Part shown: in pieces, positions 1 to 64,000 of the stretch
Position numbering within the stretch: the first letter of the stretch is position 1
Layout of the letters: the number at the start of each line of letters is the position of its first letter
IMG/VR virus record: IMGVR_UViG_3300042197_001007
From: a virus
Reading direction: 5' to 3' (one strand)
Length of the DNA: 64,000 nucleotides
Notes under the pieces: model-generated
What the model saw: the letters and a program-made list of their open reading frames with translations, nothing else
Databases searched by the model: none
What the model was told of the DNA's origin: nothing
Translations under genes and position numbers: made by a program

Positions 1-99
1 CTTGCTGACAGCATCGGTAGGGTTCTTCAACCGAGAAACTTCATACCAGATGGTAGTACAACCATCCCAAGTCTCAACCTGAACACGAACGGTTTTCAT
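1..99 (-). CDS. hypothetical protein, partial (runs off window)
   Basis: ATG at 99, MKTVRVQVETWDGCTTIWYEV..., directly downstream of an early promoter. Confidence 0.6.
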   Translation of the reverse strand, partial: MKTVRVQVETWDGCTTIWYEVSRLKNPTDAVSK

Positions 100-121
100 G
101 TGAATTCCTGACGACTTGTAT

Positions 122-180
122 ACAATATCCGATCAGGGGGGCAATTGGGAGACTACTGTGCCAGTTCAATAACTGTCATA
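122..180 (-). promoter_or_regulatory. early promoter with 24-bp palindrome
   Basis: -10 TATTGT at 122-127; TGTGCCAGTT-CAAT-AACTGTCATA at 157-180, 29 bp from the -10. Confidence 0.7.
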
Positions 181-327
181 CCACTCATCAGTTTCTCGTT
201 TGAATTTGGTAACTTTCTTTTTAGTCTGCCTACGAATATTCTTCACATCGTATCCGTAGTCTTCAAATTCTTCATTGAATTGTTGAAACTTATCGTTGCT
301 GTTGTAGCGATAGTTTTGCTTGGACAT
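166..327 (-). CDS. hypothetical protein (53 aa, not in ORF track)
   Basis: Manual translation MSKQNYRYNSNDKFQQF...WYDSY*; fits the operon. Confidence 0.6.
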   Translation of the reverse strand: MSKQNYRYNSNDKFQQFNEEFEDYGYDVKNIRRQTKKKVTKFKRETDEWYDSY

Positions 328-360
328 TTTACTGCTGATTTACTATATCAAAGAGTTGTA

Positions 361-609
361 CTATTTAGATTCGACAAGAACACCATCTCGGATCTGTCGA
401 TGTAGGAATTTACCTACAGATCCTTTACCATTGTTTAGCTCTACATCAATCAATTCTGAAGAGAAATCTTCTAAGAATTGCTCTATATTTTTACAGTTAA
501 ACGTATATTCTTTGTCTAAGTTACTATTATACACTACTTTCACTGTGTTATCAACTACTTCAACAGAATTTACAGCTGAACTCTGAAGATTTTTGAATGA
601 TTTGTTCAT
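361..609 (-). CDS. hypothetical protein (possibly KTSC-like)
   Basis: ORF track; SSAVNSVEV...VVYNS..KEYTF loosely resembles the KTSC pattern. Confidence 0.6.
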   Translation of the reverse strand: MNKSFKNLQSSAVNSVEVVDNTVKVVYNSNLDKEYTFNCKNIEQFLEDFSSELIDVELNNGKGSVGKFLHRQIRDGVLVESK

Positions 610-640
610 TTGTGTGATGTGTGTTTAAGGATTAATTGCT

Positions 641-774
641 AAAAAAACGAAAAAACTTAAAAATCTAAAAAACTTAAAAACCAAGAATTCATAAAAACTC
701 AAAAAACTAAAAAAATAGGATTTTAAGATTTTGTAAATTTTGAGTTTTCCACAGTTTCCACAGGTTGTGGAAAA
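641..774. repeat. A-tract tandem repeats followed by three DnaA-box-like 9-mers; candidate origin
   Basis: AAAAA(A)CT-type units about every 8-9 bp (641-715); TTTTCCACA 745-753, GTTTCCACA 754-762, TGTGGAAAA 766-774. Confidence 0.6.
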
Positions 775-775
775 C

Positions 776-964
776 TTATAAGTCCCACGAAGGGCGACCT
801 ACAGCGAATGCCTTAAGCATGATCACTTTAGCATACTCAAGGGCAACTTTCTTGTTACCCTCAACACGAGCTGCCATGAATGCCTCACAGACTTTCTGAT
901 CGTCCAGAGCAATCTTTTCTGTGGGGGAAAGGTCAGTCTCAACCGTCTGGATCTTAGTGAGCAT
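776..964 (-). CDS. hypothetical protein (start revised to MLTKIQ)
   Basis: The track start at 1048 lies inside the promoter; ATG at 964 follows the -10 at 991-996. Confidence 0.65.
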   Translation of the reverse strand: MLTKIQTVETDLSPTEKIALDDQKVCEAFMAARVEGNKKVALEYAKVIMLKAFAVGRPSWDL

Positions 965-990
965 CTGGGATGTCTCTCGATTACTTAGGT

Positions 991-1049
991 AGTATAGGGC
1001 ACCTGGGAGGACCTTTGAGGGTCTATGTGACACTTTGAGTTCTGGCACA
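991..1049 (-). promoter_or_regulatory. early promoter with 24-bp palindrome
   Basis: -10 TATACT at 991-996; TGTGACACTT-TGAG-TTCTGGCACA at 1026-1049; 29-bp gap. Confidence 0.75.
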
Positions 1050-1160
1050 TGTGGACTTGACTTTCGGTAGCAAGCACGCTAAGCCAACAAAGACCCCGCA
1101 CGTTCTCTCTCATATGTCTTCATTCACTCACATTACTTATATTTTTTTAACCATTATTTT

Positions 1161-1264
1161 TTATTGATTATCAATAAGGTCTTTCTTATTGAGAACCCTT
1201 GGTGTCACTGGAGCGGAACCATGCGTAACACCTTGTTGATTATCAATAGCAACCCTATTGAGAA
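1161..1264. repeat. two copies of an 8-1-8 inverted repeat, each followed by TATTGAGAA
   Basis: TTATTGAT-T-ATCAATAA 1161-1177; TTGTTGAT-T-ATCAATAG 1233-1249; CTTATTGAGAA 1185-1195; CCTATTGAGAA 1254-1264. Confidence 0.65.
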
Positions 1265-1332
1265 GATACAATTGAGGCCACGTATTTCGTATGATTTCTG
1301 CTAACTTGTATGGTGTATCTTCGTTGATCATC

Positions 1333-1515
1333 CTATCGTTTTTTCTTTCTATCTATCACCTCTATATGTGAAAGAAACTGTGATGGTATTTCTAACCATC
1401 TTGCTCTCACTTCATCATACCATTCATACACTTCTGTCTTACCATTTGTCAGATACAATTTATACTTGTGTCTGTCATATTGTTTAGTACAGTGTAATGT
1501 AAATGCTTTAGTCAT
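1333..1515 (-). CDS. hypothetical protein
   Basis: ORF track; 4-nt overlap with upstream gene. Confidence 0.6.
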   Translation of the reverse strand: MTKAFTLHCTKQYDRHKYKLYLTNGKTEVYEWYDEVRARWLEIPSQFLSHIEVIDRKKKR

Positions 1516-1718
1516 TTAAGTTGTTCTACTTCTTTTGACAGTGTAATGAGATCATTCTTATCCAACACTTGTAGATCATTCATGGTTGATGCTGTGTATG
1601 TTTTAGCATGAGAAAGTAACTTACGAATGATAGCAGCAACTAATTTTTGTTCTGTGTCTGCCCATGTATTACGTTCATGCCACACTTCATTCATTAATGT
1701 TTGTGCTCGTTGTGTCAT
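1512..1718 (-). CDS. hypothetical protein
   Basis: ORF track; tightly packed operon. Confidence 0.65.
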   Translation of the reverse strand: MTQRAQTLMNEVWHERNTWADTEQKLVAAIIRKLLSHAKTYTASTMNDLQVLDKNDLITLSKEVEQLK

Positions 1719-1719
1719 A

Positions 1720-1977
1720 TCAGAACCACGAACCTTTGAGTGACTTATGTGATTGCTTTAATGCTTTATACAGTTTCTTGATCTCTTGATAGGCATCTTC
1801 TGGTTTTGTTTTACCACCAATGACCAAGTTAGCTAGGTATGACACATGATGAGAAAAATTGTTAATATTGCTTGTTTGGGCAATTTCAACGAAGTTAAGA
1901 TTGGCATCTGGGTTAATTGTTGGTGATGGAAACAGAAATTGTTCCTTTGCTTGTTTTGGTGTTGTCATTCGTCCCAT
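1720..1977 (-). CDS. hypothetical protein
   Basis: ORF track; tightly packed operon. Confidence 0.65.
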   Translation of the reverse strand: MGRMTTPKQAKEQFLFPSPTINPDANLNFVEIAQTSNINNFSHHVSYLANLVIGGKTKPEDAYQEIKKLYKALKQSHKSLKGSWF

Positions 1978-2162
1978 TCCTCGTATCTGGTATTAATTTT
2001 ACCATTATTCAGGAAAATATTCAAGTGCCCTGTATTACCATTTTCAAGATAGAATGCCATCCACACATGATGCCCTTCATCCATCACTTCATAGTGATAA
2101 CTCTTGATATTATCCAGCAGGAATTCGTCTGGATTGAATAGTGTTGTGTCGTTTTCAGTCAT
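1965..2162 (-). CDS. hypothetical protein
   Basis: ORF track; ATGA overlap. Confidence 0.65.
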   Translation of the reverse strand: MTENDTTLFNPDEFLLDNIKSYHYEVMDEGHHVWMAFYLENGNTGHLNIFLNNGKINTRYEEWDE

Positions 2163-2344
2163 TTCTTGTAGAATTCAATTTTAAGTTGTGTGATCAGCAG
2201 ATCTAATTTATCGCTTACATGTTGAAGTCGTTCTTCAAGCATATCCAAACGATGCTCTGTGATGTGTTCTTTTTTGATTGACATTGGATCAATTGTTGCC
2301 ATTGTTCCTTGTAATGAATTGAGTAGTGGTTCGTCAAACATCAT
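2159..2344 (-). CDS. hypothetical protein
   Basis: ORF track; overlapping operon. Confidence 0.6.
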   Translation of the reverse strand: MMFDEPLLNSLQGTMATIDPMSIKKEHITEHRLDMLEERLQHVSDKLDLLITQLKIEFYKK

Positions 2345-2747
2345 TTTTCACTCGTTCCAAATAGTTTTTACCTTGTTCATACAGATTATCAATCAGATCA
2401 TTAATGTCATCCGTGGGAATACTATCAAACTCATGATTAAGATTTTCACATCGTAGGGCATCAAGCATACACTCCAATGTCATCGCTTGTTGATATTCTG
2501 GTGTGATGGGTGTGCCATAGGATAGGCTAGAGCATTCAATGTTATAAAAGTGATTGTACCGTTCAAGAATACGATTGGCACGTTCCCTACGCTCAGCTTC
2601 CTCAAACATTTCATCTGGGTATGGTTCTTGATTGTTCATCAGTTGTTGTATGCGTTGTTTACCATAGTCAGTCAGTTCATGTTTTTTGTTACGAAGTTCA
2701 TCAACTTCTTCTTGTGTGAGATTAACCCACGGCATATCATTGTTCAT
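2334..2747 (-). CDS. hypothetical protein
   Basis: ORF track; overlapping operon. Confidence 0.65.
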   Translation of the reverse strand: MNNDMPWVNLTQEEVDELRNKKHELTDYGKQRIQQLMNNQEPYPDEMFEEAERRERANRILERYNHFYNIECSSLSYGTPITPEYQQAMTLECMLDALRCENLNHEFDSIPTDDINDLIDNLYEQGKNYLERVKNDV

Positions 2748-2937
2748 CTGTTTTATCCCATGGGGCAGGTTTGTTCATCAGTTCTCTGAGACGGGCAACT
2801 ACTTTTGGATCTGGGGGTCTGTTGAGCATCTCTACCAGTTTATCATATGCTTCTGGAGAAACATAGATTTTTTCAGGGTTCTCAAACAATTTCTTCCAAT
2901 CTTCTATCTCTTCTTCAGTCATTGGATTGTACGTCAT
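2737..2937 (-). CDS. hypothetical protein resembling the DUF1778/TacA antitoxin C-terminus
   Basis: IYVSPEAYDKLVEMLNRPPDPKVVARLRELM resembles the I-x-LS...L-x-NPP-x-P pattern. Confidence 0.45.
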   Translation of the reverse strand: MTYNPMTEEEIEDWKKLFENPEKIYVSPEAYDKLVEMLNRPPDPKVVARLRELMNKPAPWDKTDEQ

Positions 2938-3214
2938 TTAACCACAGGTCATCTAAGATTTGTTTTGTTTTACTATCTGACACCATACTCATTTGAGCTT
3001 TGTGACGCTTTGTTTGTTTCCACCACACAGGGAGAAAGAGATCGTCATACTTAATTCTCCAGTATGTCAGTCCATTGTATTGGACCTTAGAGATGACACC
3101 TTCCTTCTCCAATTCCATTGGCATCTGTTCTTTGCGATTTTCAATCTCTTTGAGTAGATCTAACTTCTTTTGAAGTACTTTGATCTCTTCCTCTAACTGT
3201 TCGATTTCAGTCAT
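2915..3214 (-). CDS. hypothetical protein
   Basis: ORF track; N-terminal coiled coil. Confidence 0.65.
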   Translation of the reverse strand: MTEIEQLEEEIKVLQKKLDLLKEIENRKEQMPMELEKEGVISKVQYNGLTYWRIKYDDLFLPVWWKQTKRHKAQMSMVSDSKTKQILDDLWLNDVQSND

Positions 3215-3483
3215 TGTCTGTGCTTCTCAATGGTAGATTTCCAAAACTCAGAGGTCATGTTGTTTGACCCTTCTAATTTAGCAACAATAACACCATCAAT
3301 CAACGCAATCAACGTAGGAGTAGCTATGACACCACAATCAGTCGCAAACTGTGTCCATTGCTTACCCTCTTTGGCATTCGTGATTTGTACCACATCCTGC
3401 CACCCTTCCGTCTTCTTGAGCTGTGTTTCCGCGTACATACAGGGTCTACAACCTTCTTGTACGAATAAATGTATTTCAGTCAT
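3211..3483 (-). CDS. thioredoxin/glutaredoxin-fold protein
   Basis: CxxC (GCRPC) near the N-terminus and cis-Pro motif (ATPTLI). Confidence 0.7.
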   Translation of the reverse strand: MTEIHLFVQEGCRPCMYAETQLKKTEGWQDVVQITNAKEGKQWTQFATDCGVIATPTLIALIDGVIVAKLEGSNNMTSEFWKSTIEKHRQ

Positions 3484-3791
3484 TCGGATTGCTCCCAGAG
3501 TTTTTCTCTCATCATTCTAACACATTTATCCCATTGTAGCGTATCGTATGATGGTCGTGGGTCTTCCTTCGGCAACCATCGCTCTACTGCCTCTACAATC
3601 TCATCACACATATCAATAGAAAATCCCAGCTCATGCCTCATTACATTCCATAACGATGGTGGGCGTTTGAAATGTTTATCGAGTAGTTTATCGAGGTCAA
3701 ATACACCATCTTCCTTTGCTTGTTTCATAGCATTACGCAGACCTTCATCTACTTGCTCTGGTGTTTGTGGTGTTGGTTGATATTCAGTCAT
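3480..3791 (-). CDS. hypothetical protein (start revised to MTEYQP)
   Basis: ATGA coupling with the upstream stop at 3788. Confidence 0.6.
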   Translation of the reverse strand: MTEYQPTPQTPEQVDEGLRNAMKQAKEDGVFDLDKLLDKHFKRPPSLWNVMRHELGFSIDMCDEIVEAVERWLPKEDPRPSYDTLQWDKCVRMMREKLWEQSE

Positions 3792-3970
3792 AGGTCTAAT
3801 GGTTGTTGAGGGTCTTTTTTCCAAACTTCTTTGTATGTAATCCACCGTTCCACACCAATTTCTTGTTGAGCAACCCAGTGTATCCCATTTTCATCAACAG
3901 CATCAAGATAATGAACACCAGTCTTGGGGCAAATGACTCTGGATACTTGTGTGAATTTGAGTTTGTTCAT
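3788..3970 (-). CDS. hypothetical protein
   Basis: ORF track; ATGA overlap. Confidence 0.65.
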   Translation of the reverse strand: MNKLKFTQVSRVICPKTGVHYLDAVDENGIHWVAQQEIGVERWITYKEVWKKDPQQPLDL

Positions 3971-4194
3971 TTCCTATCACCCCATAGCTGCTCAAAATGC
4001 TTACCATCTCTACCACAATACATCTCAAAATCTCTGGCATTTTCACAACTTTGACTTTTTTTGTCTCCAGTTATAAAATCACCAGTGACGATTGGATTGT
4101 AACACCGATCAAGTGAGTTATTCCCAAAAAGATGACCTAACCAGCTTTTCCTGTAGTAGAGACAATCTTTACACAGTTTACGTTGTTCAGTCAT
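3967..4194 (-). CDS. hypothetical Cys-rich protein (start revised)
   Basis: CKDC...C...C...C pattern; start at MTEQRKL. Confidence 0.6.
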   Translation of the reverse strand: MTEQRKLCKDCLYYRKSWLGHLFGNNSLDRCYNPIVTGDFITGDKKSQSCENARDFEMYCGRDGKHFEQLWGDRK

Positions 4195-4350
4195 CTTTTT
4201 CTCCATCAAGGTAATCACCAGTAGTATAAAGGAATAAGACAACAGTCATAACCAGAGAAGAAATCCAAAAGTTATCACCGACAATTGAATTTACTCCAAA
4301 GACTAAAAAGTAAAGTAGAGGCACTTGAAATAGGAATTTGAGTAAGAGTT

Positions 4351-4914
4351 TCATTTATCTTTCCAAGTAAAATCAAGAAGCAGTTTGGTAAAGTATCTCA
4401 CAACACGATTTGGTTTCTTTTTCAGATACACTTTGATGTTTGGTTTGATGTCCCAGTATCCTACCTCATCTACACCAATTCTATACTCTGTGTTCCAAGA
4501 TACAGTATTATTGGCAACAAGATAAGAACCATCTGATGTTCCTACTGTAAGCCTTACTGGGAATTGTCCGTGTTCTTTCGCATACTCAATATCCTCAATA
4601 ATCTTGGTAATCTTTTTGCTAAACTGATACTCTTGACGATATTTGAGTGCTGCGAACTTATACTCTACATCCTCAATCTGTTTATCAATCTTCTCATCAA
4701 ACTCTTGTGAGATTTCTTCTAATGATTTGCGTGGCAATTCAAATTTGAGTTCTTGCGGCTCATTTGGGATGGTGAAGTATTCTTTGAGGAGTTCATACTG
4801 TTCGTTGTCTTCACTCGCATTAGAATACAAACCCATACACTCAAAGACATTCTTTACATCTTTGATGGTTTTGAGTTTGCTTGTATCAAGTTTGTGATTT
4901 AGTCGTTCAGTCAT
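4351..4914 (-). CDS. hypothetical protein
   Basis: ORF track, 187 aa. Confidence 0.7.
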   Translation of the reverse strand: MTERLNHKLDTSKLKTIKDVKNVFECMGLYSNASEDNEQYELLKEYFTIPNEPQELKFELPRKSLEEISQEFDEKIDKQIEDVEYKFAALKYRQEYQFSKKITKIIEDIEYAKEHGQFPVRLTVGTSDGSYLVANNTVSWNTEYRIGVDEVGYWDIKPNIKVYLKKKPNRVVRYFTKLLLDFTWKDK

Positions 4915-5135
4915 AGCAACTCCAATTCATCACAAATAGCATCAATCTCTTTGAGACATTCATCCCATCCAGCATTAAACATTACATCCAGTTCATCAGT
5001 AAAATCAATCTTATTGGTTCCTGATAGTTGCTTACGAAGATGTTGAAGAACTTCTTGAAGCATCCAAGCAGTATTGTGTGCTTCACTTTTACAAATAACT
5101 TTTAGAAGTTCTTCTGCTCGTTGTTGGTTAGTCAT
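4911..5135 (-). CDS. hypothetical protein (start revised to MTNQQR)
   Basis: ORF track; overlap logic. Confidence 0.6.
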   Translation of the reverse strand: MTNQQRAEELLKVICKSEAHNTAWMLQEVLQHLRKQLSGTNKIDFTDELDVMFNAGWDECLKEIDAICDELELL

Positions 5136-5313
5136 AATACATATCCTGTTCATAACGGACATAATCAGTTTGAAGATGACAGAAGAAATCTCCACCACTA
5201 TCTTCTGGGTGCGTCATAGTATAGCACCATTCATCAAAGATTTCCCCAATCCACCACCAACCAACTTGAATTTTCTCAAAGAAGTTCATAGGACGATTGT
5301 AGAGTTTTGTCAT
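5128..5313 (-). CDS. hypothetical protein
   Basis: ORF track. Confidence 0.6.
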   Translation of the reverse strand: MTKLYNRPMNFFEKIQVGWWWIGEIFDEWCYTMTHPEDSGGDFFCHLQTDYVRYEQDMYYD

Positions 5314-5316
5314 TTC

Positions 5317-5517
5317 TCACTCCATATAATGATAAATTGGTTCTTTGTATCTCCTTAACATCCTAATTGCCTCTTTTGCTTGCATAAGTTGTCCAAATCT
5401 TTTTGTTGAGTGAAGAACATACTCTGCTTGAACAACATTATATCTTTGAATAACATAGTAAGTAGTCATACAATCAAAATCAAAGCATTCTTCAATTCGG
5501 TAATCATAAACTTTCAT
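5317..5517 (-). CDS. hypothetical protein
   Basis: ORF track; ATGA overlap. Confidence 0.6.
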   Translation of the reverse strand: MKVYDYRIEECFDFDCMTTYYVIQRYNVVQAEYVLHSTKRFGQLMQAKEAIRMLRRYKEPIYHYME

Positions 5518-5732
5518 AATACCTCATTATAAAATACAGGAACTTCACCACAAATAGAATTTGCCGAATGACCTACGGTATAAGACTTCCTACATTCTAT
5601 CACAATCTCATAAGTTTTCACAAACATCTCTCTGTCCTTTTGAGTATTGTAAGTGTTTAGTAGTTCCACAGAAAGGAAATAACCAGTAACGATGAGAAGT
5701 GGAATAATGAAGATAAAGATAAAGGGCTTCAT
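5514..5732 (-). CDS. hypothetical membrane-anchored protein
   Basis: N-terminal hydrophobic helix. Confidence 0.6.
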   Translation of the reverse strand: MKPFIFIFIIPLLIVTGYFLSVELLNTYNTQKDREMFVKTYEIVIECRKSYTVGHSANSICGEVPVFYNEVL

Positions 5733-5989
5733 TTCAGTTCCTCTTCATCTTGTTCAATCTCAAAGACTTCATTTAGAAACTCCAGACCATACTTACCAAC
5801 AACCCAGGCATCTTTATCCTCAAAGAACCTATCACCTATGGTTCTCATATTATAGCATTCTTTGTCTTTATCAAAGAAAGCAATCACATAACAATACTCT
5901 TTTTCAGAACCATTATCACGATGCCACCTGACGAGTTCATATTTGTTGTTTAATTTACACCAACGGAACTCTATGTTACGGAACCTCAT
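5729..5989 (-). CDS. hypothetical protein
   Basis: ORF track; ATGA overlap. Confidence 0.65.
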   Translation of the reverse strand: MRFRNIEFRWCKLNNKYELVRWHRDNGSEKEYCYVIAFFDKDKECYNMRTIGDRFFEDKDAWVVGKYGLEFLNEVFEIEQDEEELK

Positions 5990-6180
5990 TTGACCTCCAG
6001 TTCATCAAGTTTCTCATTCACAAAACCAGTCATATCAAGAGTGCGAGGATCTACACCTTCATCAAGACAATCCAGATTAAATTCCATCACAGCACCAAGG
6101 ATCAGACATACTTTACGCTTATCATCCAATGGTTGAGCAATGTAAGCAACAATGTGATCATAGAGTTCGTCGTAGGTCAT
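5986..6180 (-). CDS. hypothetical protein
   Basis: ORF track; ATGA overlap. Confidence 0.6.
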   Translation of the reverse strand: MTYDELYDHIVAYIAQPLDDKRKVCLILGAVMEFNLDCLDEGVDPRTLDMTGFVNEKLDELEVK

Positions 6181-6368
6181 TTAGAAGAAACTCCAAAGTT
6201 GTTAAAAATCATATTCACAAGAGCAATGATAACAAGGTTTTGCCAGAAAGCCAAGTATACACCAAACCAGGACAGAATAAGACCAAGCAAAAATGCTTCA
6301 AGCAGGATACCGACAGTTGTAATAACTACAGCACCAATAATCACACCAATAGCATAAGAAGTTTTCAT
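6177..6368 (-). CDS. hypothetical membrane protein (2 TM)
   Basis: Two long hydrophobic segments. Confidence 0.65.
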   Translation of the reverse strand: MKTSYAIGVIIGAVVITTVGILLEAFLLGLILSWFGVYLAFWQNLVIIALVNMIFNNFGVSSK

Positions 6369-6371
6369 AGG

Positions 6372-6749
6372 TCAAATAGCAAGGGCGGCGGAGGGGATTT
6401 CAACAACTTCGGGGAGTTTGCTATCATCAAACTCATGCATATCATAGCACACCCATTCACCATTACGGAAGAGATAGGCATACTCTTCACTCTTCAGCGG
6501 ATCAAGATACTCAGCAAGATCAGCATCAAGACGAGGAGGGCAATCAGTGCCATAATACTCTGCTTGGTGATTGTCATTCCAAGCAACACTCATGTCACCA
6601 CCATCAATCAGTTCTGCTGCTTTGGCACGACTGTTGTAGTGAGTCTTTAGAATACGACCCAACCATTCGGGATAACCATCCCAGTGGTGATAAGCAGACA
6701 GGATGCTACCATTCTTGAGTTCAATGCCGATACGAGAGCGGGTTGCCAT
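6372..6749 (-). CDS. conserved phage hypothetical protein (start revised to MATRSRIG)
   Basis: Y-x-HWDGYP motif common in phage early proteins; the track start lies inside the promoter. Confidence 0.7.
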   Translation of the reverse strand: MATRSRIGIELKNGSILSAYHHWDGYPEWLGRILKTHYNSRAKAAELIDGGDMSVAWNDNHQAEYYGTDCPPRLDADLAEYLDPLKSEEYAYLFRNGEWVCYDMHEFDDSKLPEVVEIPSAALAI

Positions 6750-6773
6750 GGGTGGTGTTCCGTTGATGTAGTT

Positions 6774-6832
6774 ATTATAGGGCATGGCACAGAGCCCGCT
6801 AGGGACCCTGTGCCAGTTGTCAAAGTGTCACT
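6774..6832 (-). promoter_or_regulatory. early promoter with 24-bp palindrome
   Basis: -10 TATAAT at 6774-6779; TGTGCCAGTT-GTCA-AAGTGTCACT at 6809-6832; 29-bp gap. Confidence 0.8.
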
Positions 6833-7244
6833 TGTTCATCTGTAGGGTAGGCACAGGCATACCACCCTCGGTAGGAACATAGATGGTCACGTTACCTTTG
6901 TTAGCACCTTCTTCCAGACCAGTAATATACAGATACTGAAGATACTCACGATTATCTTTCAGTGAGTTACCGATGATTTGGTTTGCTTTGGCAACACCTT
7001 GAGCACGGATCACTTCAGCATCAGCTAATTGCTGTGCGCTATCTTTCTTTGCTTGTGCTTCCAATACTGCTACCTGACGAGTGTATTCTGCCTTCTGAAG
7101 TTCTGCTTTACCTTGCAGCGATTGTGCCCACACATTATACAGCGGACCAACCACAGCATTAATAATAAACAGTGTCAGAACAAACGAAACGCCAATGATA
7201 CCAGCGTTACGAAGCGTGTTGTCAGGATTTCTGTCGTAATTCAT
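6828..7244 (-). CDS. membrane protein with an SPFH/prohibitin-like C-terminal coiled coil
   Basis: TM helix, then AEAEVIRAQGVAKANQII-like repeat and IYVPTE tail. Confidence 0.55.
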   Translation of the reverse strand: MNYDRNPDNTLRNAGIIGVSFVLTLFIINAVVGPLYNVWAQSLQGKAELQKAEYTRQVAVLEAQAKKDSAQQLADAEVIRAQGVAKANQIIGNSLKDNREYLQYLYITGLEEGANKGNVTIYVPTEGGMPVPTLQMNK

Positions 7245-7294
7245 TCTTCAATCTCCATAATTTGAATAGAAGTATTCTAATGTATCAATTAAAG

Positions 7295-7471
7295 TCATTT
7301 GAGATCCTCAAATTCAAACCATTCGTAGATACAATCCATCACATTCTGACAGATACTATCAATGATAGCACTCTCACTAGGATCTTCTACATGTTTATGA
7401 GCACGACGATAACCATACTGAACACCTTCAGCAATCGCCATCTCTAATACTTCACGGAATTTAGGTTTCAT
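7295..7471 (-). CDS. hypothetical protein (58 aa, not in ORF track)
   Basis: MKPKFREVLEMAIAEGVQYGYRRAHKHVEDP...EWFEFEDLK*; fills a gap in the operon. Confidence 0.65.
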   Translation of the reverse strand: MKPKFREVLEMAIAEGVQYGYRRAHKHVEDPSESAIIDSICQNVMDCIYEWFEFEDLK

Positions 7472-7656
7472 TCTTCTTCCTCATAGGGGAACATAATAGT
7501 ATTCAAGAGATTGAGAGTTTGAACATTCCAGTGTTTGATATCTCCATGCGGAGGATACAATCTACTATACAATAATCCATACAGTTCTGGATTGATGTGT
7601 TGGACTTTTTCTAAAGCGTCAGCAATTTGAAAGTCGAGAGTGTGTTGGTCAGTCAT
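7468..7656 (-). CDS. hypothetical protein
   Basis: ORF track; ATGA overlap. Confidence 0.6.
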   Translation of the reverse strand: MTDQHTLDFQIADALEKVQHINPELYGLLYSRLYPPHGDIKHWNVQTLNLLNTIMFPYEEEE

Positions 7657-7889
7657 AGCATTACATCTTTGATTTCAGTGATAACTTCCCAATGTGCGTC
7701 AGATTTGTCACCGAAACGATTAGTTCCAGTGCGTGTGCTGACCCAGAAGAAGTATTTGCGGTTTTCTGATGCCAAGAATAACTCACCACCAGTATCCTGC
7801 TCTACAATACATACAGGATTGTTTTCCATAGTGTTAGCTAGACGGTTCTTCGCCTTGCTGCTCTTGGGTTTGACTACTACCTTTCGCAT
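7653..7889 (-). CDS. hypothetical protein (start revised to MRKVVVKP)
   Basis: 3' part of track ORF 7653..7994. Confidence 0.6.
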   Translation of the reverse strand: MRKVVVKPKSSKAKNRLANTMENNPVCIVEQDTGGELFLASENRKYFFWVSTRTGTNRFGDKSDAHWEVITEIKDVML

Positions 7890-8109
7890 TTTTAAGTTCC
7901 AGTTTGAGTTTGCGGATACCAGTAACAAAATAAGCAAAGTCTCTGGTTTCTGTGATAGGTTTGATCTCACCACAGACATCACACTTCGCTTCATACACAG
8001 ATGAACAACCTACAGAATATACACCGTAGGTAGTACCACAATCAAAGCATGTATTGTATGCTGTCTCAAGTTTCTTCAGTAGTGCTTTTTTTTCTCGGAT
8101 AGTAGTCAT
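7834..8109 (-). CDS. hypothetical Zn-ribbon protein
   Basis: CFDC...CDVC pairs. Confidence 0.65.
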   Translation of the reverse strand: MTTIREKKALLKKLETAYNTCFDCGTTYGVYSVGCSSVYEAKCDVCGEIKPITETRDFAYFVTGIRKLKLELKNAKGSSQTQEQQGEEPSS

Positions 8110-8260
8110 CGGGGAATTTCTTATCTATGAGGTAATCATACAGCAACTGGGCGAACCCATAGTGGGGTCGTATGCCAGTTTCCAAACTGCCACTGGTGGC
8201 GACAGTCCACATAATATCCAGGCGATCCTTATCAGGTATCGGTTTCGGGTTCTCCATCAT
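8066..8260 (-). CDS. hypothetical protein
   Basis: ORF track. Confidence 0.55.
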   Translation of the reverse strand: MMENPKPIPDKDRLDIMWTVATSGSLETGIRPHYGFAQLLYDYLIDKKFPDDYYPRKKSTTEET

Positions 8261-8621
8261 AATCTTCTAACTCCAATTCATTTTTTAAATTTTCCATGAC
8301 TTCATCCATGGAATATGTTTCTACTTTACCTAGCTCAATGTCTTCACACATCTGCATCAGGTATTCAAGAAACTCTTTAGGATACACATCATCTTCATTC
8401 AATGATGCCCAGAACCATTCTACACATTCTGCCTCAGGATCTTCTACTGTTCTTGGCAGAGCATAACTATCATAGTTGGATGTCATCAGGTCAGCCCAGA
8501 TACGAAATGTCATCCGCATACTTTGCCATCCAGTCATCCAGCAATGACCAATCCAATACTCCCACCAATTCATAGTGGTTTTTTTATTTGCTGTTCCTTT
8601 GATTGGTGTACTGTATGCCAT
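8232..8621 (-). CDS. hypothetical Trp-rich protein (start revised)
   Basis: ORF track; start at MAYSTP coupled to the upstream stop. Confidence 0.6.
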   Translation of the reverse strand: MAYSTPIKGTANKKTTMNWWEYWIGHCWMTGWQSMRMTFRIWADLMTSNYDSYALPRTVEDPEAECVEWFWASLNEDDVYPKEFLEYLMQMCEDIELGKVETYSMDEVMENLKNELELEDYDGEPETDT

Positions 8622-8920
8622 TATCGTGATGTCCCAGGTAGACTTTCCATCTTCCAAGTATAGGTAAGAAAGTCAAGGTCAAACCCAAACTTGTATACCC
8701 AGAATAGAATTCCCATCACACCACTACTACCAAATGTTACTTGAATGTATGGCCAACTGGGATAATCATTCCAAGAGAATGACCACTGTAGCAGTGATCG
8801 TCTCTTCATAAATGCTGGGCAATGCTTATTGAAATTTAGCAGTTGGAAGTACCATGTACCACCAAAATCTTCTGTGTATGTAAATCTAAAAAGATTTACC
8901 ACTGCGCGTGAATAACTCAT
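8621..8920 (-). CDS. hypothetical protein
   Basis: ORF track; aromatic-rich. Confidence 0.55.
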   Translation of the reverse strand: MSYSRAVVNLFRFTYTEDFGGTWYFQLLNFNKHCPAFMKRRSLLQWSFSWNDYPSWPYIQVTFGSSGVMGILFWVYKFGFDLDFLTYTWKMESLPGTSR

Positions 8921-9293
8921 AGTCCATTAACCTACCATATTTGAAATGTATTTTAGCACGGGGCCAATCTTCCCACGCACCACCCCATACTGATGTGTGA
9001 ACTTCAATATATTTGGTGATGGGATGTAATCGGATCACACCATGCTTACCATTTGGCACCCACTCAAAGTTCAACCATGAACGCTCTTCATTATACTCTG
9101 GATCCCCTGGTTTATACATCTTAATATCTTGAGTATGGGAATAATCAATTACATACAAATAACCAGCTGGATCTAACCAGTATTGGGTCATGGTGCCACC
9201 AATACCTTCTTCAATGTCTTTAGTTTGACACTCTACATCTGTAAGTTGTGGTCCAAGATCATATGATGATCTGAAGTAATCAAACATTCCCAT
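8886..9293 (-). CDS. conserved phage hypothetical protein
   Basis: MGMFDY...QTKD N-terminus common in phage hypotheticals. Confidence 0.65.
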   Translation of the reverse strand: MGMFDYFRSSYDLGPQLTDVECQTKDIEEGIGGTMTQYWLDPAGYLYVIDYSHTQDIKMYKPGDPEYNEERSWLNFEWVPNGKHGVIRLHPITKYIEVHTSVWGGAWEDWPRAKIHFKYGRLMDYELFTRSGKSF

Positions 9294-9297
9294 TGTT

Positions 9298-9507
9298 TTA
9301 CTCTTCCTCCTCTTCTACCTTACGGAGTACAATTTGGTCATCTTCAACAATCCATTCCAGCAGGTCATCTTCTTCCCATCCAAGTTCATTAAAGAGTTCT
9401 TCTGGAATGGGCATCAACAGATCACCATTCTCATCCTCATCGAGAGTAACAGTATAGTCTGTATTCAGGTTTGTATCGTTCGATGTATTTTCTGGCATGA
9501 TCTTCAC
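9298..9507 (-). CDS. AbrB/MraZ/SpoVT-like DNA-binding protein
   Basis: GDLLMPIPEELFNELGWEEDDLLEWIVEDDQIVLRKV swapped-hairpin pattern. Confidence 0.6.
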   Translation of the reverse strand: MKIMPENTSNDTNLNTDYTVTLDEDENGDLLMPIPEELFNELGWEEDDLLEWIVEDDQIVLRKVEEEEE

Positions 9508-9835
9508 ATTGGAAATAACAGGTTTTCTTTTCAGTTTGATCCTCTAACCGATATGGAAACATATCGACATAGGGGAACAATGATAGGTCAGAAGAACAAA
9601 CGGGGGACGTTTTCTGGGTCTTCGTCTTTTCTGACGATTTGGGCGTCGATGTGCGCTTGGATGGCGTCTTCGATGGCGATTTGCTCGTTGTCAGGGTCGT
9701 TAGATTGTCTGAGAGCTTCTTCGCAGTGCGAGCGGAGACATTCGATGAAGTCTTCTTCTGTCCAGTCGTTGAGGACTTTTTCTTTGGGGTCGTTTTGGTC
9801 CCAGTCGATTGTGAACGTGCCATCAGTGTTTTCAA
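9437..9835 (-). CDS. hypothetical protein with a K/T/S-rich N-terminus overprinted on 9588..9851
   Basis: Open frame with TTG start; globular C-terminus FPYRLED...CYFQCEDHA; start uncertain (fallback ATG at 9562). Confidence 0.55.
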   Translation of the reverse strand: MKTLMARSQSTGTKTTPKKKSSTTGQKKTSSNVSARTAKKLSDNLTTLTTSKSPSKTPSKRTSTPKSSEKTKTQKTSPVCSSDLSLFPYVDMFPYRLEDQTEKKTCYFQCEDHARKYIERYKPEYRLYCYSR

Positions 9836-9851
9836 TTACGGAGATTGTCAT
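9588..9851 (-). CDS. hypothetical acidic protein
   Basis: ORF track; ATGA-coupled to the upstream gene. Confidence 0.65.
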   Translation of the reverse strand: MTISVIENTDGTFTIDWDQNDPKEKVLNDWTEEDFIECLRSHCEEALRQSNDPDNEQIAIEDAIQAHIDAQIVRKDEDPENVPRLFF

Positions 9852-10201
9852 GATCCAAGAGTAAATGCCGATAAGTTTTCAGGTGAAACTTCTTCCAAAG
9901 CTTCCTTGATATTTTGTTTAAGTTCGTCTTTGGTGATCAGATTACCATGATATTCTTTTTTATATTCTGGTTTTTCTTCTTCAAATCGGTCACAGGTATC
10001 ATACAATAGATCTCTGGTAATTCGATGAAGAACGTCCAAGAATGATCCAGGAACATTCGCATAGGATCCATTACCTGTGCCATTGAACATGGTGTCACGA
10101 ACTTTGTCCAGCAAAAACTTATACTGGATTAGTTTCTCGTCAAAAATGTCATAAAAGAAATTTTCATCATCACCAGTTTTAAAATTAGGAATTTCGCTCA
10201 T
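9848..10201 (-). CDS. hypothetical protein
   Basis: ORF track. Confidence 0.65.
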   Translation of the reverse strand: MSEIPNFKTGDDENFFYDIFDEKLIQYKFLLDKVRDTMFNGTGNGSYANVPGSFLDVLHRITRDLLYDTCDRFEEEKPEYKKEYHGNLITKDELKQNIKEALEEVSPENLSAFTLGS

Positions 10202-10469
10202 TGCTCCTCCACATCGTCTGGGTTTTTTGGGTTTGCGAATGTACCGTAGTTGTATGTGTAGTAAAGGAAGTTATTAATGCTACGATCAATACCCAAACTC
10301 TCTTTCACATCCAACCATGACTGATACTCTAGTTGAAGATCTGGTCCTAGTTCAAGTGTCACTTCCATTTTCTTCTCGTCTCTGTCTAATTTGATGTAGA
10401 ATGGTCTCAGCTAGTGCGTGATCGTCTCGATTATATGCGTTAATATAATCAAGGATCAGTGATTTGAGG

Positions 10470-10694
10470 TCAGGATCTAATGGACCGGTAGTATTCTGTG
10501 AGTTCATCAAAATTAGAAAATAAAGTCACCTCACTATCTAGCTGTTCTGGGTCCAACCACTCATAATACTCGTCAGCAAATGCCAACGCATCATCAACAC
10601 GATCTTCGGCAATCAGTTCTTTGAAGCGATCACACGCCCAGTCATAGATATCATCTCGTTGCTGAGAAATACGGAGAGCATCAACGTTGTTCAT
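10470..10694 (-). CDS. hypothetical protein
   Basis: ORF track; ATGA overlap. Confidence 0.65.
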   Translation of the reverse strand: MNNVDALRISQQRDDIYDWACDRFKELIAEDRVDDALAFADEYYEWLDPEQLDSEVTLFSNFDELTEYYRSIRS

Positions 10695-10945
10695 TTTTTA
10701 AATAGCGTAAGTTTGTTCTGGAGGTGATCGTATGATCTGAATTCTACATCATGTGGCAGCGATCTGGCAAGCGCAGCAGCGAATTCATTAGGAAATCTAC
10801 TGAATACACGCCAGTATTTGGCATTCTGCTCATACGTCAGGTCTTGACGTGGCGCCACACTGATACTGTACTCACCCATCGTATAGCGATTGGGGAATGG
10901 TTCTACCAGTGTCTGGATGTATTCAACCAGTGGATTGTATTTCAT
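10691..10945 (-). CDS. hypothetical protein
   Basis: ORF track; ATGA overlap. Confidence 0.65.
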   Translation of the reverse strand: MKYNPLVEYIQTLVEPFPNRYTMGEYSISVAPRQDLTYEQNAKYWRVFSRFPNEFAAALARSLPHDVEFRSYDHLQNKLTLFKK

Positions 10946-11169
10946 TTGACAAAGACCTCCAGGTGCTCTTCGGATAGTTTAGCAATCTCTTGAAGATGAT
11001 AGGCAACATGAGCTACATACTCACGCTCTTCTTCATCAAGATTGTCCCACGCAATGTCGTATGCTCCGTCCCAATCAATGCTGCCATCGTCAAGCATAGG
11101 AGCACCGTAAATGGCGTCTTGAGAGTGATTAATGGCGTAAACGTTGCCTTCGATTACAAGATAGTACAT
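10942..11169 (-). CDS. hypothetical protein
   Basis: ORF track; directly downstream of a sigma70 promoter. Confidence 0.65.
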   Translation of the reverse strand: MYYLVIEGNVYAINHSQDAIYGAPMLDDGSIDWDGAYDIAWDNLDEEEREYVAHVAYHLQEIAKLSEEHLEVFVK

Positions 11170-11192
11170 GATAGAAACGAACTCTGTAGTGT

Positions 11193-11221
11193 AATTTAGC
11201 AGGAAAAGGTGCTGGTGTCAA
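11193..11221 (-). promoter_or_regulatory. sigma70-type promoter
   Basis: TTGACA (11216-11221), 17 bp, TAAATT (11193-11198); no palindrome. Confidence 0.7.
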
Positions 11222-11224
11222 GCA

Positions 11225-11578
11225 TCAGCGGAGGTAAAGATAACCTCCCGCCCAGTCACACTTCTCAAGCATCTCTTCACGCTCGCTGATCACGAGCAGG
11301 TTGTAACGAACACCTTTGGCAGGAGCTTTCACACTGGCAGGTTTGTACACATAACCGTTGGTCTTGTCAATGAAAGCATGAATGCTATCACGACGACCGT
11401 TGATGGTCATGAAGATTTTGTGATACTTACGACCAGAACTGTCGAGTTCATAACCGTAACCATCAGGAGCATCTTGAGTGAGAGCATCACACAGCATCAA
11501 GCAATACTTGACGATGTTGAGATGAATGGTGTTACGGGCGGTTTGCTCGGAAGCGAATTGGGCGAAGGTGGTGGTCAT
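11225..11578 (-). CDS. conserved T4-like phage hypothetical protein (start revised to MTTTFAQ)
   Basis: HAFID..G.VYKPAS.KAPAKGVRY...DWAGGYLY motif; the track start overlaps the promoter. Confidence 0.7.
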   Translation of the reverse strand: MTTTFAQFASEQTARNTIHLNIVKYCLMLCDALTQDAPDGYGYELDSSGRKYHKIFMTINGRRDSIHAFIDKTNGYVYKPASVKAPAKGVRYNLLVISEREEMLEKCDWAGGYLYLR

Positions 11579-11599
11579 GTGTCCTTTGCTGATGTAATC

Positions 11600-11658
11600 A
11601 GTATAGGGTGGATCAGAGCAGTTCCAGGGCTTCAGGTGACAGTTCCTCAACTGGCACA
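11600..11658 (-). promoter_or_regulatory. early promoter with 24-bp palindrome
   Basis: -10 TATACT at 11600-11605; GGTGACAGTT-CCTC-AACTGGCACA at 11635-11658; 29-bp gap. Confidence 0.8.
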
Positions 11659-11743
11659 TCACTGTCCCATTCGTGCTCGGACAGGTCTAGATCATAACTA
11701 TCAAGTTGATCCAGGATGTAACGATCAAGCAGAACTTCTTCCA

Positions 11744-11899
11744 TCATTTCTTTTTAGTAAAATTACAATCGGGGTGACCTTGAGGCAATTGAGCACACGC
11801 TCTATCGTATGCCTCAAACATCTTCTGATCTCGTTTGATCAGAAAACCATTCCACATCAGAATGGCAATGACAAGAAAAAACCAAGTTTGAGTTTTCAT
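11744..11899 (-). CDS. small membrane-anchored protein (51 aa, not in ORF track)
   Basis: MKTQTWFFLVIAILMWNGFLIKRDQKMFEAYDRAC...*. Confidence 0.6.
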   Translation of the reverse strand: MKTQTWFFLVIAILMWNGFLIKRDQKMFEAYDRACAQLPQGHPDCNFTKKK

Positions 11900-11901
11900 G
11901 A

Positions 11902-12045
11902 TCAGTTAGCGTAAGCAACACATTCAGGGTTCCAGTATTCAAAATACTCTTCTTCAGACATAGCGAAAACTTTAGCCATCTCCTCACGATCTTCGTCAGA
12001 GATGTCAAAGATCTCAGCGGGCATGTCTTGGATTTCGTCCCACAT
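11902..12045 (-). CDS. small acidic protein (47 aa, not in ORF track)
   Basis: MWDEIQDMPAEIFDIS...*; downstream of a promoter and GGAG. Confidence 0.65.
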   Translation of the reverse strand: MWDEIQDMPAEIFDISDEDREEMAKVFAMSEEEYFEYWNPECVAYAN

Positions 12046-12073
12046 GGGGTGGTGCTCCGTTGATTACCTTGTA

Positions 12074-12132
12074 ATTATAGGGTCAGTCCAGCTCCGCCAG
12101 GGCGCTGTGTAGACAGTTCCACAACTGGTACT
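12074..12132 (-). promoter_or_regulatory. early promoter with 24-bp palindrome
   Basis: -10 TATAAT at 12074-12079; GTAGACAGTT-CCAC-AACTGGTACT at 12109-12132; 29-bp gap. Confidence 0.7.
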
Positions 12133-12277
12133 GGACCGTCACATCGTCAACGCCATGGTGCTCTGCTGTCTTGCGGCAATCCACAGGGTCATGACCCCAC
12201 AGAAGGTCGATCAGGAATTTGATCTGCTGGGTGTCCAGGGGCACCAGTGTGGCGACAGAGGGGCAAGGATAGGTCAT
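12083..12277 (-). CDS. hypothetical protein
   Basis: ORF track. Confidence 0.6.
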   Translation of the reverse strand: MTYPCPSVATLVPLDTQQIKFLIDLLWGHDPVDCRKTAEHHGVDDVTVQYQLWNCLHSALAELD

Positions 12278-12282
12278 AGGGG

Positions 12283-13158
12283 TTAGAGAGGGGTTACAGG
12301 CGCTTCTAGGGGGGTCTCAGCGCATTCAGATGCTACACGGTCACGAGCGATTTGGCAATAGTGCTGGTCAAGGTCAACGCCAACGAACTGGCGCCCCAGA
12401 CGCACAGCAGCAACACCAGTGCTGCCAGAACCACAGAACGGATCCAACACAGTAGAATTGACAGGAGAATAGATCTTGATAAGATATTCCATCAAACTCA
12501 GTGGTTTGACTGTAGGATGATCGTTGTCCTCACCTTTCTCTTTGCGTGTGGCACGGGGAGCATAGAAATACTTCTGATGCTCTGGTTCTACCTCGCCAAT
12601 AATATTGGAAGGATAACGACCAGCTGGATTAGCATCTACTGTGCCATACTCAGCACCAGAACCTTTGGTGTTACCATCACGACCAAATGTACGGCGACTG
12701 GCACCACCTTTTACCCAACCAGTGGGAGGTTTCTTATCCCATGGCACACGAGTATTCTCAACGTCAATCAGACCACATCCCCACTGCTCAAAGTTATCTT
12801 TAAGAGTGCCAGAGTATGGTTTCTGTGCTACAACAATCGGTTCGTGTGCTGGTTTCAAACGATTGTGTTTGGGCATCTTGGTGGTGGTCATCCACATAAT
12901 CTGATCTTTGATTGTAAAACCAGCATCTTCAACATTACATGCCAGACGGTGATACAATTCAGGAGAACAGAAAGCTAAACAAAAAGCACCAGGACGAAGT
13001 GTACGAAACACCTCGCGCCAGATATCTACACTGGGCACAGAATGATCCCAGTGATCCATACCCATACCATAGGGAGGATCAGTGATACAAGAATGAAATG
13101 AGTTCTCATCATAGGTAGAGAGAACTTCTTGGCAATTACCAGTCAAAATCGAGTACAT
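12283..13158 (-). CDS. N6-A/N4-C DNA methyltransferase (beta class; start revised to MYSILTG)
   Basis: Catalytic DPPY precedes the SAM-binding DPFCGSGST; HPTVKP motif. Confidence 0.9.
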   Translation of the reverse strand: MYSILTGNCQEVLSTYDENSFHSCITDPPYGMGMDHWDHSVPSVDIWREVFRTLRPGAFCLAFCSPELYHRLACNVEDAGFTIKDQIMWMTTTKMPKHNRLKPAHEPIVVAQKPYSGTLKDNFEQWGCGLIDVENTRVPWDKKPPTGWVKGGASRRTFGRDGNTKGSGAEYGTVDANPAGRYPSNIIGEVEPEHQKYFYAPRATRKEKGEDNDHPTVKPLSLMEYLIKIYSPVNSTVLDPFCGSGSTGVAAVRLGRQFVGVDLDQHYCQIARDRVASECAETPLEAPVTPL

Positions 13159-13666
13159 TTTGTTCACAGTGTTGGCGGTCTGGGTGGTTGAAATAATCTT
13201 TTTTACCTTTACCAGTTTGAGTATACATGTTCCGAACGTAGAAGTCAAATCCACGAGGATCATTCTGCCAGTCTTCATCCAGTTGATATGTCTTCAACAC
13301 AGCGTTGAGATCTTCAACCAGTTGAGAATAGAGCTCACGTTTTTTGTCTGTTACAATGTCATCAGCAAAGAAAATCGTAGTTTCATTGTACTTCGCACTG
13401 CTAAAGATGTACGTCACACCTTTTTTAGGAAGACCTCCATTGTAGGTTGGAAAAGTTTGCCTAGAAGATTTACATTCAATGTCTACAACACGACCATTGG
13501 GAAGTTTTACCCTAAAGTCAGGTGAATTTTGTGGACCGTTAGGTTGATACTCATAATCATATCCAAATTTGTCAAGCAACTCCATAACTTGTTTCTCATG
13601 AAGCGGATTATCCTGAGAGTTGGATTTGTATGGGAGGAGCAGAACCTCTTGCCAAAATTGTTTCAT
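13136..13666 (-). CDS. putative PD-(D/E)xK endonuclease (type II restriction enzyme-like)
   Basis: PDF...IECKS motif; overlaps the methyltransferase start by 23 nt. Confidence 0.6.
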   Translation of the reverse strand: MKQFWQEVLLLPYKSNSQDNPLHEKQVMELLDKFGYDYEYQPNGPQNSPDFRVKLPNGRVVDIECKSSRQTFPTYNGGLPKKGVTYIFSSAKYNETTIFFADDIVTDKKRELYSQLVEDLNAVLKTYQLDEDWQNDPRGFDFYVRNMYTQTGKGKKDYFNHPDRQHCEQNVLDFDW

Positions 13667-13668
13667 GA

Positions 13669-13950
13669 TCAAATAAATTGAAGAATGCTAGGGCGCAGTG
13701 GTTTCAGGATCTGCATGGCACTATAGGGTGTGGTATTATCAATGTCAACCACTTTCCCCACAGTTTTAGCATTTACTGGGGCGTAATACTTCTTCAGTTT
13801 ACTGTTGTAAAACCCCCAGATTGATTTGGGTGTTTCATCCGTATAGCTAAACTGCCCATGGTTACAAATCCATATAGAAACTACATTAGTTTTATGTTGT
13901 TGAAACTCATAGGAATATCCACGCGGAGGTGTGTGCGGAAATTCAAACAT
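13669..13950 (-). CDS. conserved cyanophage hypothetical protein
   Basis: ORF track. Confidence 0.65.
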   Translation of the reverse strand: MFEFPHTPPRGYSYEFQQHKTNVVSIWICNHGQFSYTDETPKSIWGFYNSKLKKYYAPVNAKTVGKVVDIDNTTPYSAMQILKPLRPSILQFI

Positions 13951-14128
13951 CTTTCTTCAAATGACTACGGACACATCCCAGGAATTGTTGCCATTCTTCT
14001 TCTGTGAAGTTGTCGGAAGCATAAGGAATGCCAACGACAGCAGCACAATGGCGGCGTATATACTCAGGCGCAACATAAGGATCTTGATAAGAGGTAACTG
14101 TAGCAAGAATGAGAGCGAGCATCAGCAA
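13943..14128 (-). CDS. hypothetical protein with signal-like N-terminus
   Basis: ORF track. Confidence 0.55.
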   Translation of the reverse strand: MLMLALILATVTSYQDPYVAPEYIRRHCAAVVGIPYASDNFTEEEWQQFLGCVRSHLKKDV

Positions 14129-14385
14129 GCACCGTAGAAAGGATTGCCGAGTTGCGGAAGCTCGCTGTTGTCGCCAGTCACAACATAATTGTGTGCCAGA
14201 CGGTCGCGGATAGCGAGCTTCTTCTCAACGCGGTTGAGGAACTTCTTGGAGATCTGATCCACACCTTTCCAGGACAGAACCTGAAGGCACCACTCTTGAC
14301 TGATGTCACCATAGGGGGTCTTGACAGGATAGTATCCGACCAGCATGGTGCCGTCTTGAGACTGGAGGACAGGGAAGTCAGACAT
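14122..14385 (-). CDS. hypothetical protein
   Basis: ORF track; follows a promoter and GAGAG. Confidence 0.65.
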   Translation of the reverse strand: MSDFPVLQSQDGTMLVGYYPVKTPYGDISQEWCLQVLSWKGVDQISKKFLNRVEKKLAIRDRLAHNYVVTGDNSELPQLGNPFYGAC

Positions 14386-14410
14386 TGGGGTGTCTCTCGA
14401 TTACCTTGTA

Positions 14411-14469
14411 ATCATACAGCGTCCAGGTGCTGGGTCACGGTGGGGTGTGCCAGTTCCTCAACTGGATAG
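14411..14469 (-). promoter_or_regulatory. early promoter with 24-bp palindrome, embedded in the 3' end of the Dam-like gene
   Basis: -10 TATGAT at 14411-14416; TGTGCCAGTT-CCTC-AACTGGATAG at 14446-14469; 29-bp gap. Confidence 0.75.
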
Positions 14470-15251
14470 TTTGTGATGTATAGGTGCTGAACTTTGGCAT
14501 TAGAATGATTTTTGTTCTTGCCAAATCTTTGTGAGTAAACAAAATCTTCAACGTAGATGTTGAAGTCATTGTATTGATCACGGTAAAATTCGTGGTCTGA
14601 ATGAACAATCATCCAGTTTGCTTCTGTTGTCATGAGGCAACTTTTAAGTTCTTCATGTAGCTCCAATCCACCATCACCAGATGTATACCCCAGTCTCTCA
14701 AGGTATGGAGGATCAACAAAGATAAAGTCTTTCTCAGTTTCATACTTGAAGCATTGCTCAAACGACGCATGTGAGATTTCGCATTTCTTGAGGAATTCGT
14801 GATGAGATTTAGATAGATTACAAGAAAAGGACTTGTAGTGTCCGAATGGAACGTTAAACTTTCCGCTACGACTATATCTCTCCATGCCACTAAAGCATAG
14901 TTGCCTCACAATAATGTAAGCAGATGCGTTATCAAACTCGTTGAATGAATTGCTATCATTAATCACATCTCTGGATTTGTAGTAAAGAACTTCCAGTTTA
15001 TCATGATCATATGTTTTTGTTTCATCAACAAAATCTTGTAGCTCCTGATAGTGTTCTCCAGCAACTATCTTGTACAGATTGATAACCTGCCAATTTACAT
15101 CAGTAAGCACTGCTGGTTCCTCAAAGTAAAAGGAAACAGCAGCACCACCACAAAAGGGTTCAATAATCTGATTGTATTTCTTTGGCATCAGGGCAGCAAT
15201 AGTCTTCAATTCACGAGACTTGCCACCCTGGTACTTAACTAATGGTTTCAT
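14412..15251 (-). CDS. dam: Dam/D12-class N6-adenine DNA methyltransferase
   Basis: KYQGGKS, EPFCGGAAV, D-V-N and FVDPPY motifs. Confidence 0.9.
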   Translation of the reverse strand: MKPLVKYQGGKSRELKTIAALMPKKYNQIIEPFCGGAAVSFYFEEPAVLTDVNWQVINLYKIVAGEHYQELQDFVDETKTYDHDKLEVLYYKSRDVINDSNSFNEFDNASAYIIVRQLCFSGMERYSRSGKFNVPFGHYKSFSCNLSKSHHEFLKKCEISHASFEQCFKYETEKDFIFVDPPYLERLGYTSGDGGLELHEELKSCLMTTEANWMIVHSDHEFYRDQYNDFNIYVEDFVYSQRFGKNKNHSNAKVQHLYITNYPVEELAHPTVTQHLDAV

Positions 15252-15925
15252 ACTTCATCTTTTTCAAGTTTAGCAAAAAATTCTTTAGCAAACTCTTTAT
15301 ACAGTTCAAAAACCATATCAGCAGTAAACGGACAATCTGGAATCAAATCAAAAAGATCTTGAAGTCCAAGAATTTTTATGTCTGGATATTGTGCAGCAAG
15401 TTCTGGAGGAATAGTTTTCAATACAGGAATAAAATACACCCCTTCATCAGCACCAAGAGCTTTCGCAACTGCTAAGACTTTATCATTAGATTCTCCTTTT
15501 TTCTCTGTGTCAAGTACAATATTACATTTGGATTCCAAATACAAAAACCAAACTCCATCTTTACGCTTGATACGAATATAGTGATCTACTTGACGATTTT
15601 TATTGCCAACTTTAACTTTATTCTTTTTGATCACCTTAACTTTATCTTGACCTTTTTTCTCACCTCTCTTATATTTGCCAACAACAATAATTTCATCTTC
15701 GATGAGATTGATGCCAAGATGAGAAACTATCTTATTAACAAAAATTTCTGTCTGATTACCAAGTTGAATTCGCAATGATTGAAGAGAAAGATTTTTTTTA
15801 ACTAAAAGAATGTAATTTTCTTGTGTTAAACCATATGCTTGATCTATATAAGATTCTATCTTGCCTGGTTTAATATCATCTAAAACACCAGTAGCAAGAT
15901 TTTTAAGGATTTGATAGTTGGTCAT
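15248..15925 (-). CDS. putative PD-(D/E)xK endonuclease (restriction enzyme-like)
   Basis: VDHY...LESKCN...LDTEK; ATGA-coupled to the Dam-like MTase; visibly AT-rich. Confidence 0.5.
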   Translation of the reverse strand: MTNYQILKNLATGVLDDIKPGKIESYIDQAYGLTQENYILLVKKNLSLQSLRIQLGNQTEIFVNKIVSHLGINLIEDEIIVVGKYKRGEKKGQDKVKVIKKNKVKVGNKNRQVDHYIRIKRKDGVWFLYLESKCNIVLDTEKKGESNDKVLAVAKALGADEGVYFIPVLKTIPPELAAQYPDIKILGLQDLFDLIPDCPFTADMVFELYKEFAKEFFAKLEKDEV

Positions 15926-15947
15926 GTGTTTGATTGATTACCCTGTT

Positions 15948-16028
15948 AGTATAGGAGAAGAGGTGGTTCAAGTCAAGGTTCATGAGACCTTATGGTGCTT
16001 GCCCTGTGCCACTTGCTCAACTGTCCCC
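15948..16028 (-). promoter_or_regulatory. early promoter; palindrome displaced by 22 bp
   Basis: TTGACT (15971-15976), 17 bp, TATACT (15948-15953); TGTGCCACTT-GCTC-AACTGTCCCC at 16005-16028; 51-bp gap. Confidence 0.8.
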
Positions 16029-16068
16029 AAAGACTGGGTGGATCTCAGTTTTTACATGCTCTGTCATG

Positions 16069-16338
16069 TTAACATGCTGCTCCCACATAATCGCATCCTC
16101 TAGATTGTAGAAAATAGCTTGTTGTTTCGTCTTCTTGTTCTTCTTTTGCTTTAACCACACCACAGCGTACTTCATTCCAATACTCACGAAAGACAATAAG
16201 ATTTACTTGATAACGACCACGATGTAAAGAAAAATCTGGTTTATCAATAAAACAGATGGTAAAATAATCGTCGTGTATGAAGCTGATCCAACCACATGTA
16301 CCACGATATTCTACCATCATACCGTATTTAAATGTCAT
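16069..16338 (-). CDS. hypothetical protein
   Basis: ORF track. Confidence 0.6.
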   Translation of the reverse strand: MTFKYGMMVEYRGTCGWISFIHDDYFTICFIDKPDFSLHRGRYQVNLIVFREYWNEVRCGVVKAKEEQEDETTSYFLQSRGCDYVGAAC

Positions 16339-16535
16339 CAGTTGATCTGTTCAAATGGTTCGCGGTTTTGATTTTCTGGTTTGGGTAACCTAAACATTTC
16401 TCGCAAATCATTCAATTCATTGATCTGACGTTGTAGATTATCTACCTGTGCCTGTAGAATTTGAAAATTATACTCGTTGTTAGATTGGATCTGTAGAAGA
16501 TTGTCCAATACTGATCTCAGTTCTTCTTCTGTCAT
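16338..16535 (-). CDS. hypothetical coiled-coil protein
   Basis: ORF track. Confidence 0.6.
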   Translation of the reverse strand: MTEEELRSVLDNLLQIQSNNEYNFQILQAQVDNLQRQINELNDLREMFRLPKPENQNREPFEQIN

Positions 16536-16562
16536 GATAATCTGGGTGTATCGTGATATTTA

Positions 16563-16841
16563 TCAGTAGGAAGGATCGCCTGGGATGTCATCATCACATT
16601 TTTCGTCCCTGGGTTTGCCATGGACCAGCAGCAGGGCACCCTCAGCTTTCTCAGCGAAGGTTTTGTGATAAGTGTTCATCTCTACGATAATATCTCGCAG
16701 ATCGTTATAGAATTCAAGGATAGATGTGTTAGCATCATCCAGATAATCATGAACAGCATCAGTCAGACGATCTTTACGCTGCTCACGGTAACGTGCTTCC
16801 CAATCTTCTTGGATGTTTGGGCGTCCTTCAACAGTAGTCAT
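16563..16841 (-). CDS. hypothetical protein (start revised to MTTVEG)
   Basis: TTGCCC-17-TAAAAT promoter-like sequence at 16876-16904 lies within the longer track ORF. Confidence 0.55.
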   Translation of the reverse strand: MTTVEGRPNIQEDWEARYREQRKDRLTDAVHDYLDDANTSILEFYNDLRDIIVEMNTYHKTFAEKAEGALLLVHGKPRDEKCDDDIPGDPSY

Positions 16842-16887
16842 AGTAAATTCGTAGGGGTTGTTAGGATTGAGTTTCATTTTAGCACAA

Positions 16888-18132
16888 TCATTCAGTAGGG
16901 GCAACACCTTTGACAAAGATAGCATCCACAACACGTTGAAGACGCTTCTCAGTCTGCTGACCGTAGTTACTAAACACAGGTACGGTAACGAAACCAGTAC
17001 GCTTGCGGTAGAACTCTAACTGACCAGCGGGGATCTTACCAGATTGTATATCAGCAGCGTCTTGTTTGTCAAGACGAATGACACGACCGATGGTTTGCGC
17101 CATCTCAATGACAGGCAGGTTGCGAAGCAGAATACAATGGGTCAGACCAGGAACGTTGATACCTTCGCTCAGGATGCTATAGTGGAACATGATGAACTTA
17201 CGGCTGGGATCTTTACCCCAGGCATCAAGAGTGTCAAAGAATTCTTGACGACCAACCTTCTGCTTGTTGATGTAAGCACCGTGCTTGCTGGTGATGTGAA
17301 GCACATCATAACCACGCTCAGCAAACTCTGCCATCACACTAGTGCTAGAAAGCAAACGCCACAGCACACGAGTATTAGGAGCAGCAACCAGGATCTTCTG
17401 TGCGCTGTCCTCATCAAGTTGAGATACGATGTCAATCAGCACCTCACGGTCATTCTCAGCAGCGAGGAGAGATTTGTTACGCTCGATATCAACAACGTGA
17501 GACTTGATGGTAGGAGGAATGATGCTACCATTGGCAACCAGTTCAGGAGCAGGAACATTGATCAGTTCCTTACCATAAACAGTAGTGTTGTTCATACTGA
17601 TCTGACCACCACGATACTTAGGAGTGGCAGTGAAATAGTATGCGTTCTTGGCAGTCAGCGAAGCAGCAGCAACTTCTTTATAGAAGTCACGACGCACAGA
17701 ATTGTGTGCCTCATCAAAATAGATCAGATCAACATCAATACCTGCCTCGTTGATACGGCGCAGAGAATTGTAGGTGGTGAAGATAATCTGGTGAGAATTG
17801 ACAGCTTTACAAACACTATCGTGACACTTGATCTCTTGGATCTTAGTGGTACGATTACAATTAACCTCACCGCTATGAACATGGAGGACACAAACATCCA
17901 CCTTGCCATTGAGTTCAGCAAAGAACTCTTCATACAACTGAACTGCCAGCAGGATGCGAGGAGCGCACACTACGACGGTCTGAGGGGTCTCTGCTGCCTG
18001 AAGGCGACGCAGACAGTCAAGGATCATCACAAGGGTCTTGCCGCCGCCCGTAGGGCAGGTCAGGCGACCCAGAGAGGCGGTCAGCAGAGCGTCAAGCATA
18101 CGCTGCTGGTGAGGGCGAAGAGTGAGGGTCAT
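16888..18132 (-). CDS. SF2 DEAD/DEAH-box helicase (type III restriction Res-like)
   Basis: TGGGKT, DEAH, TATP, SEGINVP and QTIGRVIR motifs; start revised to MTLTLRPHQ. Confidence 0.9.
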   Translation of the reverse strand: MTLTLRPHQQRMLDALLTASLGRLTCPTGGGKTLVMILDCLRRLQAAETPQTVVVCAPRILLAVQLYEEFFAELNGKVDVCVLHVHSGEVNCNRTTKIQEIKCHDSVCKAVNSHQIIFTTYNSLRRINEAGIDVDLIYFDEAHNSVRRDFYKEVAAASLTAKNAYYFTATPKYRGGQISMNNTTVYGKELINVPAPELVANGSIIPPTIKSHVVDIERNKSLLAAENDREVLIDIVSQLDEDSAQKILVAAPNTRVLWRLLSSTSVMAEFAERGYDVLHITSKHGAYINKQKVGRQEFFDTLDAWGKDPSRKFIMFHYSILSEGINVPGLTHCILLRNLPVIEMAQTIGRVIRLDKQDAADIQSGKIPAGQLEFYRKRTGFVTVPVFSNYGQQTEKRLQRVVDAIFVKGVAPTE

Positions 18133-18154
18133 GCGGTTCGCTGTTGATGAGAAT

Positions 18155-18213
18155 AGTATAGGGCACGAAAAAGGGGGCACGAGGCCCCCTGTGACAGTTT
18201 TTGAATTGGATCA
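18155..18213 (-). promoter_or_regulatory. early promoter with degenerate palindrome
   Basis: -10 TATACT at 18155-18160; TGTGACAGTT-TTTG-AATTGGATCA at 18190-18213; 29-bp gap. Confidence 0.7.
18168..18190 (-). terminator. intrinsic terminator after the ParB-like gene
   Basis: GGGGGC-CTCGT-GCCCCC followed by TTTTT on the minus strand. Confidence 0.75.
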
Positions 18214-19188
18214 GGCAATCAGTTGGAAAGGATCTTCCTCGTCGATAACTTGAGGAACATATCCCTTCAGGTTGAAGAGCCGGAAGTCAGCACCATGCTT
18301 CAAACGAAGCTGAAATGCCTTCTCAAACAAATCGTTGTAGCGATCTACAACTTGACGACCAGATTGACGAACTCGGTTGAGATCTTCCGCCAAGATACCT
18401 TGGGTATATCCAACGATCTCGGGCAATTCGTCCTTCTCCAAAGATTCAAGAACAGAAATCACAGCACGACGAACGTAGGTGCTGTTACCGCTAGCGTTGT
18501 AAGCAACAACACCTGCGTTAGGATCAACATTCTGTTGAACAAACTTCTGAACCTTGGGAGCATCATAAGATGCCACAGTAGCAGCACAGAGAGAAGTGTT
18601 AAGAACCTTCTCGCAGAGATCTGTGACTTGCTTCTGAGTGAAAGAGTGCTCGATAGCGTTTACCCAATCAATACAGTTACCAAGAGAAGGAAGTTCTCCG
18701 TTCTCAGATTGTTGGTTGCTGACCCAAGATGAAAGACGCTTCTTGAAATCTTCTTGTGTAGCAGCCTTGCTAGGAGGGTGGTTGTTGGCACCGAGTCCGA
18801 TCTCATCACGGACATCTTGCTCAGTGTAACCTTCCTTCACTTCAACGATGTTGAAGACCCAGTGAGTGATACCAAGCTCTACCAAAGCTTCGTAGCGAGT
18901 GTATCCATCAATCAAAGATAGAGAACTGGCAAAAGCATATGGAGGCTGAACGCTAACGAGAACACCGTTCACTGAGATGTTGCTCTTCAAAGCGTTTTTG
19001 TTGTTGTTATCCGTACCCGCAGCACGGGCGATGTTAACTACATAACCGTCAACAACGGTGTTGATGTTATCGAGACAAAGGAGACGGCGTTCAACCACTC
19101 GATAGCTCTTGCCTTCAGGGAGAGCAAGTCGGTCGAACCAAGACACTTCAGGTGCCACGTTAACAGAAGGCAGTTTGATGTATTCCAT
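18211..19188 (-). CDS. ParB/Srx N-terminal-like domain protein (start revised to MEYIKLP)
   Basis: L..SI..NG...P...LIDG.TRY.AL..LG pattern. Confidence 0.55.
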   Translation of the reverse strand: MEYIKLPSVNVAPEVSWFDRLALPEGKSYRVVERRLLCLDNINTVVDGYVVNIARAAGTDNNNKNALKSNISVNGVLVSVQPPYAFASSLSLIDGYTRYEALVELGITHWVFNIVEVKEGYTEQDVRDEIGLGANNHPPSKAATQEDFKKRLSSWVSNQQSENGELPSLGNCIDWVNAIEHSFTQKQVTDLCEKVLNTSLCAATVASYDAPKVQKFVQQNVDPNAGVVAYNASGNSTYVRRAVISVLESLEKDELPEIVGYTQGILAEDLNRVRQSGRQVVDRYNDLFEKAFQLRLKHGADFRLFNLKGYVPQVIDEEDPFQLIA

Positions 19189-19255
19189 AGTAAAAAAGAA
19201 AAGTAGCAGTTTGCTTTGGGTTATCAGTTGTTGCTTTCGCTTGACTGATGAGATA

Positions 19256-19284
19256 AGAATAACACGGTTTTCTGGGTGTGTCAA
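19256..19284 (-). promoter_or_regulatory. sigma70-type promoter
   Basis: TTGACA (19279-19284), 17 bp, TATTCT (19256-19261). Confidence 0.75.
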
Positions 19285-19305
19285 CCCCCTGAACGATAAG
19301 CGTTT

Positions 19306-19533
19306 CTAATCATCCACGCAATCCACCGAACCGATGTCGCACACAGGAACCTCGTGCTCACCACCGATCAGATACCAATGCATCAGCATCCCATGAAATT
19401 CTGGATGACCTTTGAAATGCTCAGGATAGACACGCTCACCAATATACTTCAGTTCTGTATCTGGGATGTTGTTATCCCGAATGATTGCTTGAAGCTGAAG
19501 ATGTGTCAGGTCATACTGTGTGGGGACTTTCAT
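19306..19533 (-). CDS. conserved cyanophage hypothetical protein
   Basis: ORF track. Confidence 0.65.
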   Translation of the reverse strand: MKVPTQYDLTHLQLQAIIRDNNIPDTELKYIGERVYPEHFKGHPEFHGMLMHWYLIGGEHEVPVCDIGSVDCVDD

Positions 19534-19564
19534 GCGATTTAGAATTGCTTGCCAGCAGTCTAAA

Positions 19565-19969
19565 TCATTCCTCTGGTTCTGTCAATGGGGGAGCAGCATT
19601 GTCATTAACATATGGAATGGTTCCATCTGGTTTAATCACATATGCGGTAATCTTATAATCTGGATCTGGAAGATTTTCTGGTCTTGGAAACCAGTCAAAG
19701 CAACAATCGACTGCTTCTAATTCTGTATCAAAAATATAGAAAATATCTTTTGCTTCAAGAATGGCACCTATTTCAGTTTCAGGAATAATCCAATTTGAGA
19801 AATCTTCATCAATTGGATCTTTATAATATTCGTAAATTTCTTTTTGTTTTTCAATTGACAATTCATGAAAACGATGATTGTCAATCACCAAGATGTACTT
19901 TTCCTCAAGTGCTGCCAGACGAGCACAAATTTCGTAAATGCTTTTTGGTTGTAAAGAGATTAATGCCAT
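19565..19969 (-). CDS. hypothetical protein
   Basis: ORF track; end of the tail-fibre operon. Confidence 0.7.
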   Translation of the reverse strand: MALISLQPKSIYEICARLAALEEKYILVIDNHRFHELSIEKQKEIYEYYKDPIDEDFSNWIIPETEIGAILEAKDIFYIFDTELEAVDCCFDWFPRPENLPDPDYKITAYVIKPDGTIPYVNDNAAPPLTEPEE

Positions 19970-20799
19970 TAATTCAATCCTCCACTCACAATATTGTCTA
20001 AGATATCGTCAAGAGTAACTGTGTTGTCTTGTCTCTTGACCACCGGAATTTCATCAATCGTTTCTGTCGAAATAGCGATTGAAAGATATAGCAAAATTCT
20101 ATCAGAATATTTTGTGTATACAGTTTGATTAAGATGGAAGAAATGATTTGTCAGATCAGAAAGATATTCTGCTGATGTTTCTTCTTCTTCAACCATCTTC
20201 TCATATTTTGTTGGTGTAATCGGAAACACCACTTCAGCGGCTGGAATACCTTCTTGATCTTGAGGAACATTTCTAAGTTTATCTCTATACTTAATCCACA
20301 TTTCTTGTTGTTTTTCTGTGAGTGGACTATCTCTACCAACTGTCCAATCACTGTCCATGAGAAGAAACTTGCGGATCATCACAAGTTTATTCCAGTTGAC
20401 AATATTATCTCTTTGATATATTTTTCTTAAAGCATTATCTAAATTAAAATCTTCAATGTCTCGATATTCAACATACTTTTCCTGAAGTTTTTCATATAAT
20501 TCTGTAATTTCAGATTTTGGAAAAGATGTCAAATCAAATTCATACGAAACCCACTTATATTCACCAGTTTTTTGATTTCTCTGATACTTATTTTTTGCCA
20601 TAAAGGCAGTATCGTCTTTATAATATACAAAGGTTTCTAATTTATCTTTATCAGAATCCCAAACAGGATACAAGATGGGAATAATGTTTTCATTCCAGTA
20701 ATCATCTTGAATAACCTTAGTTACTCCATTTTGTTGAATTGTTCTGTTTACAGCATTTACATATAATGCTACAGAAACAGTAGAAGCATATTCTGTCAT
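19969..20799 (-). CDS. tail fibre assembly chaperone-like protein
   Basis: LMDSDWT...D.PL...W..YR.KLR.VPQ motif of phage tail assembly chaperones; ATGA coupling at 20796-20799. Confidence 0.65.
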   Translation of the reverse strand: MTEYASTVSVALYVNAVNRTIQQNGVTKVIQDDYWNENIIPILYPVWDSDKDKLETFVYYKDDTAFMAKNKYQRNQKTGEYKWVSYEFDLTSFPKSEITELYEKLQEKYVEYRDIEDFNLDNALRKIYQRDNIVNWNKLVMIRKFLLMDSDWTVGRDSPLTEKQQEMWIKYRDKLRNVPQDQEGIPAAEVVFPITPTKYEKMVEEEETSAEYLSDLTNHFFHLNQTVYTKYSDRILLYLSIAISTETIDEIPVVKRQDNTVTLDDILDNIVSGGLN

Positions 20800-21407
20800 T
20801 GAACTTTGTGCGCCCATCCAGTCAGAATGTATTTATCTGTTGTAAAAACAGTATTACCTTTATGGACGTGAGTTAGTCCAGCAGGAAACACACAAACCAT
20901 TCCTTGTTTTGGTTTAATTCTTCTTCGTTGATAAAGAAATTCTGTTTCTGCTTCTCCATCTGGCATATCATTTAAGTATACTGTCCATACTAACTCACGG
21001 TTGCTAGTTTGATATGAAGCATTTTCATAGTGCCATTCATGATATCCACCACCAGGAGGAGTTTTTTGTGCTTTGATCGCGTATGACATTAATTTAACAC
21101 CGATCAGCTGACTATATTCTTGGCAATAATGCGTCAAACAACACTTTAGATAATCGTTAATTGTATTGGCAAGTCCAACATCGTAATCATTTAATATGAT
21201 TTGAAGATCATCTCTCCCCATTTTTCTGGAAGGAAATTGTTCTTTGCCAACATCACAAGTTTGAGCAGAAGTTTCTAAAACTTTGTCAAATTTTTCAATG
21301 ATTTGTTCACAAATTTGTTTTGGAACAAAGTTTTTCCACAAGGCAATAAAGTCATCAAATTCTCCAACCATTCGTTCGATCGGAAAAATATATTCATTTT
21401 TTGGCAT
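20796..21407 (-). CDS. 2OG-Fe(II) oxygenase (prolyl 4-hydroxylase-like)
   Basis: WHYE (HxD/E), YLND, GETEF-like strand, H-x-H-KG and KYILTGW motifs. Confidence 0.85.
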   Translation of the reverse strand: MPKNEYIFPIERMVGEFDDFIALWKNFVPKQICEQIIEKFDKVLETSAQTCDVGKEQFPSRKMGRDDLQIILNDYDVGLANTINDYLKCCLTHYCQEYSQLIGVKLMSYAIKAQKTPPGGGYHEWHYENASYQTSNRELVWTVYLNDMPDGEAETEFLYQRRRIKPKQGMVCVFPAGLTHVHKGNTVFTTDKYILTGWAHKVQ

Positions 21408-21410
21408 AAT

Positions 21411-24400
21411 TCAAATCGCTTTAATTAAGTATTTTACTCTATGATATCTAGTAATCAATGGAATGTCATTTTCTGGAACAACAAGAGCTGTTGTAGAAAC
21501 AGGAGTTGACGAACTCATTTCAAATGTTCCATCTGTAGTTACTATACCAGATTGAATAGCAGAAATATTTCTAGTTACGGAAGCAATATTAGCAAGAGTA
21601 GATCCATTTCCAGGAGTGAACACCAACTCTGTTCTAGTGTCATAGAAAAATGTGATCATTGAAACACCATAATTATCTTCTGTGACAACAGAGTTATCAT
21701 CCTGATTTTGTGGTCTTGTTTGTCTCAGAATTAATTCAACTGACGGTCCACGAGCACTAGATCCTGCTTCCAGATTAATTGAATATTCTTGCCAAGATCC
21801 ACTTGGAACTGTTGAGGAAACAACCGTGTTTAATAGATTTACAGTATTGCTTCCAGCATTTCTCCAGTAAAGAATTAAATCTTCTTCTGGAGTTGCTCCA
21901 CCATTAAAATTGGTTCCTTTAATAGCAGTAAAACGAATTCGATTTACGAGAGTCAAATCAAATGATCCAATGATGTATTCTCTGTTTCCTGGTCCTCCAG
22001 TAAAAGGCAAATATCTATTTGCTAATCCACCATAAGTTGGTAGTCCAGCACTAGTTACCATCGAAAACTTGTTGGTAGAATTTGTTCCGAGACCAGGGCT
22101 AACTGGTATCATACTATCAAATGTTGAAGATTGCCAAGCCTGATCATTTCTCGGTCCTCCCTGTGGAACACCGGCAGCATTACAATCATAAAATCTAGCA
22201 AATGGTGTTGACGGATCTCCAGTTTCAGTTCCCCCACCTTGTAATCCAATATATCTAACTTCAACAAATCCATTATTTCCCCCAGTTCCAGTTCCACCAT
22301 TAGATCCAGCATTCTGAAGTCCAGCTGTAACTGATATATTTCTTCCTTTGATTGTAAGATTTAACGATCCACCTTGACCGCCACCACCACCTGTTGGTCC
22401 GTAATTTAAGAACGTTCTGGAAACATCAATTTGAACATAACCGCCATTTCCACCACCTCGACCTCCAGAAGACCATGTAGCATTACAATAGTCAGATCTA
22501 TAAGCAGAATTTCCTCTTGCTCCGCCAGTTCCTCCACCATTTCCATTATGTCCAACACCAGCTTGACCAGCGGTGCCTCCATTTGACACAGAAGTTGGAC
22601 CAGCGCCGCCGCCGCCGCCGCCGCCACCACCAGAACTACATCCTCCGGATGTTCCAGATCCACCATTATTAAAGTCCATTGCCGAAGTCATAGCAACTAG
22701 ATTTGTTGCGGAGAGAGAGGCATTTCCACCAGCATAACATCCATCAGTTGTTCCACCGCCATTATATCCACCTCCGGATCCGCCGCCGCCGCCGCCACCG
22801 CCAGCGCCAATAATCGCATTTGCTCCATCAAAGAATACAGCAGTTGATCCACCACCACCACCGCCAGTAGCACCATTTCCCCATGCTCCAGTTCCACCAT
22901 TTCCGCCAAATGATGCTCCAGATCCACCAGCAGCAGGTCCAGATTCATTTCCAGTTCCGTCTATATTACCATCTCTGTTGTTAAATCCCTGAGCTCCAGG
23001 TTGACCGACAGTAAAACTTAAACTGCTAGGAAGTTGCGTGAGAGTTGCTGTAATTAATGCGCCATCATTAGCAGAACCACCAACTGCTCCAGTTCCTTCA
23101 CATCCAGAGTTGGCATTAGGATTTCCATTTCCCCCACCAGCACCACAAGCTTTAACTGTTACAGTCGTTGATATTGCCCCAGCACCGCCAGCTGGTAAAG
23201 TCCAAGTTCCACTCGATGTATAAGTTTGTGTAGGATCATTCGATATTGTCGTGAAAGAAGCAGATCTTCCCGTACCACCAGTTCCAGCAATATTGGCAAT
23301 ACCGCCCCCAGGGGCAGTAGAAGTAGAACTTCCTGCTCCACCACCATTTTGACCATCTGCTCCATCTGATCCAGCAAATTCAACTACAGTGTCACCAAGA
23401 GCAATTAATGCTGCTGGAACAAGGAATGTTCCTCCATCTCCACCAGAACCACCAGAATTTCCAGAACGGCCGCCACGTCCACCATAAGCATAAATTGTAT
23501 ATTCAGTACCATCAACATTAAAAGTAGCAAAAGCAAATCCACCAGCACCGCCATCTGTGTTGCTATCTGCTCCACCACCACCAGGACCAATCAAATTAAT
23601 TTCAACTCTTTTAACTTCACCTGTTGAAGCAGGAACTGGATTGGTGTTAATTGTTCCTGGTGCTGATAAATTCGTGCTGCTAAAGACAACACCAGTCCCC
23701 GGAATGTCAAACGTTTGTTCTTTACCACCAATAACAGTTGCCGCATCAACGACATAAGCAATTGGATTTGGTGTAACTTCTACTTCTTCAAATGTTCCTG
23801 CTGCCAATCTGACTATAATTACACCACCGGCTGGTGAAGATGCTGGAGCAGATGTTGGTGTAAATCTAAATGACTGCGCTAACAATCCAGAAGATAAAAC
23901 TTGAAATGATCCACTATATTGTGATGGTGTAGCACCAGTTATTGTAACATAATTCCCAGCAGAAAATCCATGATTGGTTGCTGTTGTTACGACACAAACA
24001 TTATTGGCAGAATCATATGTGATAGAAGTTACAGAAATGGCAGGACTAGATGTCACTAGATAATTTCCATTCACATCTTGTGCTCCAATTCCAGAAGTGT
24101 TGCCAATGGTAGCAAGTTTTGGATCGTTTAATGATGATCCAACAACTCCATGAGCATGACCATATGGAATTCCACCAGTAATTGCTGGTTCAAATGGTAT
24201 TATATTCGCTCGTGTTTTTGTATAAGCAACAGCAAATTGATCAGCAGGAACCCCAGAGAATTCTACTAGGAATGATTCGTTCGGTTCAGAAGAAAGAATA
24301 TAGTGAAAGTGTTCAACTGGTCTCGCAAATACATAATCGTCCAATGGTCCAAAGGTATATTGGACACTTCCAGTAAGAAAACTTGTTATGTCAGAAGTAA

Positions 24401-25253
24401 TGCTAGAATATCCTCTTGTTTTTACATTTCCAACAGTAAAAAACACTCCACCATCGAGCAAAGTATTTTTACTGATATACCAAATTCCTCCTTTTTGCCC
24501 AACAGCATTTGCCAAAGCATTTTCAACAGTTGGAGATCCCAATCCATCAACAGAACCATAACCAACAATTACTCTATCACGATAATCTGGAAGATTAAAA
24601 GTTCCAACATTATATGGATAATCTCTCAAAGAAAATTGTTTTGTGAAAATTACGTTTGGATGAATTACTCCACCTTGAGTAAAATTAAAGGTTGATCCTG
24701 CTTGATTTAATGTTGCTGGATTTACTCCAACTGGAAATTGAACTTCATAAGCAAATTCTGTTCCACCAACTGGAACGTAGGCAGAAACATTTTCTGTTGG
24801 TGCTATTAATGTATAAAAAGTGTTTATTGTAAAAACAGTAGATGGAAAAGATCCCAAACCTGTACCAGAAGAAGTAATTCTAAAACTAGTACCATATGGA
24901 TATGGAAGTTTTACAGTTGAATTTACAGATGGGTCATAATATAAATTCAAAAACATTTTATTGTTAATCCAGTAACTTCTTCTTATTCCACCAGGATTAG
25001 AAAATTGTGTTTTTGTTACTTGGGTATTTCCACCATATGTGTTTCTAACAGCAGCATAAAGTTGTGGATAGTCTCTGATGTTTAAGGTTCTACCATCGCA
25101 ATAAAGATATCCTTCATATGAATATTCCGGAGATCTAACAGCATTGTCAGAATTTACATCAACCAAAGACGTTACAATAGATCCTATCGGGGCATGTTTC
25201 CCGTTAGCATCACTCATATAATTTGATAATTTATTTCTGTATGAGACAGTCAT
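21411..25253 (-). CDS. tail fibre protein with collar domain and Gly-rich repeats
   Basis: PIGSIV...GYLYCDG...YPQLY...FNLPDYR collar motif; long GGxGG tracts. Confidence 0.8.
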   Translation of the reverse strand: MTVSYRNKLSNYMSDANGKHAPIGSIVTSLVDVNSDNAVRSPEYSYEGYLYCDGRTLNIRDYPQLYAAVRNTYGGNTQVTKTQFSNPGGIRRSYWINNKMFLNLYYDPSVNSTVKLPYPYGTSFRITSSGTGLGSFPSTVFTINTFYTLIAPTENVSAYVPVGGTEFAYEVQFPVGVNPATLNQAGSTFNFTQGGVIHPNVIFTKQFSLRDYPYNVGTFNLPDYRDRVIVGYGSVDGLGSPTVENALANAVGQKGGIWYISKNTLLDGGVFFTVGNVKTRGYSSITSDITSFLTGSVQYTFGPLDDYVFARPVEHFHYILSSEPNESFLVEFSGVPADQFAVAYTKTRANIIPFEPAITGGIPYGHAHGVVGSSLNDPKLATIGNTSGIGAQDVNGNYLVTSSPAISVTSITYDSANNVCVVTTATNHGFSAGNYVTITGATPSQYSGSFQVLSSGLLAQSFRFTPTSAPASSPAGGVIIVRLAAGTFEEVEVTPNPIAYVVDAATVIGGKEQTFDIPGTGVVFSSTNLSAPGTINTNPVPASTGEVKRVEINLIGPGGGGADSNTDGGAGGFAFATFNVDGTEYTIYAYGGRGGRSGNSGGSGGDGGTFLVPAALIALGDTVVEFAGSDGADGQNGGGAGSSTSTAPGGGIANIAGTGGTGRSASFTTISNDPTQTYTSSGTWTLPAGGAGAISTTVTVKACGAGGGNGNPNANSGCEGTGAVGGSANDGALITATLTQLPSSLSFTVGQPGAQGFNNRDGNIDGTGNESGPAAGGSGASFGGNGGTGAWGNGATGGGGGGSTAVFFDGANAIIGAGGGGGGGGSGGGYNGGGTTDGCYAGGNASLSATNLVAMTSAMDFNNGGSGTSGGCSSGGGGGGGGGAGPTSVSNGGTAGQAGVGHNGNGGGTGGARGNSAYRSDYCNATWSSGGRGGGNGGYVQIDVSRTFLNYGPTGGGGGQGGSLNLTIKGRNISVTAGLQNAGSNGGTGTGGNNGFVEVRYIGLQGGGTETGDPSTPFARFYDCNAAGVPQGGPRNDQAWQSSTFDSMIPVSPGLGTNSTNKFSMVTSAGLPTYGGLANRYLPFTGGPGNREYIIGSFDLTLVNRIRFTAIKGTNFNGGATPEEDLILYWRNAGSNTVNLLNTVVSSTVPSGSWQEYSINLEAGSSARGPSVELILRQTRPQNQDDNSVVTEDNYGVSMITFFYDTRTELVFTPGNGSTLANIASVTRNISAIQSGIVTTDGTFEMSSSTPVSTTALVVPENDIPLITRYHRVKYLIKAI

Positions 25254-26582
25254 TTAGTATTTGATTAGAAACTCTTGGACAATGTATGGTTGAATAAACT
25301 GATCTGCTTTATTTTCAGTGTTTACATCAACAGAAATTGTTGAAACAAGTGGAGCAGCTGGAATAAACGTTGGTCTTGTATTTACAACATATGTATGTGG
25401 TTGAGCAGAAAAGTTAATGAAGTGACGGTGGGATCCATCATTTCCAAACGCGGTTGTTTGATTAATAACATTATTGACTGCAGCATAAGTATCTCTGTCA
25501 CTATCAATATTCGCATCGAATGGAACATTTAAGTGAAAAGTTGTAGTTTCTTGTTTATAATTTGCTTCTAATGATTGAAATCCATTAATATTTTGACCGT
25601 TTAATCCTCCAAGAACACAACCAAGAGCAATAAGTTGAGAGCATCTTTGAGCATATGTTCCGCTATAAGTTATACTTCCACAAACAGATGTGTTTACGCT
25701 ACCGCCAAAATTACATCCGCCATTACTTCCACTGGCCATTGGAAAATTACAAGTATAACCAGATGGTATTAAACATTCACTAGATGCCCTAAATCCACAA
25801 CCGCCAGCCACACAACCACCATAGACAACATTTTCACACCCTGGATTTGATATGTATGGAACAAGACCTCTCGCAGCAGCAAAATCTCTTGTTGCTTGAT
25901 AATAACAAAGATCTTGTCTTGTATTATTTGCCCAGTTAATAACACACAAAGTAGATTTTCTAGTGTAAGAATTTCTTCCAAATGGACTAAATTCATTACC
26001 AGATGGGGCACGAACTCTGGTTCTCGTTCCATCATGGAAGTGTGCGTGCGGCATAAATCCATTTGTAAGAACATCAGTAATTTCAGTATAATTACCAGTT
26101 GATCTTGTAAATCCTGGTTCTCCAGTTATTTGAATTTGCTGTGCTGGTAAGAAAAAATCTCCCTGATATTGTATTTCATATAGTGTTCCAATATTGCTTT
26201 GAACTTCCAATCCAACACCAGATTTTGTTATTTCATTATCATTATCATCTTGAATGTACAAATCAATGTAGTCACCGAGGTTGGCACCACTTGAAGCACG
26301 TAATTTTTTTGATCCAAAATCTGGAACTTGAAATTGATTATCTAAAAGAGTTACGTTTGGTTTTCTATATCTTGACTGAGCTCCAGTGCCAAGAATTTCT
26401 GCCAGTTGAGGGAAAACTTCAGCAGAGTAAATAGTACCATCACAACGCAAATAACCAGATGGCAAATCGTCTACTGTAACTGGATCTGCCGGATCATTTG
26501 AAGATAATTGTTTTGACCAGTTAATAATCGTACCGGTCAAAGTTCCAACTTTAGATTTTTCTCTGTTATAAAATACTGCCAT
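25254..26582 (-). CDS. tail collar domain protein (short fibre-like), Cys-rich insert
   Basis: GTII...GYLRCDG...FPQLAEILG...FQVPD collar; QPY terminus. Confidence 0.8.
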   Translation of the reverse strand: MAVFYNREKSKVGTLTGTIINWSKQLSSNDPADPVTVDDLPSGYLRCDGTIYSAEVFPQLAEILGTGAQSRYRKPNVTLLDNQFQVPDFGSKKLRASSGANLGDYIDLYIQDDNDNEITKSGVGLEVQSNIGTLYEIQYQGDFFLPAQQIQITGEPGFTRSTGNYTEITDVLTNGFMPHAHFHDGTRTRVRAPSGNEFSPFGRNSYTRKSTLCVINWANNTRQDLCYYQATRDFAAARGLVPYISNPGCENVVYGGCVAGGCGFRASSECLIPSGYTCNFPMASGSNGGCNFGGSVNTSVCGSITYSGTYAQRCSQLIALGCVLGGLNGQNINGFQSLEANYKQETTTFHLNVPFDANIDSDRDTYAAVNNVINQTTAFGNDGSHRHFINFSAQPHTYVVNTRPTFIPAAPLVSTISVDVNTENKADQFIQPYIVQEFLIKY

Positions 26583-27835
26583 TAGAATGCCCTCATTATA
26601 ACCAGAGTAGTAAGTGATGGGGTATTTGGATTAATTTGAACACTCAATGCTTTATCAACACTCACTGGAGAAATAGTTCCTGTCGTCATATTATTTATGA
26701 GAATTGTTCCAGGAAGACGCATCTGACCCCTATTCATAGATATATCAACAGTGAAATGATTGTGTGATGCTAATGCTTCAGAATTCCACGTATCGGCATT
26801 ATGATTGAGTGTAACTGGGTATGGTTTGGTGGCATCTTGTCCTCTTGTAGATGTTGGTTCGCTTGGAACATCAGTAGAAGCGTAGTGATTTCTTAATCCC
26901 TGATAAAGACCAGCTGGGGGAAATGGAGCAGTAACAGCTGGTTGCTGAACATTAATAATACATGTGTTTGGATCTTGATAATCAATAGTATTTCCATAAC
27001 CAGGAATTGCCCTAGCAGCGCCAGGAATTACTGGAACAACTGGAGAAGCACTAGTAAAATCTCTAAAAGCATCCATTACAGGTAAGGTAAACGAAGCTTC
27101 ATCATACCAAGTAACTTCAGCAGTTCCAGGATTAAATCTATCCGCCGTAGTTTCGCTTGGATTTACTGGCACAGAACTTACAGTTTGGAACTCTGCATCT
27201 TGAGTGTCAAAATTGCCTGCTTCAAAAAGCGCAACATAACCACCACCAACAGAAGTTGATGGATATGGACTATCATCTGGTTGAGCATGTGAGTGCGATG
27301 GTGTGTGATCAACTCCAAGTTTTCTTGGTATAGTTCTTATTGTGTCAAAAAAGGCAGGATCCTGTATGGCAATTCCAGTAACTTTTCCTGCTAATTGTGC
27401 GTCCGACTCGATTGAAAAATTAACATCAACATATGAAACAATGTTTGTTAAAGGAGCAGCATCTGATCCATTCTCTGTGATATATGTTCCAACTTTTGCT
27501 AGGTCGGACGGATTTAAACGAGATCCTTCTAAGTCAACAAGAGATGTATTGTTCAAATTTGGCAAATTAAAAACGTCATTTTCATCATACTCTGGATAAC
27601 TGTTTGCTATTCCAACAAATGGACCACCAGGCTCTTGAAAAGGACCATAGGTATTTCCCAATAGTTGAGCAAGAAGAGGATAATCAATCGCTCTTAAAGT
27701 TTGACCTCTACAAACCAAATATCCTCTCGGTATACCAGAATCAGTAATTGTTGTTGTCGAAGAAGATCCTGTCCACGGCATAATTGTTCCAATTGGAACT
27801 GCCTTAGAAGCTCTTATCCTGTTATAACTTGCCAT
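26582..27835 (-). CDS. tail collar domain protein
   Basis: PIGTIMPW...GYLVCRG...YPLLA...FNLPNL collar; SHNH repeats. Confidence 0.8.
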   Translation of the reverse strand: MASYNRIRASKAVPIGTIMPWTGSSSTTTITDSGIPRGYLVCRGQTLRAIDYPLLAQLLGNTYGPFQEPGGPFVGIANSYPEYDENDVFNLPNLNNTSLVDLEGSRLNPSDLAKVGTYITENGSDAAPLTNIVSYVDVNFSIESDAQLAGKVTGIAIQDPAFFDTIRTIPRKLGVDHTPSHSHAQPDDSPYPSTSVGGGYVALFEAGNFDTQDAEFQTVSSVPVNPSETTADRFNPGTAEVTWYDEASFTLPVMDAFRDFTSASPVVPVIPGAARAIPGYGNTIDYQDPNTCIINVQQPAVTAPFPPAGLYQGLRNHYASTDVPSEPTSTRGQDATKPYPVTLNHNADTWNSEALASHNHFTVDISMNRGQMRLPGTILINNMTTGTISPVSVDKALSVQINPNTPSLTTLVIMRAF

Positions 27836-27838
27836 TTA

Positions 27839-30800
27839 TCAGACCTCCATTAACCACCATCCTTGGACAGCAGTCGGAATACCAACCTGTCCGTTACTAT
27901 CGGTTCCTCCAAGATAAATTAGTCCAAATGCGGCATTTGGTGTTTGAACAACCAATTCTCCAGATGGATATGGTGTTAATCTTCCACCAAGAAGTGTTCC
28001 TGTGTTGTCTCCTTGAATACGAACGCCAGAACTTTCAGCAGTTCTTAGAACTAGAGAAGTATTGTAGTTCAAGTTACCGCCAACCTCTACAATTCTCACA
28101 ACATCACCAGTTACTGGTGCCGTTGGAAGTATAAGTACAAGAGTTTGTGATGCTTGTACATTAACCATGTACATTATATTTGGTATCAATGTTAGATCTT
28201 CTTCTGCTGAAGCAGCAGAAATGTATCTTGTATGTCTTGCTCCAGATGAAGTATAGAAATTCTCAAGGCCAAAACTATCAATCGAATTGTCTTGCTTAAC
28301 AGCAAATTCTTTAGCGCCATTTATTCCAAGATTTTCAACTGATAGTTGCTTCAATGAAGTTGATGGAGCAGCAGATGGGATACCAGTAACAGTTAAAGTT
28401 TTTCTTGCTGTGACATTACCTAAGTTATCTGCTGAGAACGAAGGAACATATGAATATGGATCAGTGATTACGTTTTCTGGATCTTGACCACTGAACAAGA
28501 AGAAGTCACCACGAGCAACAACTCCAGCATCCCAAACAAGCAATCCTTGGTGATCAGCATGACCATCATCATTGACAAAACCAAATAATCTTGTCTGATT
28601 TACAGAATCATAAATTTCAAAATTACCACCAATTAACTTAACATCGCTAGCAATTTCCAACTTACCAGATCTGTATGGAATAGCACCATCAGTTCTCTGT
28701 TCGTTCATGGAGGTTTCGTGAACAACCCCCTGTAATCTACCTTCTACTGAAGCCCAAATTTGAGCACCACTGTTATTAGCAAGAGCTATCCATCCTTGAT
28801 AATCGAGTTTTTGCTGTACAATATATCCTTTGTCAAGGATGATCGAACAATACTGAGAAGAACTTCCAGTAATAACCCTGGTTCTCATTTCCACATCAAT
28901 AATGTTAGCGAACTCCTTATGTTTGATAACTCTTCTTACCACATTTCCAGTTGCGAACACGCTGTCGCCAGGAATAAATGAGGCACTTGTATCAATACCA
29001 TCTCCAGGAGCAGCAACAACAATTGTTGGATTTGTTACATCAGTAATTACTTGAATTACTTTACCAATAATAAATCTTCCAACACCAGTTGAAGCAGCAG
29101 TTGGAGTTCCAATAAAGACCAAATCATCAATATCAAATCTTCCAGTTCCAACTCCAAGAGATTGAACAGGAACTTGAACTTGATTAGATGATCCGGTAGC
29201 AGTTGCTCTGATTGTTGTATCTGGACCACCTTCTGCCGCAATTTGAGGATCATACCAGTATCCATACGCCCTTGTAATGTTTCCACTATCAAAAGCAGTT
29301 ACTATAGAAGAAGTTGTTGTATTTGTGGTGTTATTTCCAGAGAAAGCATATTCAATTTCAATTCTTCCATATTGTGATCCAATATGAGTAGTTCCAGTAC
29401 AAGTATCAACTTGGAAAGTTGTAACTCCTTCACCATTTGTAATTTCAAATTTCTCATTTCTTCTAGCTTCAAATGTTGCGGAAATTGTTGAAGATCCAAG
29501 TGCTGGAGAATTCAAATAAATTTCACTGGTTGCTGTGTTAATTCCAGAAATCTTTGTATCTTTATCAAATTCAAGTGGAGATTGGTTTGTAATATTGTGT
29601 AAATAATCTCCAAGTCTAAGATCATTAATTGTCTTACCGACACTTGTTACTGTTACACCACTCAACACAGAAGATCCAGCTGTAGCAGTTGCTGTAAATT
29701 GTATTTTACTTAAGGTTCCACAACCACCACTTAGTTTAAGAGTAGAATTTAGAGTTAACTGTGATCCAGGAACATCTGGATTACCAATTAATACTTCACC
29801 AGTTACAGAGTTAACAACGAATACGTCATTCTCTTCACTAGAGCAATCGCTAGAAATTCTAAATTTCTGTACTTGTTGTTCTAATGGAGAAACAACCTTG
29901 ATAACTTCTCCTTGATCAAAAATTCCATCATTATTTGTATCAGTTCTGTCAACAATTACATAATCGTTATTTGTTAAACTTCCGCCAAACTCAGCAAGAT
30001 AGACATTATCGGTTGGTCCTGTACCATCAAGAGATTGTTCTGTCCAAGTAGAATCAAACTGAACATTAACCTTGTAAATTGGAGTTCTATCTGGGTGATT
30101 AGTTAGAACTGCTGTGAAAGTTCCAAGTGGGCGGCGCCTTACTTTGATGTAATATGGAGCAACGTTTGTTCTTACGAGTTCAACAACTTGTAAAATTTCT
30201 GGATGCCCGGAAGCAGAAACTGCGCTATTAATAATAATGTAATCATTTTCTACAAAGTATGGTTCTCCATTTTGCTTCAGTGGAGCATTAAGGAGTGGGA
30301 GATAATATAGGTCTCCAGTTAATGCTGGTAAACTTTGTGGTTCAACAACTGGAGTTCCACCAATGTTTAGTACTGGTGCTTGGAAAGTAAGACCTCCCCA
30401 TGCTCCACTACCAGCAGTATCTACTTCATTATATCCTTCATCAGTGTTAGATTTGACTAAAACATTAACAATGTCAATATTTTTGTTAAATGTTGTTTCG
30501 TTAATAATTCCGTCTTGGTGGGCAGAAATAGTTGATCCAAGTTGACCTCTACTTCCAACAAATGAGAATGAAGCAACACCACCACAAATTAGAACATCGC
30601 CATTAAATTTAGCAGAAGCAATAACTTCTAGTTGGTTGTTAATCGTAGTTGTTCCACCCTGTCCAGCAATATTAATTTCAGATGCGTTAAGAGCAAAATC
30701 AATTGTAGATGCTGATCCAGAATCAGAGAAGAAGCTAACAGTTCCAGCAGTTGTTGAAAGTCTAACTGTGTCACTAATTGTTCTTCTTGCTCCTAACTGG

Positions 30801-33800
30801 AAGTCACCGTCAACTTTAAAGGATTTTGTCTTAATTCTAGTGAACGACTGAGATTCATTGTTTAGATAAGCACCACCAATCTCTACCTTACTAATTGTAA
30901 GAGCACCATCGGAAGGACGAGCATCTGGAGTTACACCAAGAGAAATGTTGCTGTGAAGACTATCACTACCTATTACAATGAACTGATCTTCAGATGTAGT
31001 ATCTCCAATAAAGATATTTTCAACTTTGTTGCCAATATTGAGAGTTCCAGTAAATGTGCTGTCAGTTACAAGATTGAATGTACCAAGTGCTACATTGGTT
31101 CTAATTTCAGCAACAGAGCTAAGAATAGATCCATTGCCATGAACTTCAATATCACGCTCAAATCTTACATCTTCAGTGAAACGAGCATCACCAACAACAA
31201 CCAATGCTCTATTGAGTTGTTTTGCTGTTACAGTCTCATCTGTGTTGATACCAATTCTACCAAGGTTGTTTCCTCTTCCAGCTTCAGTAATAGCAACTGT
31301 TCTGGTATCTACTCTTAGAGTGCTATAGTTTGTTGGAGCAAGACTATCGCCACCAACAACAAAAGCATCAGAAATAGCATTGAATGTTCTATTTGTTGGA
31401 TTAGCATTTGCTAGGAAGTTGTTTGGTGCGGTAGAAAGAGTTTTGCCGCTGATATATCCCTTACCAACAACATCAAGGTTAGCACGAGGATCTGTTGTGG
31501 CAGGATCAACAAATGCGTTGGTGTGTGCTGTATGTGGAGCACGAGCAATTGTGTTAATACCTAACTTGTAGTTACCAATATTTTCTGTTTCTGTTCTGAG
31601 AGCTTCGGCACCAATAACTCCAATTTCTTTCCAAGAAGCATTTGAAAATTCAATGCTTGGTGGTGTAGCACCAACAGCAGTTCCAGCAATAATATCTGCC
31701 CAATTTTCTACTGCCTGTGGAATTTGATCAATTACTTGGAAGTGAACATAGTTATTTGTTGATGAGAACGCATCACCAGGAGGTGAATAAACAACCCAAG
31801 TTAGATTTAGTCTTGGATCATAATAGAAGTTATTAACTCTGATCTGAGAACCAGAGGTAATACCAATATCCTGATTGCTAATATTAACACCAGTGTCAGC
31901 AGACTTAAAGGTTAGTTTAACTACATTGCTTCCATCAAAAGTAATCGTGAAGATACTATTGTTAGGAATTTGCTGATAGTAGTTTGCTAAAATCCAACCA
32001 AACGATCCTGTCTTACCAACCTCAAGACCTTTAATAAGAACATCACCTGGGCGAGGAGTTACACCACCATAAGTTATAAACTGTGCTGAAGAAATACGAG
32101 TTCCGCCTTGAGCAATTAGAGCAGTTTGATTTGGAGTGATGTTTGAGGGAATTCCAGCAGATGTGTGGGTCTGGAACATATATGCCTGACCATTTCCTCT
32201 CGCATTAAATCCAAATACAGCAGATTGAACTCTGTTTTTGCTGATACGAATATCACCGTTTGTTGGTGGTCTAAATGCTGTCCTATCAAGTCCTTCGTCT
32301 TGCTCCAACTGTGTTACAGGATCAACAGAAGAAACATTTGAACGAATGATGAGAACATCACGTTGCTGTGTAAGATCTTCATCTTGAACAGCAATTACAA
32401 GAGGTGCCTCAACAGAACTTACAAGTGATCCATCACCACCAACGATTGTAATATTTTGGTTGAAGGTAACAGGAGTATCAAATGTTGTGACAAGACCGCC
32501 AATAACATCGTTCTCGTCACCATCATCAGCAAGAACAGCAGCATCAATGAATGTCTCTTCACCAGTGATAGCATTAATTCTTCTATTACCGATGTAGAGG
32601 TCACCCTGAGAGTTGATACCTGTGTAGAAGACGATACCAGCATCTTGCTTCTTAGATTGAGCATAGAAGTCCTGATCTGGTGTTAGAACGACTTCCTGAC
32701 GAGCTGGGAGACCAGTGGAGTAGTTACCAGGACCGAAACCAAGGTATTCAAACGTGTGGTTACCAGCACGAGCAATAGATGGTCTGCGAAGTTCAACATA
32801 GTATCTCTGATCAGACAGAACACTGCTATTACCAGCGATTGGAATGAGACGATCTTCTGAACCAGAAGTTGCGTTACCATCCTGTGCTTGAATTGCGTTT
32901 GCTCCGGAGTATTCATTTTCAATGAAAGCACTCTGAGTGATAAGATCTTCAACAAGTTCTCTTGTTACGGAGTTCTTGTAGTCATTAACAGTAACAAGAC
33001 CATGTGTATAGTTGTCAGCAGCAGAGAATGCCTGTGGTGGGTCAATTAAGGCAGCATAGTAATTCTTCTCTTCATTTGTTGTTCCGTTCTTCTGGAACCA
33101 AAGAGGATCATTTCTGTAGTTTAGAGGATACAGTCTGCTGACTGGTTGTGAGAACTTGAAGTTCTTGAAGTTGTTGATAACTCCAGCACCAGTTGGGAAT
33201 GGAGAAATGTTACCGCGAAGAGCTGTGAGATAGTAGATACCATCTTGCTGTCCAGCAATACGACGTTGTAGGGTCTCAGAAGCGAAGATGTAGAATGTAT
33301 CTTCAATGATGCCAGCATCAGCAACGCTTTCGACGTAGTACTCAACACCAGCATCGTCCTGAATACGATCACCAGGAGTAATCGTATAAACGTTAGCACC
33401 ATTCTGTCTCCAGTAGTATTCTGGATATCCCTTACGAATGAGTGTCTTGAGTGGCAACGATTTGCCCATATCCTGATCTTCAAGCATATCTGCGAAGACC
33501 GAACCTTGAGTAAATCTTACATTGTCATACTCGCTGTACTCTAACTTGCCACCGCGAACGTTCTTGATGATTAGATAGTGATCGCCACCAACACTATAGT
33601 ATGCGTGAATGTTAGCAAGACCAGAAGAATAACCAGAGAAACTGACTTGGTTAGCAGTGATGCTTTGTGTCTTGTTGGTTACAAACTCTCCACCTTGAGG
33701 AGCAGTAATCTTTACCGTCGTAAAGATTTCGTTTCTTAGACCAGGGAAGTTTGTAGCATCTACAGCATGATCATAAACAGTAAGTTCAAGATACTTGATG

Positions 33801-36800
33801 TTTGGATTGAGATCATCTGCTACATAACGACCACTCTGAATAGTTGCTTGAATACCAGATGTAAAGCGAGCAAAAGCACGATACTCAATACCTTGACCTG
33901 TTAGATCCTTCTTGTATGGATCGTATGCGGCATCTTCATTAAGATTATTTGTCGCAAACTGTGCTGCTGTATAACCAATGTATTCACCAGCTTGAACTGG
34001 GTTTTCAAATCTCGCACCATATACCGATCCAGTAACTGGCTTAAGAAGAACTTTCTGTGGAATTAACTTACGAGTATCGTCAGTTCTTGTCTTAAGGACA
34101 AATCCGTTGATAGGATCTCTTGCGTTCTCAAGATACTTAGGAATGACATAACGGATCTTGTATGTTCTGTCATCTGCTTCTCTTGTATCTTCAAGACGCT
34201 CATACCACATATCAGTGGTTCTTGGTCTGTCCGAATAGTCAGACTGATGTAATCTCCAGAAAATATTTTCTTCCTGAACTGAAGTTGGTTGAGCAGTTAC
34301 TTGATCCTTACACTGAATATACCACTTACCAGTGCTTGATACAGCATCAGTAAATGCTGGATCAAACTTCATTGGCGATCTACGCTTGTTCGCAAATACA
34401 TCAAAGACAAGTCCTACCTGACCGGAAGCAAATGTAATTGGATTTACATTGTTAATCGCATCAGCATGTGTCTTGTGAATGGTAAATACTTTGTCATTTT
34501 GATAACGAGCAAAGAATTCAATCTGAGGATTAATTCTTCCTACGTTTGCGTTCTGTGGATTTGTAACAGCAACGGTAGCATCGTTAGAATAGGTTGATGC
34601 TACAAGAGGTAACTGTCCACCCTCAACTGCCCTAAAGAATACTCTATGTGGAGTTGTGGAAGCAGATGGAACGTCAAAGATGTGTGATACGTCAGTCTCA
34701 ATACCAGCATTAACACTGTTGGTTAGATTACACTCATAGCTATGTAAAGTATACTTATCATCAAGAACAAATTGATAGAGGTCAATTTCTACGTTAGGAT
34801 CAATGCTTGATGTTTCCGACGCATAGATGTAGATACCAGCAGCAGCATTCTCCTTAGAAGTTGCCAACATCAACTTGGTCTGATCACTTCCATTGAAGAA
34901 AGTTGTTGTGCTGTAATCTTCTGGTTGAGTTCTTCTACCAGGAGCAATCACATAATAAGTTCTGTTTGTTTCAAATCCTTTTGGAAGTCTGATAAGACGC
35001 TTATCAACTTCAACATACTTACCAGTGTCAACATCAAAACGAGGACGTGGAACAAGTCTTACAGGAGTTCCAGTCTCAAAGTTGTGAGCATTGGTAGAAC
35101 CATAACCAGTTGTATCAATTGTAAAGACAGTCGCTCTTGAAGAAAGAAGTGCTGTATTTACAGTCTGTTCTTGACGAGCAACTGTTCCAAGACCGCTGTT
35201 GATGATTGTAGTGATGTTTCCAACCAAAGTTTCAATTGCGTTGGCAACACCAGCACATTCTCTCTGTGTTGGAGCAGAAGGTGTGTATGCTTGAGTATCT
35301 TGAATAACATCTGGATTAGATGCTTCTGGTCCTACAGTAACTGTCTTAGGTAGAATATTTGCCCACTGACCTTTTTCAAATGTGAAGTATAGTTTGGTTG
35401 TAGTGCTGTTCTGTAGAGCATTTACTGTATTGCCAGTGGTAAGTCTTGCGTTGGCAACACCCAATTCAATTTGAGTATTGCTTACAATTCTCTTAACAAA
35501 TGTATCTTTAGGAATATTGCTGTAAATAGCAACAGCATTAGATTGTAGCAATCCATTGACATATGGAGTTGGAGATGTAGCATACTCAACAACTCTCATA
35601 CCAATGACAATACCACGAGTATCAGCAACATTAACAATTGCTGAACCAGATGTTGTTACACAGTTGACAGCAAGAACATCAAAATTACGCATCGCAGCAG
35701 TTGCGAGCTGACCAACATAGTTCCAAGCATCAATTGTTTCTGGTTTTTCTCCATCAATATAAGTTAGATTATTTCCAACATAGTATGCTTCACCTGCTTG
35801 AATGCTATTGATGTTACCACCAAGTCTAAGGTCATTAACAAGAGCATCAACAATATATGATACGTCACGATAACACTTAGATTGAGTGGCATTAACAATG
35901 AAGTCACCTGGATTTGCTGTTGGTAGACCAGCAAGAGATCCTGTGCTGATCGCATCGGTAACAATATCAAATAGGTTCTCAATGGATGAACGAACGTTGG
36001 CACAATCCCACTCTCCATTGCTGAGAGGTGGAAGAGAATTGAGATTACCAGCATAAAGACTATCAACAACAATGCTGATCAGAACATCAATTGTTGCTAA
36101 AACATCAGAGCAATTACCAAGGGCATAAGTTGTTGGTTGTACTGGAGCGGTTCTGGTGATGCCAGTTAGATTGCCAACACCACCATCATTACCGATTGCT
36201 TGAATGATAATACCAAACAGAGTATCAGTAGCAGCAATCGCAGATCCGCACTTAGGTAGAAGTTCATCAGCATCCCAGTCATGAGTTTGAGTGAAATCAA
36301 ATACCTGAGTTTCGTTATTTCCTGCTGTTGGTGTTACAGCGACATTGTTGATAACATCAATGGTTACTTTCTTTGCTTCTAAGAATACTTTAGCAGCTTC
36401 ATCACGCTCAGCATCAATAAATGTCTGAACTGGTTGACCATTGAATACGTTTGTTACATAAACAAGAGCAGCATCATAGGTCTTAGAGTTTCCACCAAAC
36501 TTAATATCATATGCGATTTGATCTAATACATCATAAACATCGTCAAGACAATCTTGCTCTGTATTGCCAGTTTGTGGAACATATGAAGGATATGCCAACT
36601 TCATACGCTGATATGCTTCTTTCGCAATAAACTTCTTGTTGTCCATAATGGTCAAGAAGACATTGCTATGAATGTCAGAGAATACTGCTGGTTCTTCAGT
36701 ATTATCCAGTGTGATTGTTAGATCTCTATCATAGTACTGATTATTTACAGCACGGTTCATAAGATCCTGTGCTCTTCTAAATGCTGTAATGGAAGGTCCA

Positions 36801-39800
36801 GTTTCTCCAGCAACACCGTTTGTAAGCAGAGTTGTTGCGTTGGTGAAATATTCCTTCGTTGCTGCGATAGTATACTCGTTACCACCAAACCAAAGGTCTT
36901 GAGCAACAGCATCAACAATGTGACCGATATCTCTACGGCACTTAGTTTCACCAGTCAAGAATGTTCCAGCATTCTCAGCAGGAAGAGAGTTTAGGTTACC
37001 AGCAGTTACAGCAGCAGTGACAATACCAGCAAGAGTTGTGATTGCTGACTGAACGTTAGCACATGAAGTTGGATCTACATTACTACCAGTCGCAGGATCG
37101 GCAGTGATTGTGAGATCCTTATAGTAGAGTTGATTGGTGATTGCTCTACGCATGAACTCAGCAGCTTCATTGAATGCTGTATTGCTCTGAGCAGTTTCTC
37201 CAACTAAACCGTTGCTGATTGGAGTTGTGGCATTCGTGAAATACTGTTGAATGAAAGTTCTGGTGTGCTTGTTACCGCCAGTGAATACGTCAACTGAAAT
37301 CGCATCAATAAAGTATCCAATGTCACGAGCACACTTCTTCATACCAGCAGGAGCAGATCCTTTGTTGATTTGAAGAGGAAGTGAATTTAGATTGCCATCA
37401 TTAATAATTGTTGTGATGATGCCACTCAAGGTATCAATTGCTGAACGAACGTTAGCACATGAAGTTGGATCTGTATTGCTTCCAGTCGCAGGATCAGCAG
37501 TAATTGTAAGATCCTTAACTGTAAGTTGGTTGGTGATAGCAGACTTCATCAAAGTCTTTGCTTGGTTGAAAGCATAGATGCTTTCTGTTACTTCGCCAAC
37601 TAAACCGTTGCTGATTGGTGTTGTAGCATTTGTAAAGTATTCAGCAGCAAATCTGTATGAATACTCGTTACCACGAATGAAGAGGTCAAGCGAAACAGCA
37701 TCAACAAAGTATCCAAGATCTCTCTTACACTTTGTTTCAGTTGAAGCAACACCAGGATATTGTGTGACCATGTTGGTCCAAGCAGTGTTGACAATCTCTG
37801 TCTTGTTCTGTTGGATTAGACGGTAGCTATCATAGAAACGCGAATCTGCTGTTGTTTGTGCGTCACCAGGGAAGTAGAAATCTGGATAATCAACCGCAAT
37901 CTTCGCAAGTGCTCTATCAGCAATCTCTTTGCTGTTACGACGAATGAGACGGAACGCATCAGCAAAACGTGATTGTGCGTTGCTCTGTGTATCACCAGGA
38001 ATGTAGAAGTCTGGATGATAAACAGCAATCTCAGCAAGTGCTGCGTCAAGAATGAACTCTCTGTTGTCAATAATTCTATTGCGAGCATCCTTGTAGCGAC
38101 CAGCAGGATCTTGCTTATTCGCAGCATCAACAGTTACACCTTCACTGTTCAATCCAAGTGCTGCTGAACCAGTGCTACCAGCAATTACACCATAAGGAGC
38201 TAGAATACTGGTTGGATCTGGATCATAAATGTCTGCCTTTACAGTGAGTAGGTTAGCAACTGCTTTCTTACATAGATCTCTTGCTCTATTGAAAGCAAAT
38301 ACAGCATAGTTCTCTTCGCCCACCAGACCGTTCTGTAATGGCGTTCCATCGCCATTGAAGTAGAACTTGGTAGCTTCAATCGTATTGAGGTTTCCACCGT
38401 CTCTGAGGTCTTCTGCGATGGCATCAACGATGAAACCAATGTCACGCTTACACTTACCATTCGCAACACCTTGGATATTACCAATACCAAATGTATCAAC
38501 CATCTGCTGGAATGCCGTATCAACAATCTCTTGACGATTGTTGAGAATTAGATTACGAGCATCAAAGTAACGACCAGCAGCAGGATTTAGACCAGGATTA
38601 ACATAAGGAATGTTCTGAAGTCTTGGATACTTTTCAAGAATATATCCAAAAACTTCCTCTTGGATCATTGTGCGATTGCTTTCAATCAGATTAGCAGCAT
38701 CAGCATAGACACTATTGATTGAAATACCGGTTGGATTGAGAATAGATCCTTTAGCAATATACTTTAGGAAACCAGTTGGTTCTAATTCAACATTAAAGAT
38801 TTCTCCAGTTCCTGGTGCTGGATCAAGTTTTACATATAGTTTGTCACTTGATTTCGCACCAAGTCTGTAACCATCAATTGTAGCAGCAGGTCTATCAGCA
38901 GGAGTAATGATGTCATCACTGCCCAAGAATAGTTTTGTATAGTTGTTAGGGTTCTGAATAGTTCCCTGAATATCAACAGTATAATATGCGATCTTCTCAA
39001 TATTTTCAGATCCTTCAACTGCTCTCTTTGGTGGAATAATATCAGTAATGTATCCACCTTTATCTTGGTTGAAAGCAAATCCTTTGAAACCAATTGCGTG
39101 TAGAGATGTATTACCAAAGTTTGAGTTGGAGTTGGTGATGGACATGTCTCCACCACTTTCCATTAAGAAGTGATCCGCAAAACCAACCGCGAAGATAGAA
39201 ACGTTCTGAATGAATGCGTCTTCTGAAGCACGAACGTGGAAGTTTCTCCACTCATCTTTCCAGTAACTGTCGCCCTTTGCGTGATAAGGAACCGTAGCAA
39301 ATGCGTCAGTCAGTGATGCCTGGTTCCAAGTGTTTGAATACTCGTCGTAACGAATGAATGCTCTATCGTCTTTCTGTAGAGAAACACCAGTATACTGAGC
39401 AATAACCATGGATCTAAATCCAGTGGCTTTTAGACCATTTGCCCAGATACCACAGATACCCCAGGTAGAACGAATTGAAACGTTGAAGACGTATGGAGAA
39501 GCAGATTCGACGCTATCAACCTCAGCAAGAGTTTGTGCGTTTTGTCCAAGAGCAGGAGTTGTATCTACACTGATTGTTTGTCCTGATACAATATTATTGC
39601 CAATTCCACCTACAACGAAAGGAACTTCGTATGTGAATTTACGAGGATCGTTTTCATCAATTTCTTTGATTGGGAAAAATCCTTCAAGAACATCATCAAT
39701 GTTGGTGTTTGAAATTGAAACAAACTGACCAGCAAAATATCCGTGATCAACTTTGGTTGTTACTTGAACTTCCGTTGTTGAAGCAGGAATACTTGGATCA

Positions 39801-40651
39801 GTTGTCGCATCGACAAGTTTCAAACTTTCAATAACACGACTGTCAGAAAGAGGTCCAACAATTCTGTTCTCTTGAATACTGAAATCAAACTCACCAGGAT
39901 CGTCAATTGTTGGTTGATATGCTGAGAATGCCTTAGCAATCTTTCTATAGAACAGTCCTAGCTCTTCACTATCAGCATATTCAAATACTGTTAGTTTGTG
40001 GTGAGAATAGTTAGGAGCAGTAAGTTTGGTGAAGTCAGTTGGATCGTAATAAACTTCACCAGTTCCAGCAGCAGAGTTGTAAAGAGGTGATTCTGAAGTT
40101 GTCTGACCATCTTTAATCGTAAACTGCCAGAAATAGCAACCACCAGTTACATTGAAGATCGCAGAACGTGGAACAGTAACAGATGCTGGATCTGGAACGT
40201 AGAGAGGTCTGATCGTTGTTCTACGAAGATCATAACCAACAAGTGATGAACCACGAGGAATGATCGCACCACCTTCAGTGTTGTTAAACTTATAAAGTAC
40301 GTTGTTTGGATTTGAAATATCAAGAATGCTATTATCAGTCCAAGCATTCAGAGCTTGATCAAAACCAAATACATCAATGCCAGTAGTATCTACAAGACCA
40401 GGACGGTTGTCAATATAGTGAATACCAGGCATCAGCATGATGCTGAACTGGTCAAAACGGTCATTATCCTTACCAGGAAGATAAGAATATCTTGCGATTT
40501 CTAAGAAAGCACGTTGGATACTTTTGAAAGGGGTGATTGGTGAATTACCTCTGTTCGATAACGCATCTGTTGCGTTAAAATCATCAGGCGAAACATAAAG
40601 ATACTTACCAGTTTTTGAACTGATAAGGTTATCCAGACGTGTTAATGGCAT
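27839..40651 (-). CDS. giant virion structural / long tail fibre protein (4270 aa) with six phycobiliprotein-like repeats
   Basis: Uninterrupted ORF after a late promoter, upstream of collar proteins; N-terminal YV...G.D.N.G...PFK.I..A pattern; repeats KCxRD(I/L)G..VDA...DL..GGN. Confidence 0.8.
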   Translation of the reverse strand: MPLTRLDNLISSKTGKYLYVSPDDFNATDALSNRGNSPITPFKSIQRAFLEIARYSYLPGKDNDRFDQFSIMLMPGIHYIDNRPGLVDTTGIDVFGFDQALNAWTDNSILDISNPNNVLYKFNNTEGGAIIPRGSSLVGYDLRRTTIRPLYVPDPASVTVPRSAIFNVTGGCYFWQFTIKDGQTTSESPLYNSAAGTGEVYYDPTDFTKLTAPNYSHHKLTVFEYADSEELGLFYRKIAKAFSAYQPTIDDPGEFDFSIQENRIVGPLSDSRVIESLKLVDATTDPSIPASTTEVQVTTKVDHGYFAGQFVSISNTNIDDVLEGFFPIKEIDENDPRKFTYEVPFVVGGIGNNIVSGQTISVDTTPALGQNAQTLAEVDSVESASPYVFNVSIRSTWGICGIWANGLKATGFRSMVIAQYTGVSLQKDDRAFIRYDEYSNTWNQASLTDAFATVPYHAKGDSYWKDEWRNFHVRASEDAFIQNVSIFAVGFADHFLMESGGDMSITNSNSNFGNTSLHAIGFKGFAFNQDKGGYITDIIPPKRAVEGSENIEKIAYYTVDIQGTIQNPNNYTKLFLGSDDIITPADRPAATIDGYRLGAKSSDKLYVKLDPAPGTGEIFNVELEPTGFLKYIAKGSILNPTGISINSVYADAANLIESNRTMIQEEVFGYILEKYPRLQNIPYVNPGLNPAAGRYFDARNLILNNRQEIVDTAFQQMVDTFGIGNIQGVANGKCKRDIGFIVDAIAEDLRDGGNLNTIEATKFYFNGDGTPLQNGLVGEENYAVFAFNRARDLCKKAVANLLTVKADIYDPDPTSILAPYGVIAGSTGSAALGLNSEGVTVDAANKQDPAGRYKDARNRIIDNREFILDAALAEIAVYHPDFYIPGDTQSNAQSRFADAFRLIRRNSKEIADRALAKIAVDYPDFYFPGDAQTTADSRFYDSYRLIQQNKTEIVNTAWTNMVTQYPGVASTETKCKRDLGYFVDAVSLDLFIRGNEYSYRFAAEYFTNATTPISNGLVGEVTESIYAFNQAKTLMKSAITNQLTVKDLTITADPATGSNTDPTSCANVRSAIDTLSGIITTIINDGNLNSLPLQINKGSAPAGMKKCARDIGYFIDAISVDVFTGGNKHTRTFIQQYFTNATTPISNGLVGETAQSNTAFNEAAEFMRRAITNQLYYKDLTITADPATGSNVDPTSCANVQSAITTLAGIVTAAVTAGNLNSLPAENAGTFLTGETKCRRDIGHIVDAVAQDLWFGGNEYTIAATKEYFTNATTLLTNGVAGETGPSITAFRRAQDLMNRAVNNQYYDRDLTITLDNTEEPAVFSDIHSNVFLTIMDNKKFIAKEAYQRMKLAYPSYVPQTGNTEQDCLDDVYDVLDQIAYDIKFGGNSKTYDAALVYVTNVFNGQPVQTFIDAERDEAAKVFLEAKKVTIDVINNVAVTPTAGNNETQVFDFTQTHDWDADELLPKCGSAIAATDTLFGIIIQAIGNDGGVGNLTGITRTAPVQPTTYALGNCSDVLATIDVLISIVVDSLYAGNLNSLPPLSNGEWDCANVRSSIENLFDIVTDAISTGSLAGLPTANPGDFIVNATQSKCYRDVSYIVDALVNDLRLGGNINSIQAGEAYYVGNNLTYIDGEKPETIDAWNYVGQLATAAMRNFDVLAVNCVTTSGSAIVNVADTRGIVIGMRVVEYATSPTPYVNGLLQSNAVAIYSNIPKDTFVKRIVSNTQIELGVANARLTTGNTVNALQNSTTTKLYFTFEKGQWANILPKTVTVGPEASNPDVIQDTQAYTPSAPTQRECAGVANAIETLVGNITTIINSGLGTVARQEQTVNTALLSSRATVFTIDTTGYGSTNAHNFETGTPVRLVPRPRFDVDTGKYVEVDKRLIRLPKGFETNRTYYVIAPGRRTQPEDYSTTTFFNGSDQTKLMLATSKENAAAGIYIYASETSSIDPNVEIDLYQFVLDDKYTLHSYECNLTNSVNAGIETDVSHIFDVPSASTTPHRVFFRAVEGGQLPLVASTYSNDATVAVTNPQNANVGRINPQIEFFARYQNDKVFTIHKTHADAINNVNPITFASGQVGLVFDVFANKRRSPMKFDPAFTDAVSSTGKWYIQCKDQVTAQPTSVQEENIFWRLHQSDYSDRPRTTDMWYERLEDTREADDRTYKIRYVIPKYLENARDPINGFVLKTRTDDTRKLIPQKVLLKPVTGSVYGARFENPVQAGEYIGYTAAQFATNNLNEDAAYDPYKKDLTGQGIEYRAFARFTSGIQATIQSGRYVADDLNPNIKYLELTVYDHAVDATNFPGLRNEIFTTVKITAPQGGEFVTNKTQSITANQVSFSGYSSGLANIHAYYSVGGDHYLIIKNVRGGKLEYSEYDNVRFTQGSVFADMLEDQDMGKSLPLKTLIRKGYPEYYWRQNGANVYTITPGDRIQDDAGVEYYVESVADAGIIEDTFYIFASETLQRRIAGQQDGIYYLTALRGNISPFPTGAGVINNFKNFKFSQPVSRLYPLNYRNDPLWFQKNGTTNEEKNYYAALIDPPQAFSAADNYTHGLVTVNDYKNSVTRELVEDLITQSAFIENEYSGANAIQAQDGNATSGSEDRLIPIAGNSSVLSDQRYYVELRRPSIARAGNHTFEYLGFGPGNYSTGLPARQEVVLTPDQDFYAQSKKQDAGIVFYTGINSQGDLYIGNRRINAITGEETFIDAAVLADDGDENDVIGGLVTTFDTPVTFNQNITIVGGDGSLVSSVEAPLVIAVQDEDLTQQRDVLIIRSNVSSVDPVTQLEQDEGLDRTAFRPPTNGDIRISKNRVQSAVFGFNARGNGQAYMFQTHTSAGIPSNITPNQTALIAQGGTRISSAQFITYGGVTPRPGDVLIKGLEVGKTGSFGWILANYYQQIPNNSIFTITFDGSNVVKLTFKSADTGVNISNQDIGITSGSQIRVNNFYYDPRLNLTWVVYSPPGDAFSSTNNYVHFQVIDQIPQAVENWADIIAGTAVGATPPSIEFSNASWKEIGVIGAEALRTETENIGNYKLGINTIARAPHTAHTNAFVDPATTDPRANLDVVGKGYISGKTLSTAPNNFLANANPTNRTFNAISDAFVVGGDSLAPTNYSTLRVDTRTVAITEAGRGNNLGRIGINTDETVTAKQLNRALVVVGDARFTEDVRFERDIEVHGNGSILSSVAEIRTNVALGTFNLVTDSTFTGTLNIGNKVENIFIGDTTSEDQFIVIGSDSLHSNISLGVTPDARPSDGALTISKVEIGGAYLNNESQSFTRIKTKSFKVDGDFQLGARRTISDTVRLSTTAGTVSFFSDSGSASTIDFALNASEINIAGQGGTTTINNQLEVIASAKFNGDVLICGGVASFSFVGSRGQLGSTISAHQDGIINETTFNKNIDIVNVLVKSNTDEGYNEVDTAGSGAWGGLTFQAPVLNIGGTPVVEPQSLPALTGDLYYLPLLNAPLKQNGEPYFVENDYIIINSAVSASGHPEILQVVELVRTNVAPYYIKVRRRPLGTFTAVLTNHPDRTPIYKVNVQFDSTWTEQSLDGTGPTDNVYLAEFGGSLTNNDYVIVDRTDTNNDGIFDQGEVIKVVSPLEQQVQKFRISSDCSSEENDVFVVNSVTGEVLIGNPDVPGSQLTLNSTLKLSGGCGTLSKIQFTATATAGSSVLSGVTVTSVGKTINDLRLGDYLHNITNQSPLEFDKDTKISGINTATSEIYLNSPALGSSTISATFEARRNEKFEITNGEGVTTFQVDTCTGTTHIGSQYGRIEIEYAFSGNNTTNTTTSSIVTAFDSGNITRAYGYWYDPQIAAEGGPDTTIRATATGSSNQVQVPVQSLGVGTGRFDIDDLVFIGTPTAASTGVGRFIIGKVIQVITDVTNPTIVVAAPGDGIDTSASFIPGDSVFATGNVVRRVIKHKEFANIIDVEMRTRVITGSSSQYCSIILDKGYIVQQKLDYQGWIALANNSGAQIWASVEGRLQGVVHETSMNEQRTDGAIPYRSGKLEIASDVKLIGGNFEIYDSVNQTRLFGFVNDDGHADHQGLLVWDAGVVARGDFFLFSGQDPENVITDPYSYVPSFSADNLGNVTARKTLTVTGIPSAAPSTSLKQLSVENLGINGAKEFAVKQDNSIDSFGLENFYTSSGARHTRYISAASAEEDLTLIPNIMYMVNVQASQTLVLILPTAPVTGDVVRIVEVGGNLNYNTSLVLRTAESSGVRIQGDNTGTLLGGRLTPYPSGELVVQTPNAAFGLIYLGGTDSNGQVGIPTAVQGWWLMEV

Positions 40652-40691
40652 GATTAATACTGACCCGTAGATTATGATTTATCCTTGGATT

Positions 40692-40699
40692 TATTTATA
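40692..40699 (-). promoter_or_regulatory. T4-type late promoter
   Basis: Perfect TATAAATA about 40 nt upstream of the giant gene ATG. Confidence 0.8.
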
Positions 40700-40814
40700 C
40701 GCCAGGATCGTAGTTGTTCCGCAATATTAGAATTCTTGAAATTTCTCTAAGGCAAATAAAAATATAATTAAACTGTTCTTTCCAGGTTACATCTCCGCGA
40801 ATTTTGTCTAACAT
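40695..40814 (-). CDS. small hypothetical protein (start revised to MLDKIRG)
   Basis: The track ORF start lies inside tRNA-Asn. Confidence 0.45.
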   Translation of the reverse strand: MLDKIRGDVTWKEQFNYIFICLREISRILILRNNYDPGV

Positions 40815-40828
40815 ATTTTTCTCCAAAA

Positions 40829-40901
40829 CTCCCCCACCTGGACTCGAACCAGGAACCCCAGAGTTAACAGCTCCGTGCTCTGCCAATTGAGCTATAAGGG
40901 A
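40829..40901 (-). tRNA. trnN: tRNA-Asn(GTT)
   Basis: Cloverleaf TCCCTTA...TGGGGGA-G; anticodon loop CTGTTAA; TTCGAGT T-loop. Confidence 0.95.
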
Positions 40902-40907
40902 ATGAAA

Positions 40908-41078
40908 TTAGGACTGTTTGGTGTCCATTAGATATTCTACAGTGTTTGCTATATCATTCATAGCATCACGTAGATGTGGTTGTTGTCCGCTTTCCTGACG
41001 AACAATTGGTCTATGATCATCTGTAAGTGACCAGCGCCATTGTTTCATTATAGCACAGTACCACAGATTAATTTTCAT
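40908..41078 (-). CDS. conserved cyanophage hypothetical protein (start MKINLWY)
   Basis: 3' part of the track ORF. Confidence 0.6.
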   Translation of the reverse strand: MKINLWYCAIMKQWRWSLTDDHRPIVRQESGQQPHLRDAMNDIANTVEYLMDTKQS

Positions 41079-41223
41079 TTTTGAAACTTTCCAATCGTAA
41101 CCAATTAGCGAGGGCGTTGAGTTGCATTCTTTTGTCTTCAGTGAAATCATGTTGTTTATTGAAAAGATAGAAATCAATAGCCTCTAGTGCTAGTTGTCTG
41201 TCTGCTTGTGAAATGAGTGACAT
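41068..41223 (-). CDS. hypothetical protein (start MSLISQ)
   Basis: The track start lies in tRNA-Ala. Confidence 0.6.
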   Translation of the reverse strand: MSLISQADRQLALEAIDFYLFNKQHDFTEDKRMQLNALANWLRLESFKNEN

Positions 41224-41242
41224 AGTGAGTATAAAGAACTCA

Positions 41243-41315
41243 TGGAGAATAGGAGACTCGAACTCCTGACAGCCTGCTTGCAAAGCAGGTGCTCTACCAA
41301 CTGAGCTAATTCCCC
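41243..41315 (-). tRNA. trnA: tRNA-Ala(TGC)
   Basis: Cloverleaf; G3:U70 Ala identity pair; anticodon TGC. Confidence 0.95.
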
Positions 41316-41392
41316 TGGGGGCGGGAGTTGGATTTGAACCAACGACCTGCGGCTTATGAGACCGCTGAACTACCAGACTGTTCCATCCCGCT
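41316..41392 (-). tRNA. trnM: tRNA-Met(CAT), initiator-like, with encoded CCA
   Basis: A1:C72 mismatch, A11:U24 pair, TTCAAAT T-loop, anticodon CAT. Confidence 0.85.
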
Positions 41393-41493
41393 ATAAGGTG
41401 CCGCTAGTGCCAGCGGCACACCAGGCACTTGGTTGTTTCGGATATGATGATCCCGAAACATATGATAAGATCGGATATTTCCAACCTTATCAA
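41393..41493 (-). ncRNA. unassigned structured RNA between tRNA-Thr and tRNA-Met
   Basis: Four consecutive hairpins filling about 100 nt; two have complementary loops AGUGCC/GGCACU. Confidence 0.6.
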
Positions 41494-41567
41494 AGCCCAA
41501 GGTCGGACTTGAACCGACGACCTACGGTTTACAAAACCGTTGCTCTATCCAGCTGAGCTACTCAGGC
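41494..41567 (-). tRNA. trnT: tRNA-Thr(TGT)
   Basis: Cloverleaf; ACGGT-TTTGTAA-ACCGT anticodon arm. Confidence 0.95.
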
Positions 41568-42082
41568 ATTCTGACAAATTTAAATGCTCCCCAATCAGAT
41601 CCCCATATTTTAGCATGAGTTTCGGCATGAAGACCACGATCAACTACATGATATTCAGTTTTAGTGAGAGTGACTTCGTTTTGAACATAGGTTTTTACAC
41701 CCTGCCAATCAACCCAGCACTCACAGGTGGAGGTGCCACCTTGAAACATTTCAGGTCCCGTCTGCGTAATAATAATATCACACCCCTCTCGGTATGTCAA
41801 GATGTCATCTGTGATAAGATCAAGATTTTGACATTCAACAAACCGTTTTGGATCTTCAATCTCGTAATTCTTGAGACGGAACTGACCCTTCTCAATCACT
41901 ACATCAATTACAAACTGACGATATGGGTTATTTAGAAGATAGTTATAAGCTTGTTCACCATAGAAGCGATAATCGGAAATTTTCCGATGTTGTACCCGAA
42001 TATGAGCATAACGAGTTGGATGAGATTGTGCTTGATGTTTATTGGCAAAAGTGCCTTCAAGATATTCAAGAAACTGGTTCAT
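41558..42082 (-). CDS. cpeT: CpeT/CpcT-like T-type phycobilin lyase
   Basis: G.F.N..QA...P..YAHI.V...Y.EQAY...PYRQ...GCD...WG pattern. Confidence 0.85.
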   Translation of the reverse strand: MNQFLEYLEGTFANKHQAQSHPTRYAHIRVQHRKISDYRFYGEQAYNYLLNNPYRQFVIDVVIEKGQFRLKNYEIEDPKRFVECQNLDLITDDILTYREGCDIIITQTGPEMFQGGTSTCECWVDWQGVKTYVQNEVTLTKTEYHVVDRGLHAETHAKIWGSDWGAFKFVRMPE

Positions 42083-42347
42083 CTGGCAAAACTTCGGGAT
42101 TAACTAAGTCCAATTCAAATAACACTGGATGGCATTCTTCAGCAATAAGATAGTCAGAATAACGAAAAATTTCGTCCATTGTATATTCTTGATTGAGTGC
42201 TGCTTCTGCCAAGATCCATTTGTCTTGTTTTTCCTGTTCTTCTAATATATCAAATGCGAACGGAATATTCTCAATATAATACATCAAAACGGGTTCATTG
42301 TCAACAAAGACATGCTTCCGAGTGATTGTATATCTGAAAACTGCCAT
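42066..42347 (-). CDS. hypothetical protein
   Basis: ORF track. Confidence 0.65.
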   Translation of the reverse strand: MAVFRYTITRKHVFVDNEPVLMYYIENIPFAFDILEEQEKQDKWILAEAALNQEYTMDEIFRYSDYLIAEECHPVLFELDLVNPEVLPDEPVS

Positions 42348-42390
42348 TACATTTGATCTCTCAAAATTTCCTGTTACTATTTAACAGGAA

Positions 42391-42463
42391 TACCCGTGGT
42401 CGGATTCGAACCGACACTGGAGGGATTTTAAGTCCCCTGTCTCTGCCGTTGGACTACACGGGC
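42391..42463 (-). tRNA. trnL: tRNA-Leu(TAA) with short variable loop
   Basis: 73-nt cloverleaf; loop CTTAAAA; variable region only about 5 nt; A73. Confidence 0.85.
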
Positions 42464-42468
42464 ATAGG

Positions 42469-42541
42469 TGCTCCTTGAGGGGATCGAACCCACCTTAGCC
42501 GAATTATGAGTTCGGTGCATTCACCAGATTGCTAAAGGAGC
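42469..42541 (-). tRNA. tRNA with CAT anticodon (elongator Met or lysidine Ile2)
   Basis: GCTCCTT/AAGGAGC acceptor stem; CCGAA-CTCATAA-TTCGG anticodon arm. Confidence 0.85.
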
Positions 42542-42543
42542 GA

Positions 42544-42615
42544 TGGGGATGCTGGGAGTTGAACCCAGACTAACCCGTTATAAGCAGGCCGCTCTAACCA
42601 TTAAGCTACACCCCC
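42544..42615 (-). tRNA. trnI: tRNA-Ile(TAT)
   Basis: Cloverleaf; loop CTTATAA; A73. Confidence 0.85.
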
Positions 42616-42622
42616 ATGGGGT

Positions 42623-42748
42623 TCATATACTTAACAGTTTTTTCTTTAACGCCTGACGACGTGCTTTTGCTTGGCGTATCGCCTGTGGTTTCAGACTACG
42701 CTTCTGCTGCTTTTTGCTGTGATGCTGCCAGTTGGGAAGCGTAGTCAT
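42623..42748 (-). CDS. small basic cyanophage protein (41 aa, not in ORF track)
   Basis: MTTLPNWQHHSKKQQKRSLKPQAIRQAKARRQALKKKLLSI*; directly after a promoter. Confidence 0.65.
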   Translation of the reverse strand: MTTLPNWQHHSKKQQKRSLKPQAIRQAKARRQALKKKLLSI

Positions 42749-42774
42749 TGTTCTCTGGTGTTCTGTATGTATGT

Positions 42775-42833
42775 ATAATACCCGATTATTGGGCGTTCGT
42801 CAAGGGCAGTGTGACAGTTGCTTTTCTGGCACT
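42775..42833 (-). promoter_or_regulatory. early promoter with 24-bp palindrome, upstream of the tRNA cluster
   Basis: TTGACG (42798-42803), 17 bp, TATTAT (42775-42780); TGTGACAGTT-GCTT-TTCTGGCACT at 42810-42833; 29-bp gap. Confidence 0.85.
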
Positions 42834-42926
42834 CTGCTGGGCAATAAATGCCCGAAGCTCTGGGCTTTCTTCCCATTCCCAGGTACGACCTTTCTTATCA
42901 ATCCATTGCTTTTTAGGATTACTCAT
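42786..42926 (-). CDS. small hypothetical protein (46 aa, not in ORF track)
   Basis: MSNPKKQWIDKKGRTWEWEESPELRAF...*. Confidence 0.55.
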   Translation of the reverse strand: MSNPKKQWIDKKGRTWEWEESPELRAFIAQQSARKATVTLPLTNAQ

Positions 42927-42958
42927 ACTCTAATTTCCTCTGAACTTTGGACAGAGTT

Positions 42959-42987
42959 ATTGTACTCGGTTTCTGAGGTTATGTCAA
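42959..42987 (-). promoter_or_regulatory. sigma70-type promoter
   Basis: TTGACA (42982-42987), 17 bp, TACAAT (42959-42964). Confidence 0.8.
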
Positions 42988-42991
42988 GGGG

Positions 42992-44032
42992 TCAGTTGAG
43001 CAGGATCAGAGCACCTTTGATTGATACATCTGCTGTAGCAGTGATATTGACATCTGTTCCAGAAATAATATCAATACTTCCTGCGCCAGAACTAATCAGA
43101 ATATCTCCAGTAGCAGATGCCAAATCAATACCAGCAACGCCATAACCATAAAATCCACCGGTTGTTGCCGTAAATGTAATATCTTCTGTAGCAGCAGTAA
43201 ATCTAATGCCACCAAGAAGTGTGCTAACTTGATATGTTTCTGATCTATCTTTAATCAATGGAGGAACTGGTTTACCGCCAGCAACAACCTGTTGAGATGC
43301 TCCACCAACCCACTGTTTATAATCTCCAAGTATTTTCCAATTCACATGACCAGGAGAAACCCAGTTGACTGAAGCACGAGGATCAAATTGTAAGTTGGTT
43401 GTTTCGGATGCTCCAAAAGTCATCTTTTGACCAGATACAACTTCCTTATCATTTGTTGTAACTTTTTCTACATTTCCAGCGTATAATTCAATACTACCAG
43501 CACCATTATTAGCTTGTATTTTTACTGTTTGACCTGCTAAAATAAGTTCTTCTGCGGCAGATATAATAATTTTTTGTGCGTAAATGTGCCGTTCACTTCC
43601 AGTAGCACTTTCAATTACATCACCATAAGCAATAATGTTGAGTGCTTGCCCCTCTCCATCAGTTCCAGCACTATATTCAATATCAGTTCTTTCAAGATGT
43701 TGTTGTTGCTGACCGTATGTTTTGATTGATAATTTGCCACTACCAGCACCAATTTCAGGATCATGAATTCCTGTTACAATCTTAATGCTACCAGTATTAT
43801 CAAATGTAATAAATCCATCACTTGGACCATCAATACGCAAAGCACATGTCTGCCCATCAGGAAACATTCTTTCATAGATTTCAGATCTAGTTAGAGCTCC
43901 TTTATACCAAGTGTTGTATCTTGGTTTATCAGTTAATTCCTGAGTTTCATCTGGTGTAGTTGGTTTTGCTGGACCATTTGTGTATAAGGTATCATATACT
44001 CTTTTACTGGCAGCATAAGAATAATTCGTCAT
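42992..44032 (-). CDS. gp5 C-terminal-like beta-strand repeat (spike) protein
   Basis: ATGA-coupled to gp5; repetitive beta-strand content (I.I.A..DV.I.G). Confidence 0.55.
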   Translation of the reverse strand: MTNYSYAASKRVYDTLYTNGPAKPTTPDETQELTDKPRYNTWYKGALTRSEIYERMFPDGQTCALRIDGPSDGFITFDNTGSIKIVTGIHDPEIGAGSGKLSIKTYGQQQQHLERTDIEYSAGTDGEGQALNIIAYGDVIESATGSERHIYAQKIIISAAEELILAGQTVKIQANNGAGSIELYAGNVEKVTTNDKEVVSGQKMTFGASETTNLQFDPRASVNWVSPGHVNWKILGDYKQWVGGASQQVVAGGKPVPPLIKDRSETYQVSTLLGGIRFTAATEDITFTATTGGFYGYGVAGIDLASATGDILISSGAGSIDIISGTDVNITATADVSIKGALILLN

Positions 44033-46881
44033 GGGCAATCAACGTAACGTCCAGTTCCAATCTTCGTAGAACCAATGGTGGATAGTGCTTCTGTATCTAG
44101 GCAAGCAAGAGATGGAAGAAGTTTTGCTCCATATCCACCGCCACCAACAACAACGATTTCTGGGAATTTATCAAAAGTTCTTGTTCTGTCTAAAACTCTT
44201 GCTCCGATCACAAATCCATTGTCATCAAGCAATGCTTCGGCAACACCAAGTTCACCATTCACATACAAATCTGGAGTTTTTGTATATCCAATGCCTGGTC
44301 TAATCACAGTAAAAGCATCAATAATACAACGGACACCATTATCTGTTGCTAAGTTTTTACGATAACCGTAACCACTTGACTTCACACGAATTTCTGTAAT
44401 AAATCCATTTTGATCTAAAAGTGCGGTAGCAGTGGCTCCAAATCCTTCCCCACCAATGAACACATAAGGAGGTTCTGCCCAGGGAGAACCAGAATTATCA
44501 ATTGGTATCTCAATAATTCCACCATTATCATCAGTAATAATTTTGTTTGTATCTACTGTTGGTTCTACAAATCCTGTAAAGACAGTTTCTGGACTGTCGC
44601 CAACTGATGTATCAAAATCTTCAAGGTTTGCTCCATTTCCATCATTTGGAAGAATTAATACACTCACAGCAGCGCCAGTGCCATTGATTGTGAATGTTAA
44701 TGTCTCTTCATCCTCTGGTGTGTTGTCTTCTTCTATTCCAACTGTTACATAGGCAATGTTGTTATTGATAACAAAACTTCCCGTAAGATTTCCTCCAATA
44801 ATATCTTCTGATGTTATACCATCGCCAGATAATGTATAATAAGCAATTGTGCCACTCTGTACATTTGTTGTGGTAATTGTATAAATGACGAACTCTCCTT
44901 CTTTAACTGTGCTTCTATCTGAAGTGACCTTATAAGTAGGACTTAATTCGCTGTTTGATTGTGAAGGATCTTTGGTTCCAGGACCATCAGTTAGAATATC
45001 AACTTCATCGGGAGGAAATACATCAGGAAGTGATCCTGTTGGGTTTACATCTTTTGGTACATATGGATTTCCTGGTTCTAAAATATTTCTTTCAACAATA
45101 CGACATCTGCCAATGTTCTTAGCAAAGTTAGTTTTTATTCCTCCAGTTGGAGTTGGTGTATTCAATGAAAGGGAAATAAAGAAATCTTCATCACTTTCTG
45201 ATTGAACATTATAAAATGTTTTGATTGTGATTTGTTTTGTTGTTTCATTTGGAGCAAATCCTAAAATTCCCTGATCAGAATAATAATCTGTTCCTGGTGT
45301 AGCTGTTCCTTTCGTTAAAGTTTTGTATGTAACAGAAGAAGATCCAACAGTGTATCCAGATCTCGTCACCGTAAATGTGGCATCCCCTCCCTCTTCAACT
45401 TCAATATCATCAATTGTATAATTGATTTTTGGTGCTTGAGTTGTAGATCCACTACCTCCTGGCAATGGAACACCGCCAGTAAAACCAATTGTAGTAATTG
45501 CTAATGGACCACCAGCATATGCTTCAGCACATGTGTATTGTGTATAGTCAGCACCAGTTGCTGGAAATAGATTATCAATACTGGACAATAATCCATCTAA
45601 AAAGTCTTCGTCATTCTCTCCTTCTTTCTTACTTCCGTCAACACAGACACGCTTGTATTTCGCACAAGTTTGATCTGGACCAGAACAAGAGATACCAAGC
45701 AAGTTTAATACAAAGCTGATTGCTCCGCCAATAATATCTAATGGTCCAGCAATTGTTTGTAAGATTGCTTGTAGCGGACCCAAAACAGCATCTAACAATT
45801 CATTCATTAACGAATTTATCTTAGAAAGAATGCCGTTGACAAGTGTATCAATCTGACAAACAGCAGCACGATAAATCTGATTGACAAGATCCATCAATAC
45901 ATTTGTTAACCACTCCGCCAAACGATCTCCAAGATCTGCCATTCTACATCCAAGATCTTTCAGAAGATTGTTAAACCATTGCGTTACTGGTGTTAGAACA
46001 TTACCTTCTTCTGATGGATAAATTAATGCCTTGATTAAATCGTTGACTGCTGCTTTCAATTTATCAATAATAAATCCTTTAACTTTAGCAATGAAATGGT
46101 TGATTACTCTCAAAAATTTGTTAATATATCTTCTTACAATATTAACACTGCTATAAACTACTCCCGTTGATTTGTTAATAAGATATGATCCGATGTTTCC
46201 ACCGTTGTTCTTCAATTCATTGAATAACTCAGAAAGAATACTTGTTGCTTTTGTTTTGATGTCTTCTTTAGAACACTTTTCTGCGACTGTTTGGCACCAG
46301 TTTTCTCTATTTGGTCCTTCGTTTGTTCTTGGAGATACTGGAACTCTTGGTTTACCATCTTTTCCTATTGTACCGTCTGGTAATCCACCAGTGCTTTTAT
46401 TTGTCTCTGATGATTGACCGCCTTGTGGATTTTCTGGTGCTGGTAGCCCATCTGTTGCTGGATTTACCGTTGGTGGAATAGCAGTTATAAATGGCAGATC
46501 ATCTGGTCTGGCATTTTTAACGATCGTTGTAGCACCAGGAGTTTGACCAATTGAACCCATGATGATAGGTTTTTGTCTTTCTGGATCTAAGTAAAATCCA
46601 ACAACCCAACATCCTGGTTTTAGTTGTGAGTTTGCTCCACCTTCATTTCCTGGCATGAATGGAACGTTCACAGGCATCATGACATTACACCATGGCAAAT
46701 CCTTAGTCGGCAATAACTCAAAGCTCTGTGGATGCTCGCCAACAATTCTTACCTTGTAGCGAGTTCCTCCCTTGTTATTTGGTTCATCAGCGGCAGTTCC
46801 TTCTACTTGACCTACCCACCAATTAAAACCATCGCTTCCAATTCTGTTAATTGGATATATTTGAGCTAATGCCTGATCCAT
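44029..46881 (-). CDS. gp5: baseplate hub protein gp5-like (OB fold) with Calx-beta domain
   Basis: WWVGQVE...RYKVRIVG.H...LPW..VMMP...G.WVVGFYLD...QKPIIMGSIG; Calx-beta-like TFTVTRSG...TATPGTDY. Confidence 0.85.
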   Translation of the reverse strand: MDQALAQIYPINRIGSDGFNWWVGQVEGTAADEPNNKGGTRYKVRIVGEHPQSFELLPTKDLPWCNVMMPVNVPFMPGNEGGANSQLKPGCWVVGFYLDPERQKPIIMGSIGQTPGATTIVKNARPDDLPFITAIPPTVNPATDGLPAPENPQGGQSSETNKSTGGLPDGTIGKDGKPRVPVSPRTNEGPNRENWCQTVAEKCSKEDIKTKATSILSELFNELKNNGGNIGSYLINKSTGVVYSSVNIVRRYINKFLRVINHFIAKVKGFIIDKLKAAVNDLIKALIYPSEEGNVLTPVTQWFNNLLKDLGCRMADLGDRLAEWLTNVLMDLVNQIYRAAVCQIDTLVNGILSKINSLMNELLDAVLGPLQAILQTIAGPLDIIGGAISFVLNLLGISCSGPDQTCAKYKRVCVDGSKKEGENDEDFLDGLLSSIDNLFPATGADYTQYTCAEAYAGGPLAITTIGFTGGVPLPGGSGSTTQAPKINYTIDDIEVEEGGDATFTVTRSGYTVGSSSVTYKTLTKGTATPGTDYYSDQGILGFAPNETTKQITIKTFYNVQSESDEDFFISLSLNTPTPTGGIKTNFAKNIGRCRIVERNILEPGNPYVPKDVNPTGSLPDVFPPDEVDILTDGPGTKDPSQSNSELSPTYKVTSDRSTVKEGEFVIYTITTTNVQSGTIAYYTLSGDGITSEDIIGGNLTGSFVINNNIAYVTVGIEEDNTPEDEETLTFTINGTGAAVSVLILPNDGNGANLEDFDTSVGDSPETVFTGFVEPTVDTNKIITDDNGGIIEIPIDNSGSPWAEPPYVFIGGEGFGATATALLDQNGFITEIRVKSSGYGYRKNLATDNGVRCIIDAFTVIRPGIGYTKTPDLYVNGELGVAEALLDDNGFVIGARVLDRTRTFDKFPEIVVVGGGGYGAKLLPSLACLDTEALSTIGSTKIGTGRYVDCP

Positions 46882-46886
46882 ATCAC

Positions 46887-47099
46887 TCAGCTATCATAAA
46901 TTTTACATTCTGGAGCATCTGGATGAGCATCACAAAATAGATCCAATGCGGTTGGATCTTCATGTTTGTCTGGATGATTTTGTTTGTAAGCTTCCAATGC
47001 TGCTAACTCTTCTTCAATGTGCCTACGTGATTGTGACGACGTTTGTGGATCATCAAGAATTAATTTGTCTCTCTCTATATGTTGATCAATACTATCCAT
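46887..47099 (-). CDS. cp12: CP12 Calvin-cycle inhibitor (phage type, 70 aa)
   Basis: C-terminal PTALDLFCDAHPDAPECKIYD motif; start MDSIDQH. Confidence 0.9.
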   Translation of the reverse strand: MDSIDQHIERDKLILDDPQTSSQSRRHIEEELAALEAYKQNHPDKHEDPTALDLFCDAHPDAPECKIYDS

Positions 47100-47119
47100 A
47101 TTGGTTACCTGCCAATACA

Positions 47120-48538
47120 TTATTTAGTGCCATGCTGTGATACTCGGTTCTTAATTCCATGAGTATCTCTAGCAAGACGAAGGGTTGTGGTAAATCTACC
47201 GTTTGATCCAACCAATGTATTGTATTCGTGAGTTACTTCCATGACAAGATACACACCACTGTTCTCTGGATCAAAAGGATCTTTCTTGGCAGTCTCTGAT
47301 GGTAACTTGTTAATAATTCTGATATCTACCTTATCTCCCGCACAAATCTTTGAGTTGCCAGGAATAACCGCCGTTGCTGTCTGATTTGATAAAGTATCAT
47401 ATCTTACGATTGACTGAGCAGCAAATTCTAAATGTCTATCAGCATATGGAGAAGGACTGGTGCTTCCATCTTTATCATATGGAGATGCTGGAGTTTGATC
47501 GTTATACCAAGTTTCATGATCTAACAAGAATGACATTATTCCAGTTGGATAATCTGCCAGAGTTTTATTGTTGCCAACTTTGATTAAAGATGGTTCTTCT
47601 TGACTTCCAAGATGCTTCATATCTTCAAATGCGTCTTTCATACTATAAACATACTCATCATACTGACCAGTTGAATGATTGAAGAAACACATTTTCGTTG
47701 AATATCTTCCCATTCTGAGACCAGTAATCAAATCAATTTCAGATCCGTAAGTTATGCTTGAAATTGTAAATCTGTCATCTGCTCCATCTGATTGATTGAC
47801 AATCTTTTCAACATATGGACCCCATGGTTTTCCATCATAAGCAGGAGTTGATGTTTCTGAACATAGTGTATCAACTGAAAAGAAATTAAAACCTCTTCTA
47901 TTTTCCCAGAAGAAATATCCAGCACTTCCAGAAACTTTTTGTTCTTGTTCTTGAGTTGGTGTGTTTGAAGTATTTGATGAAGTTTTTGGTTTTGGATTTA
48001 TAGCTGGAACACTCTTTGCCATTAACATTGATGCCACATCAAAAACTCTTCTTCTCGCAGCAATCAATCTTGTGGAAAAAAGACATGGTTCCGAATAAAA
48101 TGTCTTTTGTGTTTTCAATATTTCTTTCAGCATCTTTGCGATGATCTCATCTGGTTTTCCTTCCAGCGGTTGAACAATTCTGGCAAATTCATCATTCAAT
48201 GCTTCTTCCGAAACCAATCCTAATGTATATGCTTGATCTTGGTTCTTGACATATCTATTAGCAATTTTCCAGACACGCATTGTATATTCAAGTCCATCGG
48301 GATCAGCATTTGTTTTTACCTTAGCTCTTACAATTTCTCCACCCTGAATTGGCAACTTATTCAATAGACCGCCGCTATCAACGACGATCATTGATCCCAT
48401 CACACAAGGATAATCCACGCTTTCAATATAAGAGAATACTTGAACAAGTTGCTTGATTTGATATCCCTTGGATCCATCACCTGGGGAAATTATGACACTT
48501 GAAAGTTGGAAGTCAGTTGTTGATTGAAATTCTGCCAT
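47120..48538 (-). CDS. baseplate hub-like structural protein (possibly gp27-like)
   Basis: Position between the tape-measure-like gene and gp5; G.YFFWE..RGF.F.S.D.L and PG...AGD.V.I...G.YLV..V.H patterns. Confidence 0.5.
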   Translation of the reverse strand: MAEFQSTTDFQLSSVIISPGDGSKGYQIKQLVQVFSYIESVDYPCVMGSMIVVDSGGLLNKLPIQGGEIVRAKVKTNADPDGLEYTMRVWKIANRYVKNQDQAYTLGLVSEEALNDEFARIVQPLEGKPDEIIAKMLKEILKTQKTFYSEPCLFSTRLIAARRRVFDVASMLMAKSVPAINPKPKTSSNTSNTPTQEQEQKVSGSAGYFFWENRRGFNFFSVDTLCSETSTPAYDGKPWGPYVEKIVNQSDGADDRFTISSITYGSEIDLITGLRMGRYSTKMCFFNHSTGQYDEYVYSMKDAFEDMKHLGSQEEPSLIKVGNNKTLADYPTGIMSFLLDHETWYNDQTPASPYDKDGSTSPSPYADRHLEFAAQSIVRYDTLSNQTATAVIPGNSKICAGDKVDIRIINKLPSETAKKDPFDPENSGVYLVMEVTHEYNTLVGSNGRFTTTLRLARDTHGIKNRVSQHGTK

Positions 48539-48540
48539 GT

Positions 48541-51501
48541 TTATCTCCTGGCAGCCTTCCAATTAAACAAAGTATTAGAAGCAGTTGCTCCAGGAGACAG
48601 AGAATTGCTCATTGGAGATGCTTGTTGACCACCAGGACCACCATAAATGTTATTAATGATGTTGCCAGTTGGGGTATTCATTCCCATTGCCATCATTGAT
48701 ACTTGACCAGATGCTTGTGCTAAACTTGCTCCAGTATTTTGATTTGCTGGTGCCGCTTTTAATTTAGCAGCATTTTCTCTCATAATAGCAGATTTATCTT
48801 TAGGTGGCGCAGATGCTGTTGGAGTTGGAGTTCCAACTGGTTTTCTTCCTTTTGCTGCCAAACCACCAGGCATTCTATAAATCTTGCCCTTTCCACCATA
48901 ATAAGAATTATAAGCAGCAATAGTATCAACCCAACTAAACTGTGCTCCACTTGAAGAATTGGAAATCACTTTTCCATCTGGTGTTATAACTCCAATATGT
49001 TTCTGACCAGGAGCAACATAAAGATCTCCAGCTTGTGGAGAAGATACTTGAGAATATCCAGCCTTTATCATCATTTCTTCTGCTGTAGGAACATATTCAG
49101 ATGTTCCCCATGGAGTAGGAATACCAGCTTTAGCAAATACTTTATTTACCGCCCACACACAAGCATTCCTGCCTCCACTGGGACCAGATCTGCTAGACAT
49201 TCCTTTCATAGAAGCAGCTGCTTGTGCTAAAGCAGCAGCACCACCAGATCCTCCCGATACTGGAAATTCTGGAGCGGCAGAAACTGCGTTTAAGGAAGCA
49301 GCTTTAGTTCCTTGTGCTGCTCCAAAGAAATAATTTCCGCCCTGAGATCTTCTTCTTGATCCCGCTGTTTGATATCCCCTGAATGACATTGCTCCACCAA
49401 CAAATTGAGCAGACGATTTTGACATTGCTCCGCTTGTTTCAAAATCAGCAAGAACTTTAGATGCTTCTGATCCACTACCAGCACCAAATAATTTTTGAAG
49501 TTCTGCTAATCCATTTGGTTTTCCAGCAATTTCTAAAAGTTTTGCTTTTCTTTCAGCAGCATTTTTTCCTAATTTTTCTCGGATTTTTCCATATTTGGCA
49601 TCTGCGGCGTCATCTCCTGTTTTTCTGTCGTAGATGGCAGCAGCAAATGGACTAAATTGACCTTGTGCTGTGATTTGATCAAATAAAGTAGTTCCATATG
49701 CCTTCATGGAACCACCAGATTTTGCGTTAGCAGTTCTATTCAACATTACTTGGAAAGTGTCAGCAGCAGTTTGACCACCTCCACCTTCTAAAGTAGATAA
49801 AAATGCTGCGGCATTTCTCTCAGCAGTACTGCCTCCAATGCCACCATCCAAATAATCTGCTGGGTTACCATTAGGAGCAGCTTGAGCAGATCCTCCCATC
49901 AAAGAAGTTAAAGTTCCTCCAAAAAGAGCACCAAGAACACCAGTGACTTTACTAAAAACCTTAATCAAACTTTTTCCTAACTGATCTCCACCACCTTCAT
50001 TTTCATAATACTGTTTTAGTCCTTGGGATTGAATTCTAGCAAAATCTCTACTATTTGCTTTTTGAGCATCAATCATTCCTTCACCAAACAATTTAAACAT
50101 TTGTTTGGATTTTGCTTTATCTCCACCAACTAAACCACCTTCAGCGTATCCTTTGCCTCCAGTTGGTTTGTTGGCTCCACCTCCCATTGCGTTCATTGCC
50201 AATAATGTTCCTCTACCCCAGGCATTACCAGCAGAGTTGCTCATCACAACTTCTCCTTCATCGGCACGAATGGGAACATCATCAACAACACTCTTCTTAC
50301 CACCAGTAACAAGACCACCTCTAGCCATTCCAGAAGCAGCATCCTTTGCCATCAGAGCAGCATCAATACCAAGAGACGCTGCTGTTCCAAAACCAGGAAC
50401 CGTGCTTGCTGCCCCTGATGCCAATTCCATTCCGGCACCCGCCCAGTCGCCTCTCATTGCTCTACCAGCAGCAAATAGTCCACCAAGACCCAATCCAAGC
50501 AATGGAATTTTTTTACCAGCAATACCGAGTGCCTTTAGACCCAATTTGCCAGCAACCTTAGATCCCATCTTGGCACCTTGTTTTCCAGCAACCTTTGCTC
50601 CATAGCGAGTTGCCATTCTACCAATACCACGTTTTGCTATAGCATTCGCTGCTACCTTACCACCAAGTCCAAGACCAGGACCACCACCAGCACCTCCGCC
50701 CATTCCTCCTTGAGCAGCATTTCCTCCCAATTGAATACCACCAGATGGAGTAATAAATCCAGAATTATCTGCTGCCCCCTCTAATGCCTTTTCTTCTTCT
50801 CTAGCTAATGCTCTATTTGCTAAAGTATCTGCTTTTGCTGCTTCCTTATCAGAAATTTGTTTCTGTGCTGCTGTTTGTGCTTTTACAGCATCAACAAGAG
50901 ATGTTACTACTTTAGTAAGATTTTCTACCGATCCTACAACTGCTTCATCACCTTTAGTTATCAAAGAAGCACTTGAAATGCCAGAAGCTCCAGCAGATGC
51001 TACACTCGCAGTAGCATTCATCTGTGATTTTGATTTTTTCAGATAATCTTTTCTTTCTTCCGAACTTAAATATCTGCCAGTTTCTGGATCTACACCAGTT
51101 TGTGCTGCTTTGAAAAATACTTCACTATCTAATTTTTTGGGAGCAGCAGAAATACCAGGAATATTTGTAAATGTTCCACCTTTTGATGGAGCAGCAGGAG
51201 GTAACGCAGGTCTTCCTTGAGCAACAATATTACTTGAACCAGCACCAATCATTTTGGCAACTGGAGAACCTTTAAGCATAGTTGCTGCTTTTGGTTCTTG
51301 TTTTTGCCCTACTTCAGTAACTCTTACTGCTTTTACTGATGGATCATAGATATCTGGTTTTGGAGTTGTTGCTAATGCGCCACCTTTTTCTTTTTCTTCT
51401 TTCTCTTCTTTCTCTTTGTTTAATTTTTTCCACAACCATTCAACGTTTTTCCAGAAGTTATCTCCTGATACTGGTGTAGGTGTAAGAAAACCGTGTGCCA
51501 T
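48541..51501 (-). CDS. tape-measure-like / baseplate hub protein with SleB-like hydrolase and Cys/His peptidase domains
   Basis: Ala/Gly-rich helical body; VMLNR...QI.A.GQFSP; NACVWAVNKV...GDL...HIGV...VISNSSS. Confidence 0.65.
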   Translation of the reverse strand: MAHGFLTPTPVSGDNFWKNVEWLWKKLNKEKEEKEEKEKGGALATTPKPDIYDPSVKAVRVTEVGQKQEPKAATMLKGSPVAKMIGAGSSNIVAQGRPALPPAAPSKGGTFTNIPGISAAPKKLDSEVFFKAAQTGVDPETGRYLSSEERKDYLKKSKSQMNATASVASAGASGISSASLITKGDEAVVGSVENLTKVVTSLVDAVKAQTAAQKQISDKEAAKADTLANRALAREEEKALEGAADNSGFITPSGGIQLGGNAAQGGMGGGAGGGPGLGLGGKVAANAIAKRGIGRMATRYGAKVAGKQGAKMGSKVAGKLGLKALGIAGKKIPLLGLGLGGLFAAGRAMRGDWAGAGMELASGAASTVPGFGTAASLGIDAALMAKDAASGMARGGLVTGGKKSVVDDVPIRADEGEVVMSNSAGNAWGRGTLLAMNAMGGGANKPTGGKGYAEGGLVGGDKAKSKQMFKLFGEGMIDAQKANSRDFARIQSQGLKQYYENEGGGDQLGKSLIKVFSKVTGVLGALFGGTLTSLMGGSAQAAPNGNPADYLDGGIGGSTAERNAAAFLSTLEGGGGQTAADTFQVMLNRTANAKSGGSMKAYGTTLFDQITAQGQFSPFAAAIYDRKTGDDAADAKYGKIREKLGKNAAERKAKLLEIAGKPNGLAELQKLFGAGSGSEASKVLADFETSGAMSKSSAQFVGGAMSFRGYQTAGSRRRSQGGNYFFGAAQGTKAASLNAVSAAPEFPVSGGSGGAAALAQAAASMKGMSSRSGPSGGRNACVWAVNKVFAKAGIPTPWGTSEYVPTAEEMMIKAGYSQVSSPQAGDLYVAPGQKHIGVITPDGKVISNSSSGAQFSWVDTIAAYNSYYGGKGKIYRMPGGLAAKGRKPVGTPTPTASAPPKDKSAIMRENAAKLKAAPANQNTGASLAQASGQVSMMAMGMNTPTGNIINNIYGGPGGQQASPMSNSLSPGATASNTLFNWKAARR

Positions 51502-51698
51502 TAGCGTTGTGCTGCTCGTTCTTGTTCTTGTTTAACTTGATCCAGATACTGCATCAGGAGAGTAGTATAAACCTGCCTCTCCCAAGGCATCATATTTTCA
51601 ATGTCAGTCAAGCTATATTTATGGTGCTGCATCAAGGCAAAGTTAGTTTTATAGTACCCTTCCAAACTATTATGGAAGAGTGCTATCCGAAAAAATTT
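51501..51698 (-). CDS. gp51: gp51-like baseplate hub assembly catalyst, probably made by -1 frameshift from gp26
   Basis: YKTNFALMQHHKYSLTDIENMMPWERQVY motif; frame open back to the slippery site at 51692-51698; no good RBS before ATG 51632. Confidence 0.75.
   Translation of the reverse strand, partial: KFFRIALFHNSLEGYYKTNFALMQHHKYSLTDIENMMPWERQVYTTLLMQYLDQVKQEQERAAQR
51651..51698 (-). other. putative -1 programmed ribosomal frameshift signal
   Basis: A-AAT-TTT heptamer, 5-nt spacer, then a 14-bp stem with one mismatch. Confidence 0.75.
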
Positions 51699-52399
51699 GT
51701 TAATCCTACAATTGTGTATTCTGATGTTACACCTGTTTTTGGATTTTTCAGTGAGAATGTATGCTCAAGTCTTGGTGTTTCATCAAAAAATTGTTTAACC
51801 TGTTCAAATTCTTTGTTTGTCAGACCTTCAATCCATTCAATAAATTCTTTCTTGCTGGTAGTTGAGCTATCATAGACTTCTTCGTTATCAAATATCTGAT
51901 CAACACAGGATGCCATTGCTTCAATCACACTGTCTGCTGTTGGTGAAGCACCAAGAATTGAATTTCTGACAAAATCATCAAATGCTGGATATTTCATAAT
52001 CATACCAGTTGTGTCAGAAAGCATAATTTTATTACTATGACCTTCTGGTTTTGTGACAGTAACTTTTGTGAGATCTAAGACATATTTTACAACAGTCTCT
52101 TCATCATCTCTACAAGTGATATTCATCTCAACTGTCTCTCCAACGGAAACAGCACGAATTTGGAGAAAAATGTATTCTAAGTCAAAAGATGGCAATTCTT
52201 CAATTTTGATGCCTTTTGTAAGAATACAATTTTTAAGTAATGTCTTAAGTGCGTCTTCTACCGCTTTTTCATCATTTGTTTCCAGTGCCAACAAAAGTAG
52301 TTTTTCTTCTTTTACTACAAATGGGCGATATTTGATTTTTTTACCAGATGATGGAATTTCTAGCTCGTAAGTTGGAAGAGCGTGTTGTGGTAATGCCAT
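51683..52399 (-). CDS. gp26: baseplate hub assembly chaperone gp26
   Basis: LP.YELEIPSSGKKIKYRPFVVKEEKLLL...LPSFDLEYIFLQIRAVSVGE. Confidence 0.9.
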   Translation of the reverse strand: MALPQHALPTYELEIPSSGKKIKYRPFVVKEEKLLLLALETNDEKAVEDALKTLLKNCILTKGIKIEELPSFDLEYIFLQIRAVSVGETVEMNITCRDDEETVVKYVLDLTKVTVTKPEGHSNKIMLSDTTGMIMKYPAFDDFVRNSILGASPTADSVIEAMASCVDQIFDNEEVYDSSTTSKKEFIEWIEGLTNKEFEQVKQFFDETPRLEHTFSLKNPKTGVTSEYTIVGLTNFFG

Positions 52400-52423
52400 T
52401 ATACCTAAATCAGATCATATGTA

Positions 52424-52430
52424 TATTTAG
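52424..52430 (-). promoter_or_regulatory. late promoter
   Basis: CTAAATA about 25 nt upstream of gp26. Confidence 0.6.
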
Positions 52431-52491
52431 TGCGTCTTTTTTGACGATTTTTTGGCGGAAAAAATTTTTCGGGTTTTGAGGAATTCAGATA

Positions 52492-53214
52492 TCAATTTCG
52501 GTTTCCAGGAACCACTCGTTGCTCTACGTCTTTCTTCTGAGATGGACTATACATTCCGTTGAGTGTTCCTGCTACAGATGTAATGTTATTTGGAATTGTA
52601 TAATGTCTCGCATATGAGAATTGTGCTGAGACTTTTGCTATCTGCGAATTGCCATATGATAATGGAACAGCATCAACAGCATAAGGGTATGCTTCTTCTA
52701 AAACATATGTGAGAGGAACTCTTTGATTTGGAGCATATGGACCTTGCTCCGTTTTGCTAATCAAAATAGTTCTGGCATATTCATTTTTATATCTCAATCT
52801 AATTGATCTATTTTTTGCTCGTGGATTTGTGGATGCTAAAGATTGAATTTGCGCGAGAGATCTATTAGTCAATTGATCACTAAATTCTTTACTTTGACCA
52901 CTAAAAATAAAATCCATCCACTTGTTCAAAAATTTCAAAGCAGATAAATTAGCATCTAACATAAATCCAAATTGGATCTCAGTGTATACTCTGGTATGAG
53001 GGTACTGAACTGATCCACTGCCAAGATACAAACCATTGATAGACCCCTGAGCAGTGTTTGTATTTGGTAGTTGAGCTTCATCACAAAACAAAGAAACAAT
53101 CTCATTAATCCCCTTATACTCTACCGGTGGATTAATGATTTTTACTTCAAAATTATTGCTAAATGACATTCCGCCATACTTAGCTACCGTGTTGATGAAG
53201 CTATTAATAGACAC
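52492..53214 (-). CDS. tail tube initiator gp54/gp19-like protein
   Basis: N.FEV...CDEAQLP...YP..AVPLSY...V.FSY pattern of the tube-fold family. Confidence 0.6.
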   Translation of the reverse strand: MSINSFINTVAKYGGMSFSNNFEVKIINPPVEYKGINEIVSLFCDEAQLPNTNTAQGSINGLYLGSGSVQYPHTRVYTEIQFGFMLDANLSALKFLNKWMDFIFSGQSKEFSDQLTNRSLAQIQSLASTNPRAKNRSIRLRYKNEYARTILISKTEQGPYAPNQRVPLTYVLEEAYPYAVDAVPLSYGNSQIAKVSAQFSYARHYTIPNNITSVAGTLNGMYSPSQKKDVEQRVVPGNRN

Positions 53215-53215
53215 A

Positions 53216-53247
53216 CTAAATACCTATGTTGGTCCAACTATATTTAT
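53216..53247. promoter_or_regulatory. overlapping divergent late promoters
   Basis: CTAAATA on + (53216-53222) for gp4; ATAAATA on - (53241-53247) for the gp54-like gene. Confidence 0.6.
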
Positions 53248-53677
53248 GGCGTACTCTGGATTATACAAACCCGTAAATCCCAGCAAGTATCGCGGAAACC
53301 CAACTCGTGTTATCTATAGATCTCTATGGGAACGAAAGTTCATGGTTTTCTGTGATAACAATCCCAGCATCATTGAATGGGGTAGCGAAGAGGTAATCAT
53401 TCCATATCGTGCCCCAGATGGAAAAGTGAGAAGATACTATCCAGATTTCTACATTAAGGTCCGTGAAAAGGATGGCAAGATCTCCAAGTATATCATAGAA
53501 ATTAAACCTAAAAGACAGACACAACCACCGAATGAAAAAAATAGACGAACCAGTGCCTATCGTGAAGCAGTTTTAACATACGCAAAGAACCAAGCTAAAT
53601 GGTCTGCTGCTCGTGAGTATTGTGAAGATAGGCAAATGAACTTCTTGATACTCACCGAAGACCATTTAGGAGTATAA
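53246..53677 (+). CDS. gp4: head completion nuclease gp4 (start revised to MAYSG)
   Basis: MAYSG.YKP.NP.KYRG.P...YRSLWE...W.SEE..IPY...RYYPDF...IEIKP. Confidence 0.9.
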   Translation: MAYSGLYKPVNPSKYRGNPTRVIYRSLWERKFMVFCDNNPSIIEWGSEEVIIPYRAPDGKVRRYYPDFYIKVREKDGKISKYIIEIKPKRQTQPPNEKNRRTSAYREAVLTYAKNQAKWSAAREYCEDRQMNFLILTEDHLGV

Positions 53678-53679
53678 CG

Positions 53680-54366
53680 ATGGCACAAGGATTTGGAGAA
53701 ATTCAAAGAAATAAAGTCAACAAAGAACCAGGATACAAAACATTATTTGAAAGAGTAACAACAGCAACTGGCGGAGAAAAGAAAAGTTACAGTTGGTATC
53801 TTGCTGCGGTAAAATCAGAGGCAGGAAAATACAAGAAAAATTTTAACAAATATACTTTAGACGAGAAAGGAGATAAGACAGGACTTGTAGAGGAACAAGA
53901 TCAAAATCAACTTAGAAAATATGTTGTTGAAGGTCACCTTTACATGTTTGAATACAAGGCAAAGATGAAATGGTTGCCTTACTATGATAGATTTCCTCTT
54001 GTTTATATAATTAAGTCACAAAAAGAAGAGTTCTGGGGTGCTAATTTACATTACCTTCCAATCAAAAAGCGAATAATCTGTGTCAAGAAATTGATGGAAG
54101 GAAAGATTGATATACCTAAGGTGTGTTTCCATAAATATATACACGCTCACGTTGATGGTTTGTATATTGATCTCGCTACAATTGAATGGGACACTGCCAT
54201 TCTATTGCCTACTGAAGATTTTGTGAAGGATGTTAGAGGAGTGAAGTTTCCAATCAATAAAGAAGAGGTTTGGAAGGAAACGAGCGAAAAATACTATGAC
54301 AAAATCACTGGTCACAGAATTGTAAAAGGATACGGAACAAAACAAAGTAGGGAGATGTCACAGTAA
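53680..54366 (+). CDS. gp2: DNA end protector gp2
   Basis: G.LYMFEY.AK...LPYYDRFPL...GANLHYLP. Confidence 0.85.
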   Translation: MAQGFGEIQRNKVNKEPGYKTLFERVTTATGGEKKSYSWYLAAVKSEAGKYKKNFNKYTLDEKGDKTGLVEEQDQNQLRKYVVEGHLYMFEYKAKMKWLPYYDRFPLVYIIKSQKEEFWGANLHYLPIKKRIICVKKLMEGKIDIPKVCFHKYIHAHVDGLYIDLATIEWDTAILLPTEDFVKDVRGVKFPINKEEVWKETSEKYYDKITGHRIVKGYGTKQSREMSQ

Positions 54367-55505
54367 TGGGATATGGATATGAGCCGGGGCAAGAAGGATT
54401 ACCTCCTATAGGCGGAACGATCTCACCCCAAACACAATTCACAGACACTTCTGGTAGACCGGTTGTTGCTCCTTCTCAGGCATCTGCGGATAAAGCAAAA
54501 GAGGAGCAGGATAAAGCAAAGAAAGATCAAGAAAAATTAACCATTCTTGGACCAAAAAGTCCAACCTTGGATAAAAAATATGGCGTATTAAAATATCCTG
54601 GTGATATGATTGATGCTGATACTGATTATGTTATGTTTCAATTCAGTGAGTATAGTCCACCATTTAAAGCAGACAGTAATGATGTAAGTAGAAATGTAAA
54701 TCCCACAGCAAGTTATAATTCTTCTGGACAAGAGTATAAACCAACTGGATTGCCAACTATTATTCTCTACATGCCAGAGGATATTAGCACTGGATTTAAA
54801 GCAAACTGGGGTGGTAAAAACTTCAGTAATATTGGTGCTAATATAATGAAAACTGCTGGAGGTCAAGATTTAAGCTCTAAACTAACACAAATCACAACAG
54901 GACTAGATGAAGCTCTCACTAATGCTATACCAATGGCAGGAGCACAAATTGTTAATGCTGCGATTGGAAAAATTACAGGAGAAAGTGTTTCACTTGATGA
55001 ATTTTTTGGTGGCACACGAGGAGTAATCCTTAACCCAAATTCCGAACTACTTTTCTCTGGTTTGGATATGCGTAATTTTTCTTTAAATTATAAACTTGTT
55101 GCTAGAAGTGCTGAAGAAGCAACAATCATAGAAAATATCATCAAAACATTTAAAATGGGAATGCTTCCATATGGAAATTCTGATTATAGAGATGTTGGTG
55201 GAGCATTTTTTGCTAACGCATTAACAGGAGATGTTGGGGCATTATTTGGTGGAGAGAATAATTCATTAGCAGCCAATTATATCAAAGTTCCAGATGTTTG
55301 TAGAGTATCATTTATGCGAGGTGGAACATTAAATAAAAACGTGCCACAATATAAAATGTGTGCTCTCACTCAAGTTGATGTTAGTTATACTCCAGATGGA
55401 ACATATGCTACAACAAGAGATGGACGCATGGTTGCTTATCAAATGAGTTTAAACTTCCAAGAAACAAAACTCATCTTCAGAGAAGACGTAAAGGCAGGTT
55501 ACTAA
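54366..55505 (+). CDS. gp48: baseplate tail tube cap gp48
   Basis: ILYMPEDI...NP..ELLF.G...R.FS...KL.ARS.EEA...II..FK; L.FQE. Confidence 0.85.
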   Translation: MGYGYEPGQEGLPPIGGTISPQTQFTDTSGRPVVAPSQASADKAKEEQDKAKKDQEKLTILGPKSPTLDKKYGVLKYPGDMIDADTDYVMFQFSEYSPPFKADSNDVSRNVNPTASYNSSGQEYKPTGLPTIILYMPEDISTGFKANWGGKNFSNIGANIMKTAGGQDLSSKLTQITTGLDEALTNAIPMAGAQIVNAAIGKITGESVSLDEFFGGTRGVILNPNSELLFSGLDMRNFSLNYKLVARSAEEATIIENIIKTFKMGMLPYGNSDYRDVGGAFFANALTGDVGALFGGENNSLAANYIKVPDVCRVSFMRGGTLNKNVPQYKMCALTQVDVSYTPDGTYATTRDGRMVAYQMSLNFQETKLIFREDVKAGY

Positions 55506-55506
55506 A

Positions 55507-56136
55507 ATGTTCTTTTCAATCGTTCCTAACATCTCATACGACGAGAAACCAATCAGTTATCCTTTTTCAGAAGCAGACTTTATTACTGCCAAGAATTTTT
55601 TTCGCAGATACAAAGTCAATGATGAAATATTCTCATACGTTGTATTCTTCACAAAATATACAATCGTAGATGGTGACAGACCAGACACACTTGCCGACAA
55701 ACTTTATGGTGATCCATTCTATGATTGGGTCATCCTTCTGACAAACAACCTTGTCAATTCACAGTATGATTGGCCAATGACAAATTATACCTTGAGTAAA
55801 GTTATTGAGAAAGAATTTGATGATCCATATGGAACCATTCATCACTATGAAACCTATAAGTATGGTCCATATCCAGAAGGATTACATGTAGATGCTACTT
55901 TCTACAACGCAACACACAAATTAAATATAGATGGTCAAATTGTAACTAAATCTGGTAATGAATTATCCAGACCAGTTACAATCATTGAGCACTATACAGC
56001 AGAAAATGAAAAGAAACGTGAAATCTATTTGCTAAAACCAGTATACCTACAAGCATTTGTAGATGATTTTAGAAAGCAAAACCTCTATAAGAAGTCTGGT
56101 AACTACGTCACTCAGCAGCTCAAAAAGACTGGTTGA
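55507..56136 (+). CDS. gp53: baseplate wedge subunit gp53
   Basis: Y.I.DGDRPD.LA.KLYGD..YDWVILL.N...WP...HHYE...NE.KR.I.LLKP. Confidence 0.9.
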   Translation: MFFSIVPNISYDEKPISYPFSEADFITAKNFFRRYKVNDEIFSYVVFFTKYTIVDGDRPDTLADKLYGDPFYDWVILLTNNLVNSQYDWPMTNYTLSKVIEKEFDDPYGTIHHYETYKYGPYPEGLHVDATFYNATHKLNIDGQIVTKSGNELSRPVTIIEHYTAENEKKREIYLLKPVYLQAFVDDFRKQNLYKKSGNYVTQQLKKTG

Positions 56137-56147
56137 ACTTTTTAGAT

Positions 56148-56181
56148 AAAAAAATTGGCGGAAAATTTTTTTCCCGCCAAT
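56148..56181 (-). terminator. intrinsic terminator for gp32 between convergent genes
   Basis: ATTGGCGG...CCGCCAAT stem followed by a T-run on the minus strand. Confidence 0.7.
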
Positions 56182-56205
56182 GAAAATCATTTATTGATTT
56201 TGGTT

Positions 56206-57117
56206 TCAGTCATCTTCAGCTAGACGAGCGAAGTAACTGAGAGCATCGTCATCATCAACGACTGCTTCTTCCTTCACTGGAGCAGGAACTGCTGTAACAC
56301 GAGAACGGAATGAAGGCAGGGCAGGTTCTTCTGCCACAGGTTCAAACTCTTCCTCATCTTCATCATAGGATTGACGAGCAGGACGGGAAGTAACACCAAG
56401 CACAAGGTTCAGACGTGCCTCAAGTTCTTCGTAGGTCTTGAAACTATCAGGAGCAGTAAAAGCTGCGAGAGAGTATTCACTCTTCCAGACTTTTTCAAGT
56501 TCAGTGTCATCTGCCGACAGAGCAGACACACTATCAAACTCAGAACTATCGTAGTTCCAATAACCAGCAACTTTCTTGATCTTCAGTTTGAAGTTAGCAC
56601 CTTCCCAAAGATCAAACACATTCACGGGTTCTTCATCTTGGAACTCAGGTTGCATCGCAGCAAGGATCTTATCATGGATCTTCTTGCCGTACTTATACAG
56701 GAACACACGACCCTCGTTCTCAGGGTTCTTAGGATCTTTCACGACGTAGATGTTGCTGTAGTAAGAGAGCTTGCGCTTCTGCTTACGAGCAGTCTCTTTA
56801 TCTTCATCACTACCGCTGTTCCACAGGCGGCGGTTGATCTCACCAACAGGATCTTTCTCGTTGAGAGTAGTCAGACTATTCTCAATATACCATCCACCAG
56901 GACCTTGGAAGGCATGAGAATAGACTTTCGCCCAGGGCACCGTCTCCCCTTCAGGAGCAGGCAGAAACCGGATCACGGCATAACCGTTACCAGCAGCATC
57001 AACCTCGGGCTTCCAGAACCGCTCATCGACATTCTTGCCGCTGGCAGACTTCTCAAGTTCCTTCTGAAGAAACTCAAAGTTGTTCTGGGATTTGCGCTTT
57101 AGATCAGCAAAGGACAT
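56206..57117 (-). CDS. gp32: single-stranded DNA-binding protein gp32
   Basis: G.GYAVIRFLPA...HAFQGPGGWYIENS...GKKI.DK...G.NF.LK; acidic tail. Confidence 0.95.
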   Translation of the reverse strand: MSFADLKRKSQNNFEFLQKELEKSASGKNVDERFWKPEVDAAGNGYAVIRFLPAPEGETVPWAKVYSHAFQGPGGWYIENSLTTLNEKDPVGEINRRLWNSGSDEDKETARKQKRKLSYYSNIYVVKDPKNPENEGRVFLYKYGKKIHDKILAAMQPEFQDEEPVNVFDLWEGANFKLKIKKVAGYWNYDSSEFDSVSALSADDTELEKVWKSEYSLAAFTAPDSFKTYEELEARLNLVLGVTSRPARQSYDEDEEEFEPVAEEPALPSFRSRVTAVPAPVKEEAVVDDDDALSYFARLAEDD

Positions 57118-57173
57118 AGGATTACCTCGGATTTGTTTTGGATTTGGTCTGTGTGACGCCCAATCACTTACTC

Positions 57174-57232
57174 ATAATATCATGGCGCAGAGGCGGGTGT
57201 CAATCCTCTGTGCCACTTTCCAGTTTGGATTT
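57174..57232 (-). promoter_or_regulatory. early/middle promoter for gp32 with half-conserved palindrome
   Basis: TTGACA, 18 bp, TATTAT (57174-57179); TGTGCCACTT half-site at 57209-57218; 29-bp gap. Confidence 0.75.
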
Positions 57233-57541
57233 CATGACCTTTACTTTCTCAAGTAACTCGTCAAACATGTGTTCAATTGGAGTATTAGGAGTTGCTCCCA
57301 ACATAATTACTCCTTGTTTCATTGTTTCGGCAACCGATTTAGCTTCGGGATCATCGCTCAGTTTAATACGAGCATAGAATATTTTTTGTTTTTCAATTAG
57401 TGTTTCAAGTGCTTCAAAATATTCAAGTTTTCTATCGGCATCTAACAGAACAAAGTTCATCGCAGATCTAAAACAGAACTGTTGTAGTTCCACCATTTTT
57501 TGAATATCACCACGCACTAATTCAGATTGAAAGAAGCTCAT
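57200..57541 (-). CDS. conserved cyanophage protein (DUF1825-like)
   Basis: FF.SE.V...QKIFY.R..LSDDPEA motif. Confidence 0.65.
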   Translation of the reverse strand: MSFFQSELVRGDIQKMVELQQFCFRSAMNFVLLDADRKLEYFEALETLIEKQKIFYARIKLSDDPEAKSVAETMKQGVIMLGATPNTPIEHMFDELLEKVKVMKSKLESGTED

Positions 57542-57792
57542 ACTAACATTAACTTGGCACGACTTGTTTTTTTAATAAAATTGAGTTGCTGTGCCTCGTG
57601 GCGAAGTTTTTCCTTCAAAGGTTTGCTAATCAATTTATTAACACTATCTAGTTCAATTTCATTAGTTTCACAGTAATGGATAACCGAATCAATGTAATTC
57701 ATATCTGGATTGCTCAAAGCAATCTTTTCCACTTCCTGCGAAAATTTCGCAGATGTCATAAACTTATCCTCTAATAATTGTTTTTTGTCCAT
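57538..57792 (-). CDS. gp33: late transcription coactivator gp33
   Basis: FS.EVE......YID.V..YCE.N.IE...V.KLI...LKEKL..EA..LNF. Confidence 0.85.
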   Translation of the reverse strand: MDKKQLLEDKFMTSAKFSQEVEKIALSNPDMNYIDSVIHYCETNEIELDSVNKLISKPLKEKLRHEAQQLNFIKKTSRAKLMLV

Positions 57793-58459
57793 ATCGTTCT
57801 TGGTATTCGTCGATGTAACTCATGAGTTTAACGAAAAATTCTTTTTTAGGTGGAAGCACCTTGACTTGAGTTTCTCCATTTTCACAAGCAACGATAGTTA
57901 CAAGTTGTTTTACTCGTAACCCATATAGTTCTTGAAGCATACAAGCATATGCTGTCTCTTGAACAAAATAGTCGTAAAGATACTGTTCTTTTTTTGGTTC
58001 TGCTGCGGTCTTAAAGTCAATGATGGATAATTCGCCATCAAATTCAGCAATACAATCAACCCTTCCCGCCAACTCCAAATGTTTTGAATAAAGAGCTGCT
58101 TCTTGGAGGTATATGTTATTTATACGATCCAAAACTTCCCGACTGTGTTGAAACATTAACACAGGCAGTGGGAATTTCTGATACTTCTTGAGATCAAGGG
58201 CATTGTTGAGGTAATCTTCTACGATAGAATGATACTTTGTTCCACGATTTGTGGAACGAGAAGAAATGTTGTTTGCTTTTTCTTCTCCAACACGCTCACG
58301 CCAGCGAGCAATGCCTGCCATCTTTTCACGATTGCTACTAATCACAGTGGTGACTGACGCAAACTGACCTTCTGGTGTTGGATAAAGGCGTTTGCCATCT
58401 ACCATTACGGCATCCAATACAATTGGCGTCAGACCACCAACATGATTAAACAATTTCAT
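57764..58459 (-). CDS. PD-(D/E)xK exonuclease
   Basis: SVTT...RGT.YH...E..LYS..L.LAGRVDCI...IIDFKT...Q..AYA. Confidence 0.85.
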   Translation of the reverse strand: MKLFNHVGGLTPIVLDAVMVDGKRLYPTPEGQFASVTTVISSNREKMAGIARWRERVGEEKANNISSRSTNRGTKYHSIVEDYLNNALDLKKYQKFPLPVLMFQHSREVLDRINNIYLQEAALYSKHLELAGRVDCIAEFDGELSIIDFKTAAEPKKEQYLYDYFVQETAYACMLQELYGLRVKQLVTIVACENGETQVKVLPPKKEFFVKLMSYIDEYQERYGQKTIIRG

Positions 58460-59208
58460 AGACCAAGATTGATTTTATTAATAAGATAAGACTTGACAAG
58501 ACCAGAACGAACAATGTCATCAATACCAAATTCAACAAGAGAGAACTCGGGCATATTCTGTAGAATTCTCTGGAAATCTAAGATACCAGAGCGTTCATTT
58601 ACTCGGATCAAATCTGTTTGAGAAGCATCTCCACAGAAAATAATCCTTGTATCTTGACCAACACGAGTAATTATACTATCTAATTCGTGAAAATTCAAGT
58701 TTTGACATTCATCAATAATTACGATTGAGTTATCAAGTGTAGTACCACGAATAAAGCTGGTGCTCCAGAAAGAAATTGTTTCCTGTTGCTTTAGACTGGT
58801 GTAAAGCATTTCATAGGAATTATCGTCCGGCATTTCAAACATGGATTGAACCATGTTTTTGTATGGGATCTGATAGAGAGAAGATTTATCTTCATGGTCT
58901 CCAGGAAGAAATCCAATCTCTCGTGTTGCCACAAGAGAACGGACAATATAAATCTTTTCGTATGGTGTGTATTCATTCAGAACATCTTTCAGTGCTTTGT
59001 AAAGAGCAATGAATGTTTTTCCTGTTCCTGCTACACCGTAAGCATAAAGCATCTTACCTTTATCCCACTCATCAAAAAATACTTTTTGATTGTGAGTGAG
59101 TGGTTCTACCTGAACCATGTAGTCTTCGCTGATTGGTTTACGGCGCTTTTTTTGTTTAGCACTCATACCCTGACCAGGAGTTTTTACAGTTTTCTTTCTT
59201 ACTGGCAT
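58456..59208 (-). CDS. phoH: PhoH family protein
   Basis: G.AGTGKTF, GFLPG, RGTTL, IDECQN, GD..QTD and DIVRSG motifs. Confidence 0.95.
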   Translation of the reverse strand: MPVRKKTVKTPGQGMSAKQKKRRKPISEDYMVQVEPLTHNQKVFFDEWDKGKMLYAYGVAGTGKTFIALYKALKDVLNEYTPYEKIYIVRSLVATREIGFLPGDHEDKSSLYQIPYKNMVQSMFEMPDDNSYEMLYTSLKQQETISFWSTSFIRGTTLDNSIVIIDECQNLNFHELDSIITRVGQDTRIIFCGDASQTDLIRVNERSGILDFQRILQNMPEFSLVEFGIDDIVRSGLVKSYLINKINLGL

Positions 59209-59209
59209 A

Positions 59210-59476
59210 TCAGTACTTATCAGTGATGGTTTTGTTGTTGTAACGAGCTGCTTGTGGTTTGATTTTATTTTTCATAATATCTGTCCAACCAGGATGGGTT
59301 TTTGCCATCTTGTCACGCCACTCACCAACCTCTCCAGAACTGGGGCAGGTTGATGGATCACTCCAATCTCTTTCCCATTCTGGATTATCGGTTTTCCATT
59401 GTTCCCAGTCATGAACACTAAGAACAACTTCTTTTTGCTCTCCGGTAACTGTATTGTAAACTGGATATGTTGCCAT
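59210..59476 (-). CDS. conserved cyanophage hypothetical protein (start MATYPV)
   Basis: P.Y....TGE.KE...S..W motif; coupled to the thyX stop. Confidence 0.65.
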   Translation of the reverse strand: MATYPVYNTVTGEQKEVVLSVHDWEQWKTDNPEWERDWSDPSTCPSSGEVGEWRDKMAKTHPGWTDIMKNKIKPQAARYNNKTITDKY

Positions 59477-60123
59477 TATGCCCACTCCAATGCTTCAGCA
59501 CAAATAGGAAATTGACCAGCAAATATACATTGACATTCTTTAGCAATTTCCATATGTTCCTTTTGAGTTCCATTCGCAGTTCTCAATTGTATATAGTGGA
59601 TCCACGAACGCACAGATCCTGTCATGTAGATGCGAGTAGGTGTTGCTAAAGGAAGAACAAAGCGAGCACATTCTTTCGCAATACCACCGTCAAGAAGTTC
59701 ATTGTAAAGAACCATTGCCTGATTAAAGTGCTCGGCAATTTTGACTTGAAGTTGTTGCTTCGTTTCTTCAGGAATATCATCAATTGAGTTCTGTCTGTTC
59801 TTGGTATCCTGACTACGCAGATCAGGAACTGGAATACCACTCTCCAACCAATTCACATCAGCATAACGCTGCGAAAATTCTTGAAATGTAAACGAACGAT
59901 GCCTCAGAATTTGAGCTGCGATACCTCTTGTGGTTTCAATCTCAAGTGTCATATGTGCTTGCTCAAATACAGACCAATGATTATGTTTGATACAGTATTT
60001 GAGCAGACCAGCAACGTTAGGGTTCTCCTGGTTCTGTGGATTGCTCACTCTCGCTACATACCCCATCGTCTGTTCTGCTTGAGGTGTCACTGATACGAGT
60101 TTTACTGGTCCATTTTGTCGCAT
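59476..60123 (-). CDS. thyX: flavin-dependent thymidylate synthase
   Basis: HWSVFE, RHRSF.FQEFSQRY signature, E.ARFVLP. Confidence 0.95.
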   Translation of the reverse strand: MRQNGPVKLVSVTPQAEQTMGYVARVSNPQNQENPNVAGLLKYCIKHNHWSVFEQAHMTLEIETTRGIAAQILRHRSFTFQEFSQRYADVNWLESGIPVPDLRSQDTKNRQNSIDDIPEETKQQLQVKIAEHFNQAMVLYNELLDGGIAKECARFVLPLATPTRIYMTGSVRSWIHYIQLRTANGTQKEHMEIAKECQCIFAGQFPICAEALEWA

Positions 60124-60292
60124 TTGGTTTAAATCCTTTACTCATGAGGTCTCGTGTTTCTTGAAGATCAATCTTTGCTTGTCTCAAAGATTTCTTCATG
60201 TAAATAATCTCTTCATTGCTATAAAGCATTGGGTTTTGCTCAGCGAGCTTTAATGCTTTCTTTGCTGCTCGGATGACATCCCTAATCACCAT
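60017..60292 (-). CDS. hypothetical protein (start MVIRDV; overlaps the thyX start)
   Basis: ORF track. Confidence 0.55.
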   Translation of the reverse strand: MVIRDVIRAAKKALKLAEQNPMLYSNEEIIYMKKSLRQAKIDLQETRDLMSKGFKPNATKWTSKTRISDTSSRTDDGVCSESEQSTEPGEP

Positions 60293-60497
60293 TCTTATTC
60301 TCCATGTATAGTTTGTACTCTGTGAGTATCTGTCTGTCAACGACATCTAACGATCCTAAGTCAAACTGGTAGTTTTTGTCAATCATATAGTCACAAAAAT
60401 TTCTAATATCTTTTGTGATTGATATTCTCATTCTTGTAAATCCACTTAATATAAAAGATCTCTTTTGAAAATTTGGATCTTTAGTCTGGATATCCAT
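60282..60497 (-). CDS. hypothetical protein
   Basis: ORF track. Confidence 0.55.
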   Translation of the reverse strand: MDIQTKDPNFQKRSFILSGFTRMRISITKDIRNFCDYMIDKNYQFDLGSLDVVDRQILTEYKLYMENKNGD

Positions 60498-60639
60498 CGT
60501 CATCATCCGATATGGAATAAGGTTTGTCTGGACTTATTTTGGATGTGTAAGATTGTGGGTCGGAATAGATTTCTGCTTCTAAAGATTGAACAAGAAGTTT
60601 TAGATTTTTTACAATTAATTTAAGGCGGTCTTTGTCCAT
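60481..60639 (-). CDS. conserved cyanophage protein (52 aa, not in ORF track)
   Basis: MDKDRLKLIVKNLKLLVQSLEAEIYSD...DDDDGYPD*. Confidence 0.65.
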   Translation of the reverse strand: MDKDRLKLIVKNLKLLVQSLEAEIYSDPQSYTSKISPDKPYSISDDDDGYPD

Positions 60640-60674
60640 GATGGCACATTATTATTTAACAGATATTATAGGAT

Positions 60675-60723
60675 AAAAAAAGGGAGGTGTAACCCTCCCT
60701 TTCGACTTCCTTCACACGGAAGT
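60675..60723 (-). terminator. intrinsic terminator preceded by a second hairpin
   Basis: ACTTCC-GTGTGAA-GGAAGT, then AGGGAGG-GTTACA-CCTCCCT-TTTTTT. Confidence 0.8.
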
Positions 60724-60731
60724 ATATTCTA

Positions 60732-60818
60732 TCACATTTTCATTGCCATGGCAAGCTGTGCCTGCTTTAGCTTATTCTGTTTTTGAATTTGTCTACGAAT
60801 AATCACTAACCAGTTCAT
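60732..60818 (-). CDS. 28-aa peptide coupled to the DUF4278 gene
   Basis: TAATG overlap; MNWLVIIRRQIQKQNKLKQAQLAMAMKM*. Confidence 0.55.
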   Translation of the reverse strand: MNWLVIIRRQIQKQNKLKQAQLAMAMKM

Positions 60819-60976
60819 TATACTACCTCCTTGTTATTGTTACAAGGACGATAGGCAACACCACGATATGTATTAGTTGGATGTGCTGGTGCGTGGGTCT
60901 GTGAATACCAACGCTGATATTCTTGCTTAGCGGTGTCAGTATTATACTGGCAACCGCGATAGGTTGCTTGTGACAT
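60818..60976 (-). CDS. DUF4278-like small protein (YRG repeats; 52 aa, not in ORF track)
   Basis: MSQATYRGCQY...TYRGVAYRP; AAGGAG RBS. Confidence 0.8.
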   Translation of the reverse strand: MSQATYRGCQYNTDTAKQEYQRWYSQTHAPAHPTNTYRGVAYRPCNNNKEVV

Positions 60977-61007
60977 TAGGTTTTCTCCTTAATTTTGAGG
61001 CTAAAGA

Positions 61008-61099
61008 GCGTTCCTTCAGTCGTTTGCGTTCGCTATTCGGAAATAGCGAATGAACGATCCGTTCCGCGACTTACTTCCGTCGCATAATGCGATGAACGT
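61008..61099 (-). ncRNA. glutamine riboswitch (glnA-like), tandem or nested aptamers
   Basis: CGTTCA...GACGGAAGTA...GAAGGAACG conserved blocks; lies in the 5' leader of the DUF4278 gene. Confidence 0.75.
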
Positions 61100-61106
61100 A
61101 TATCTA

Positions 61107-61115
61107 ATTATACCA
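61107..61115 (-). promoter_or_regulatory. extended -10 promoter for the riboswitch transcript
   Basis: TGGTATAAT ending about 8 nt before the first aptamer helix. Confidence 0.65.
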
Positions 61116-61141
61116 CAAATTTTGTAAAATGAGATACCGTT

Positions 61142-61408
61142 TTAATTACCAGAGAGATAAAAAGAAGAACCTCTTGCCAAACATACACGCTTTACTTCAG
61201 CATCATATTTTGGTTCTGGTTCTACAGTAATTAAATTTTTGGCAAACTCCCACGCATCATGATATCTCACAAACTTAAAGACATCATCATATGTCTTTGC
61301 CGATACAAGAACTCCATCACTGCGTTGTAACTTCATTACATACCAGTTAGTTGGATCTTGTCTTTTACAATAACGAATACACCAATTGCCGCGTGGATCT
61401 GAGTTCAT
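61142..61408 (-). CDS. hypothetical protein (start MNSDPRG)
   Basis: ATGA coupling. Confidence 0.6.
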   Translation of the reverse strand: MNSDPRGNWCIRYCKRQDPTNWYVMKLQRSDGVLVSAKTYDDVFKFVRYHDAWEFAKNLITVEPEPKYDAEVKRVCLARGSSFYLSGN

Positions 61409-61656
61409 TTTCTTTTCTTTTGTTGTGGTCCCCACATTTTGGGATTTACTCTTCCTTCTGTTTGTTTGAAGGAAATTAAACCTTCTCTATACTTATCCCA
61501 ATAATAATCAAAAATATCTACTTTTTTATTTGCGATGACGATATCATAATTGTATTGTTCATCATCATAATATTTTACTATGTACGCAGTGTATGGCAGT
61601 GTTTTATCATCCGCCAAGTTTGGATCACAGTTTTGATGAATAATTCTGACACTCAA
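61405..61656 (-). CDS. conserved cyanophage hypothetical protein
   Basis: ORF track. Confidence 0.7.
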   Translation of the reverse strand: MSVRIIHQNCDPNLADDKTLPYTAYIVKYYDDEQYNYDIVIANKKVDIFDYYWDKYREGLISFKQTEGRVNPKMWGPQQKKRK

Positions 61657-62084
61657 CTTCTATTACCCCATTGAATTTGTGGAAAAGCTTCTTCAACACA
61701 TTGCTTGGTAATCTTCCAACGCTTACCAAGTTTCTTGTCCTTCATAAGACAAAGAACTTCTGCTTCTCCTTTATGTAAACCCTCAAGAAGTTGAACGAAC
61801 AACATCTCGCGGCGGTTCTGAGAGACGTTTGCGCCGCCCTTGAAGAAGAGATAGAGCTTTCTATACTCATGTACCAGTTTGGTGTGTTCCGTGCCCTCTG
61901 GTGCCTCATTAGGGGTGTATGGCACGTCTCCTTCTGGTAGCATCGAGATGATGCTTTCGTCAAAATTGGCAATCAAAACAGATCTAAGTGCGGGAGTGTT
62001 GTACTCCCGCAAAAGAGAGATCTTTTCTGCTTTTGTTTTTGCGTTGCTTACTTTTTGTAGCACTTCATTGATTAATAACTGCAT
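61653..62084 (-). CDS. conserved T4-like phage protein (DUF6433-like)
   Basis: L.I.EVL.KVS.AKTK.EK...LPEG.VPY...R.E.LF.QLLEGLH..EA. Confidence 0.7.
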   Translation of the reverse strand: MQLLINEVLQKVSNAKTKAEKISLLREYNTPALRSVLIANFDESIISMLPEGDVPYTPNEAPEGTEHTKLVHEYRKLYLFFKGGANVSQNRREMLFVQLLEGLHKGEAEVLCLMKDKKLGKRWKITKQCVEEAFPQIQWGNRS

Positions 62085-62111
62085 GACCTAATGTTGGTGA
62101 CATATGTGTAT

Positions 62112-62351
62112 TTAGTCTTCGTATTCTTCTTCCTCCTCATCCTCTTCGACAAATCGGACAGATAGCAATTCTTCATTAATCCACTGACCTTCTTCATCAT
62201 ACATTTCTGGATGTAGTCTTCCTTCTTCCTCCTGATTGGCATAAAGAAATTCGTGCATCTTCTCGTTTGCCGTCCATCCAGCTATCACACCAATACAAAG
62301 GAAAATGAACGAGACTGTTGCCGAGAAGTAAACGATTACTGATTGTGCCAT
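62112..62351 (-). CDS. small membrane protein
   Basis: N-terminal TM helix, HPEMYD motif, acidic tail. Confidence 0.65.
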   Translation of the reverse strand: MAQSVIVYFSATVSFIFLCIGVIAGWTANEKMHEFLYANQEEEGRLHPEMYDEEGQWINEELLSVRFVEEDEEEEEYED

Positions 62352-62365
62352 TGTTCAACTCCGAA

Positions 62366-62497
62366 CTATTTTTCTTCTTTCTCCCACCTAAGTTCAAAAT
62401 TGAAATAAACTTGTTTGCTTAGGAAAGAAAACACTTTGTTGATTACTATTCCTCCCAAAGGAGGATCTTCTTTTTTTGGTCTCTCCCCCCTAAGCAT
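62366..62497 (-). CDS. small hypothetical protein (43 aa, not in ORF track)
   Basis: MLRGERPKKED...FELRWEKEEK*; follows a late-promoter-like AATAAATA at 62512-62519. Confidence 0.5.
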   Translation of the reverse strand: MLRGERPKKEDPPLGGIVINKVFSFLSKQVYFNFELRWEKEEK

Positions 62498-62529
62498 GAG
62501 TTCGACACCTCTATTTATTTTCAATTCCT

Positions 62530-62787
62530 TCATTTTTGGGGAGCAGACACCAAACCCCTTTGAAGAAATAGTTTAGCAACAGGAACAAGACCTCCAACAA
62601 ATTCTCCATCAATGACAGCAGCAGGAAAACTTTCCACATTTGGATATTGTTCTCTGAATGCTGCTCGTTCTTCTTCTGTCATGTCCCCATATGAAATTTC
62701 TTCATATTCAACATTAGCTCTAGCAAACAACTCCTTGATTTTTAAGCACCAAGTACATCCAGGAGAAGTATAAACTGTGATTTCCAT
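62530..62787 (-). CDS. glutaredoxin (NrdC/NrdH-like; start MEITVY)
   Basis: CTWC active site; SFPAAVIDGEFVGG. Confidence 0.85.
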   Translation of the reverse strand: MEITVYTSPGCTWCLKIKELFARANVEYEEISYGDMTEEERAAFREQYPNVESFPAAVIDGEFVGGLVPVAKLFLQRGLVSAPQK

Positions 62788-62805
62788 AACTTTTATTGTA
62801 TGTAT

Positions 62806-62830
62806 AAAAAATGGGGAGATTTCTCTCCCC
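62806..62830 (-). terminator. intrinsic terminator after psbA
   Basis: GGGGAGA-GAAA-TCTCCCC-ATTTTTT. Confidence 0.8.
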
Positions 62831-62858
62831 GGTAGTTTATCAGAGTTTAACTTATCTG

Positions 62859-63941
62859 TCAACCAATAGCAGGTGCTGTAAGAGCAACAGGTGTCATATC
62901 AGCAGCAGCAAGGTCAAGAGGGAAGTTATGGGCATTACGCTCATGCATCACTTCAAAACCGAGATTAGCACGGTTGAGAATGTCTGCCCAAGTGTTGATC
63001 ACATGACCCTTGTTGTCAAGTAGTGACTGGTTGAAGTTGAAACCATTCAGGTTGAATGCCATCGTGCTAACTCCAAGAGCAGCAAACCAAATACCAACGA
63101 CAGGCCAAGCAGCCAAAAAGAAATGTAGAGAGCGAGAGTTGTTGAAGGACGCATATTGGAAGATCAAACGACCGAAGTATCCATGAGCAGCAACAATGTT
63201 GTAAGTCTCTTCTTCTTGTCCGAACTTGTATCCATAGTTCTGGCTTTCTACTTCCGTGGTTTCACGAACGAGGGAACTAGTGACCAGAGATCCATGCATA
63301 GCAGAGAAAAGAGAACCGCCAAATACACCAGCCACCCCAAGCATATGGAAGGGGTGCATGAGAATATTATGCTCCGCCTGGAAAACAAGCATGTAGTTAA
63401 ATGTACCTGAAATGCCGAGAGGCATACCATCAGAGAAGGAACCTTGTCCAAATGGATATACGAGGAACACTGCAGTAGCAGCAGCAACGGGTGCGCTGTA
63501 GGCAACACAAATCCAAGGACGCATACCAAGTCGGTAAGAAAGTTCCCATTCACGACCCATGTAAGAGAAGACACCAATGAGGAAGTGGAAGACCACTAGC
63601 TGATAAGGACCACCATTATATAGCCACTCATCAAGTGACATCGCGTTCCAGATGGGATAGAAATGAAGTCCGATAGCGTTGCTAGAAGGAACAACAGCAC
63701 CAGAGATGATGTTGTTGCCATACATCAGGGAACCAGCAACAGGTTCTCTGATCCCGTCAATGTCAACGGGTGGAGCAGCGACGAAAGCAACAATGAAACA
63801 GATCGTAGCAGCGAGAAGAGTAGGGATCATCAGCACACCAAACCAACCCACATAAAGGCGGTTGTTAGTGCTGGTTACCCACTCGCAGAACTGTTCCCAT
63901 GTATTGCTCCCATCGCGGCGTTGTGCGATAGTTGCTGTCAT
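62859..63941 (-). CDS. psbA: photosystem II D1 protein
   Basis: Full-length D1 ([14 protein letters not shown]...[13 protein letters not shown]); no intron. Confidence 0.99.
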
Positions 63942-64000
63942 AGAAATACTCCGAGTAATTGGGGGAATGTATAAGGAACAGAATGTTACGAATTATGAGG

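Follow-up and report, generated by a model that had tools for sequence, protein, structure and literature searches.

Phycobiliprotein-like domains, probably nested, in giant predicted virion proteins of cyanophages that carry the bilin-lyase homologue CpeT

A 4270-aa protein encoded in the window (the whole 64,000-nucleotide stretch of DNA that was analysed, from a marine cyanobacterial virus, IMG/VR record IMGVR_UViG_3300042197_001007) carries six copies of a globin-fold domain that is almost certainly a true homologue of the phycobiliproteins (PBPs), and among sequenced cyanophages this domain occurs together with cpeT, which encodes a homologue of T-type phycobilin lyases. We propose, with slightly less than even confidence, that these domains are nested, would be loaded with bilin with the assistance of CpeT, and would thereby make attachment to the host dependent on light; the attachment of bilin, the role of CpeT and the sensing of light are what we infer.

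The genes concerned are the following.

27839..40651, minus strand: giant ORF P0001, 4270 aa, with matches to PHROGs

40828..41567, minus strand: four genes for tRNAs (Asn, Ala, Met, Thr), situated between the giant gene and cpeT

41558..42082, minus strand: cpeT, T-type phycobilin lyase homologue, 174 aa (phrog_488, E 9e-46)

The giant ORF matches phrog_529 (tail fiber) and phrog_4527 (short tail fiber) with E-values from 0 to 1e-296, its N-terminus resembling the tail-fibre PHROG and its C-terminal 2500 aa the 'short tail fiber' PHROG. Its homologue in S-RSM4 is annotated as 'putative short tail fibre', and its relative in Syn9, gp101, is annotated as 'virion structural protein' and occupies the gp7 position. 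The neighbouring genes encode baseplate hub and tail proteins, and the product is a predicted tail-fibre or baseplate protein of the virion. The cpeT gene lies on the same strand, 0.9 kb upstream.

A first-pass annotation of the sequence had pointed to six motifs resembling the bilin-attachment site of PBPs, and a regular-expression scan for C..[DE] recovered all six C-x-[RD]-D motifs, at Cys734, 975, 1107, 1238, 1368 and 1593, in exactly the contexts quoted there (KCKRDIGF, KCKRDLGY, KCARDIGY, KCRRDIGH, DCLDDVY and KCYRDVSY). Only one further C..[DE] site occurs in the whole giant protein, at position 3603. Five of the six copies read C-x-R-D; copy 5 reads C-L-D-D (DCLDD), without the Lys and the Arg. 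The D..(D)..GGN pattern described downstream is present as well, with RGN in copy 2 and with DV or DI instead of DL in copies 3 and 5, and Cys1065 and Cys1197 do lie within TSCANV helices. Between residues 645 and 1820, 12 of the 14 Cys residues fall at two recurrent positions, six within KCxRD and six at the start of a helix that belongs to module C below. The similarity among the repeats is far above chance (internal blastp E-values down to 1e-49), and a repeat HMM scores 140-190 bits on every copy.

Searches in both directions relate these repeats to PBPs. Against Pfam PF00502, which has a gathering score of 22.2 bits, the whole protein scored 39.6 bits, residues 645-1820 scored 51.1 bits and the single unit at aa 890-1090 scored 24.9 bits, although three of the six copies gave no match when scanned singly. 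In the reciprocal search, a profile of 56 phage units gave 142 matches at E<10 among 177,635 PDB sequences, and the best 60 of the 142 were all PBPs or PBP-derived (best E 1.9e-5). The HMM alignment places the phage motif Cys on Cys84, within KCxRDIGY. The profile matches PBPs over helices B-E only; outside the stretch from helix B to helix E sequence similarity to PBPs was undetectable, and a profile of the C-terminal half found no PBP at E<=10.

At the structural level, we compared an AlphaFold (AF2) model of the unit at aa 925-1100 (pLDDT 88.5, pTM 0.86) with known folds. With Foldseek, the 45 matches listed within ranks 1-50 were all PBPs or PBP-derived, at TM <=0.64. With VIA-align, the top eight were PBPs or the PBP domain of ApcE (Z 12.2-15.1), and other globins reached Z values of about 10 (non-haem) and 6-7 (haem). 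The first-pass annotation had suggested both the PF00502 search on single repeats and the Foldseek comparison, and its proposal of globin-fold PBP homologues is borne out by these results and by the reciprocal search.

Each unit is made up of three modules. Module A comprises helices A/B, module B helices E-G including KCxRD, and module C the second Cys with helix H. Their order along the region is AABAAABCBCBABCCCBC, with the following locations, in which partners are proposed from the nested parse described below.

35186..38719, minus strand: PBP-like region, residues 645-1822, with six modules each of A, B and C

37352..37879, minus strand: contiguous complete unit A5-B2-C1, aa 925-1100, Cys975 and Cys1065; modelled, PBP fold

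36143..36697, minus strand: second contiguous complete unit A6-B5-C3, aa 1319-1503, Cys1368 and Cys1468, with the degenerate DCLDD

38252..38458, minus strand: module B1, aa 732-800, KCKRD, Cys734; proposed partners A2 (38489-38581) and C5 (35921-36004, Cys1550)

37130..37339, minus strand: module B3, aa 1105-1174, KCARDIGY, Cys1107 (Cys107 in unit numbering), the copy nearest alpha-phycocyanin; followed by C2 (36980-37075, Cys1197), proposed A partner A4 (37880-37981)

36737..36949, minus strand: module B4, aa 1235-1305, KCRRD, Cys1238; proposed partners A3 (38036-38110) and C4 (36029-36121, Cys1514)

35684..35881, minus strand: module B6, aa 1591-1656, KCYRD, Cys1593; proposed partners the outermost A1 (38615-38719) and C6 (35192-35257, Cys1799), both of them weak matches

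The six repeats first described as tandem are thus real as copies, but only two of them (925-1097 and 1319-1503) are contiguous complete units, the others being split into separated modules. The module string resolves into six nested complete domains, which has a probability of 8e-5 under random order, and the same kind of parse works in 79 of 121 homologues versus 15 of 78,000 shuffles. Judged from module order, the region probably consists of six complete domains inserted into one another at the B-E and G-H loops, and such nesting would explain the "extra helices" of the first-pass annotation. A model of unit 3 placed no upstream helix in the A/B position.

The residues of the bilin site are strongly conserved. 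Among 989 copies in 121 proteins, which elsewhere are just 25-50% identical, the Lys is kept in 83%, the Cys in 96%, the Arg in 87% and the Asp in 97%, the last three forming the Cys84/Arg86/Asp87-type triad. The second Cys is retained in 51 of 56 units and corresponds in the model to Cys141, one residue ahead of the last helix (142-161). Its proposed equivalence to beta-Cys153 of the 'GDCS' site finds no support in sequence, as the C-terminal-half profile retrieves no PBP, although an N-cap position on the last helix is compatible with it. Of the earlier interpretation as a whole, the homology to PBPs and the link to CpeT are supported, but the sequence register of the second Cys helix with beta-Cys153 is not. 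Compared with PBPs, the B-E loop lacks about 9 residues, so that the pocket may differ.

The domain was found in 351 of 50,697 phage records, and all 351 are cyanophages; at 50% identity, the family counts 1437 representatives that match the unit profile. The domain sits in many different giant structural proteins of 4000-7000 aa encoded in late tail modules, a single protein of some relatives having as many as 36 matched stretches, and is present in most sequenced marine cyanomyoviruses among those examined, Prochlorococcus phages whose hosts have no phycobilisomes among them. In 35 genomes, for which we drew also on Table 3 of PMC3037559, domain and cpeT were both present in 28, both absent in seven and discordant in none, which strongly supports the link to the neighbouring CpeT suggested in the first-pass annotation. 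The two genes adjoin each other here and in S-WAM2, ACG-2014e/i/j, S-CAM1/3, S-RIM32/44 and Syn1. The seven genomes with neither (P-SSM2, S-SM2, S-SSM7, S-CREM2, S-B68, S-N03 and S-CRM01) may represent no more than two lineages, so that few independent events underlie the co-occurrence. The bilin-synthesis genes pebS and ho1 do not follow the domain, being present in P-SSM2 and S-SSM7, which both lack it. Because the domain is confined to CpeT-carrying phages, pigment on the particle and light sensing can now be tested.

Published adsorption phenotypes fit the presence of the domain. P-HM1 and P-HM2 fail to adsorb without light, whereas P-SSM2 and the podoviruses adsorb in darkness too; adsorption of S-PM2 requires light but not host photosynthesis, and light-sensitive tail fibres are one possibility named by the authors (PMC6628666). 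P-HM1, P-HM2 and S-PM2 carry the domain and P-SSM2 does not. Light also boosts adsorption of P-SSM2 (PMC6628666), and P-HM2 in the dark still shows 44% host DNA degradation and phage transcripts of up to 2% (PMC5082946), such partial infection indicating that the light dependence is not absolute. That light-dependent adsorption is due to bilin binding is possible but doubtful.

We suggest that the PBP-like domains may be apoprotein substrates for bilin. As the virion is assembled, phycoerythrobilin or phycocyanobilin made by the host or the phage would be joined to them with the aid of phage CpeT. The most plausible target of CpeT would be the helix-H Cys, and the Cys84-like site would receive its bilin either autocatalytically or through a host lyase. 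An adsorption apparatus pigmented in this way might then render host attachment light-dependent. The chance that bilin is bound in the virion is about even; that T4-like cyanophages bear a virion-borne bilin photoreceptor, loaded with the help of CpeT and gating adsorption, is rather unlikely. A 2017 study by Gasper et al. (J Biol Chem 292:3089) reportedly found that CpeT of P-HM1 binds phycoerythrobilin, its physiological substrate not being established. The role of phage cpeT was called unresolved in a comparative genomic study of 2010 (PMC3037559).

Alternatively, the domains might remain without pigment, the PBP fold having been captured from a host gene and used solely as a rigid helical element in building the fibre or baseplate. 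The Cys, Arg and Asp would then be needed for folding, for contacts between subunits, for disulfides or for binding metal rather than bilin, and CpeT would be merely co-inherited or act as a pigment-free assembly chaperone. This agrees with the fact that just the fold and one helix motif are common to PBPs, the C-terminal half having no detectable sequence similarity, and with the heavy rearrangement and nesting of the domains in so many different structural proteins. The possibly small number of lineages among the double-negative genomes also favours it, as does the lack of any report of pigment on virions: our literature searches found no experiment showing bilin on cyanophage particles, no coloured virions and no bilin peptides. 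Nevertheless, it is not obvious why a building block should retain K-C-x-R-D in 83-97% of 989 otherwise divergent copies, or the Cys capping helix H in 51 of 56 units, and the restriction to cyanophages (351/351) and the perfect tracking of a bilin lyase (28/7/0) point to bilin chemistry. We consider a purely structural role plausible, with the odds leaning clearly against it.

If bilin is bound, it might still have nothing to do with sensing. The pigment could be a virion sunscreen or antioxidant, a photosensitiser that locally damages or perforates the envelope of the host, or a bilin sink within the cell late in infection. The evidence for bilin binding is the same here as for light-gated attachment, and up to 36 stretches per protein suggest that the amount of pigment is more important than any one sensing site. 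However, a few dozen baseplate bilins cannot shade the DNA in the capsid, no data connect these phages with host photodamage, and what sets carriers apart from non-carriers in published work is adsorption in the dark. A pigment without a sensory role is thus improbable.

It is very unlikely that the domains act as a phycobilisome mimic or decoy that binds host linkers, lyases or NblA-like factors before virion assembly and so disturbs or taps the antenna. The fold and the alpha-phycocyanin-like KCARDIGY could be recognised by host lyases or linkers, but the domains lack the N-terminal X-Y hairpin with which PBPs form alpha-beta monomers (the model aligns only from around PBP residue 21 or 33), are buried in structural proteins of late tail modules, and are carried also by phages of phycobilisome-free Prochlorococcus. 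Chance or convergent likeness of an amphipathic helical repeat to PBPs, to which the weak single-copy Pfam scores (no match for three of six) might be ascribed, is scarcely credible given that the 60 best PDB matches were exclusively of this family and that two structure-comparison methods applied to one AF2 model both put PBPs first.

Light-gated attachment through bilin-loaded domains could answer two questions, namely why most T4-like cyanophages have cpeT alone and no other part of the phycoerythrin operon (PMC3037559) and how some cyanophages can attach only when there is light although host photosynthesis is not needed (PMC6628666), and one set of experiments would test both directly. 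If true, the photoreceptor reading would explain phage cpeT together with the light-dependent adsorption of S-PM2, P-HM1 and P-HM2, and would make this the first virus particle with a light sensor of its own. Since most of the marine cyanomyoviruses examined have the domain, any function it has would bear on when in the day the ocean's main primary producers are infected. Our literature searches found no paper describing PBP domains in cyanophage virion proteins, in agreement with the first-pass annotation, although public protein collections already give precomputed PF00502 matches for the homologues.

The PBP family would also be extended from soluble antenna subunits to domains apparently nested in virion proteins of 4000-7000 aa, an unusual architecture. 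With the alpha and beta subunits (CpcA/B, CpeA/B, ApcA/B) the phage domains share the globin-like fold of helices A, B, E, F', F, G and H, the helix-E K-C-x-R-D-I-G-Y with Cys at the Cys84 position and equivalents of Arg86 and Asp87, and the helix-B pattern 'DA..N...I...A......P'; their second Cys lies just ahead of helix H, where beta subunits have Cys153/155. PBP subunits are free proteins of 160-180 aa, whereas the phage domains are embedded in a predicted virion protein of 4270 aa. The X-Y hairpin has no counterpart among the modules found, the structural alignments beginning at PBP residues 21-49 (model residues 3-11), and the phage domains would therefore form no canonical alpha-beta monomer.

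The PBP-like domain of ApcE (LCM; PDB 4xxi), which ranks second structurally (VIA-align Z 14.4, rmsd 1.9 over 116 residues), likewise sits in a large multidomain protein and has an insertion in its B-E loop. ApcE attaches its own bilin autocatalytically, a precedent for lyase-independent loading of a Cys84-like site, although its attachment Cys is elsewhere (Cys196). In addition, ApcE has a single PBP domain with a loop as its insertion and is a cellular antenna component, whereas the insertions in the predicted phage virion protein appear to be further PBP domains.

Among the best sequence and Foldseek matches is also a 'bacterial fluorescent protein' (8u0f_C). The bilin biosynthesis-associated globins (BBAGs) are described as bilin-binding PBP paralogues of non-photosynthetic bacteria, and the available text of that work names phages for PcyA and PcyX only, not for globins (PMC10151467; PMC11480375). 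BBAGs resemble the phage domains in being PBP relatives outside the phycobilisome, but they occur in heterotrophs as small free proteins with a link to pre-PcyA genes. Finally, T-type lyases act on the Cys153-equivalent site of beta subunits (PMC10452541), which corresponds in position to the helix-H Cys of the phage units.

The whole finding lies within a single open reading frame:

27839-40651, minus strand, giant ORF of 4270 aa

Residue i of its product corresponds to window base 40651-3(i-1), and the range reported by the first-pass annotation covers residues 645-1820. A pattern scan of the whole protein for C-x-x-[DE] recovered Cys734, 975, 1107, 1238, 1368 and 1593, the same positions and motif sequences that the annotation had quoted, and just one extra site in the other 3100 residues. 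The six copies are clearly similar to one another (blastp E down to 1e-49), and with an HMM built from all of them the individual scores are 140-190 bits. Within residues 645-1820, 12 of the 14 Cys residues occupy either a KCxRD position or a second-Cys position. The N-terminus and the C-terminal 2500 aa of the protein match tail-fibre PHROGs.

Homology to phycobiliproteins (PBPs) and a globin fold, as that annotation had proposed, are established for these domains as far as computation can take them, with profile searches in both directions and structural searches with a predicted model in agreement. The Pfam family PF00502 (Phycobilisome protein; curated cut-off 22.2 bits) matched the whole giant protein at 39.6 bits and the PBP-like region (aa 645-1822) at 51.1 bits in four stretches. 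The single-repeat search that had been suggested succeeded in part: the unit at aa 890-1090 scored 24.9 bits, but copies 1 and 5 of the KCxRD repeats, scanned singly, reached 12-17 bits, under the cut-off, and copies 3, 4 and 6 gave no match. In the reciprocal direction, a unit profile built from 56 units homologous to aa 925-1100, drawn from 80 related IMG/VR loci, was run against 177,635 PDB sequences and returned 142 matches at E<10, the best 60 of which were all PBPs or PBP-derived (best E 1.9e-5). The aligned span covers helices B through E and places the motif Cys on PBP Cys84 within K-C-x-R-D-I-G-Y. An AlphaFold2 model of the unit computed from the 56-unit alignment is confident and all-helical (pLDDT 88.5, pTM 0.86). 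With this model, the 45 Foldseek matches listed within ranks 1-50 were all PBPs or PBP-derived (TM up to 0.64), and among 48,161 chains searched with VIA-align the first eight were PBP or ApcE-PBP chains (Z 12.2-15.1), followed by non-haem sensor globins (Z ~10) and haem globins (Z 6-7).

The putative bilin site is strongly conserved. Across 989 copies in 121 homologous giant proteins, the motif residues K, C, R and D are kept in 83%, 96%, 87% and 97% of copies, and downstream of the motif D (95%), GGN (75/88/96%), Y (96%), E (91%) and N (95%) are likewise retained, although identity among copies is otherwise just 25-50%. A second Cys lies one residue ahead of the last helix in 51 of the 56 units. 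The first-pass annotation had likened it to the beta-Cys153 'GDCS' site of phycocyanin, and its position in the fold is compatible with that comparison. However, a profile of the C-terminal half detected no PBP in the PDB, yielding only four chance-level matches (Csn2, a designed scaffold), and we therefore dropped the sequence register with 'GDCS' and limit the likeness to position in the fold.

The domain appears to be confined to cyanophages. Searching 50,697 phage records with the unit by tblastn identified 351 carriers, all of them phages of Synechococcus or Prochlorococcus or labelled 'cyanophage'. In other lineages the domains occur in proteins of 6000-6800 aa annotated as gp7-like baseplate wedge initiators, and the Syn9 carrier is gp101, a 'virion structural protein' encoded between gp6 and a gp10-like gene. 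An exhaustive unit-profile search returned 1437 representative proteins at E<=1e-3, and nearly all of the best 150 are large and multi-copy. Some metagenomic relatives (4800-6400 aa; P0124-P0126 and others) carry 32-36 unit-profile stretches, well above any isolate examined. Our literature searches turned up no account of PBP-like domains within structural proteins of cyanophages, matching the first-pass annotation, which knew of none, though one may exist; PF00502 is, however, already precomputed on most homologues in a public collection, among them the 'putative short tail fibre' of S-RSM4.

The genes around the giant gene include a T-type phycobilin lyase gene, cpeT, 0.9 kb upstream on the same strand:

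41558-42082, minus strand, cpeT (phrog_488, E 9e-46)
40828-41567, minus strand, four tRNA genes separating cpeT from the giant gene (Asn-GTT, Ala-TGC, Met-CAT, Thr-TGT)
21411-27835, minus strand, three fibre-like ORFs of 1280, 442 and 417 aa ('short tail fiber', 'tail collar' and 'virion structural' PHROGs)
20796-21407, minus strand, 2OG-Fe(II) oxygenase of 203 aa (phrog_61, E 8e-46)

Baseplate hub and tail genes lie upstream of cpeT, and the further fibre-like proteins, with the oxygenase gene inside their cluster, lie downstream of the giant gene. None of the three fibre-like ORFs directly downstream contains PBP-like modules. In many other cyanophages a tRNA gene (Val, Thr or Asp) immediately follows cpeT. 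The oxygenase also weakly matches a PHROG labelled ferrochelatase (2e-6), a putative link to tetrapyrroles, and a 'hypothetical with ferrochelatase domain' is among the sporadic cyanophage genes (Sullivan et al. 2010).

The giant gene has cpeT as its neighbour in this clade, but in S-RIM2 and S-PM2 the two are not adjacent. Across genomes, domain and lyase gene occur together, scoring a PF06206 match as cpeT presence. All 13 cpeT-positive genomes of a 16-genome panel (PMC3037559) carry the domain, as do five of five further cpeT-positive phages; conversely, PF06206 was found in five of five further carriers from other genera and in five of five domain-carrying IMG/VR genomes at least 90% complete. 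P-SSM2, S-SM2 and S-SSM7, which lack cpeT in the same panel (Table 3), gave neither a unit-profile match nor PF06206, and neither domain nor T-type lyase was found in the cluster C phages S-CREM2, S-B68, S-N03 and S-CRM01, reported to lack T-type lyases (PMC10665884). The link with CpeT raised by the first-pass annotation thus rests on 28 genomes with both, seven with neither and no discordant case (uncorrected Fisher p ~1.5e-7, with the seven negatives perhaps representing only two lineages). The coupling does not extend to the bilin-synthesis genes pebS and ho1: P-SSM2 (NC_006883) and S-SSM7 (NC_015287) encode both (PMC3037559, Table 3) without cpeT or the domain, indicating that phage bilin synthesis is not tied to virion domains. 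The cluster C cyanophages OR473000, MK016664 and MT162466, which have the S-type lyase gene cpcV in place of cpeT (PMC10665884), show no PBP-like domain by the unit profile, and the S-type lyase therefore has another target.

Three facts underlie the best mechanistic reading: exactly the bilin-site residues are retained in copies that have diverged extremely, the domain is restricted to cyanophages, and it is strictly coupled to a bilin lyase. Taken together, they suggest that the domains may be apoproteins that bind bilin and are loaded with CpeT's help. An apo structural domain that was inherited along with cpeT is the main rival; a complex prediction for CpeT and the modelled unit (score 0.01, 'no answer') is neutral either way. 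If the domains do bind bilin, the adsorption apparatus would be pigmented and might respond to light. Darkness prevents adsorption of P-HM1 and P-HM2 but only reduces that of P-SSM2, and the podoviruses P-SSP7 and P-GSP1 also adsorb without light (Liu et al. 2019, PMC6628666). Adsorption of S-PM2, in the account that PMC6628666 gives of Jia et al. 2010, needs light but not host photosynthesis, and the candidates named there are host receptors or phage tail fibres that are sensitive to light. P-HM1, P-HM2 and S-PM2 have both the domains and cpeT, whereas P-SSM2 has neither. Phages with a known phenotype are a mere handful, and weak infection by P-HM2 in the dark has been described (Thompson et al. 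2016).

The arrangement of the repeats is not the simple tandem array of six that had been proposed. A full-unit HMM detected only two contiguous complete units (925-1097 and 1319-1503); each remaining KCxRD segment is missing its N-terminal helices, its last helix or both, and orphan copies of these helices are scattered elsewhere in the PBP-like region. When the unit is divided into three modules, A for helices A/B, B for helices E-G including KCxRD and C for the second Cys and helix H, the protein has six copies of each, arranged AABAAABCBCBABCCCBC. This order fits the nesting grammar D = A D* B D* C, giving six complete domains with one inserted within another, as do only 1428 of 17,153,136 possible orderings (chance 8e-5). 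Allowing for a missed terminal A or C, 79 of 121 homologues parse, compared with 15 of 78,000 shuffled strings, and some relatives read A10(BC)7A2(BC)5 and so contain each module 12 times. We also considered helix sharing between neighbouring repeats. When unit 3 was modelled with its preceding helix, the match to PBPs (Z 9.2) was confined to residues 43-161 (the E-H half), and the preceding helix showed no alignment to PBP helices A/B; since it is not used as A/B, we rejected sharing, and nesting fits better. From module order, we infer that six nested domains are probably present. For the four split domains, the modules would pair as A1-B6-C6, A2-B1-C5, A3-B4-C4 and A4-B3-C2.

The phage units differ from PBPs in having no X-Y hairpin, the element from which the alpha-beta monomer is formed, because VIA-align alignments of the unit model begin near PBP residue 21-33. 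The insertion points are the B-E loop (the A|B junction) and the G-H loop (the B|C junction), and ApcE likewise carries its insertion at the B-E loop.

Follow-up and report, generated by a model that had tools for sequence, protein, structure and literature searches.

The window analysed here, 64,000 nucleotides of viral DNA from the IMG/VR record IMGVR_UViG_3300042197_001007, carries on its minus strand a homologue of the T-type bilin lyases, cpeT, and a giant virion fibre gene whose product contains phycobiliprotein-like (PBPL) domains (Table 1). The cpeT gene belongs, together with a small ORF, to a tRNA island that has the baseplate-hub genes (gp27-like and gp5) on one side and the fibre genes on the other. 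Translational coupling of the two is probable, since the stop of orf93 overlaps the start of cpeT. Four tRNAs, a three-hairpin spacer that matched no Rfam family, and small ORFs occupy the region between cpeT and the fibre gene, all on the minus strand. The original prediction had placed cpeT on the same strand as the giant gene and about 0.9 kb upstream of it, with tRNAs, a structured RNA and tiny ORFs between, and this layout is confirmed: 906 nt separate the stop of cpeT from the fibre ATG. The overlap of cpeT with the neighboring tRNA gene is not peculiar to the window, as overlaps of the cpeT/tRNA-Thr type, 8-11 nt long, are present at 49 of 76 related loci.

Table 1. Features of the cpeT-fibre region (window coordinates).
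Feature	Position	Strand	Remarks
Virion fibre gene, 4270 aa	27839..40651	-	'short tail fibre' or 'tail protein' in the annotation of relatives
Array of six PBPL domains	35627..38584	-	aa 690-818, 934-1059, 1060-1191, 1192-1322, 1324-1461, 1545-1675
TATAAATA box, T4-type late-promoter consensus	40692..40699	-	41 nt before the fibre ATG
tRNA-Asn(gtt)	40828..40902	-	
Two small ORFs, ~51 and 56 aa from ATGs	40908..41222	-	without family
tRNA-Ala(tgc)	41243..41315	-	
tRNA-Met(cat)	41316..41392	-	
Three-hairpin spacer, 101 nt	41393..41493	-	between tRNA-Met and tRNA-Thr; MFE -44.5 kcal/mol, z -6.3
tRNA-Thr(tgt)	41494..41567	-	initial 10 nt shared with the end of cpeT (last codons, stop)
cpeT, T-type bilin lyase homologue, 174 aa	41558..42082	-	PF06206; CpcT 4o4o; 32 invariant columns
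orf93, 93 aa	42066..42347	-	without family; stop overlaps cpeT start by 17 nt
tRNA-Ile(tat), tRNA-Met(cat), tRNA-Leu(taa)	42390..42616	-	upstream of orf93 and cpeT
Sigma-70-like promoter match, TTGACA-17-TACAAT	42959..42987	-	11/12; before the tRNA/orf93/cpeT block

The candidate promoters of the region must be read with some care. The sigma-70-like box is a consensus match only, of a kind that is not found in the region above the level of shuffled sequence, and the two copies of TATAAATA in the window do not exceed chance, so that the one before the fibre gene is suggestive only. The RNA libraries of two lake samples contain contigs that span positions 40989-41263, and RNA-library contigs of lake metatranscriptomes, from relatives, match parts of cpeT and parts of the fibre gene. 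None of these contigs bridges the two genes, and they are therefore uninformative on co-transcription.

Purifying selection maintains cpeT, which by its sequence is a true T-type bilin lyase gene carried by the phage. The window protein passes the curated threshold of the CpeT/CpcT family across the whole domain (PF06206, 146.2 bits where the cut-off is 21, E 1.3e-42, profile positions 2-181 of 181). Its residues 7-172 align with residues 13-187 of Nostoc CpcT (4o4o; E 2.5e-24, 89.6 bits), and its match to PhiCpeT of phage P-HM1 (5hi8) has an E of 4e-14 and 56 bits. A homologue search with the window protein returned close phage CpeTs only; among 31 relatives, with identity down to 46%, 32 columns are invariant. 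Phage CpeTs are 145-165 aa long in most clades, 136 aa in P-HM1 and 174 aa in the window, and CpcT is about 200 aa. Gasper et al. in 2017 reportedly found that P-HM1 CpeT binds phycoerythrobilin tightly, in a stable and fluorescent complex, and that by itself it makes no transfer to host CpeB. The site served by T-type lyases is beta-Cys153 (Six et al. 2007, PMC2246261; review PMC10452541); Cys84-type sites are served by S/U-type and E/F-type lyases, and T-type enzymes are not known to act there (PMC2246261). Host phycoerythrin goes up during S-PM2 infection, a rise ascribed to cpeT (review PMC2984593), and Sullivan et al. 2010, noting that cpeE, S and R are missing, left the role of phage cpeT undecided (PMC3037559).

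PF00502 scores 39.6 bits against the whole giant protein (cut-off 22.2), with no single stretch above the cut-off alone, and since it detects the phage domains poorly, profiles A2 and A3 were used instead. When a profile of 91 PBPL domains was compared with the PDB, phycobiliproteins were the only matches (best E 3.6e-6), and the conserved cysteine fell on Cys84. Across these 91 instances the Cys84-like cysteine is conserved in 96%, the Asp at +3 in 97% and the Arg at +2 in 76%; Asp stands in place of the Arg in 16%, as it does in each of the three domains inspected in P-HM2. The domains thus carry the counterparts of phycobiliprotein Cys84, Arg86 and Asp87 of helix E. In the window, the Cys84-like cysteines are at aa 734, 975, 1107, 1238, 1368 and 1593, within CxRD in five of the six domains and CLDD in the remaining one. 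The domain is modelled with moderate confidence as four helices (pLDDT 68). Foldseek found no match for this model in the PDB at an E below 1, and VIA gave weak matches of model residues 43-118 to allophycocyanin, ApcE, phycoerythrin and photocobilin (Z 5.1-5.8). An AlphaFold model of two domains (aa 1055-1335; pLDDT 52) is too poor for Cys-Cys distances.

Which cysteine could accept a bilin? The original prediction singled out the Cys of the SCANV helix as the match to beta-155, and this is not supported here. The SCANV Cys falls opposite phycobiliprotein residues ~37-45 in the alignment rather than beta-153/155, its column is Cys in only 37 of 91 PBPL instances (41%) and otherwise mainly Tyr or Phe, and it is part of an N-terminal helix module that is found also on its own. 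Judged from the alignments, the conserved PBPL cysteine is the equivalent of Cys84. In beta subunits, Cys153/155 lies about 71 residues after Cys82/84. A cysteine of this type is not conserved in PBPL domains (the column 73 after the Cys84-like cysteine is Cys in 9 of 82), and in the window one cysteine alone, C1664 in domain 6, fits the position. Predictions of a complex between CpeT and PBPL domain 3, with both supplied as alignments, gave ipSAE values of 0.00 and 0.01, which is evidence neither way.

The arrangement of cpeT and the fibre gene is not due to chance. Of 49 related IMG/VR loci in which the sequence continues for 4 kb or more past cpeT, 48 show a giant ORF with PBPL domains following it on the same strand, at a median gap of 799 nt. 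The synteny that one would look for under the original prediction is therefore real within one clade (S-RSM4/S-CAM/ACG-2014e), and it is missing from every other clade examined: the two genes are ~30-140 kb apart in Syn9 (cpeT at 15.5 kb, PBPL at 74-75 kb), S-WAM1, S-CAM7, S-SCSM1, S-SZBM1, S-IOM18 and P-HM2. A neighbourhood conserved across lineages, as a cognate lyase-substrate pair might be expected to have, was thus not found.

That cpeT and the PBPL repeats should occur together was the other expectation, and it was borne out: among 27 complete genomes, 19 have both, seven have neither, one has PBPL only and none has cpeT only. The PBPL-only genome, S-SKS1, is outside the Kyanoviridae, so that the 25 complete Kyanoviridae genomes (19 both, six neither) are fully concordant (Fisher p 6e-6, not corrected for phylogeny); no loss of cpeT was sampled among their PBPL-bearing lineages. 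The auxiliary gene psbD, which is about as frequent and served as a control, disagrees with cpeT in nine of the 25. Two joint changes on the gp27-like tree nevertheless suffice for the cpeT/PBPL pattern. Prochlorococcus lacks phycobilisomes, and both features are present in the Prochlorococcus phages P-SSM4, P-SSM7, P-RSM4, P-RSM1 and P-HM2. A search by tblastn found 110 phage records with the window CpeT and 353 with the repeat region, which first suggested many PBPL-only genomes; this was rejected when the Pfam profile found a divergent cpeT in all five apparent negatives tested. The cpeT of S-SSM4 was a false negative even for PF06206, recovered by phmmer and a phage profile, and all cpeT negatives were consequently rechecked with a broader profile, A5.

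How are the lyase homologue and the fibre protein related, if at all? The reading that we favour, and to which we give about an even chance, is that cpeT is a classical auxiliary metabolic gene directed at the host. Going by its family, the CpeT beta-barrel would bind phycoerythrobilin or phycocyanobilin and would either attach it to Cys-153/155 of host beta-phycobiliproteins or hold it for host lyases. The fibre gene would apparently form a separate late transcription unit, as the sigma-70-like box before the tRNA/cpeT block and the TATAAATA box before the fibre gene suggest; the closeness of the two genes would be the inherited layout of one phage clade and not an enzyme-substrate operon, and their genome-wide co-occurrence would reflect shared descent. 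Family membership, conservation, full length and a closer relation to CpcT than to the P-HM1 protein argue for a host-directed enzyme, as do the known T-type site at beta-Cys153 together with the lack of a conserved PBPL cysteine there, the restriction of adjacency to one clade, the sufficiency of just two changes on the tree, and the rise of phycoerythrin in S-PM2 infections (review PMC2984593). Against it we count the 25/25 concordance, set beside the nine discordances of psbD, the retention of cpeT in phages of hosts without phycobilisomes, and the doubts about its role expressed by Sullivan et al. 2010 (PMC3037559). The absence of transfer to host CpeB that Gasper et al. are said to have seen in 2017 counts in the same direction.

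The rival reading is a lyase directed at the virion, and the proposal that the phage's own structural protein is the acceptor survives in this altered form, partly supported by the co-occurrence and the one-clade synteny and stripped of its SCANV/beta-155 mechanism. CpeT, made from the tRNA island, would deliver bilin to the Cys84-like Cys of the KCxRD helix, or hold it for autocatalytic addition, in PBPL domains of late-made fibre and baseplate proteins, and the placing of the genes would be a by-product of the functional link. We regard this as less likely than the host-directed reading, but a serious competitor. Besides the concordance, to which psbD offers no parallel, and the 48 of 49 loci, it draws on the strong conservation of the Cys84-like motif, on a PBPL profile that finds phycobiliproteins only, on the fact that the best fold matches, weak as they are, are to the bilin-binding photocobilin, allophycocyanin and ApcE (Z 5.5-5.8), and on the position of cpeT, which is always inside the part of the genome with baseplate-hub and fibre genes. 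In addition, P-HM1 and P-HM2 fail to adsorb without light, while P-SSM2, with neither feature, adsorbs in the dark (Liu et al. 2019, PMC6628666); P-HM2 has both features, and P-HM1, examined for cpeT, has that gene. However, T-type lyases are known for beta-153/155 and not for Cys84-type sites (PMC2246261), the correlation comes down to roughly two independent events in which both features were gained or lost together, Asp replaces the Arg in an appreciable share of the domains, including those inspected in P-HM2, the domain has only four helices, in a model of moderate confidence, and S-SKS1 has a PBPL domain without cpeT. The case is also weakened in that pigmented cyanophage virions have, to our knowledge, never been reported. 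It is quite improbable, in our estimate, that phage CpeT has no acceptor at all, having lost transfer and serving to sequester or buffer free bilin during infection, for example with less phototoxicity or altered host signalling as the benefit, and with the PBPL linkage a coincidence. The strong divergence and shortening of phage CpeTs (to 136 aa in P-HM1) would fit such a bilin holder, as would the stable fluorescent complex without direct transfer that Gasper et al. 2017 reportedly described. It is difficult to see, however, why the window protein would then be of full length with 32 invariant positions common to its relatives, and the perfect cpeT/PBPL concordance would be left unexplained.

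The role of cyanophage cpeT has been in question since 2005; the gene stands alone without other lyase genes and persists in Prochlorococcus phages. CpeT may load pigment onto the virus particle, and the constant co-occurrence with PBPL domains makes this worth testing. A further step, which we think unlikely, is that CpeT would charge the Cys84-like cysteines with bilin and that the resulting virion chromophores would act as a light sensor for the light-dependent adsorption seen in S-PM2 and in P-HM1/P-HM2. The strict link at the genome level brings both the role of cpeT and the light-dependent adsorption of cyanomyoviruses within reach of bench tests. If the link is one of shared descent only, as the host-directed reading has it, cpeT is an auxiliary gene of the usual kind, and where it lies is incidental.

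The window CpeT is homologous over its full length to CpcT/CpeT/RpcT (PF06206; 4O4O), but it is phage-encoded, stands alone without cpeS/E/R partners, and lies in a tRNA island with its stop codon within a tRNA gene. PhiCpeT of P-HM1 (5HI8) belongs to the same family and to the same kind of phage, but the two align well over the N-terminal 60 residues only, and the window protein, at 174 against 136 aa, stands nearer to host CpcT; in P-HM-type genomes, moreover, cpeT does not adjoin the PBPL-bearing gene. Phycobiliprotein alpha and beta subunits (PF00502) share with the PBPL domains a KCxRD helix followed by GG(T/N), aligned to Cys84, Arg86 and Asp87. The PBPL domains differ in being ~130 aa long, with four helices in the model (the complete globin-like fold comprises helices X, Y, A, B, E, F', F, G and H), in having no conserved beta-153/155 Cys, and in carrying further conserved Asp residues at +9 and +14 from the Cys. 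Cyanobacterial lyase-substrate clusters (cpcBA-cpcEF; cpeCDESTR, with cpeT in the phycoerythrin region) likewise set a lyase gene near a phycobiliprotein-type gene on the same strand. In the phage, by contrast, tRNAs, hairpins and a late-promoter-like box intervene, the closeness is confined to one clade, and the candidate for the 'substrate' is a virion protein of 4270 aa whose four-helix domains are truncated.

The original prediction proposed cpeT, the gene for a T-type bilin lyase homologue, and the giant fibre gene with its phycobiliprotein-like (PBPL) domains as a possible cognate lyase-substrate pair. A tblastn search with the window CpeT retrieved 110 records, versus 353 for the repeat region, and undercounts cpeT: of the genomes tested that had seemed to lack it, nearly all gave a divergent copy in profile searches. 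Every negative was rechecked with a broader phage profile, and weak positives were confirmed. The S-SSM4 gene (HQ316583; 5077-5541 of locus L143), for example, is missed by Pfam and recovered with the phage profile. Other copies with a weak or absent PF06206 score, likewise invisible to tblastn, lie in ACG-2014d (17188-17658), S-ShM2 (15521-15967) and P-SSM7 (13401-13835). Given such copies, cpeT is far commoner among cyanomyoviruses than a recent review's figure of 31 of 153 genomes implies (PMC10452541).

Among 27 complete genomes, 19 carry both cpeT and PBPL, seven carry neither (P-SSM2, S-SM2, S-SSM7, P-TIM68, Bellamy, S-CRM01 and S-TIM5), and none has cpeT only (Fisher's exact test, p = 9e-6). 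The one genome with PBPL only is S-SKS1, not a kyanovirus, in which even the broader phage profile found no cpeT. The predicted co-occurrence of cpeT with these CxRD-repeat proteins is thereby borne out, with concordance in 25/25 Kyanoviridae, whereas psbD, a comparably frequent control gene, and cpeT disagree in 9 of the 25. Ordinary auxiliary genes thus come and go here, but no PBPL-bearing genome among the Kyanoviridae sampled, Prochlorococcus phages included, has lost cpeT. On a gp27-like tree, however, two changes in the joint state suffice, one in the P-SSM2/S-SSM7/P-TIM68/S-SM2/Bellamy clade and one in S-CRM01, so that very few independent events, about two, lie behind the association.

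The window virus, a T-like cyanomyovirus, is a relative of S-RSM4 with 83% nucleotide identity across the locus, and near-identical DNA is found in freshwater metagenomes. For 39800-42700, several studies of freshwater metagenomes supply the top DNA matches (share of words 0.81-0.97), which makes the S-RSM4-like window phage a lake virus, although its named relatives are marine. The gene order, with cpeT upstream of the fibre gene on the same strand and only tRNAs, a structured RNA and tiny ORFs between them, had been described correctly in every detail.

Features of the window locus, in minus-strand order
Feature	Position	Strand	Remark
gp26, tape-measure-like protein, gp27-like protein, gp5		-	first in order
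348-aa protein		-	after gp5
sigma-70-like box	42987-42959	-	consensus match only
tRNA-Ile, tRNA-Met, tRNA-Leu		-	between sigma-70-like box and 93-aa ORF
93-aa ORF		-	stop overlaps cpeT start
cpeT	41558-42082	-	
tRNA-Thr		-	shares its first 10 nt with the cpeT 3' end
101-nt spacer, three hairpins	41393-41493	-	between tRNA-Thr and tRNA-Met; z -6.3
tRNA-Met, tRNA-Ala		-	after spacer
two small ORFs		-	between tRNA-Ala and tRNA-Asn
tRNA-Asn		-	after small ORFs
TATAAATA box, late-type		-	41 nt ahead of fibre ATG; consensus match only
fibre gene, 4270 aa	27839-40651	-	last in order

This layout recurs in all 80 IMG/VR loci whose CpeT is at least 45% identical to the window's. Where the sequence extends 4 kb or more beyond cpeT (49 loci), a giant ORF with PBPL domains follows on the same strand in 48; the gap has a median of 799 nt and usually holds 2-4 tRNAs. 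The synteny holds within the window's clade but is lost in the named genomes compared outside it. Syn9 has cpeT flanked by the gp27-like gene and gp5, and its PBPL domains about 58 kb away in a fibre gene encoding ~6000 aa; cpeT and PBPL stand at 15 and 71-75 kb in S-WAM1, 157 and 188-197 kb in S-CAM7, 175 and 36-37 kb in S-SCSM1, 35 and 152-157 kb in S-SZBM1, and 20 and 55-84 kb in P-HM2.

A more constant neighbour of cpeT is the tRNA gene overlapping its stop codon. In the window, the 5' end of that gene contains the final three codons of cpeT and its stop (41558-41567, minus strand). Among related loci, 39 have an overlap of exactly 10 nt and 49/76 one of 8-11 nt, mostly with tRNA-Thr or tRNA-Asp; Syn9 has the same overlap with tRNA-Val (6974-6983 of locus L087). 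On a shared transcript, RNase P processing of the tRNA 5' end would cut away the cpeT stop codon. A sigma-70-like box precedes the tRNA/cpeT genes and a late-type box the fibre gene; these consensus matches suggest that the two are transcribed separately and at different times. No contig joining cpeT and the fibre gene was present among metatranscriptome contigs. RNA-library contigs from two lake samples (225-267 nt, with only 6 differences) cover 40989-41263, in the small-ORF region between tRNA-Asn and tRNA-Ala, although they may stem from DNA carry-over. The hairpins of the 101-nt spacer are strong (-44.5 kcal/mol) and matched no Rfam family; in some relatives in RNA libraries, ~200 nt at the spacer is swapped for a 21-nt stretch.

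The window CpeT (174 aa) belongs to PF06206 over its full length (E 1.3e-42), and its residues 7-172 can be aligned with Nostoc CpcT (E 2.5e-24). The retention of 32 invariant columns among 31 relatives, at identities down to 46%, shows that cpeT is under selection.

The fibre protein passes the PF00502 threshold and has six full PBPL domains; their N-terminal helix also recurs several times by itself. These copies (aa 645-686, 848-893, 891-938, 1510-1547 and 1799-1830) lack the KCxRD core and occur in both R-Y-F-D and Cys-A-N-V forms. A profile built from 91 diverse domain instances, drawn from the 80 related loci, finds no PDB entries other than phycobiliproteins (best E 3.6e-6); its positions 3-66 align with phycobiliprotein residues 34-104, placing a conserved Cys on Cys84. 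Conservation across the 91 instances is 96% for this Cys, 76% for the Arg two positions on, 97% for the Asp three positions on and 96-98% for the following GGN turn. One domain was modelled with AlphaFold as four helices (pLDDT 68, moderate confidence), and its fold matches, though weak, are led by bilin-binding domains (Z 5.1-5.8). The single PBPL domain of S-SKS1 lies in a 928-aa tail-fibre protein (NC_020851; 17382-17771 of locus L097). Its presence in a phage outside Kyanoviridae that lacks cpeT suggests movement of the domain between the fibre genes of cyanophages that are not related.

The SCANV cysteine of the N-terminal helix had been proposed as the beta-155 equivalent, but column variability, module position and profile alignment speak against this: the column is Cys in 37/91 instances and otherwise mainly Tyr or Phe, the helix module that it opens also occurs alone (aa 1514 and 1799), and the profile places it at phycobiliprotein residues ~37-45. 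Where this Cys form is present, the residue two past the Cys84-like Cys is the core Arg, not Asp, in 36/37. A Cys at true beta-155 spacing (71-73 residues past the Cys84-like Cys) occurs in only 9/82 instances, the window's sole example being C1664 in domain 6, which makes a Cys84-type site the candidate, if any bilin is taken at all.

The lyase-substrate reading thus keeps a real but shallow co-occurrence and loses both its SCANV/beta-155 mechanism and its operon-like character. cpeT was present in 12/16 cyanomyoviruses in the study of Sullivan et al. (2010), who regarded its role as unresolved (PMC3037559). We give about an even chance to a host-directed auxiliary function, set against which is the turnover of ordinary auxiliary genes such as psbD beside the constancy of cpeT with PBPL. 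A virion-directed CpeT acting on the Cys84-like cysteine of PBPL is a tentative alternative, favoured by that same constancy; T-type lyases are not known to serve Cys84-type sites (PMC2246261). It is improbable that CpeT is a bilin holder without an acceptor.

Light-induced changes in tail fibres have already been proposed, as noted by Liu et al. (2019), who showed that adsorption in the dark fails for P-HM1 and P-HM2 but takes place for P-SSM2 (PMC6628666). P-HM2 has cpeT and PBPL, P-HM1 has cpeT, and P-SSM2 has neither feature; this pattern, in three phages only, is compatible with a virion-borne chromophore.

Follow-up and report, generated by a model that had tools for sequence, protein, structure and literature searches.

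In this study, we analyzed a 64,000-nucleotide stretch of viral DNA (the window) in which the gp26 open reading frame (ORF) closes with ACA AAT TTT TTC GGA TAG and a second frame, that of gp51, lies at -1 relative to it and runs on past the stop codon. The question that this locus raises is how the second frame is translated. Based on the comparisons reported here, it is highly probable that one gene of this T4-like cyanophage makes proteins of 238 and 299 residues by programmed -1 frameshifting. The G-T frameshift is textbook recoding. Frameshifting by -1 in tail assembly chaperone genes was described for lambda gpG/gpGT and P2 gpE/gpE+E' (Xu, Hendrix and Duda 2004; review PMC5009743), and the G-T frameshift is considered to be conserved in long-tailed phages "except T4" (PMC5009743). 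An earlier note on this DNA proposed the frameshift, which is not known to have been described for T4-like gp26/gp51; we found no report of it in the literature searched, little of which came from subscription journals.

The features of the locus are listed in Table 1. The gp26 ORF matched PF12322 over residues 9 to 237 (E 2.6e-68) and phrog_150 (E 1.4e-74), and by analogy its product would be the short, G-like form, a hub assembly chaperone. The gene directly upstream encodes a gp54-like protein that matched PF23849 Phage_TTP_2 (E 3.1e-78) and shares phrog_45 with T4 gp54. The sequence of the -1 frame, RIALFHNSLEGYYKTNFALMQHHKY..., stays open for 62 codons, up to a TAA at 51503-51501 that overlaps the ATG of the next gene at 51501 (TAATG), and the extension it encodes matched phrog_634 (E 6e-28). 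The predicted fusion therefore has 237 + 62 = 299 residues, and the predicted tryptic peptide across its junction is ...TGVTSEYTIVGLTNFFR. These results confirmed the earlier placement of gp51 in the -1 frame of gp26, with a fusion of about 299 residues and the TAATG overlap. The next gene had been called tape measure-like, which holds for its position; however, no tape measure homology was detectable. Its 986-residue product had endolysin and peptidase matches in PHROG, no match in Pfam, NCBIfam, or PDB sequence searches, and no similarity to T4 gp29 by BLASTP. In phiM12, a gene annotated as tape measure-like is located two genes downstream.

Table 1. Positions of the features of the gp26-gp51 locus within the window
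Feature	Positions	Strand	Remarks
gp54-like tail tube/tube-initiator protein, 240 aa	52492..53214	-	Directly upstream of gp26; PF23849, phrog_45
gp26 ORF, frame 0	51683..52399	-	238 aa + TAG; PF12322 T4_baseplate, phrog_150
AGGA, weak Shine-Dalgarno (SD)-like purine run	51704..51707	-	8 nt upstream of heptamer; possible stimulator
A_AAT_TTT, heptamer of the earlier note	51692..51698	-	Fits the pattern; not conserved
Slippery heptamer T_TTT_TTC (U_UUU_UUC), frame 0	51689..51695	-	Proposed -1 shift site; fits X_XXY_YYZ
Hairpin	51651..51686	-	Upper stem starts 7 nt past heptamer; likely lineage-specific stimulator
gp26 stop codon TAG	51683..51685	-	One codon past heptamer
-1 frame extension	51501..51689	-	62 codons + TAA; phrog_634; T-like part of the predicted fusion
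Putative tape measure with lytic domain, 986 aa	48541..51501	-	Assigned by position only; ATG overlaps extension stop

We compared 322 related loci that hold both the gp26 and the extension domains and that represent 38 gp26 clusters at <62% identity. All 322 carry T_TTT_TTN in frame 0 inside the frame overlap, which is only 7 nt long in 15 of them, and the site extends to phages of Vibrio, Sinorhizobium, Rhizobium, Methylophilales, Aeromonas, and Stenotrophomonas. Across 207 unique sequences the run of six T's had zero entropy, compared with 1.5 to 1.8 bits at the flanking wobble positions; the codon that precedes the run always ends in T (AAT, AGT, TCT, GCT, or GAT), and the gp26 stop codon follows the heptamer within 0 to 2 codons at 310 loci. 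The Phe-Phe pair is itself a conserved residue pair, and part of the conservation of the T run is therefore due to coding; however, coding alone does not account for a wobble T and a first TTT that never change. In Escherichia coli, U_UU.Y ranks second among A-site motifs for -1 shifting (PMC4066793). The slippery site had previously been placed at A_AAT_TTT, which does fit the pattern, but this heptamer was found at only 37 of the 322 loci, where relatives otherwise carry C AAT, T AAT, G TCT, or A AGT, and it was rejected as the functional site in favor of T_TTT_TTC. Slippage at either heptamer would yield the identical 299-residue product.

The extension lies in the -1 frame at every one of the 322 loci and is open and conserved. 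In an alignment of 39 diverse sequences it is free of gaps from residue 1, with a mean column identity of 54%, and conservation begins at the first codon past the heptamer. Nucleotide variation is three-periodic in the -1 frame, with 1.42 bits at third positions versus 0.90 and 0.64 at the other two, and the stretch RIAL.H.SLE.YYKTNFAL is conserved upstream of the first ATG.

The hairpin downstream of the heptamer consists of a lower stem (AUAG/CUAU), a C.A mismatch, and a 9-bp upper stem in which ACUCUUCCA (51681-51673) pairs with UGGAAGGGU (51664-51656) around an 8-nt loop. The earlier count of 13 pairs in 14, one of them G-U, was borne out in that 13 pairs form, one of which is U.G. Its minimum free energy is -16.2 kcal/mol (z -5.33), and none of 200 dinucleotide-preserving shuffles and none of 500 synonymous recodings folded as well. 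On these comparisons, the hairpin is under selection in the clade of the window. A family-wide hairpin was rejected: an RNAalifold consensus was absent, the pairs of the window's hairpin hold in 67% of cells versus 35 to 49% for slid controls, the median z was only -1.4, and many lineages lack the structure. Conservation of the heptamer together with covariation of the hairpin had been suggested as a check; across the family, T_TTT_TTN is conserved and the hairpin is not. Of the 251 unique junctions, 201 have an SD-like motif 4 to 20 nt before the heptamer, and codon choice upstream of the heptamer is skewed toward GAG and GGR. An Rfam search at E <= 1 matched no frameshift element, the sole match being a chance CrcZ fragment.

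T4 provides a second view of the same protein. T4 gp51 consists of PF12322 (residues 1 to 201) followed by a C-terminal part that matches phrog_634 (E 1.2e-23), and hhalign aligned the window extension with T4 gp51 residues 207 to 244 (E 1.6e-4); as judged by these profile matches, T4 gp51 is the same gp26-51 fusion written in frame. PF12322 is found in T4 gp26 (208 aa) and gp51 (249 aa) as well as in the window protein, and a short and a long form occur in both systems. However, in T4 these are encoded by two separate, divergently transcribed paralogous genes without a frameshift, whereas the cyanophage, with a single gene, would control the proportion of short to long form by slippage. S-RSM4, S-PM2, and phi-pp2 each carry one PF12322 gene, T4 carries two, and the 64-kb window holds one rather than two paralogues as in T4. 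T4 gp26 and gp51 are hub assembly chaperones (Leiman et al. 2010, PMC3004832), of which gp51 is required in assembly but missing from the particle; for decades it has been unclear what the two do in hub assembly (PMC3004832).

The fold of gp26 bears on its likeness to the G/GT chaperones. Residues 1 to 95 of an AF2 model of gp26 (pLDDT 90.2) were compared with 48,161 PDB chains. The top match was 3fgx, an uncharacterized protein (Z 7.8), followed by 2ob9, the HK97 tail assembly chaperone (Z 7.6, rmsd 3.8, 85 residues aligned), and 3klu, Bacillus subtilis YqbN (Z 7.4); the next unrelated chain had a Z of 4.5, and a second, independent gp26 model gave the same top three chains. The models support a tail assembly chaperone fold for the N-terminal domain, with Z values that lie below 8 and concern this domain only. 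A Foldseek search of the PDB with a model of the 300-residue fusion gave no match at E <= 0.001. Complex prediction for the extension with its gp54-like neighbor scored 0.00, which permits no inference either way.

The organization of the locus is likewise reminiscent of G/GT. Between a tube-type gene and a long gene in the tape measure position lie two overlapping ORFs; the first has an X_XXY_YYZ heptamer close to its end, and the second, in the -1 frame, lacks a start of its own in the clade of the window. The modeled N-terminal domain shares its fold with 2OB9, the HK97 tail assembly chaperone. Unlike in G/GT, the shared part in the cyanophage is about twice as long, its 238 residues comprising a chaperone-like domain and a second domain of about 140 residues, and gp26 has no sequence similarity to the G/GT families. 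The cyanophage heptamer is U_UUU_UUC with a stop almost immediately after it, whereas that of lambda is G_GGA_AAG, and the T4 literature places gp26 and gp51 at hub assembly, not at tube polymerization. In having a hairpin about 7 nt downstream of the heptamer and an SD-like run upstream that may contribute, the site also resembles those of E. coli dnaX and the IS3 family; however, the heptamer differs and the cyanophage stimulators are not conserved family-wide.

In the scheme that we favor, most ribosomes would terminate at the TAG of gp26, and the 238-residue product would serve in hub assembly as the counterpart of lambda gpG and T4 gp26. A minority would slip back one base while two tRNA-Phe occupy the UUU-UUC of U_UUU_UUC (51695-51689). 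The slipped ribosomes would read CGG AUA GCA... over 62 further codons, giving the 299-residue gp26-51, the analogue of lambda gpGT and T4 gp51. In the clade of the window, the slip rate may be raised by the stop codon one codon downstream and by the 9-bp hairpin 7 nt downstream, with the purine-rich SD-like run 8 nt upstream as a possible third contributor. Both the slippage and its frequency are inferred. By analogy, the shared domain would hold the tape measure and the extension would recruit a tube or hub protein. The programmed frameshift fusing gp26 to gp51 is supported because the heptamer is invariant, because the extension never departs from the -1 frame and its conservation starts at the shift site, ahead of any start codon, because T4 gp51 is an in-frame fusion, and because the N-terminal domain has a chaperone fold.

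Three other explanations for the second frame were considered. GenBank records annotate the gp51 region as a separate small gene, and gp51 could be a peptide of about 45 to 54 residues, produced without any fusion by reinitiation or coupling at a TTG at 51665 or an ATG at 51632, the T run then encoding only Phe-Phe. The TTG (codon 8) is the first canonical start in the -1 frame of the window, and an ATG is located 2 to 4 codons past the heptamer in 70 of the 251 unique junctions (about 28%), often as TAATG or TGATG. We nevertheless regard this explanation as unlikely. The 18 residues that precede the conserved Met are maintained with the codon pattern of the -1 frame, and 144 of 251 junctions have no ATG before codon 18; the TTG, which in the window lies within the 3' arm of the hairpin stem, is replaced in relatives by TTA, CTA, or CTG; in T4, the extension occurs only within a full gp26-like protein; and the invariant wobble T and first TTT go beyond a coding explanation. 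In the clade of the window, no ATG precedes codon 19, the codon of the ATG at 51632. The lineages with an early ATG include S-PM2, KVP40-like, Rhizobium, and Stenotrophomonas phages; a separate, translationally coupled gp51 of about 60 residues is therefore possible there, and in these lineages the extension might not need fusion.

RNA polymerase stuttering on the T run, which would add one U to some transcripts, would by sequence logic give exactly the same 299-residue protein, and some relatives do have runs of seven or eight T's. However, 229 of the 251 runs contain only six, and a run of six is shorter than is usual for transcriptional slippage in bacterial systems. Its phasing is in every case xxT TTT TTN, the one needed for re-pairing on the ribosome, and a downstream hairpin selected beyond coding needs fits a ribosomal stimulator; we therefore consider stuttering very unlikely. 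The least credible explanation is that the -1 ORF is a decaying, unexpressed remnant of a once-fused or once-separate gp51, for which nothing specific speaks, although several annotations omit the ORF. An ORF that is open and conserved at all 322 loci, with signatures of purifying selection and the column identity given above, argues against it. In favor of the frameshift, the protein database contains in-frame proteins of 294 to 300 residues that carry PF12322 and PF28602 and bear the predicted junction, e.g., SFFRISMAH. However, each is a singleton that homopolymer sequencing errors could have produced; a 95%-identical IMG/VR relative of one of them (P0008) has a normal heptamer and stop codon.

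Taking programmed frameshifting as the preferred explanation, we lean slightly toward the view that gp26 and gp26-51 are diverged but true homologues of G and GT and that the chaperone frameshift is ancestral to the T4-like phages, a range that takes in Kyanoviridae and the KVP40-like, Rhizobium, and jumbo phages. In T4 and its close kin, a duplication that gave rise to genes 26 and 51 would then have replaced the frameshift, and the "catalytic" gp51, a long-standing puzzle, would correspond to a GT-type form of low abundance that links the tape measure with the hub or the tube initiator. The annotation of hundreds of phage genomes, in which gp51 is absent or begins at an internal Met, would be corrected. 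If the slip is real, the "except T4" exception (PMC5009743) disappears for T4-like phages, most T4-related phages use the frameshift, T4 becomes the derived, two-gene case, and T4 gp26 and gp51 gain a concrete, testable role.

Comparative sequence analysis suggests that a programmed -1 ribosomal frameshift of the G/GT type very probably operates at the gp26/gp51 junction, as in the lambda-like tail assembly chaperone pair with its short and -1-frameshifted long products; no report of a gp26/gp51 frameshift was found in the literature. All junction features of the window lie on the minus strand. The gp26 ORF ends as the earlier note described, and from within this terminal sequence the -1 frame stays open for 62 codons (RIALFHNSLEGYYKTNFALMQHHKY...), up to a TAA (51503-51501) that shares bases with the ATG of the gene for a 986-aa protein (TAATG). 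With 237 codons read from gp26, the slip product would therefore be 299 aa, the size originally proposed; all the sequence features that the earlier note described were confirmed. The ORF matched PF12322 T4_baseplate (E 2.6e-68) and phrog_150, corresponding to gp26; the -1 peptide matched phrog_634 ("baseplate hub assembly catalyst," gp51), and its residues 1-49 also aligned with positions 230-277, the tail end, of the phrog_150 profile. The gene upstream of gp26 is of the tube type (PF23849 and phrog_45, the PHROG of T4 gp54), and the window shares ~74% identity with Synechococcus phage S-RSM4 (Kyanoviridae). The 986-aa protein had no match by sequence in Pfam, NCBIfam, or PDB; annotations in relatives vary (endolysin, GPD, and 2OG-Fe(II) oxygenase-like).

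Features of the gp26/gp51 region of the window
Feature	Position	Strand	Details
gp26 ORF, 238 aa	52399..51683	-	3' end ACA AAT TTT TTC GGA TAG
SD-like purine run	51704-51707	-	upstream of heptamer
Hairpin	51686-51651	-	-16.2 kcal/mol, z -5.33, 0/200 shuffles as good
986-aa Gly/Ala-rich protein	48541-51501	-	matches to PHROG endolysin and peptidase

Both domains were placed by iterated profile searches in 333 loci from IMG/VR, GenBank phages, and the window; 10 loci without the extension were truncated or very distant. All loci with an extension (322/322) have it in the -1 frame, and in each of them T_TTT_TTN occurs in frame 0 within the overlap, still inside it in the 15 loci where the frames overlap by only 7 nt. 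The slippery site named in the earlier note, A_AAT_TTT, is present in the window; however, it occurs in only 37 of the 322 loci and is not the conserved heptamer. A slip at A_AAT_TTT or at T_TTT_TTC would yield an identical protein. In an in-register set of 207 unique sequences, entropy is zero at each of the six Ts, compared with 1.5 to 1.8 bits at adjacent wobble positions. The phase of the run is invariably xxT TTT TTN, its length is 6 in 229/251 unique junctions, and the gp26 stop lies 0 to 2 codons past the heptamer in nearly all loci. The same site is found in KVP40-like vibriophages, Sinorhizobium phiM12, Rhizobium N34, Methylophilales Melnitz, Aeromonas AsFcp_4, and Stenotrophomonas Bhz51. 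In E. coli, U_UU.Y ranks second among -1 A-site motifs (PMC4066793). Salmonella phage Vi01 (locus L090, 2225-2450) lacks the heptamer, having just a U_UUC tetramer (ATT TTC ATT TAA), and carries an unannotated gp51-like -1 ORF (...SESMPWHLDLL...) within a 500-nt gap past gp26.

The hairpin reported in the window is present, and its 9-bp upper stem begins 7 nt 3' of T_TTT_TTC, a typical spacing. In the window and S-RSM4 alike, the hairpin is more stable than any of 500 synonymous recodings that leave the peptide unchanged. S-PM2 (locus L003, 2224-2260) has a different, perfect 14-bp hairpin 9 nt past the same heptamer, with a stability reached by only 1% of synonymous recodings, which suggests independent selection for structure at the same place. 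Other lineages showed no folding excess over synonymous recodings, and no consensus RNA structure was found across loci. In 201/251 junctions, the heptamer is preceded at 4 to 20 nt by an SD-like run of purines (GAGG, GGAGG, or AGGA), which may be a dnaX-like upstream stimulator. Within it, the conserved Glu is encoded by GAG in 116/160 cases (72%, versus 30% elsewhere in the same genes) and Gly by GGR in 73% (background, 34%), in sequences that are non-independent.

Separate initiation of gp51 is an unlikely alternative. An ATG does lie 2 to 4 codons past the heptamer in 70/251 junctions, often overlapping the stop, so that the lineages concerned (S-PM2, KVP40-like, Rhizobium, and Stenotrophomonas) may make a separate, coupled peptide. 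In 144/251 junctions, however, the first -1-frame ATG is at codon 18 or later, and the residues before it (RIAL.H.SLE.YYKTNFAL) are nevertheless conserved. An alignment of 39 diverse extensions is gap-free from residue 1, and the TTG at window position 51665 is replaced by TTA, CTA, or CTG in relatives. GenBank records for S-RSM4, ACG-2014e, Sf-CH1b, Melnitz, phi-pp2, and AsFcp_4 either miss gp51 or start it at an internal Met; the annotated Met, ~19 codons past the heptamer, cuts off conserved residues. Over the stretch from the gp26 stop to the conserved Met, entropies by -1-frame codon position are 0.90, 0.64, and 1.42 bits, which is a coding signature; that the extension is a dead ORF is hardly credible. 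Transcriptional slippage, rather than a ribosomal shift, is judged very improbable.

Two AF2 models, one for window gp26 (pLDDT 90.2) and one for a natural fusion (pLDDT 92.3), were compared with 48,161 PDB chains. For residues 1-95, both had the same three closest chains: 3fgx (an uncharacterized Bacillus stearothermophilus protein), 2ob9 (the HK97 tail assembly chaperone), and 3klu (B. subtilis YqbN). The top three scored Z 7.4 to 7.8 with window gp26, and the next unrelated chain 4.5; these matches are specific and point to a tail-assembly-chaperone likeness, although a Z below 8 is no proof. The extension is modeled as a set of helices packing after the second domain. In BFVD, the fold of the window gp26 model is shared by jumbo and distant phages (phiRSL1, PaBG, Bacillus SP-15, Campylobacter CP220, and Ackermannviridae); the chaperone family would therefore be far wider than the T4-like phages.

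In Leiman et al. (2010), gp26 and gp51 each appear as "hub assembly chaperone," with gp51 essential and of unknown function (PMC3004832). A 2016 review describes the G-T frameshift of long-tailed phages as conserved "except T4" (PMC5009743). T4 transcribes genes 26 and 51 divergently; its gp26 (208 aa) contains only PF12322, whereas gp51 (249 aa) contains PF12322 (residues 1-201) followed by a C-terminal part matching phrog_634. The cyanophage extension aligns with this part at gp51 residues 207-244, and the T4 gp51 body matches the cyanophage gp26 profile (E 1.9e-6). In-frame fusions of 294 to 300 aa with the predicted junction occur as singletons among database proteins. The in-frame fusion P0008 (299 aa; ENA, 191-kb contig) has the junction GQAFRVALAH without the T run and may represent either a natural fusion or an artifact of assembly; locus L093, 95% identical to it, has the usual GCT TTT TTC GCG TAG. 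There are two PF12322 genes in T4 and one each in S-RSM4, S-PM2, and phi-pp2; T4 thus has two genes for what these phages would make from one.
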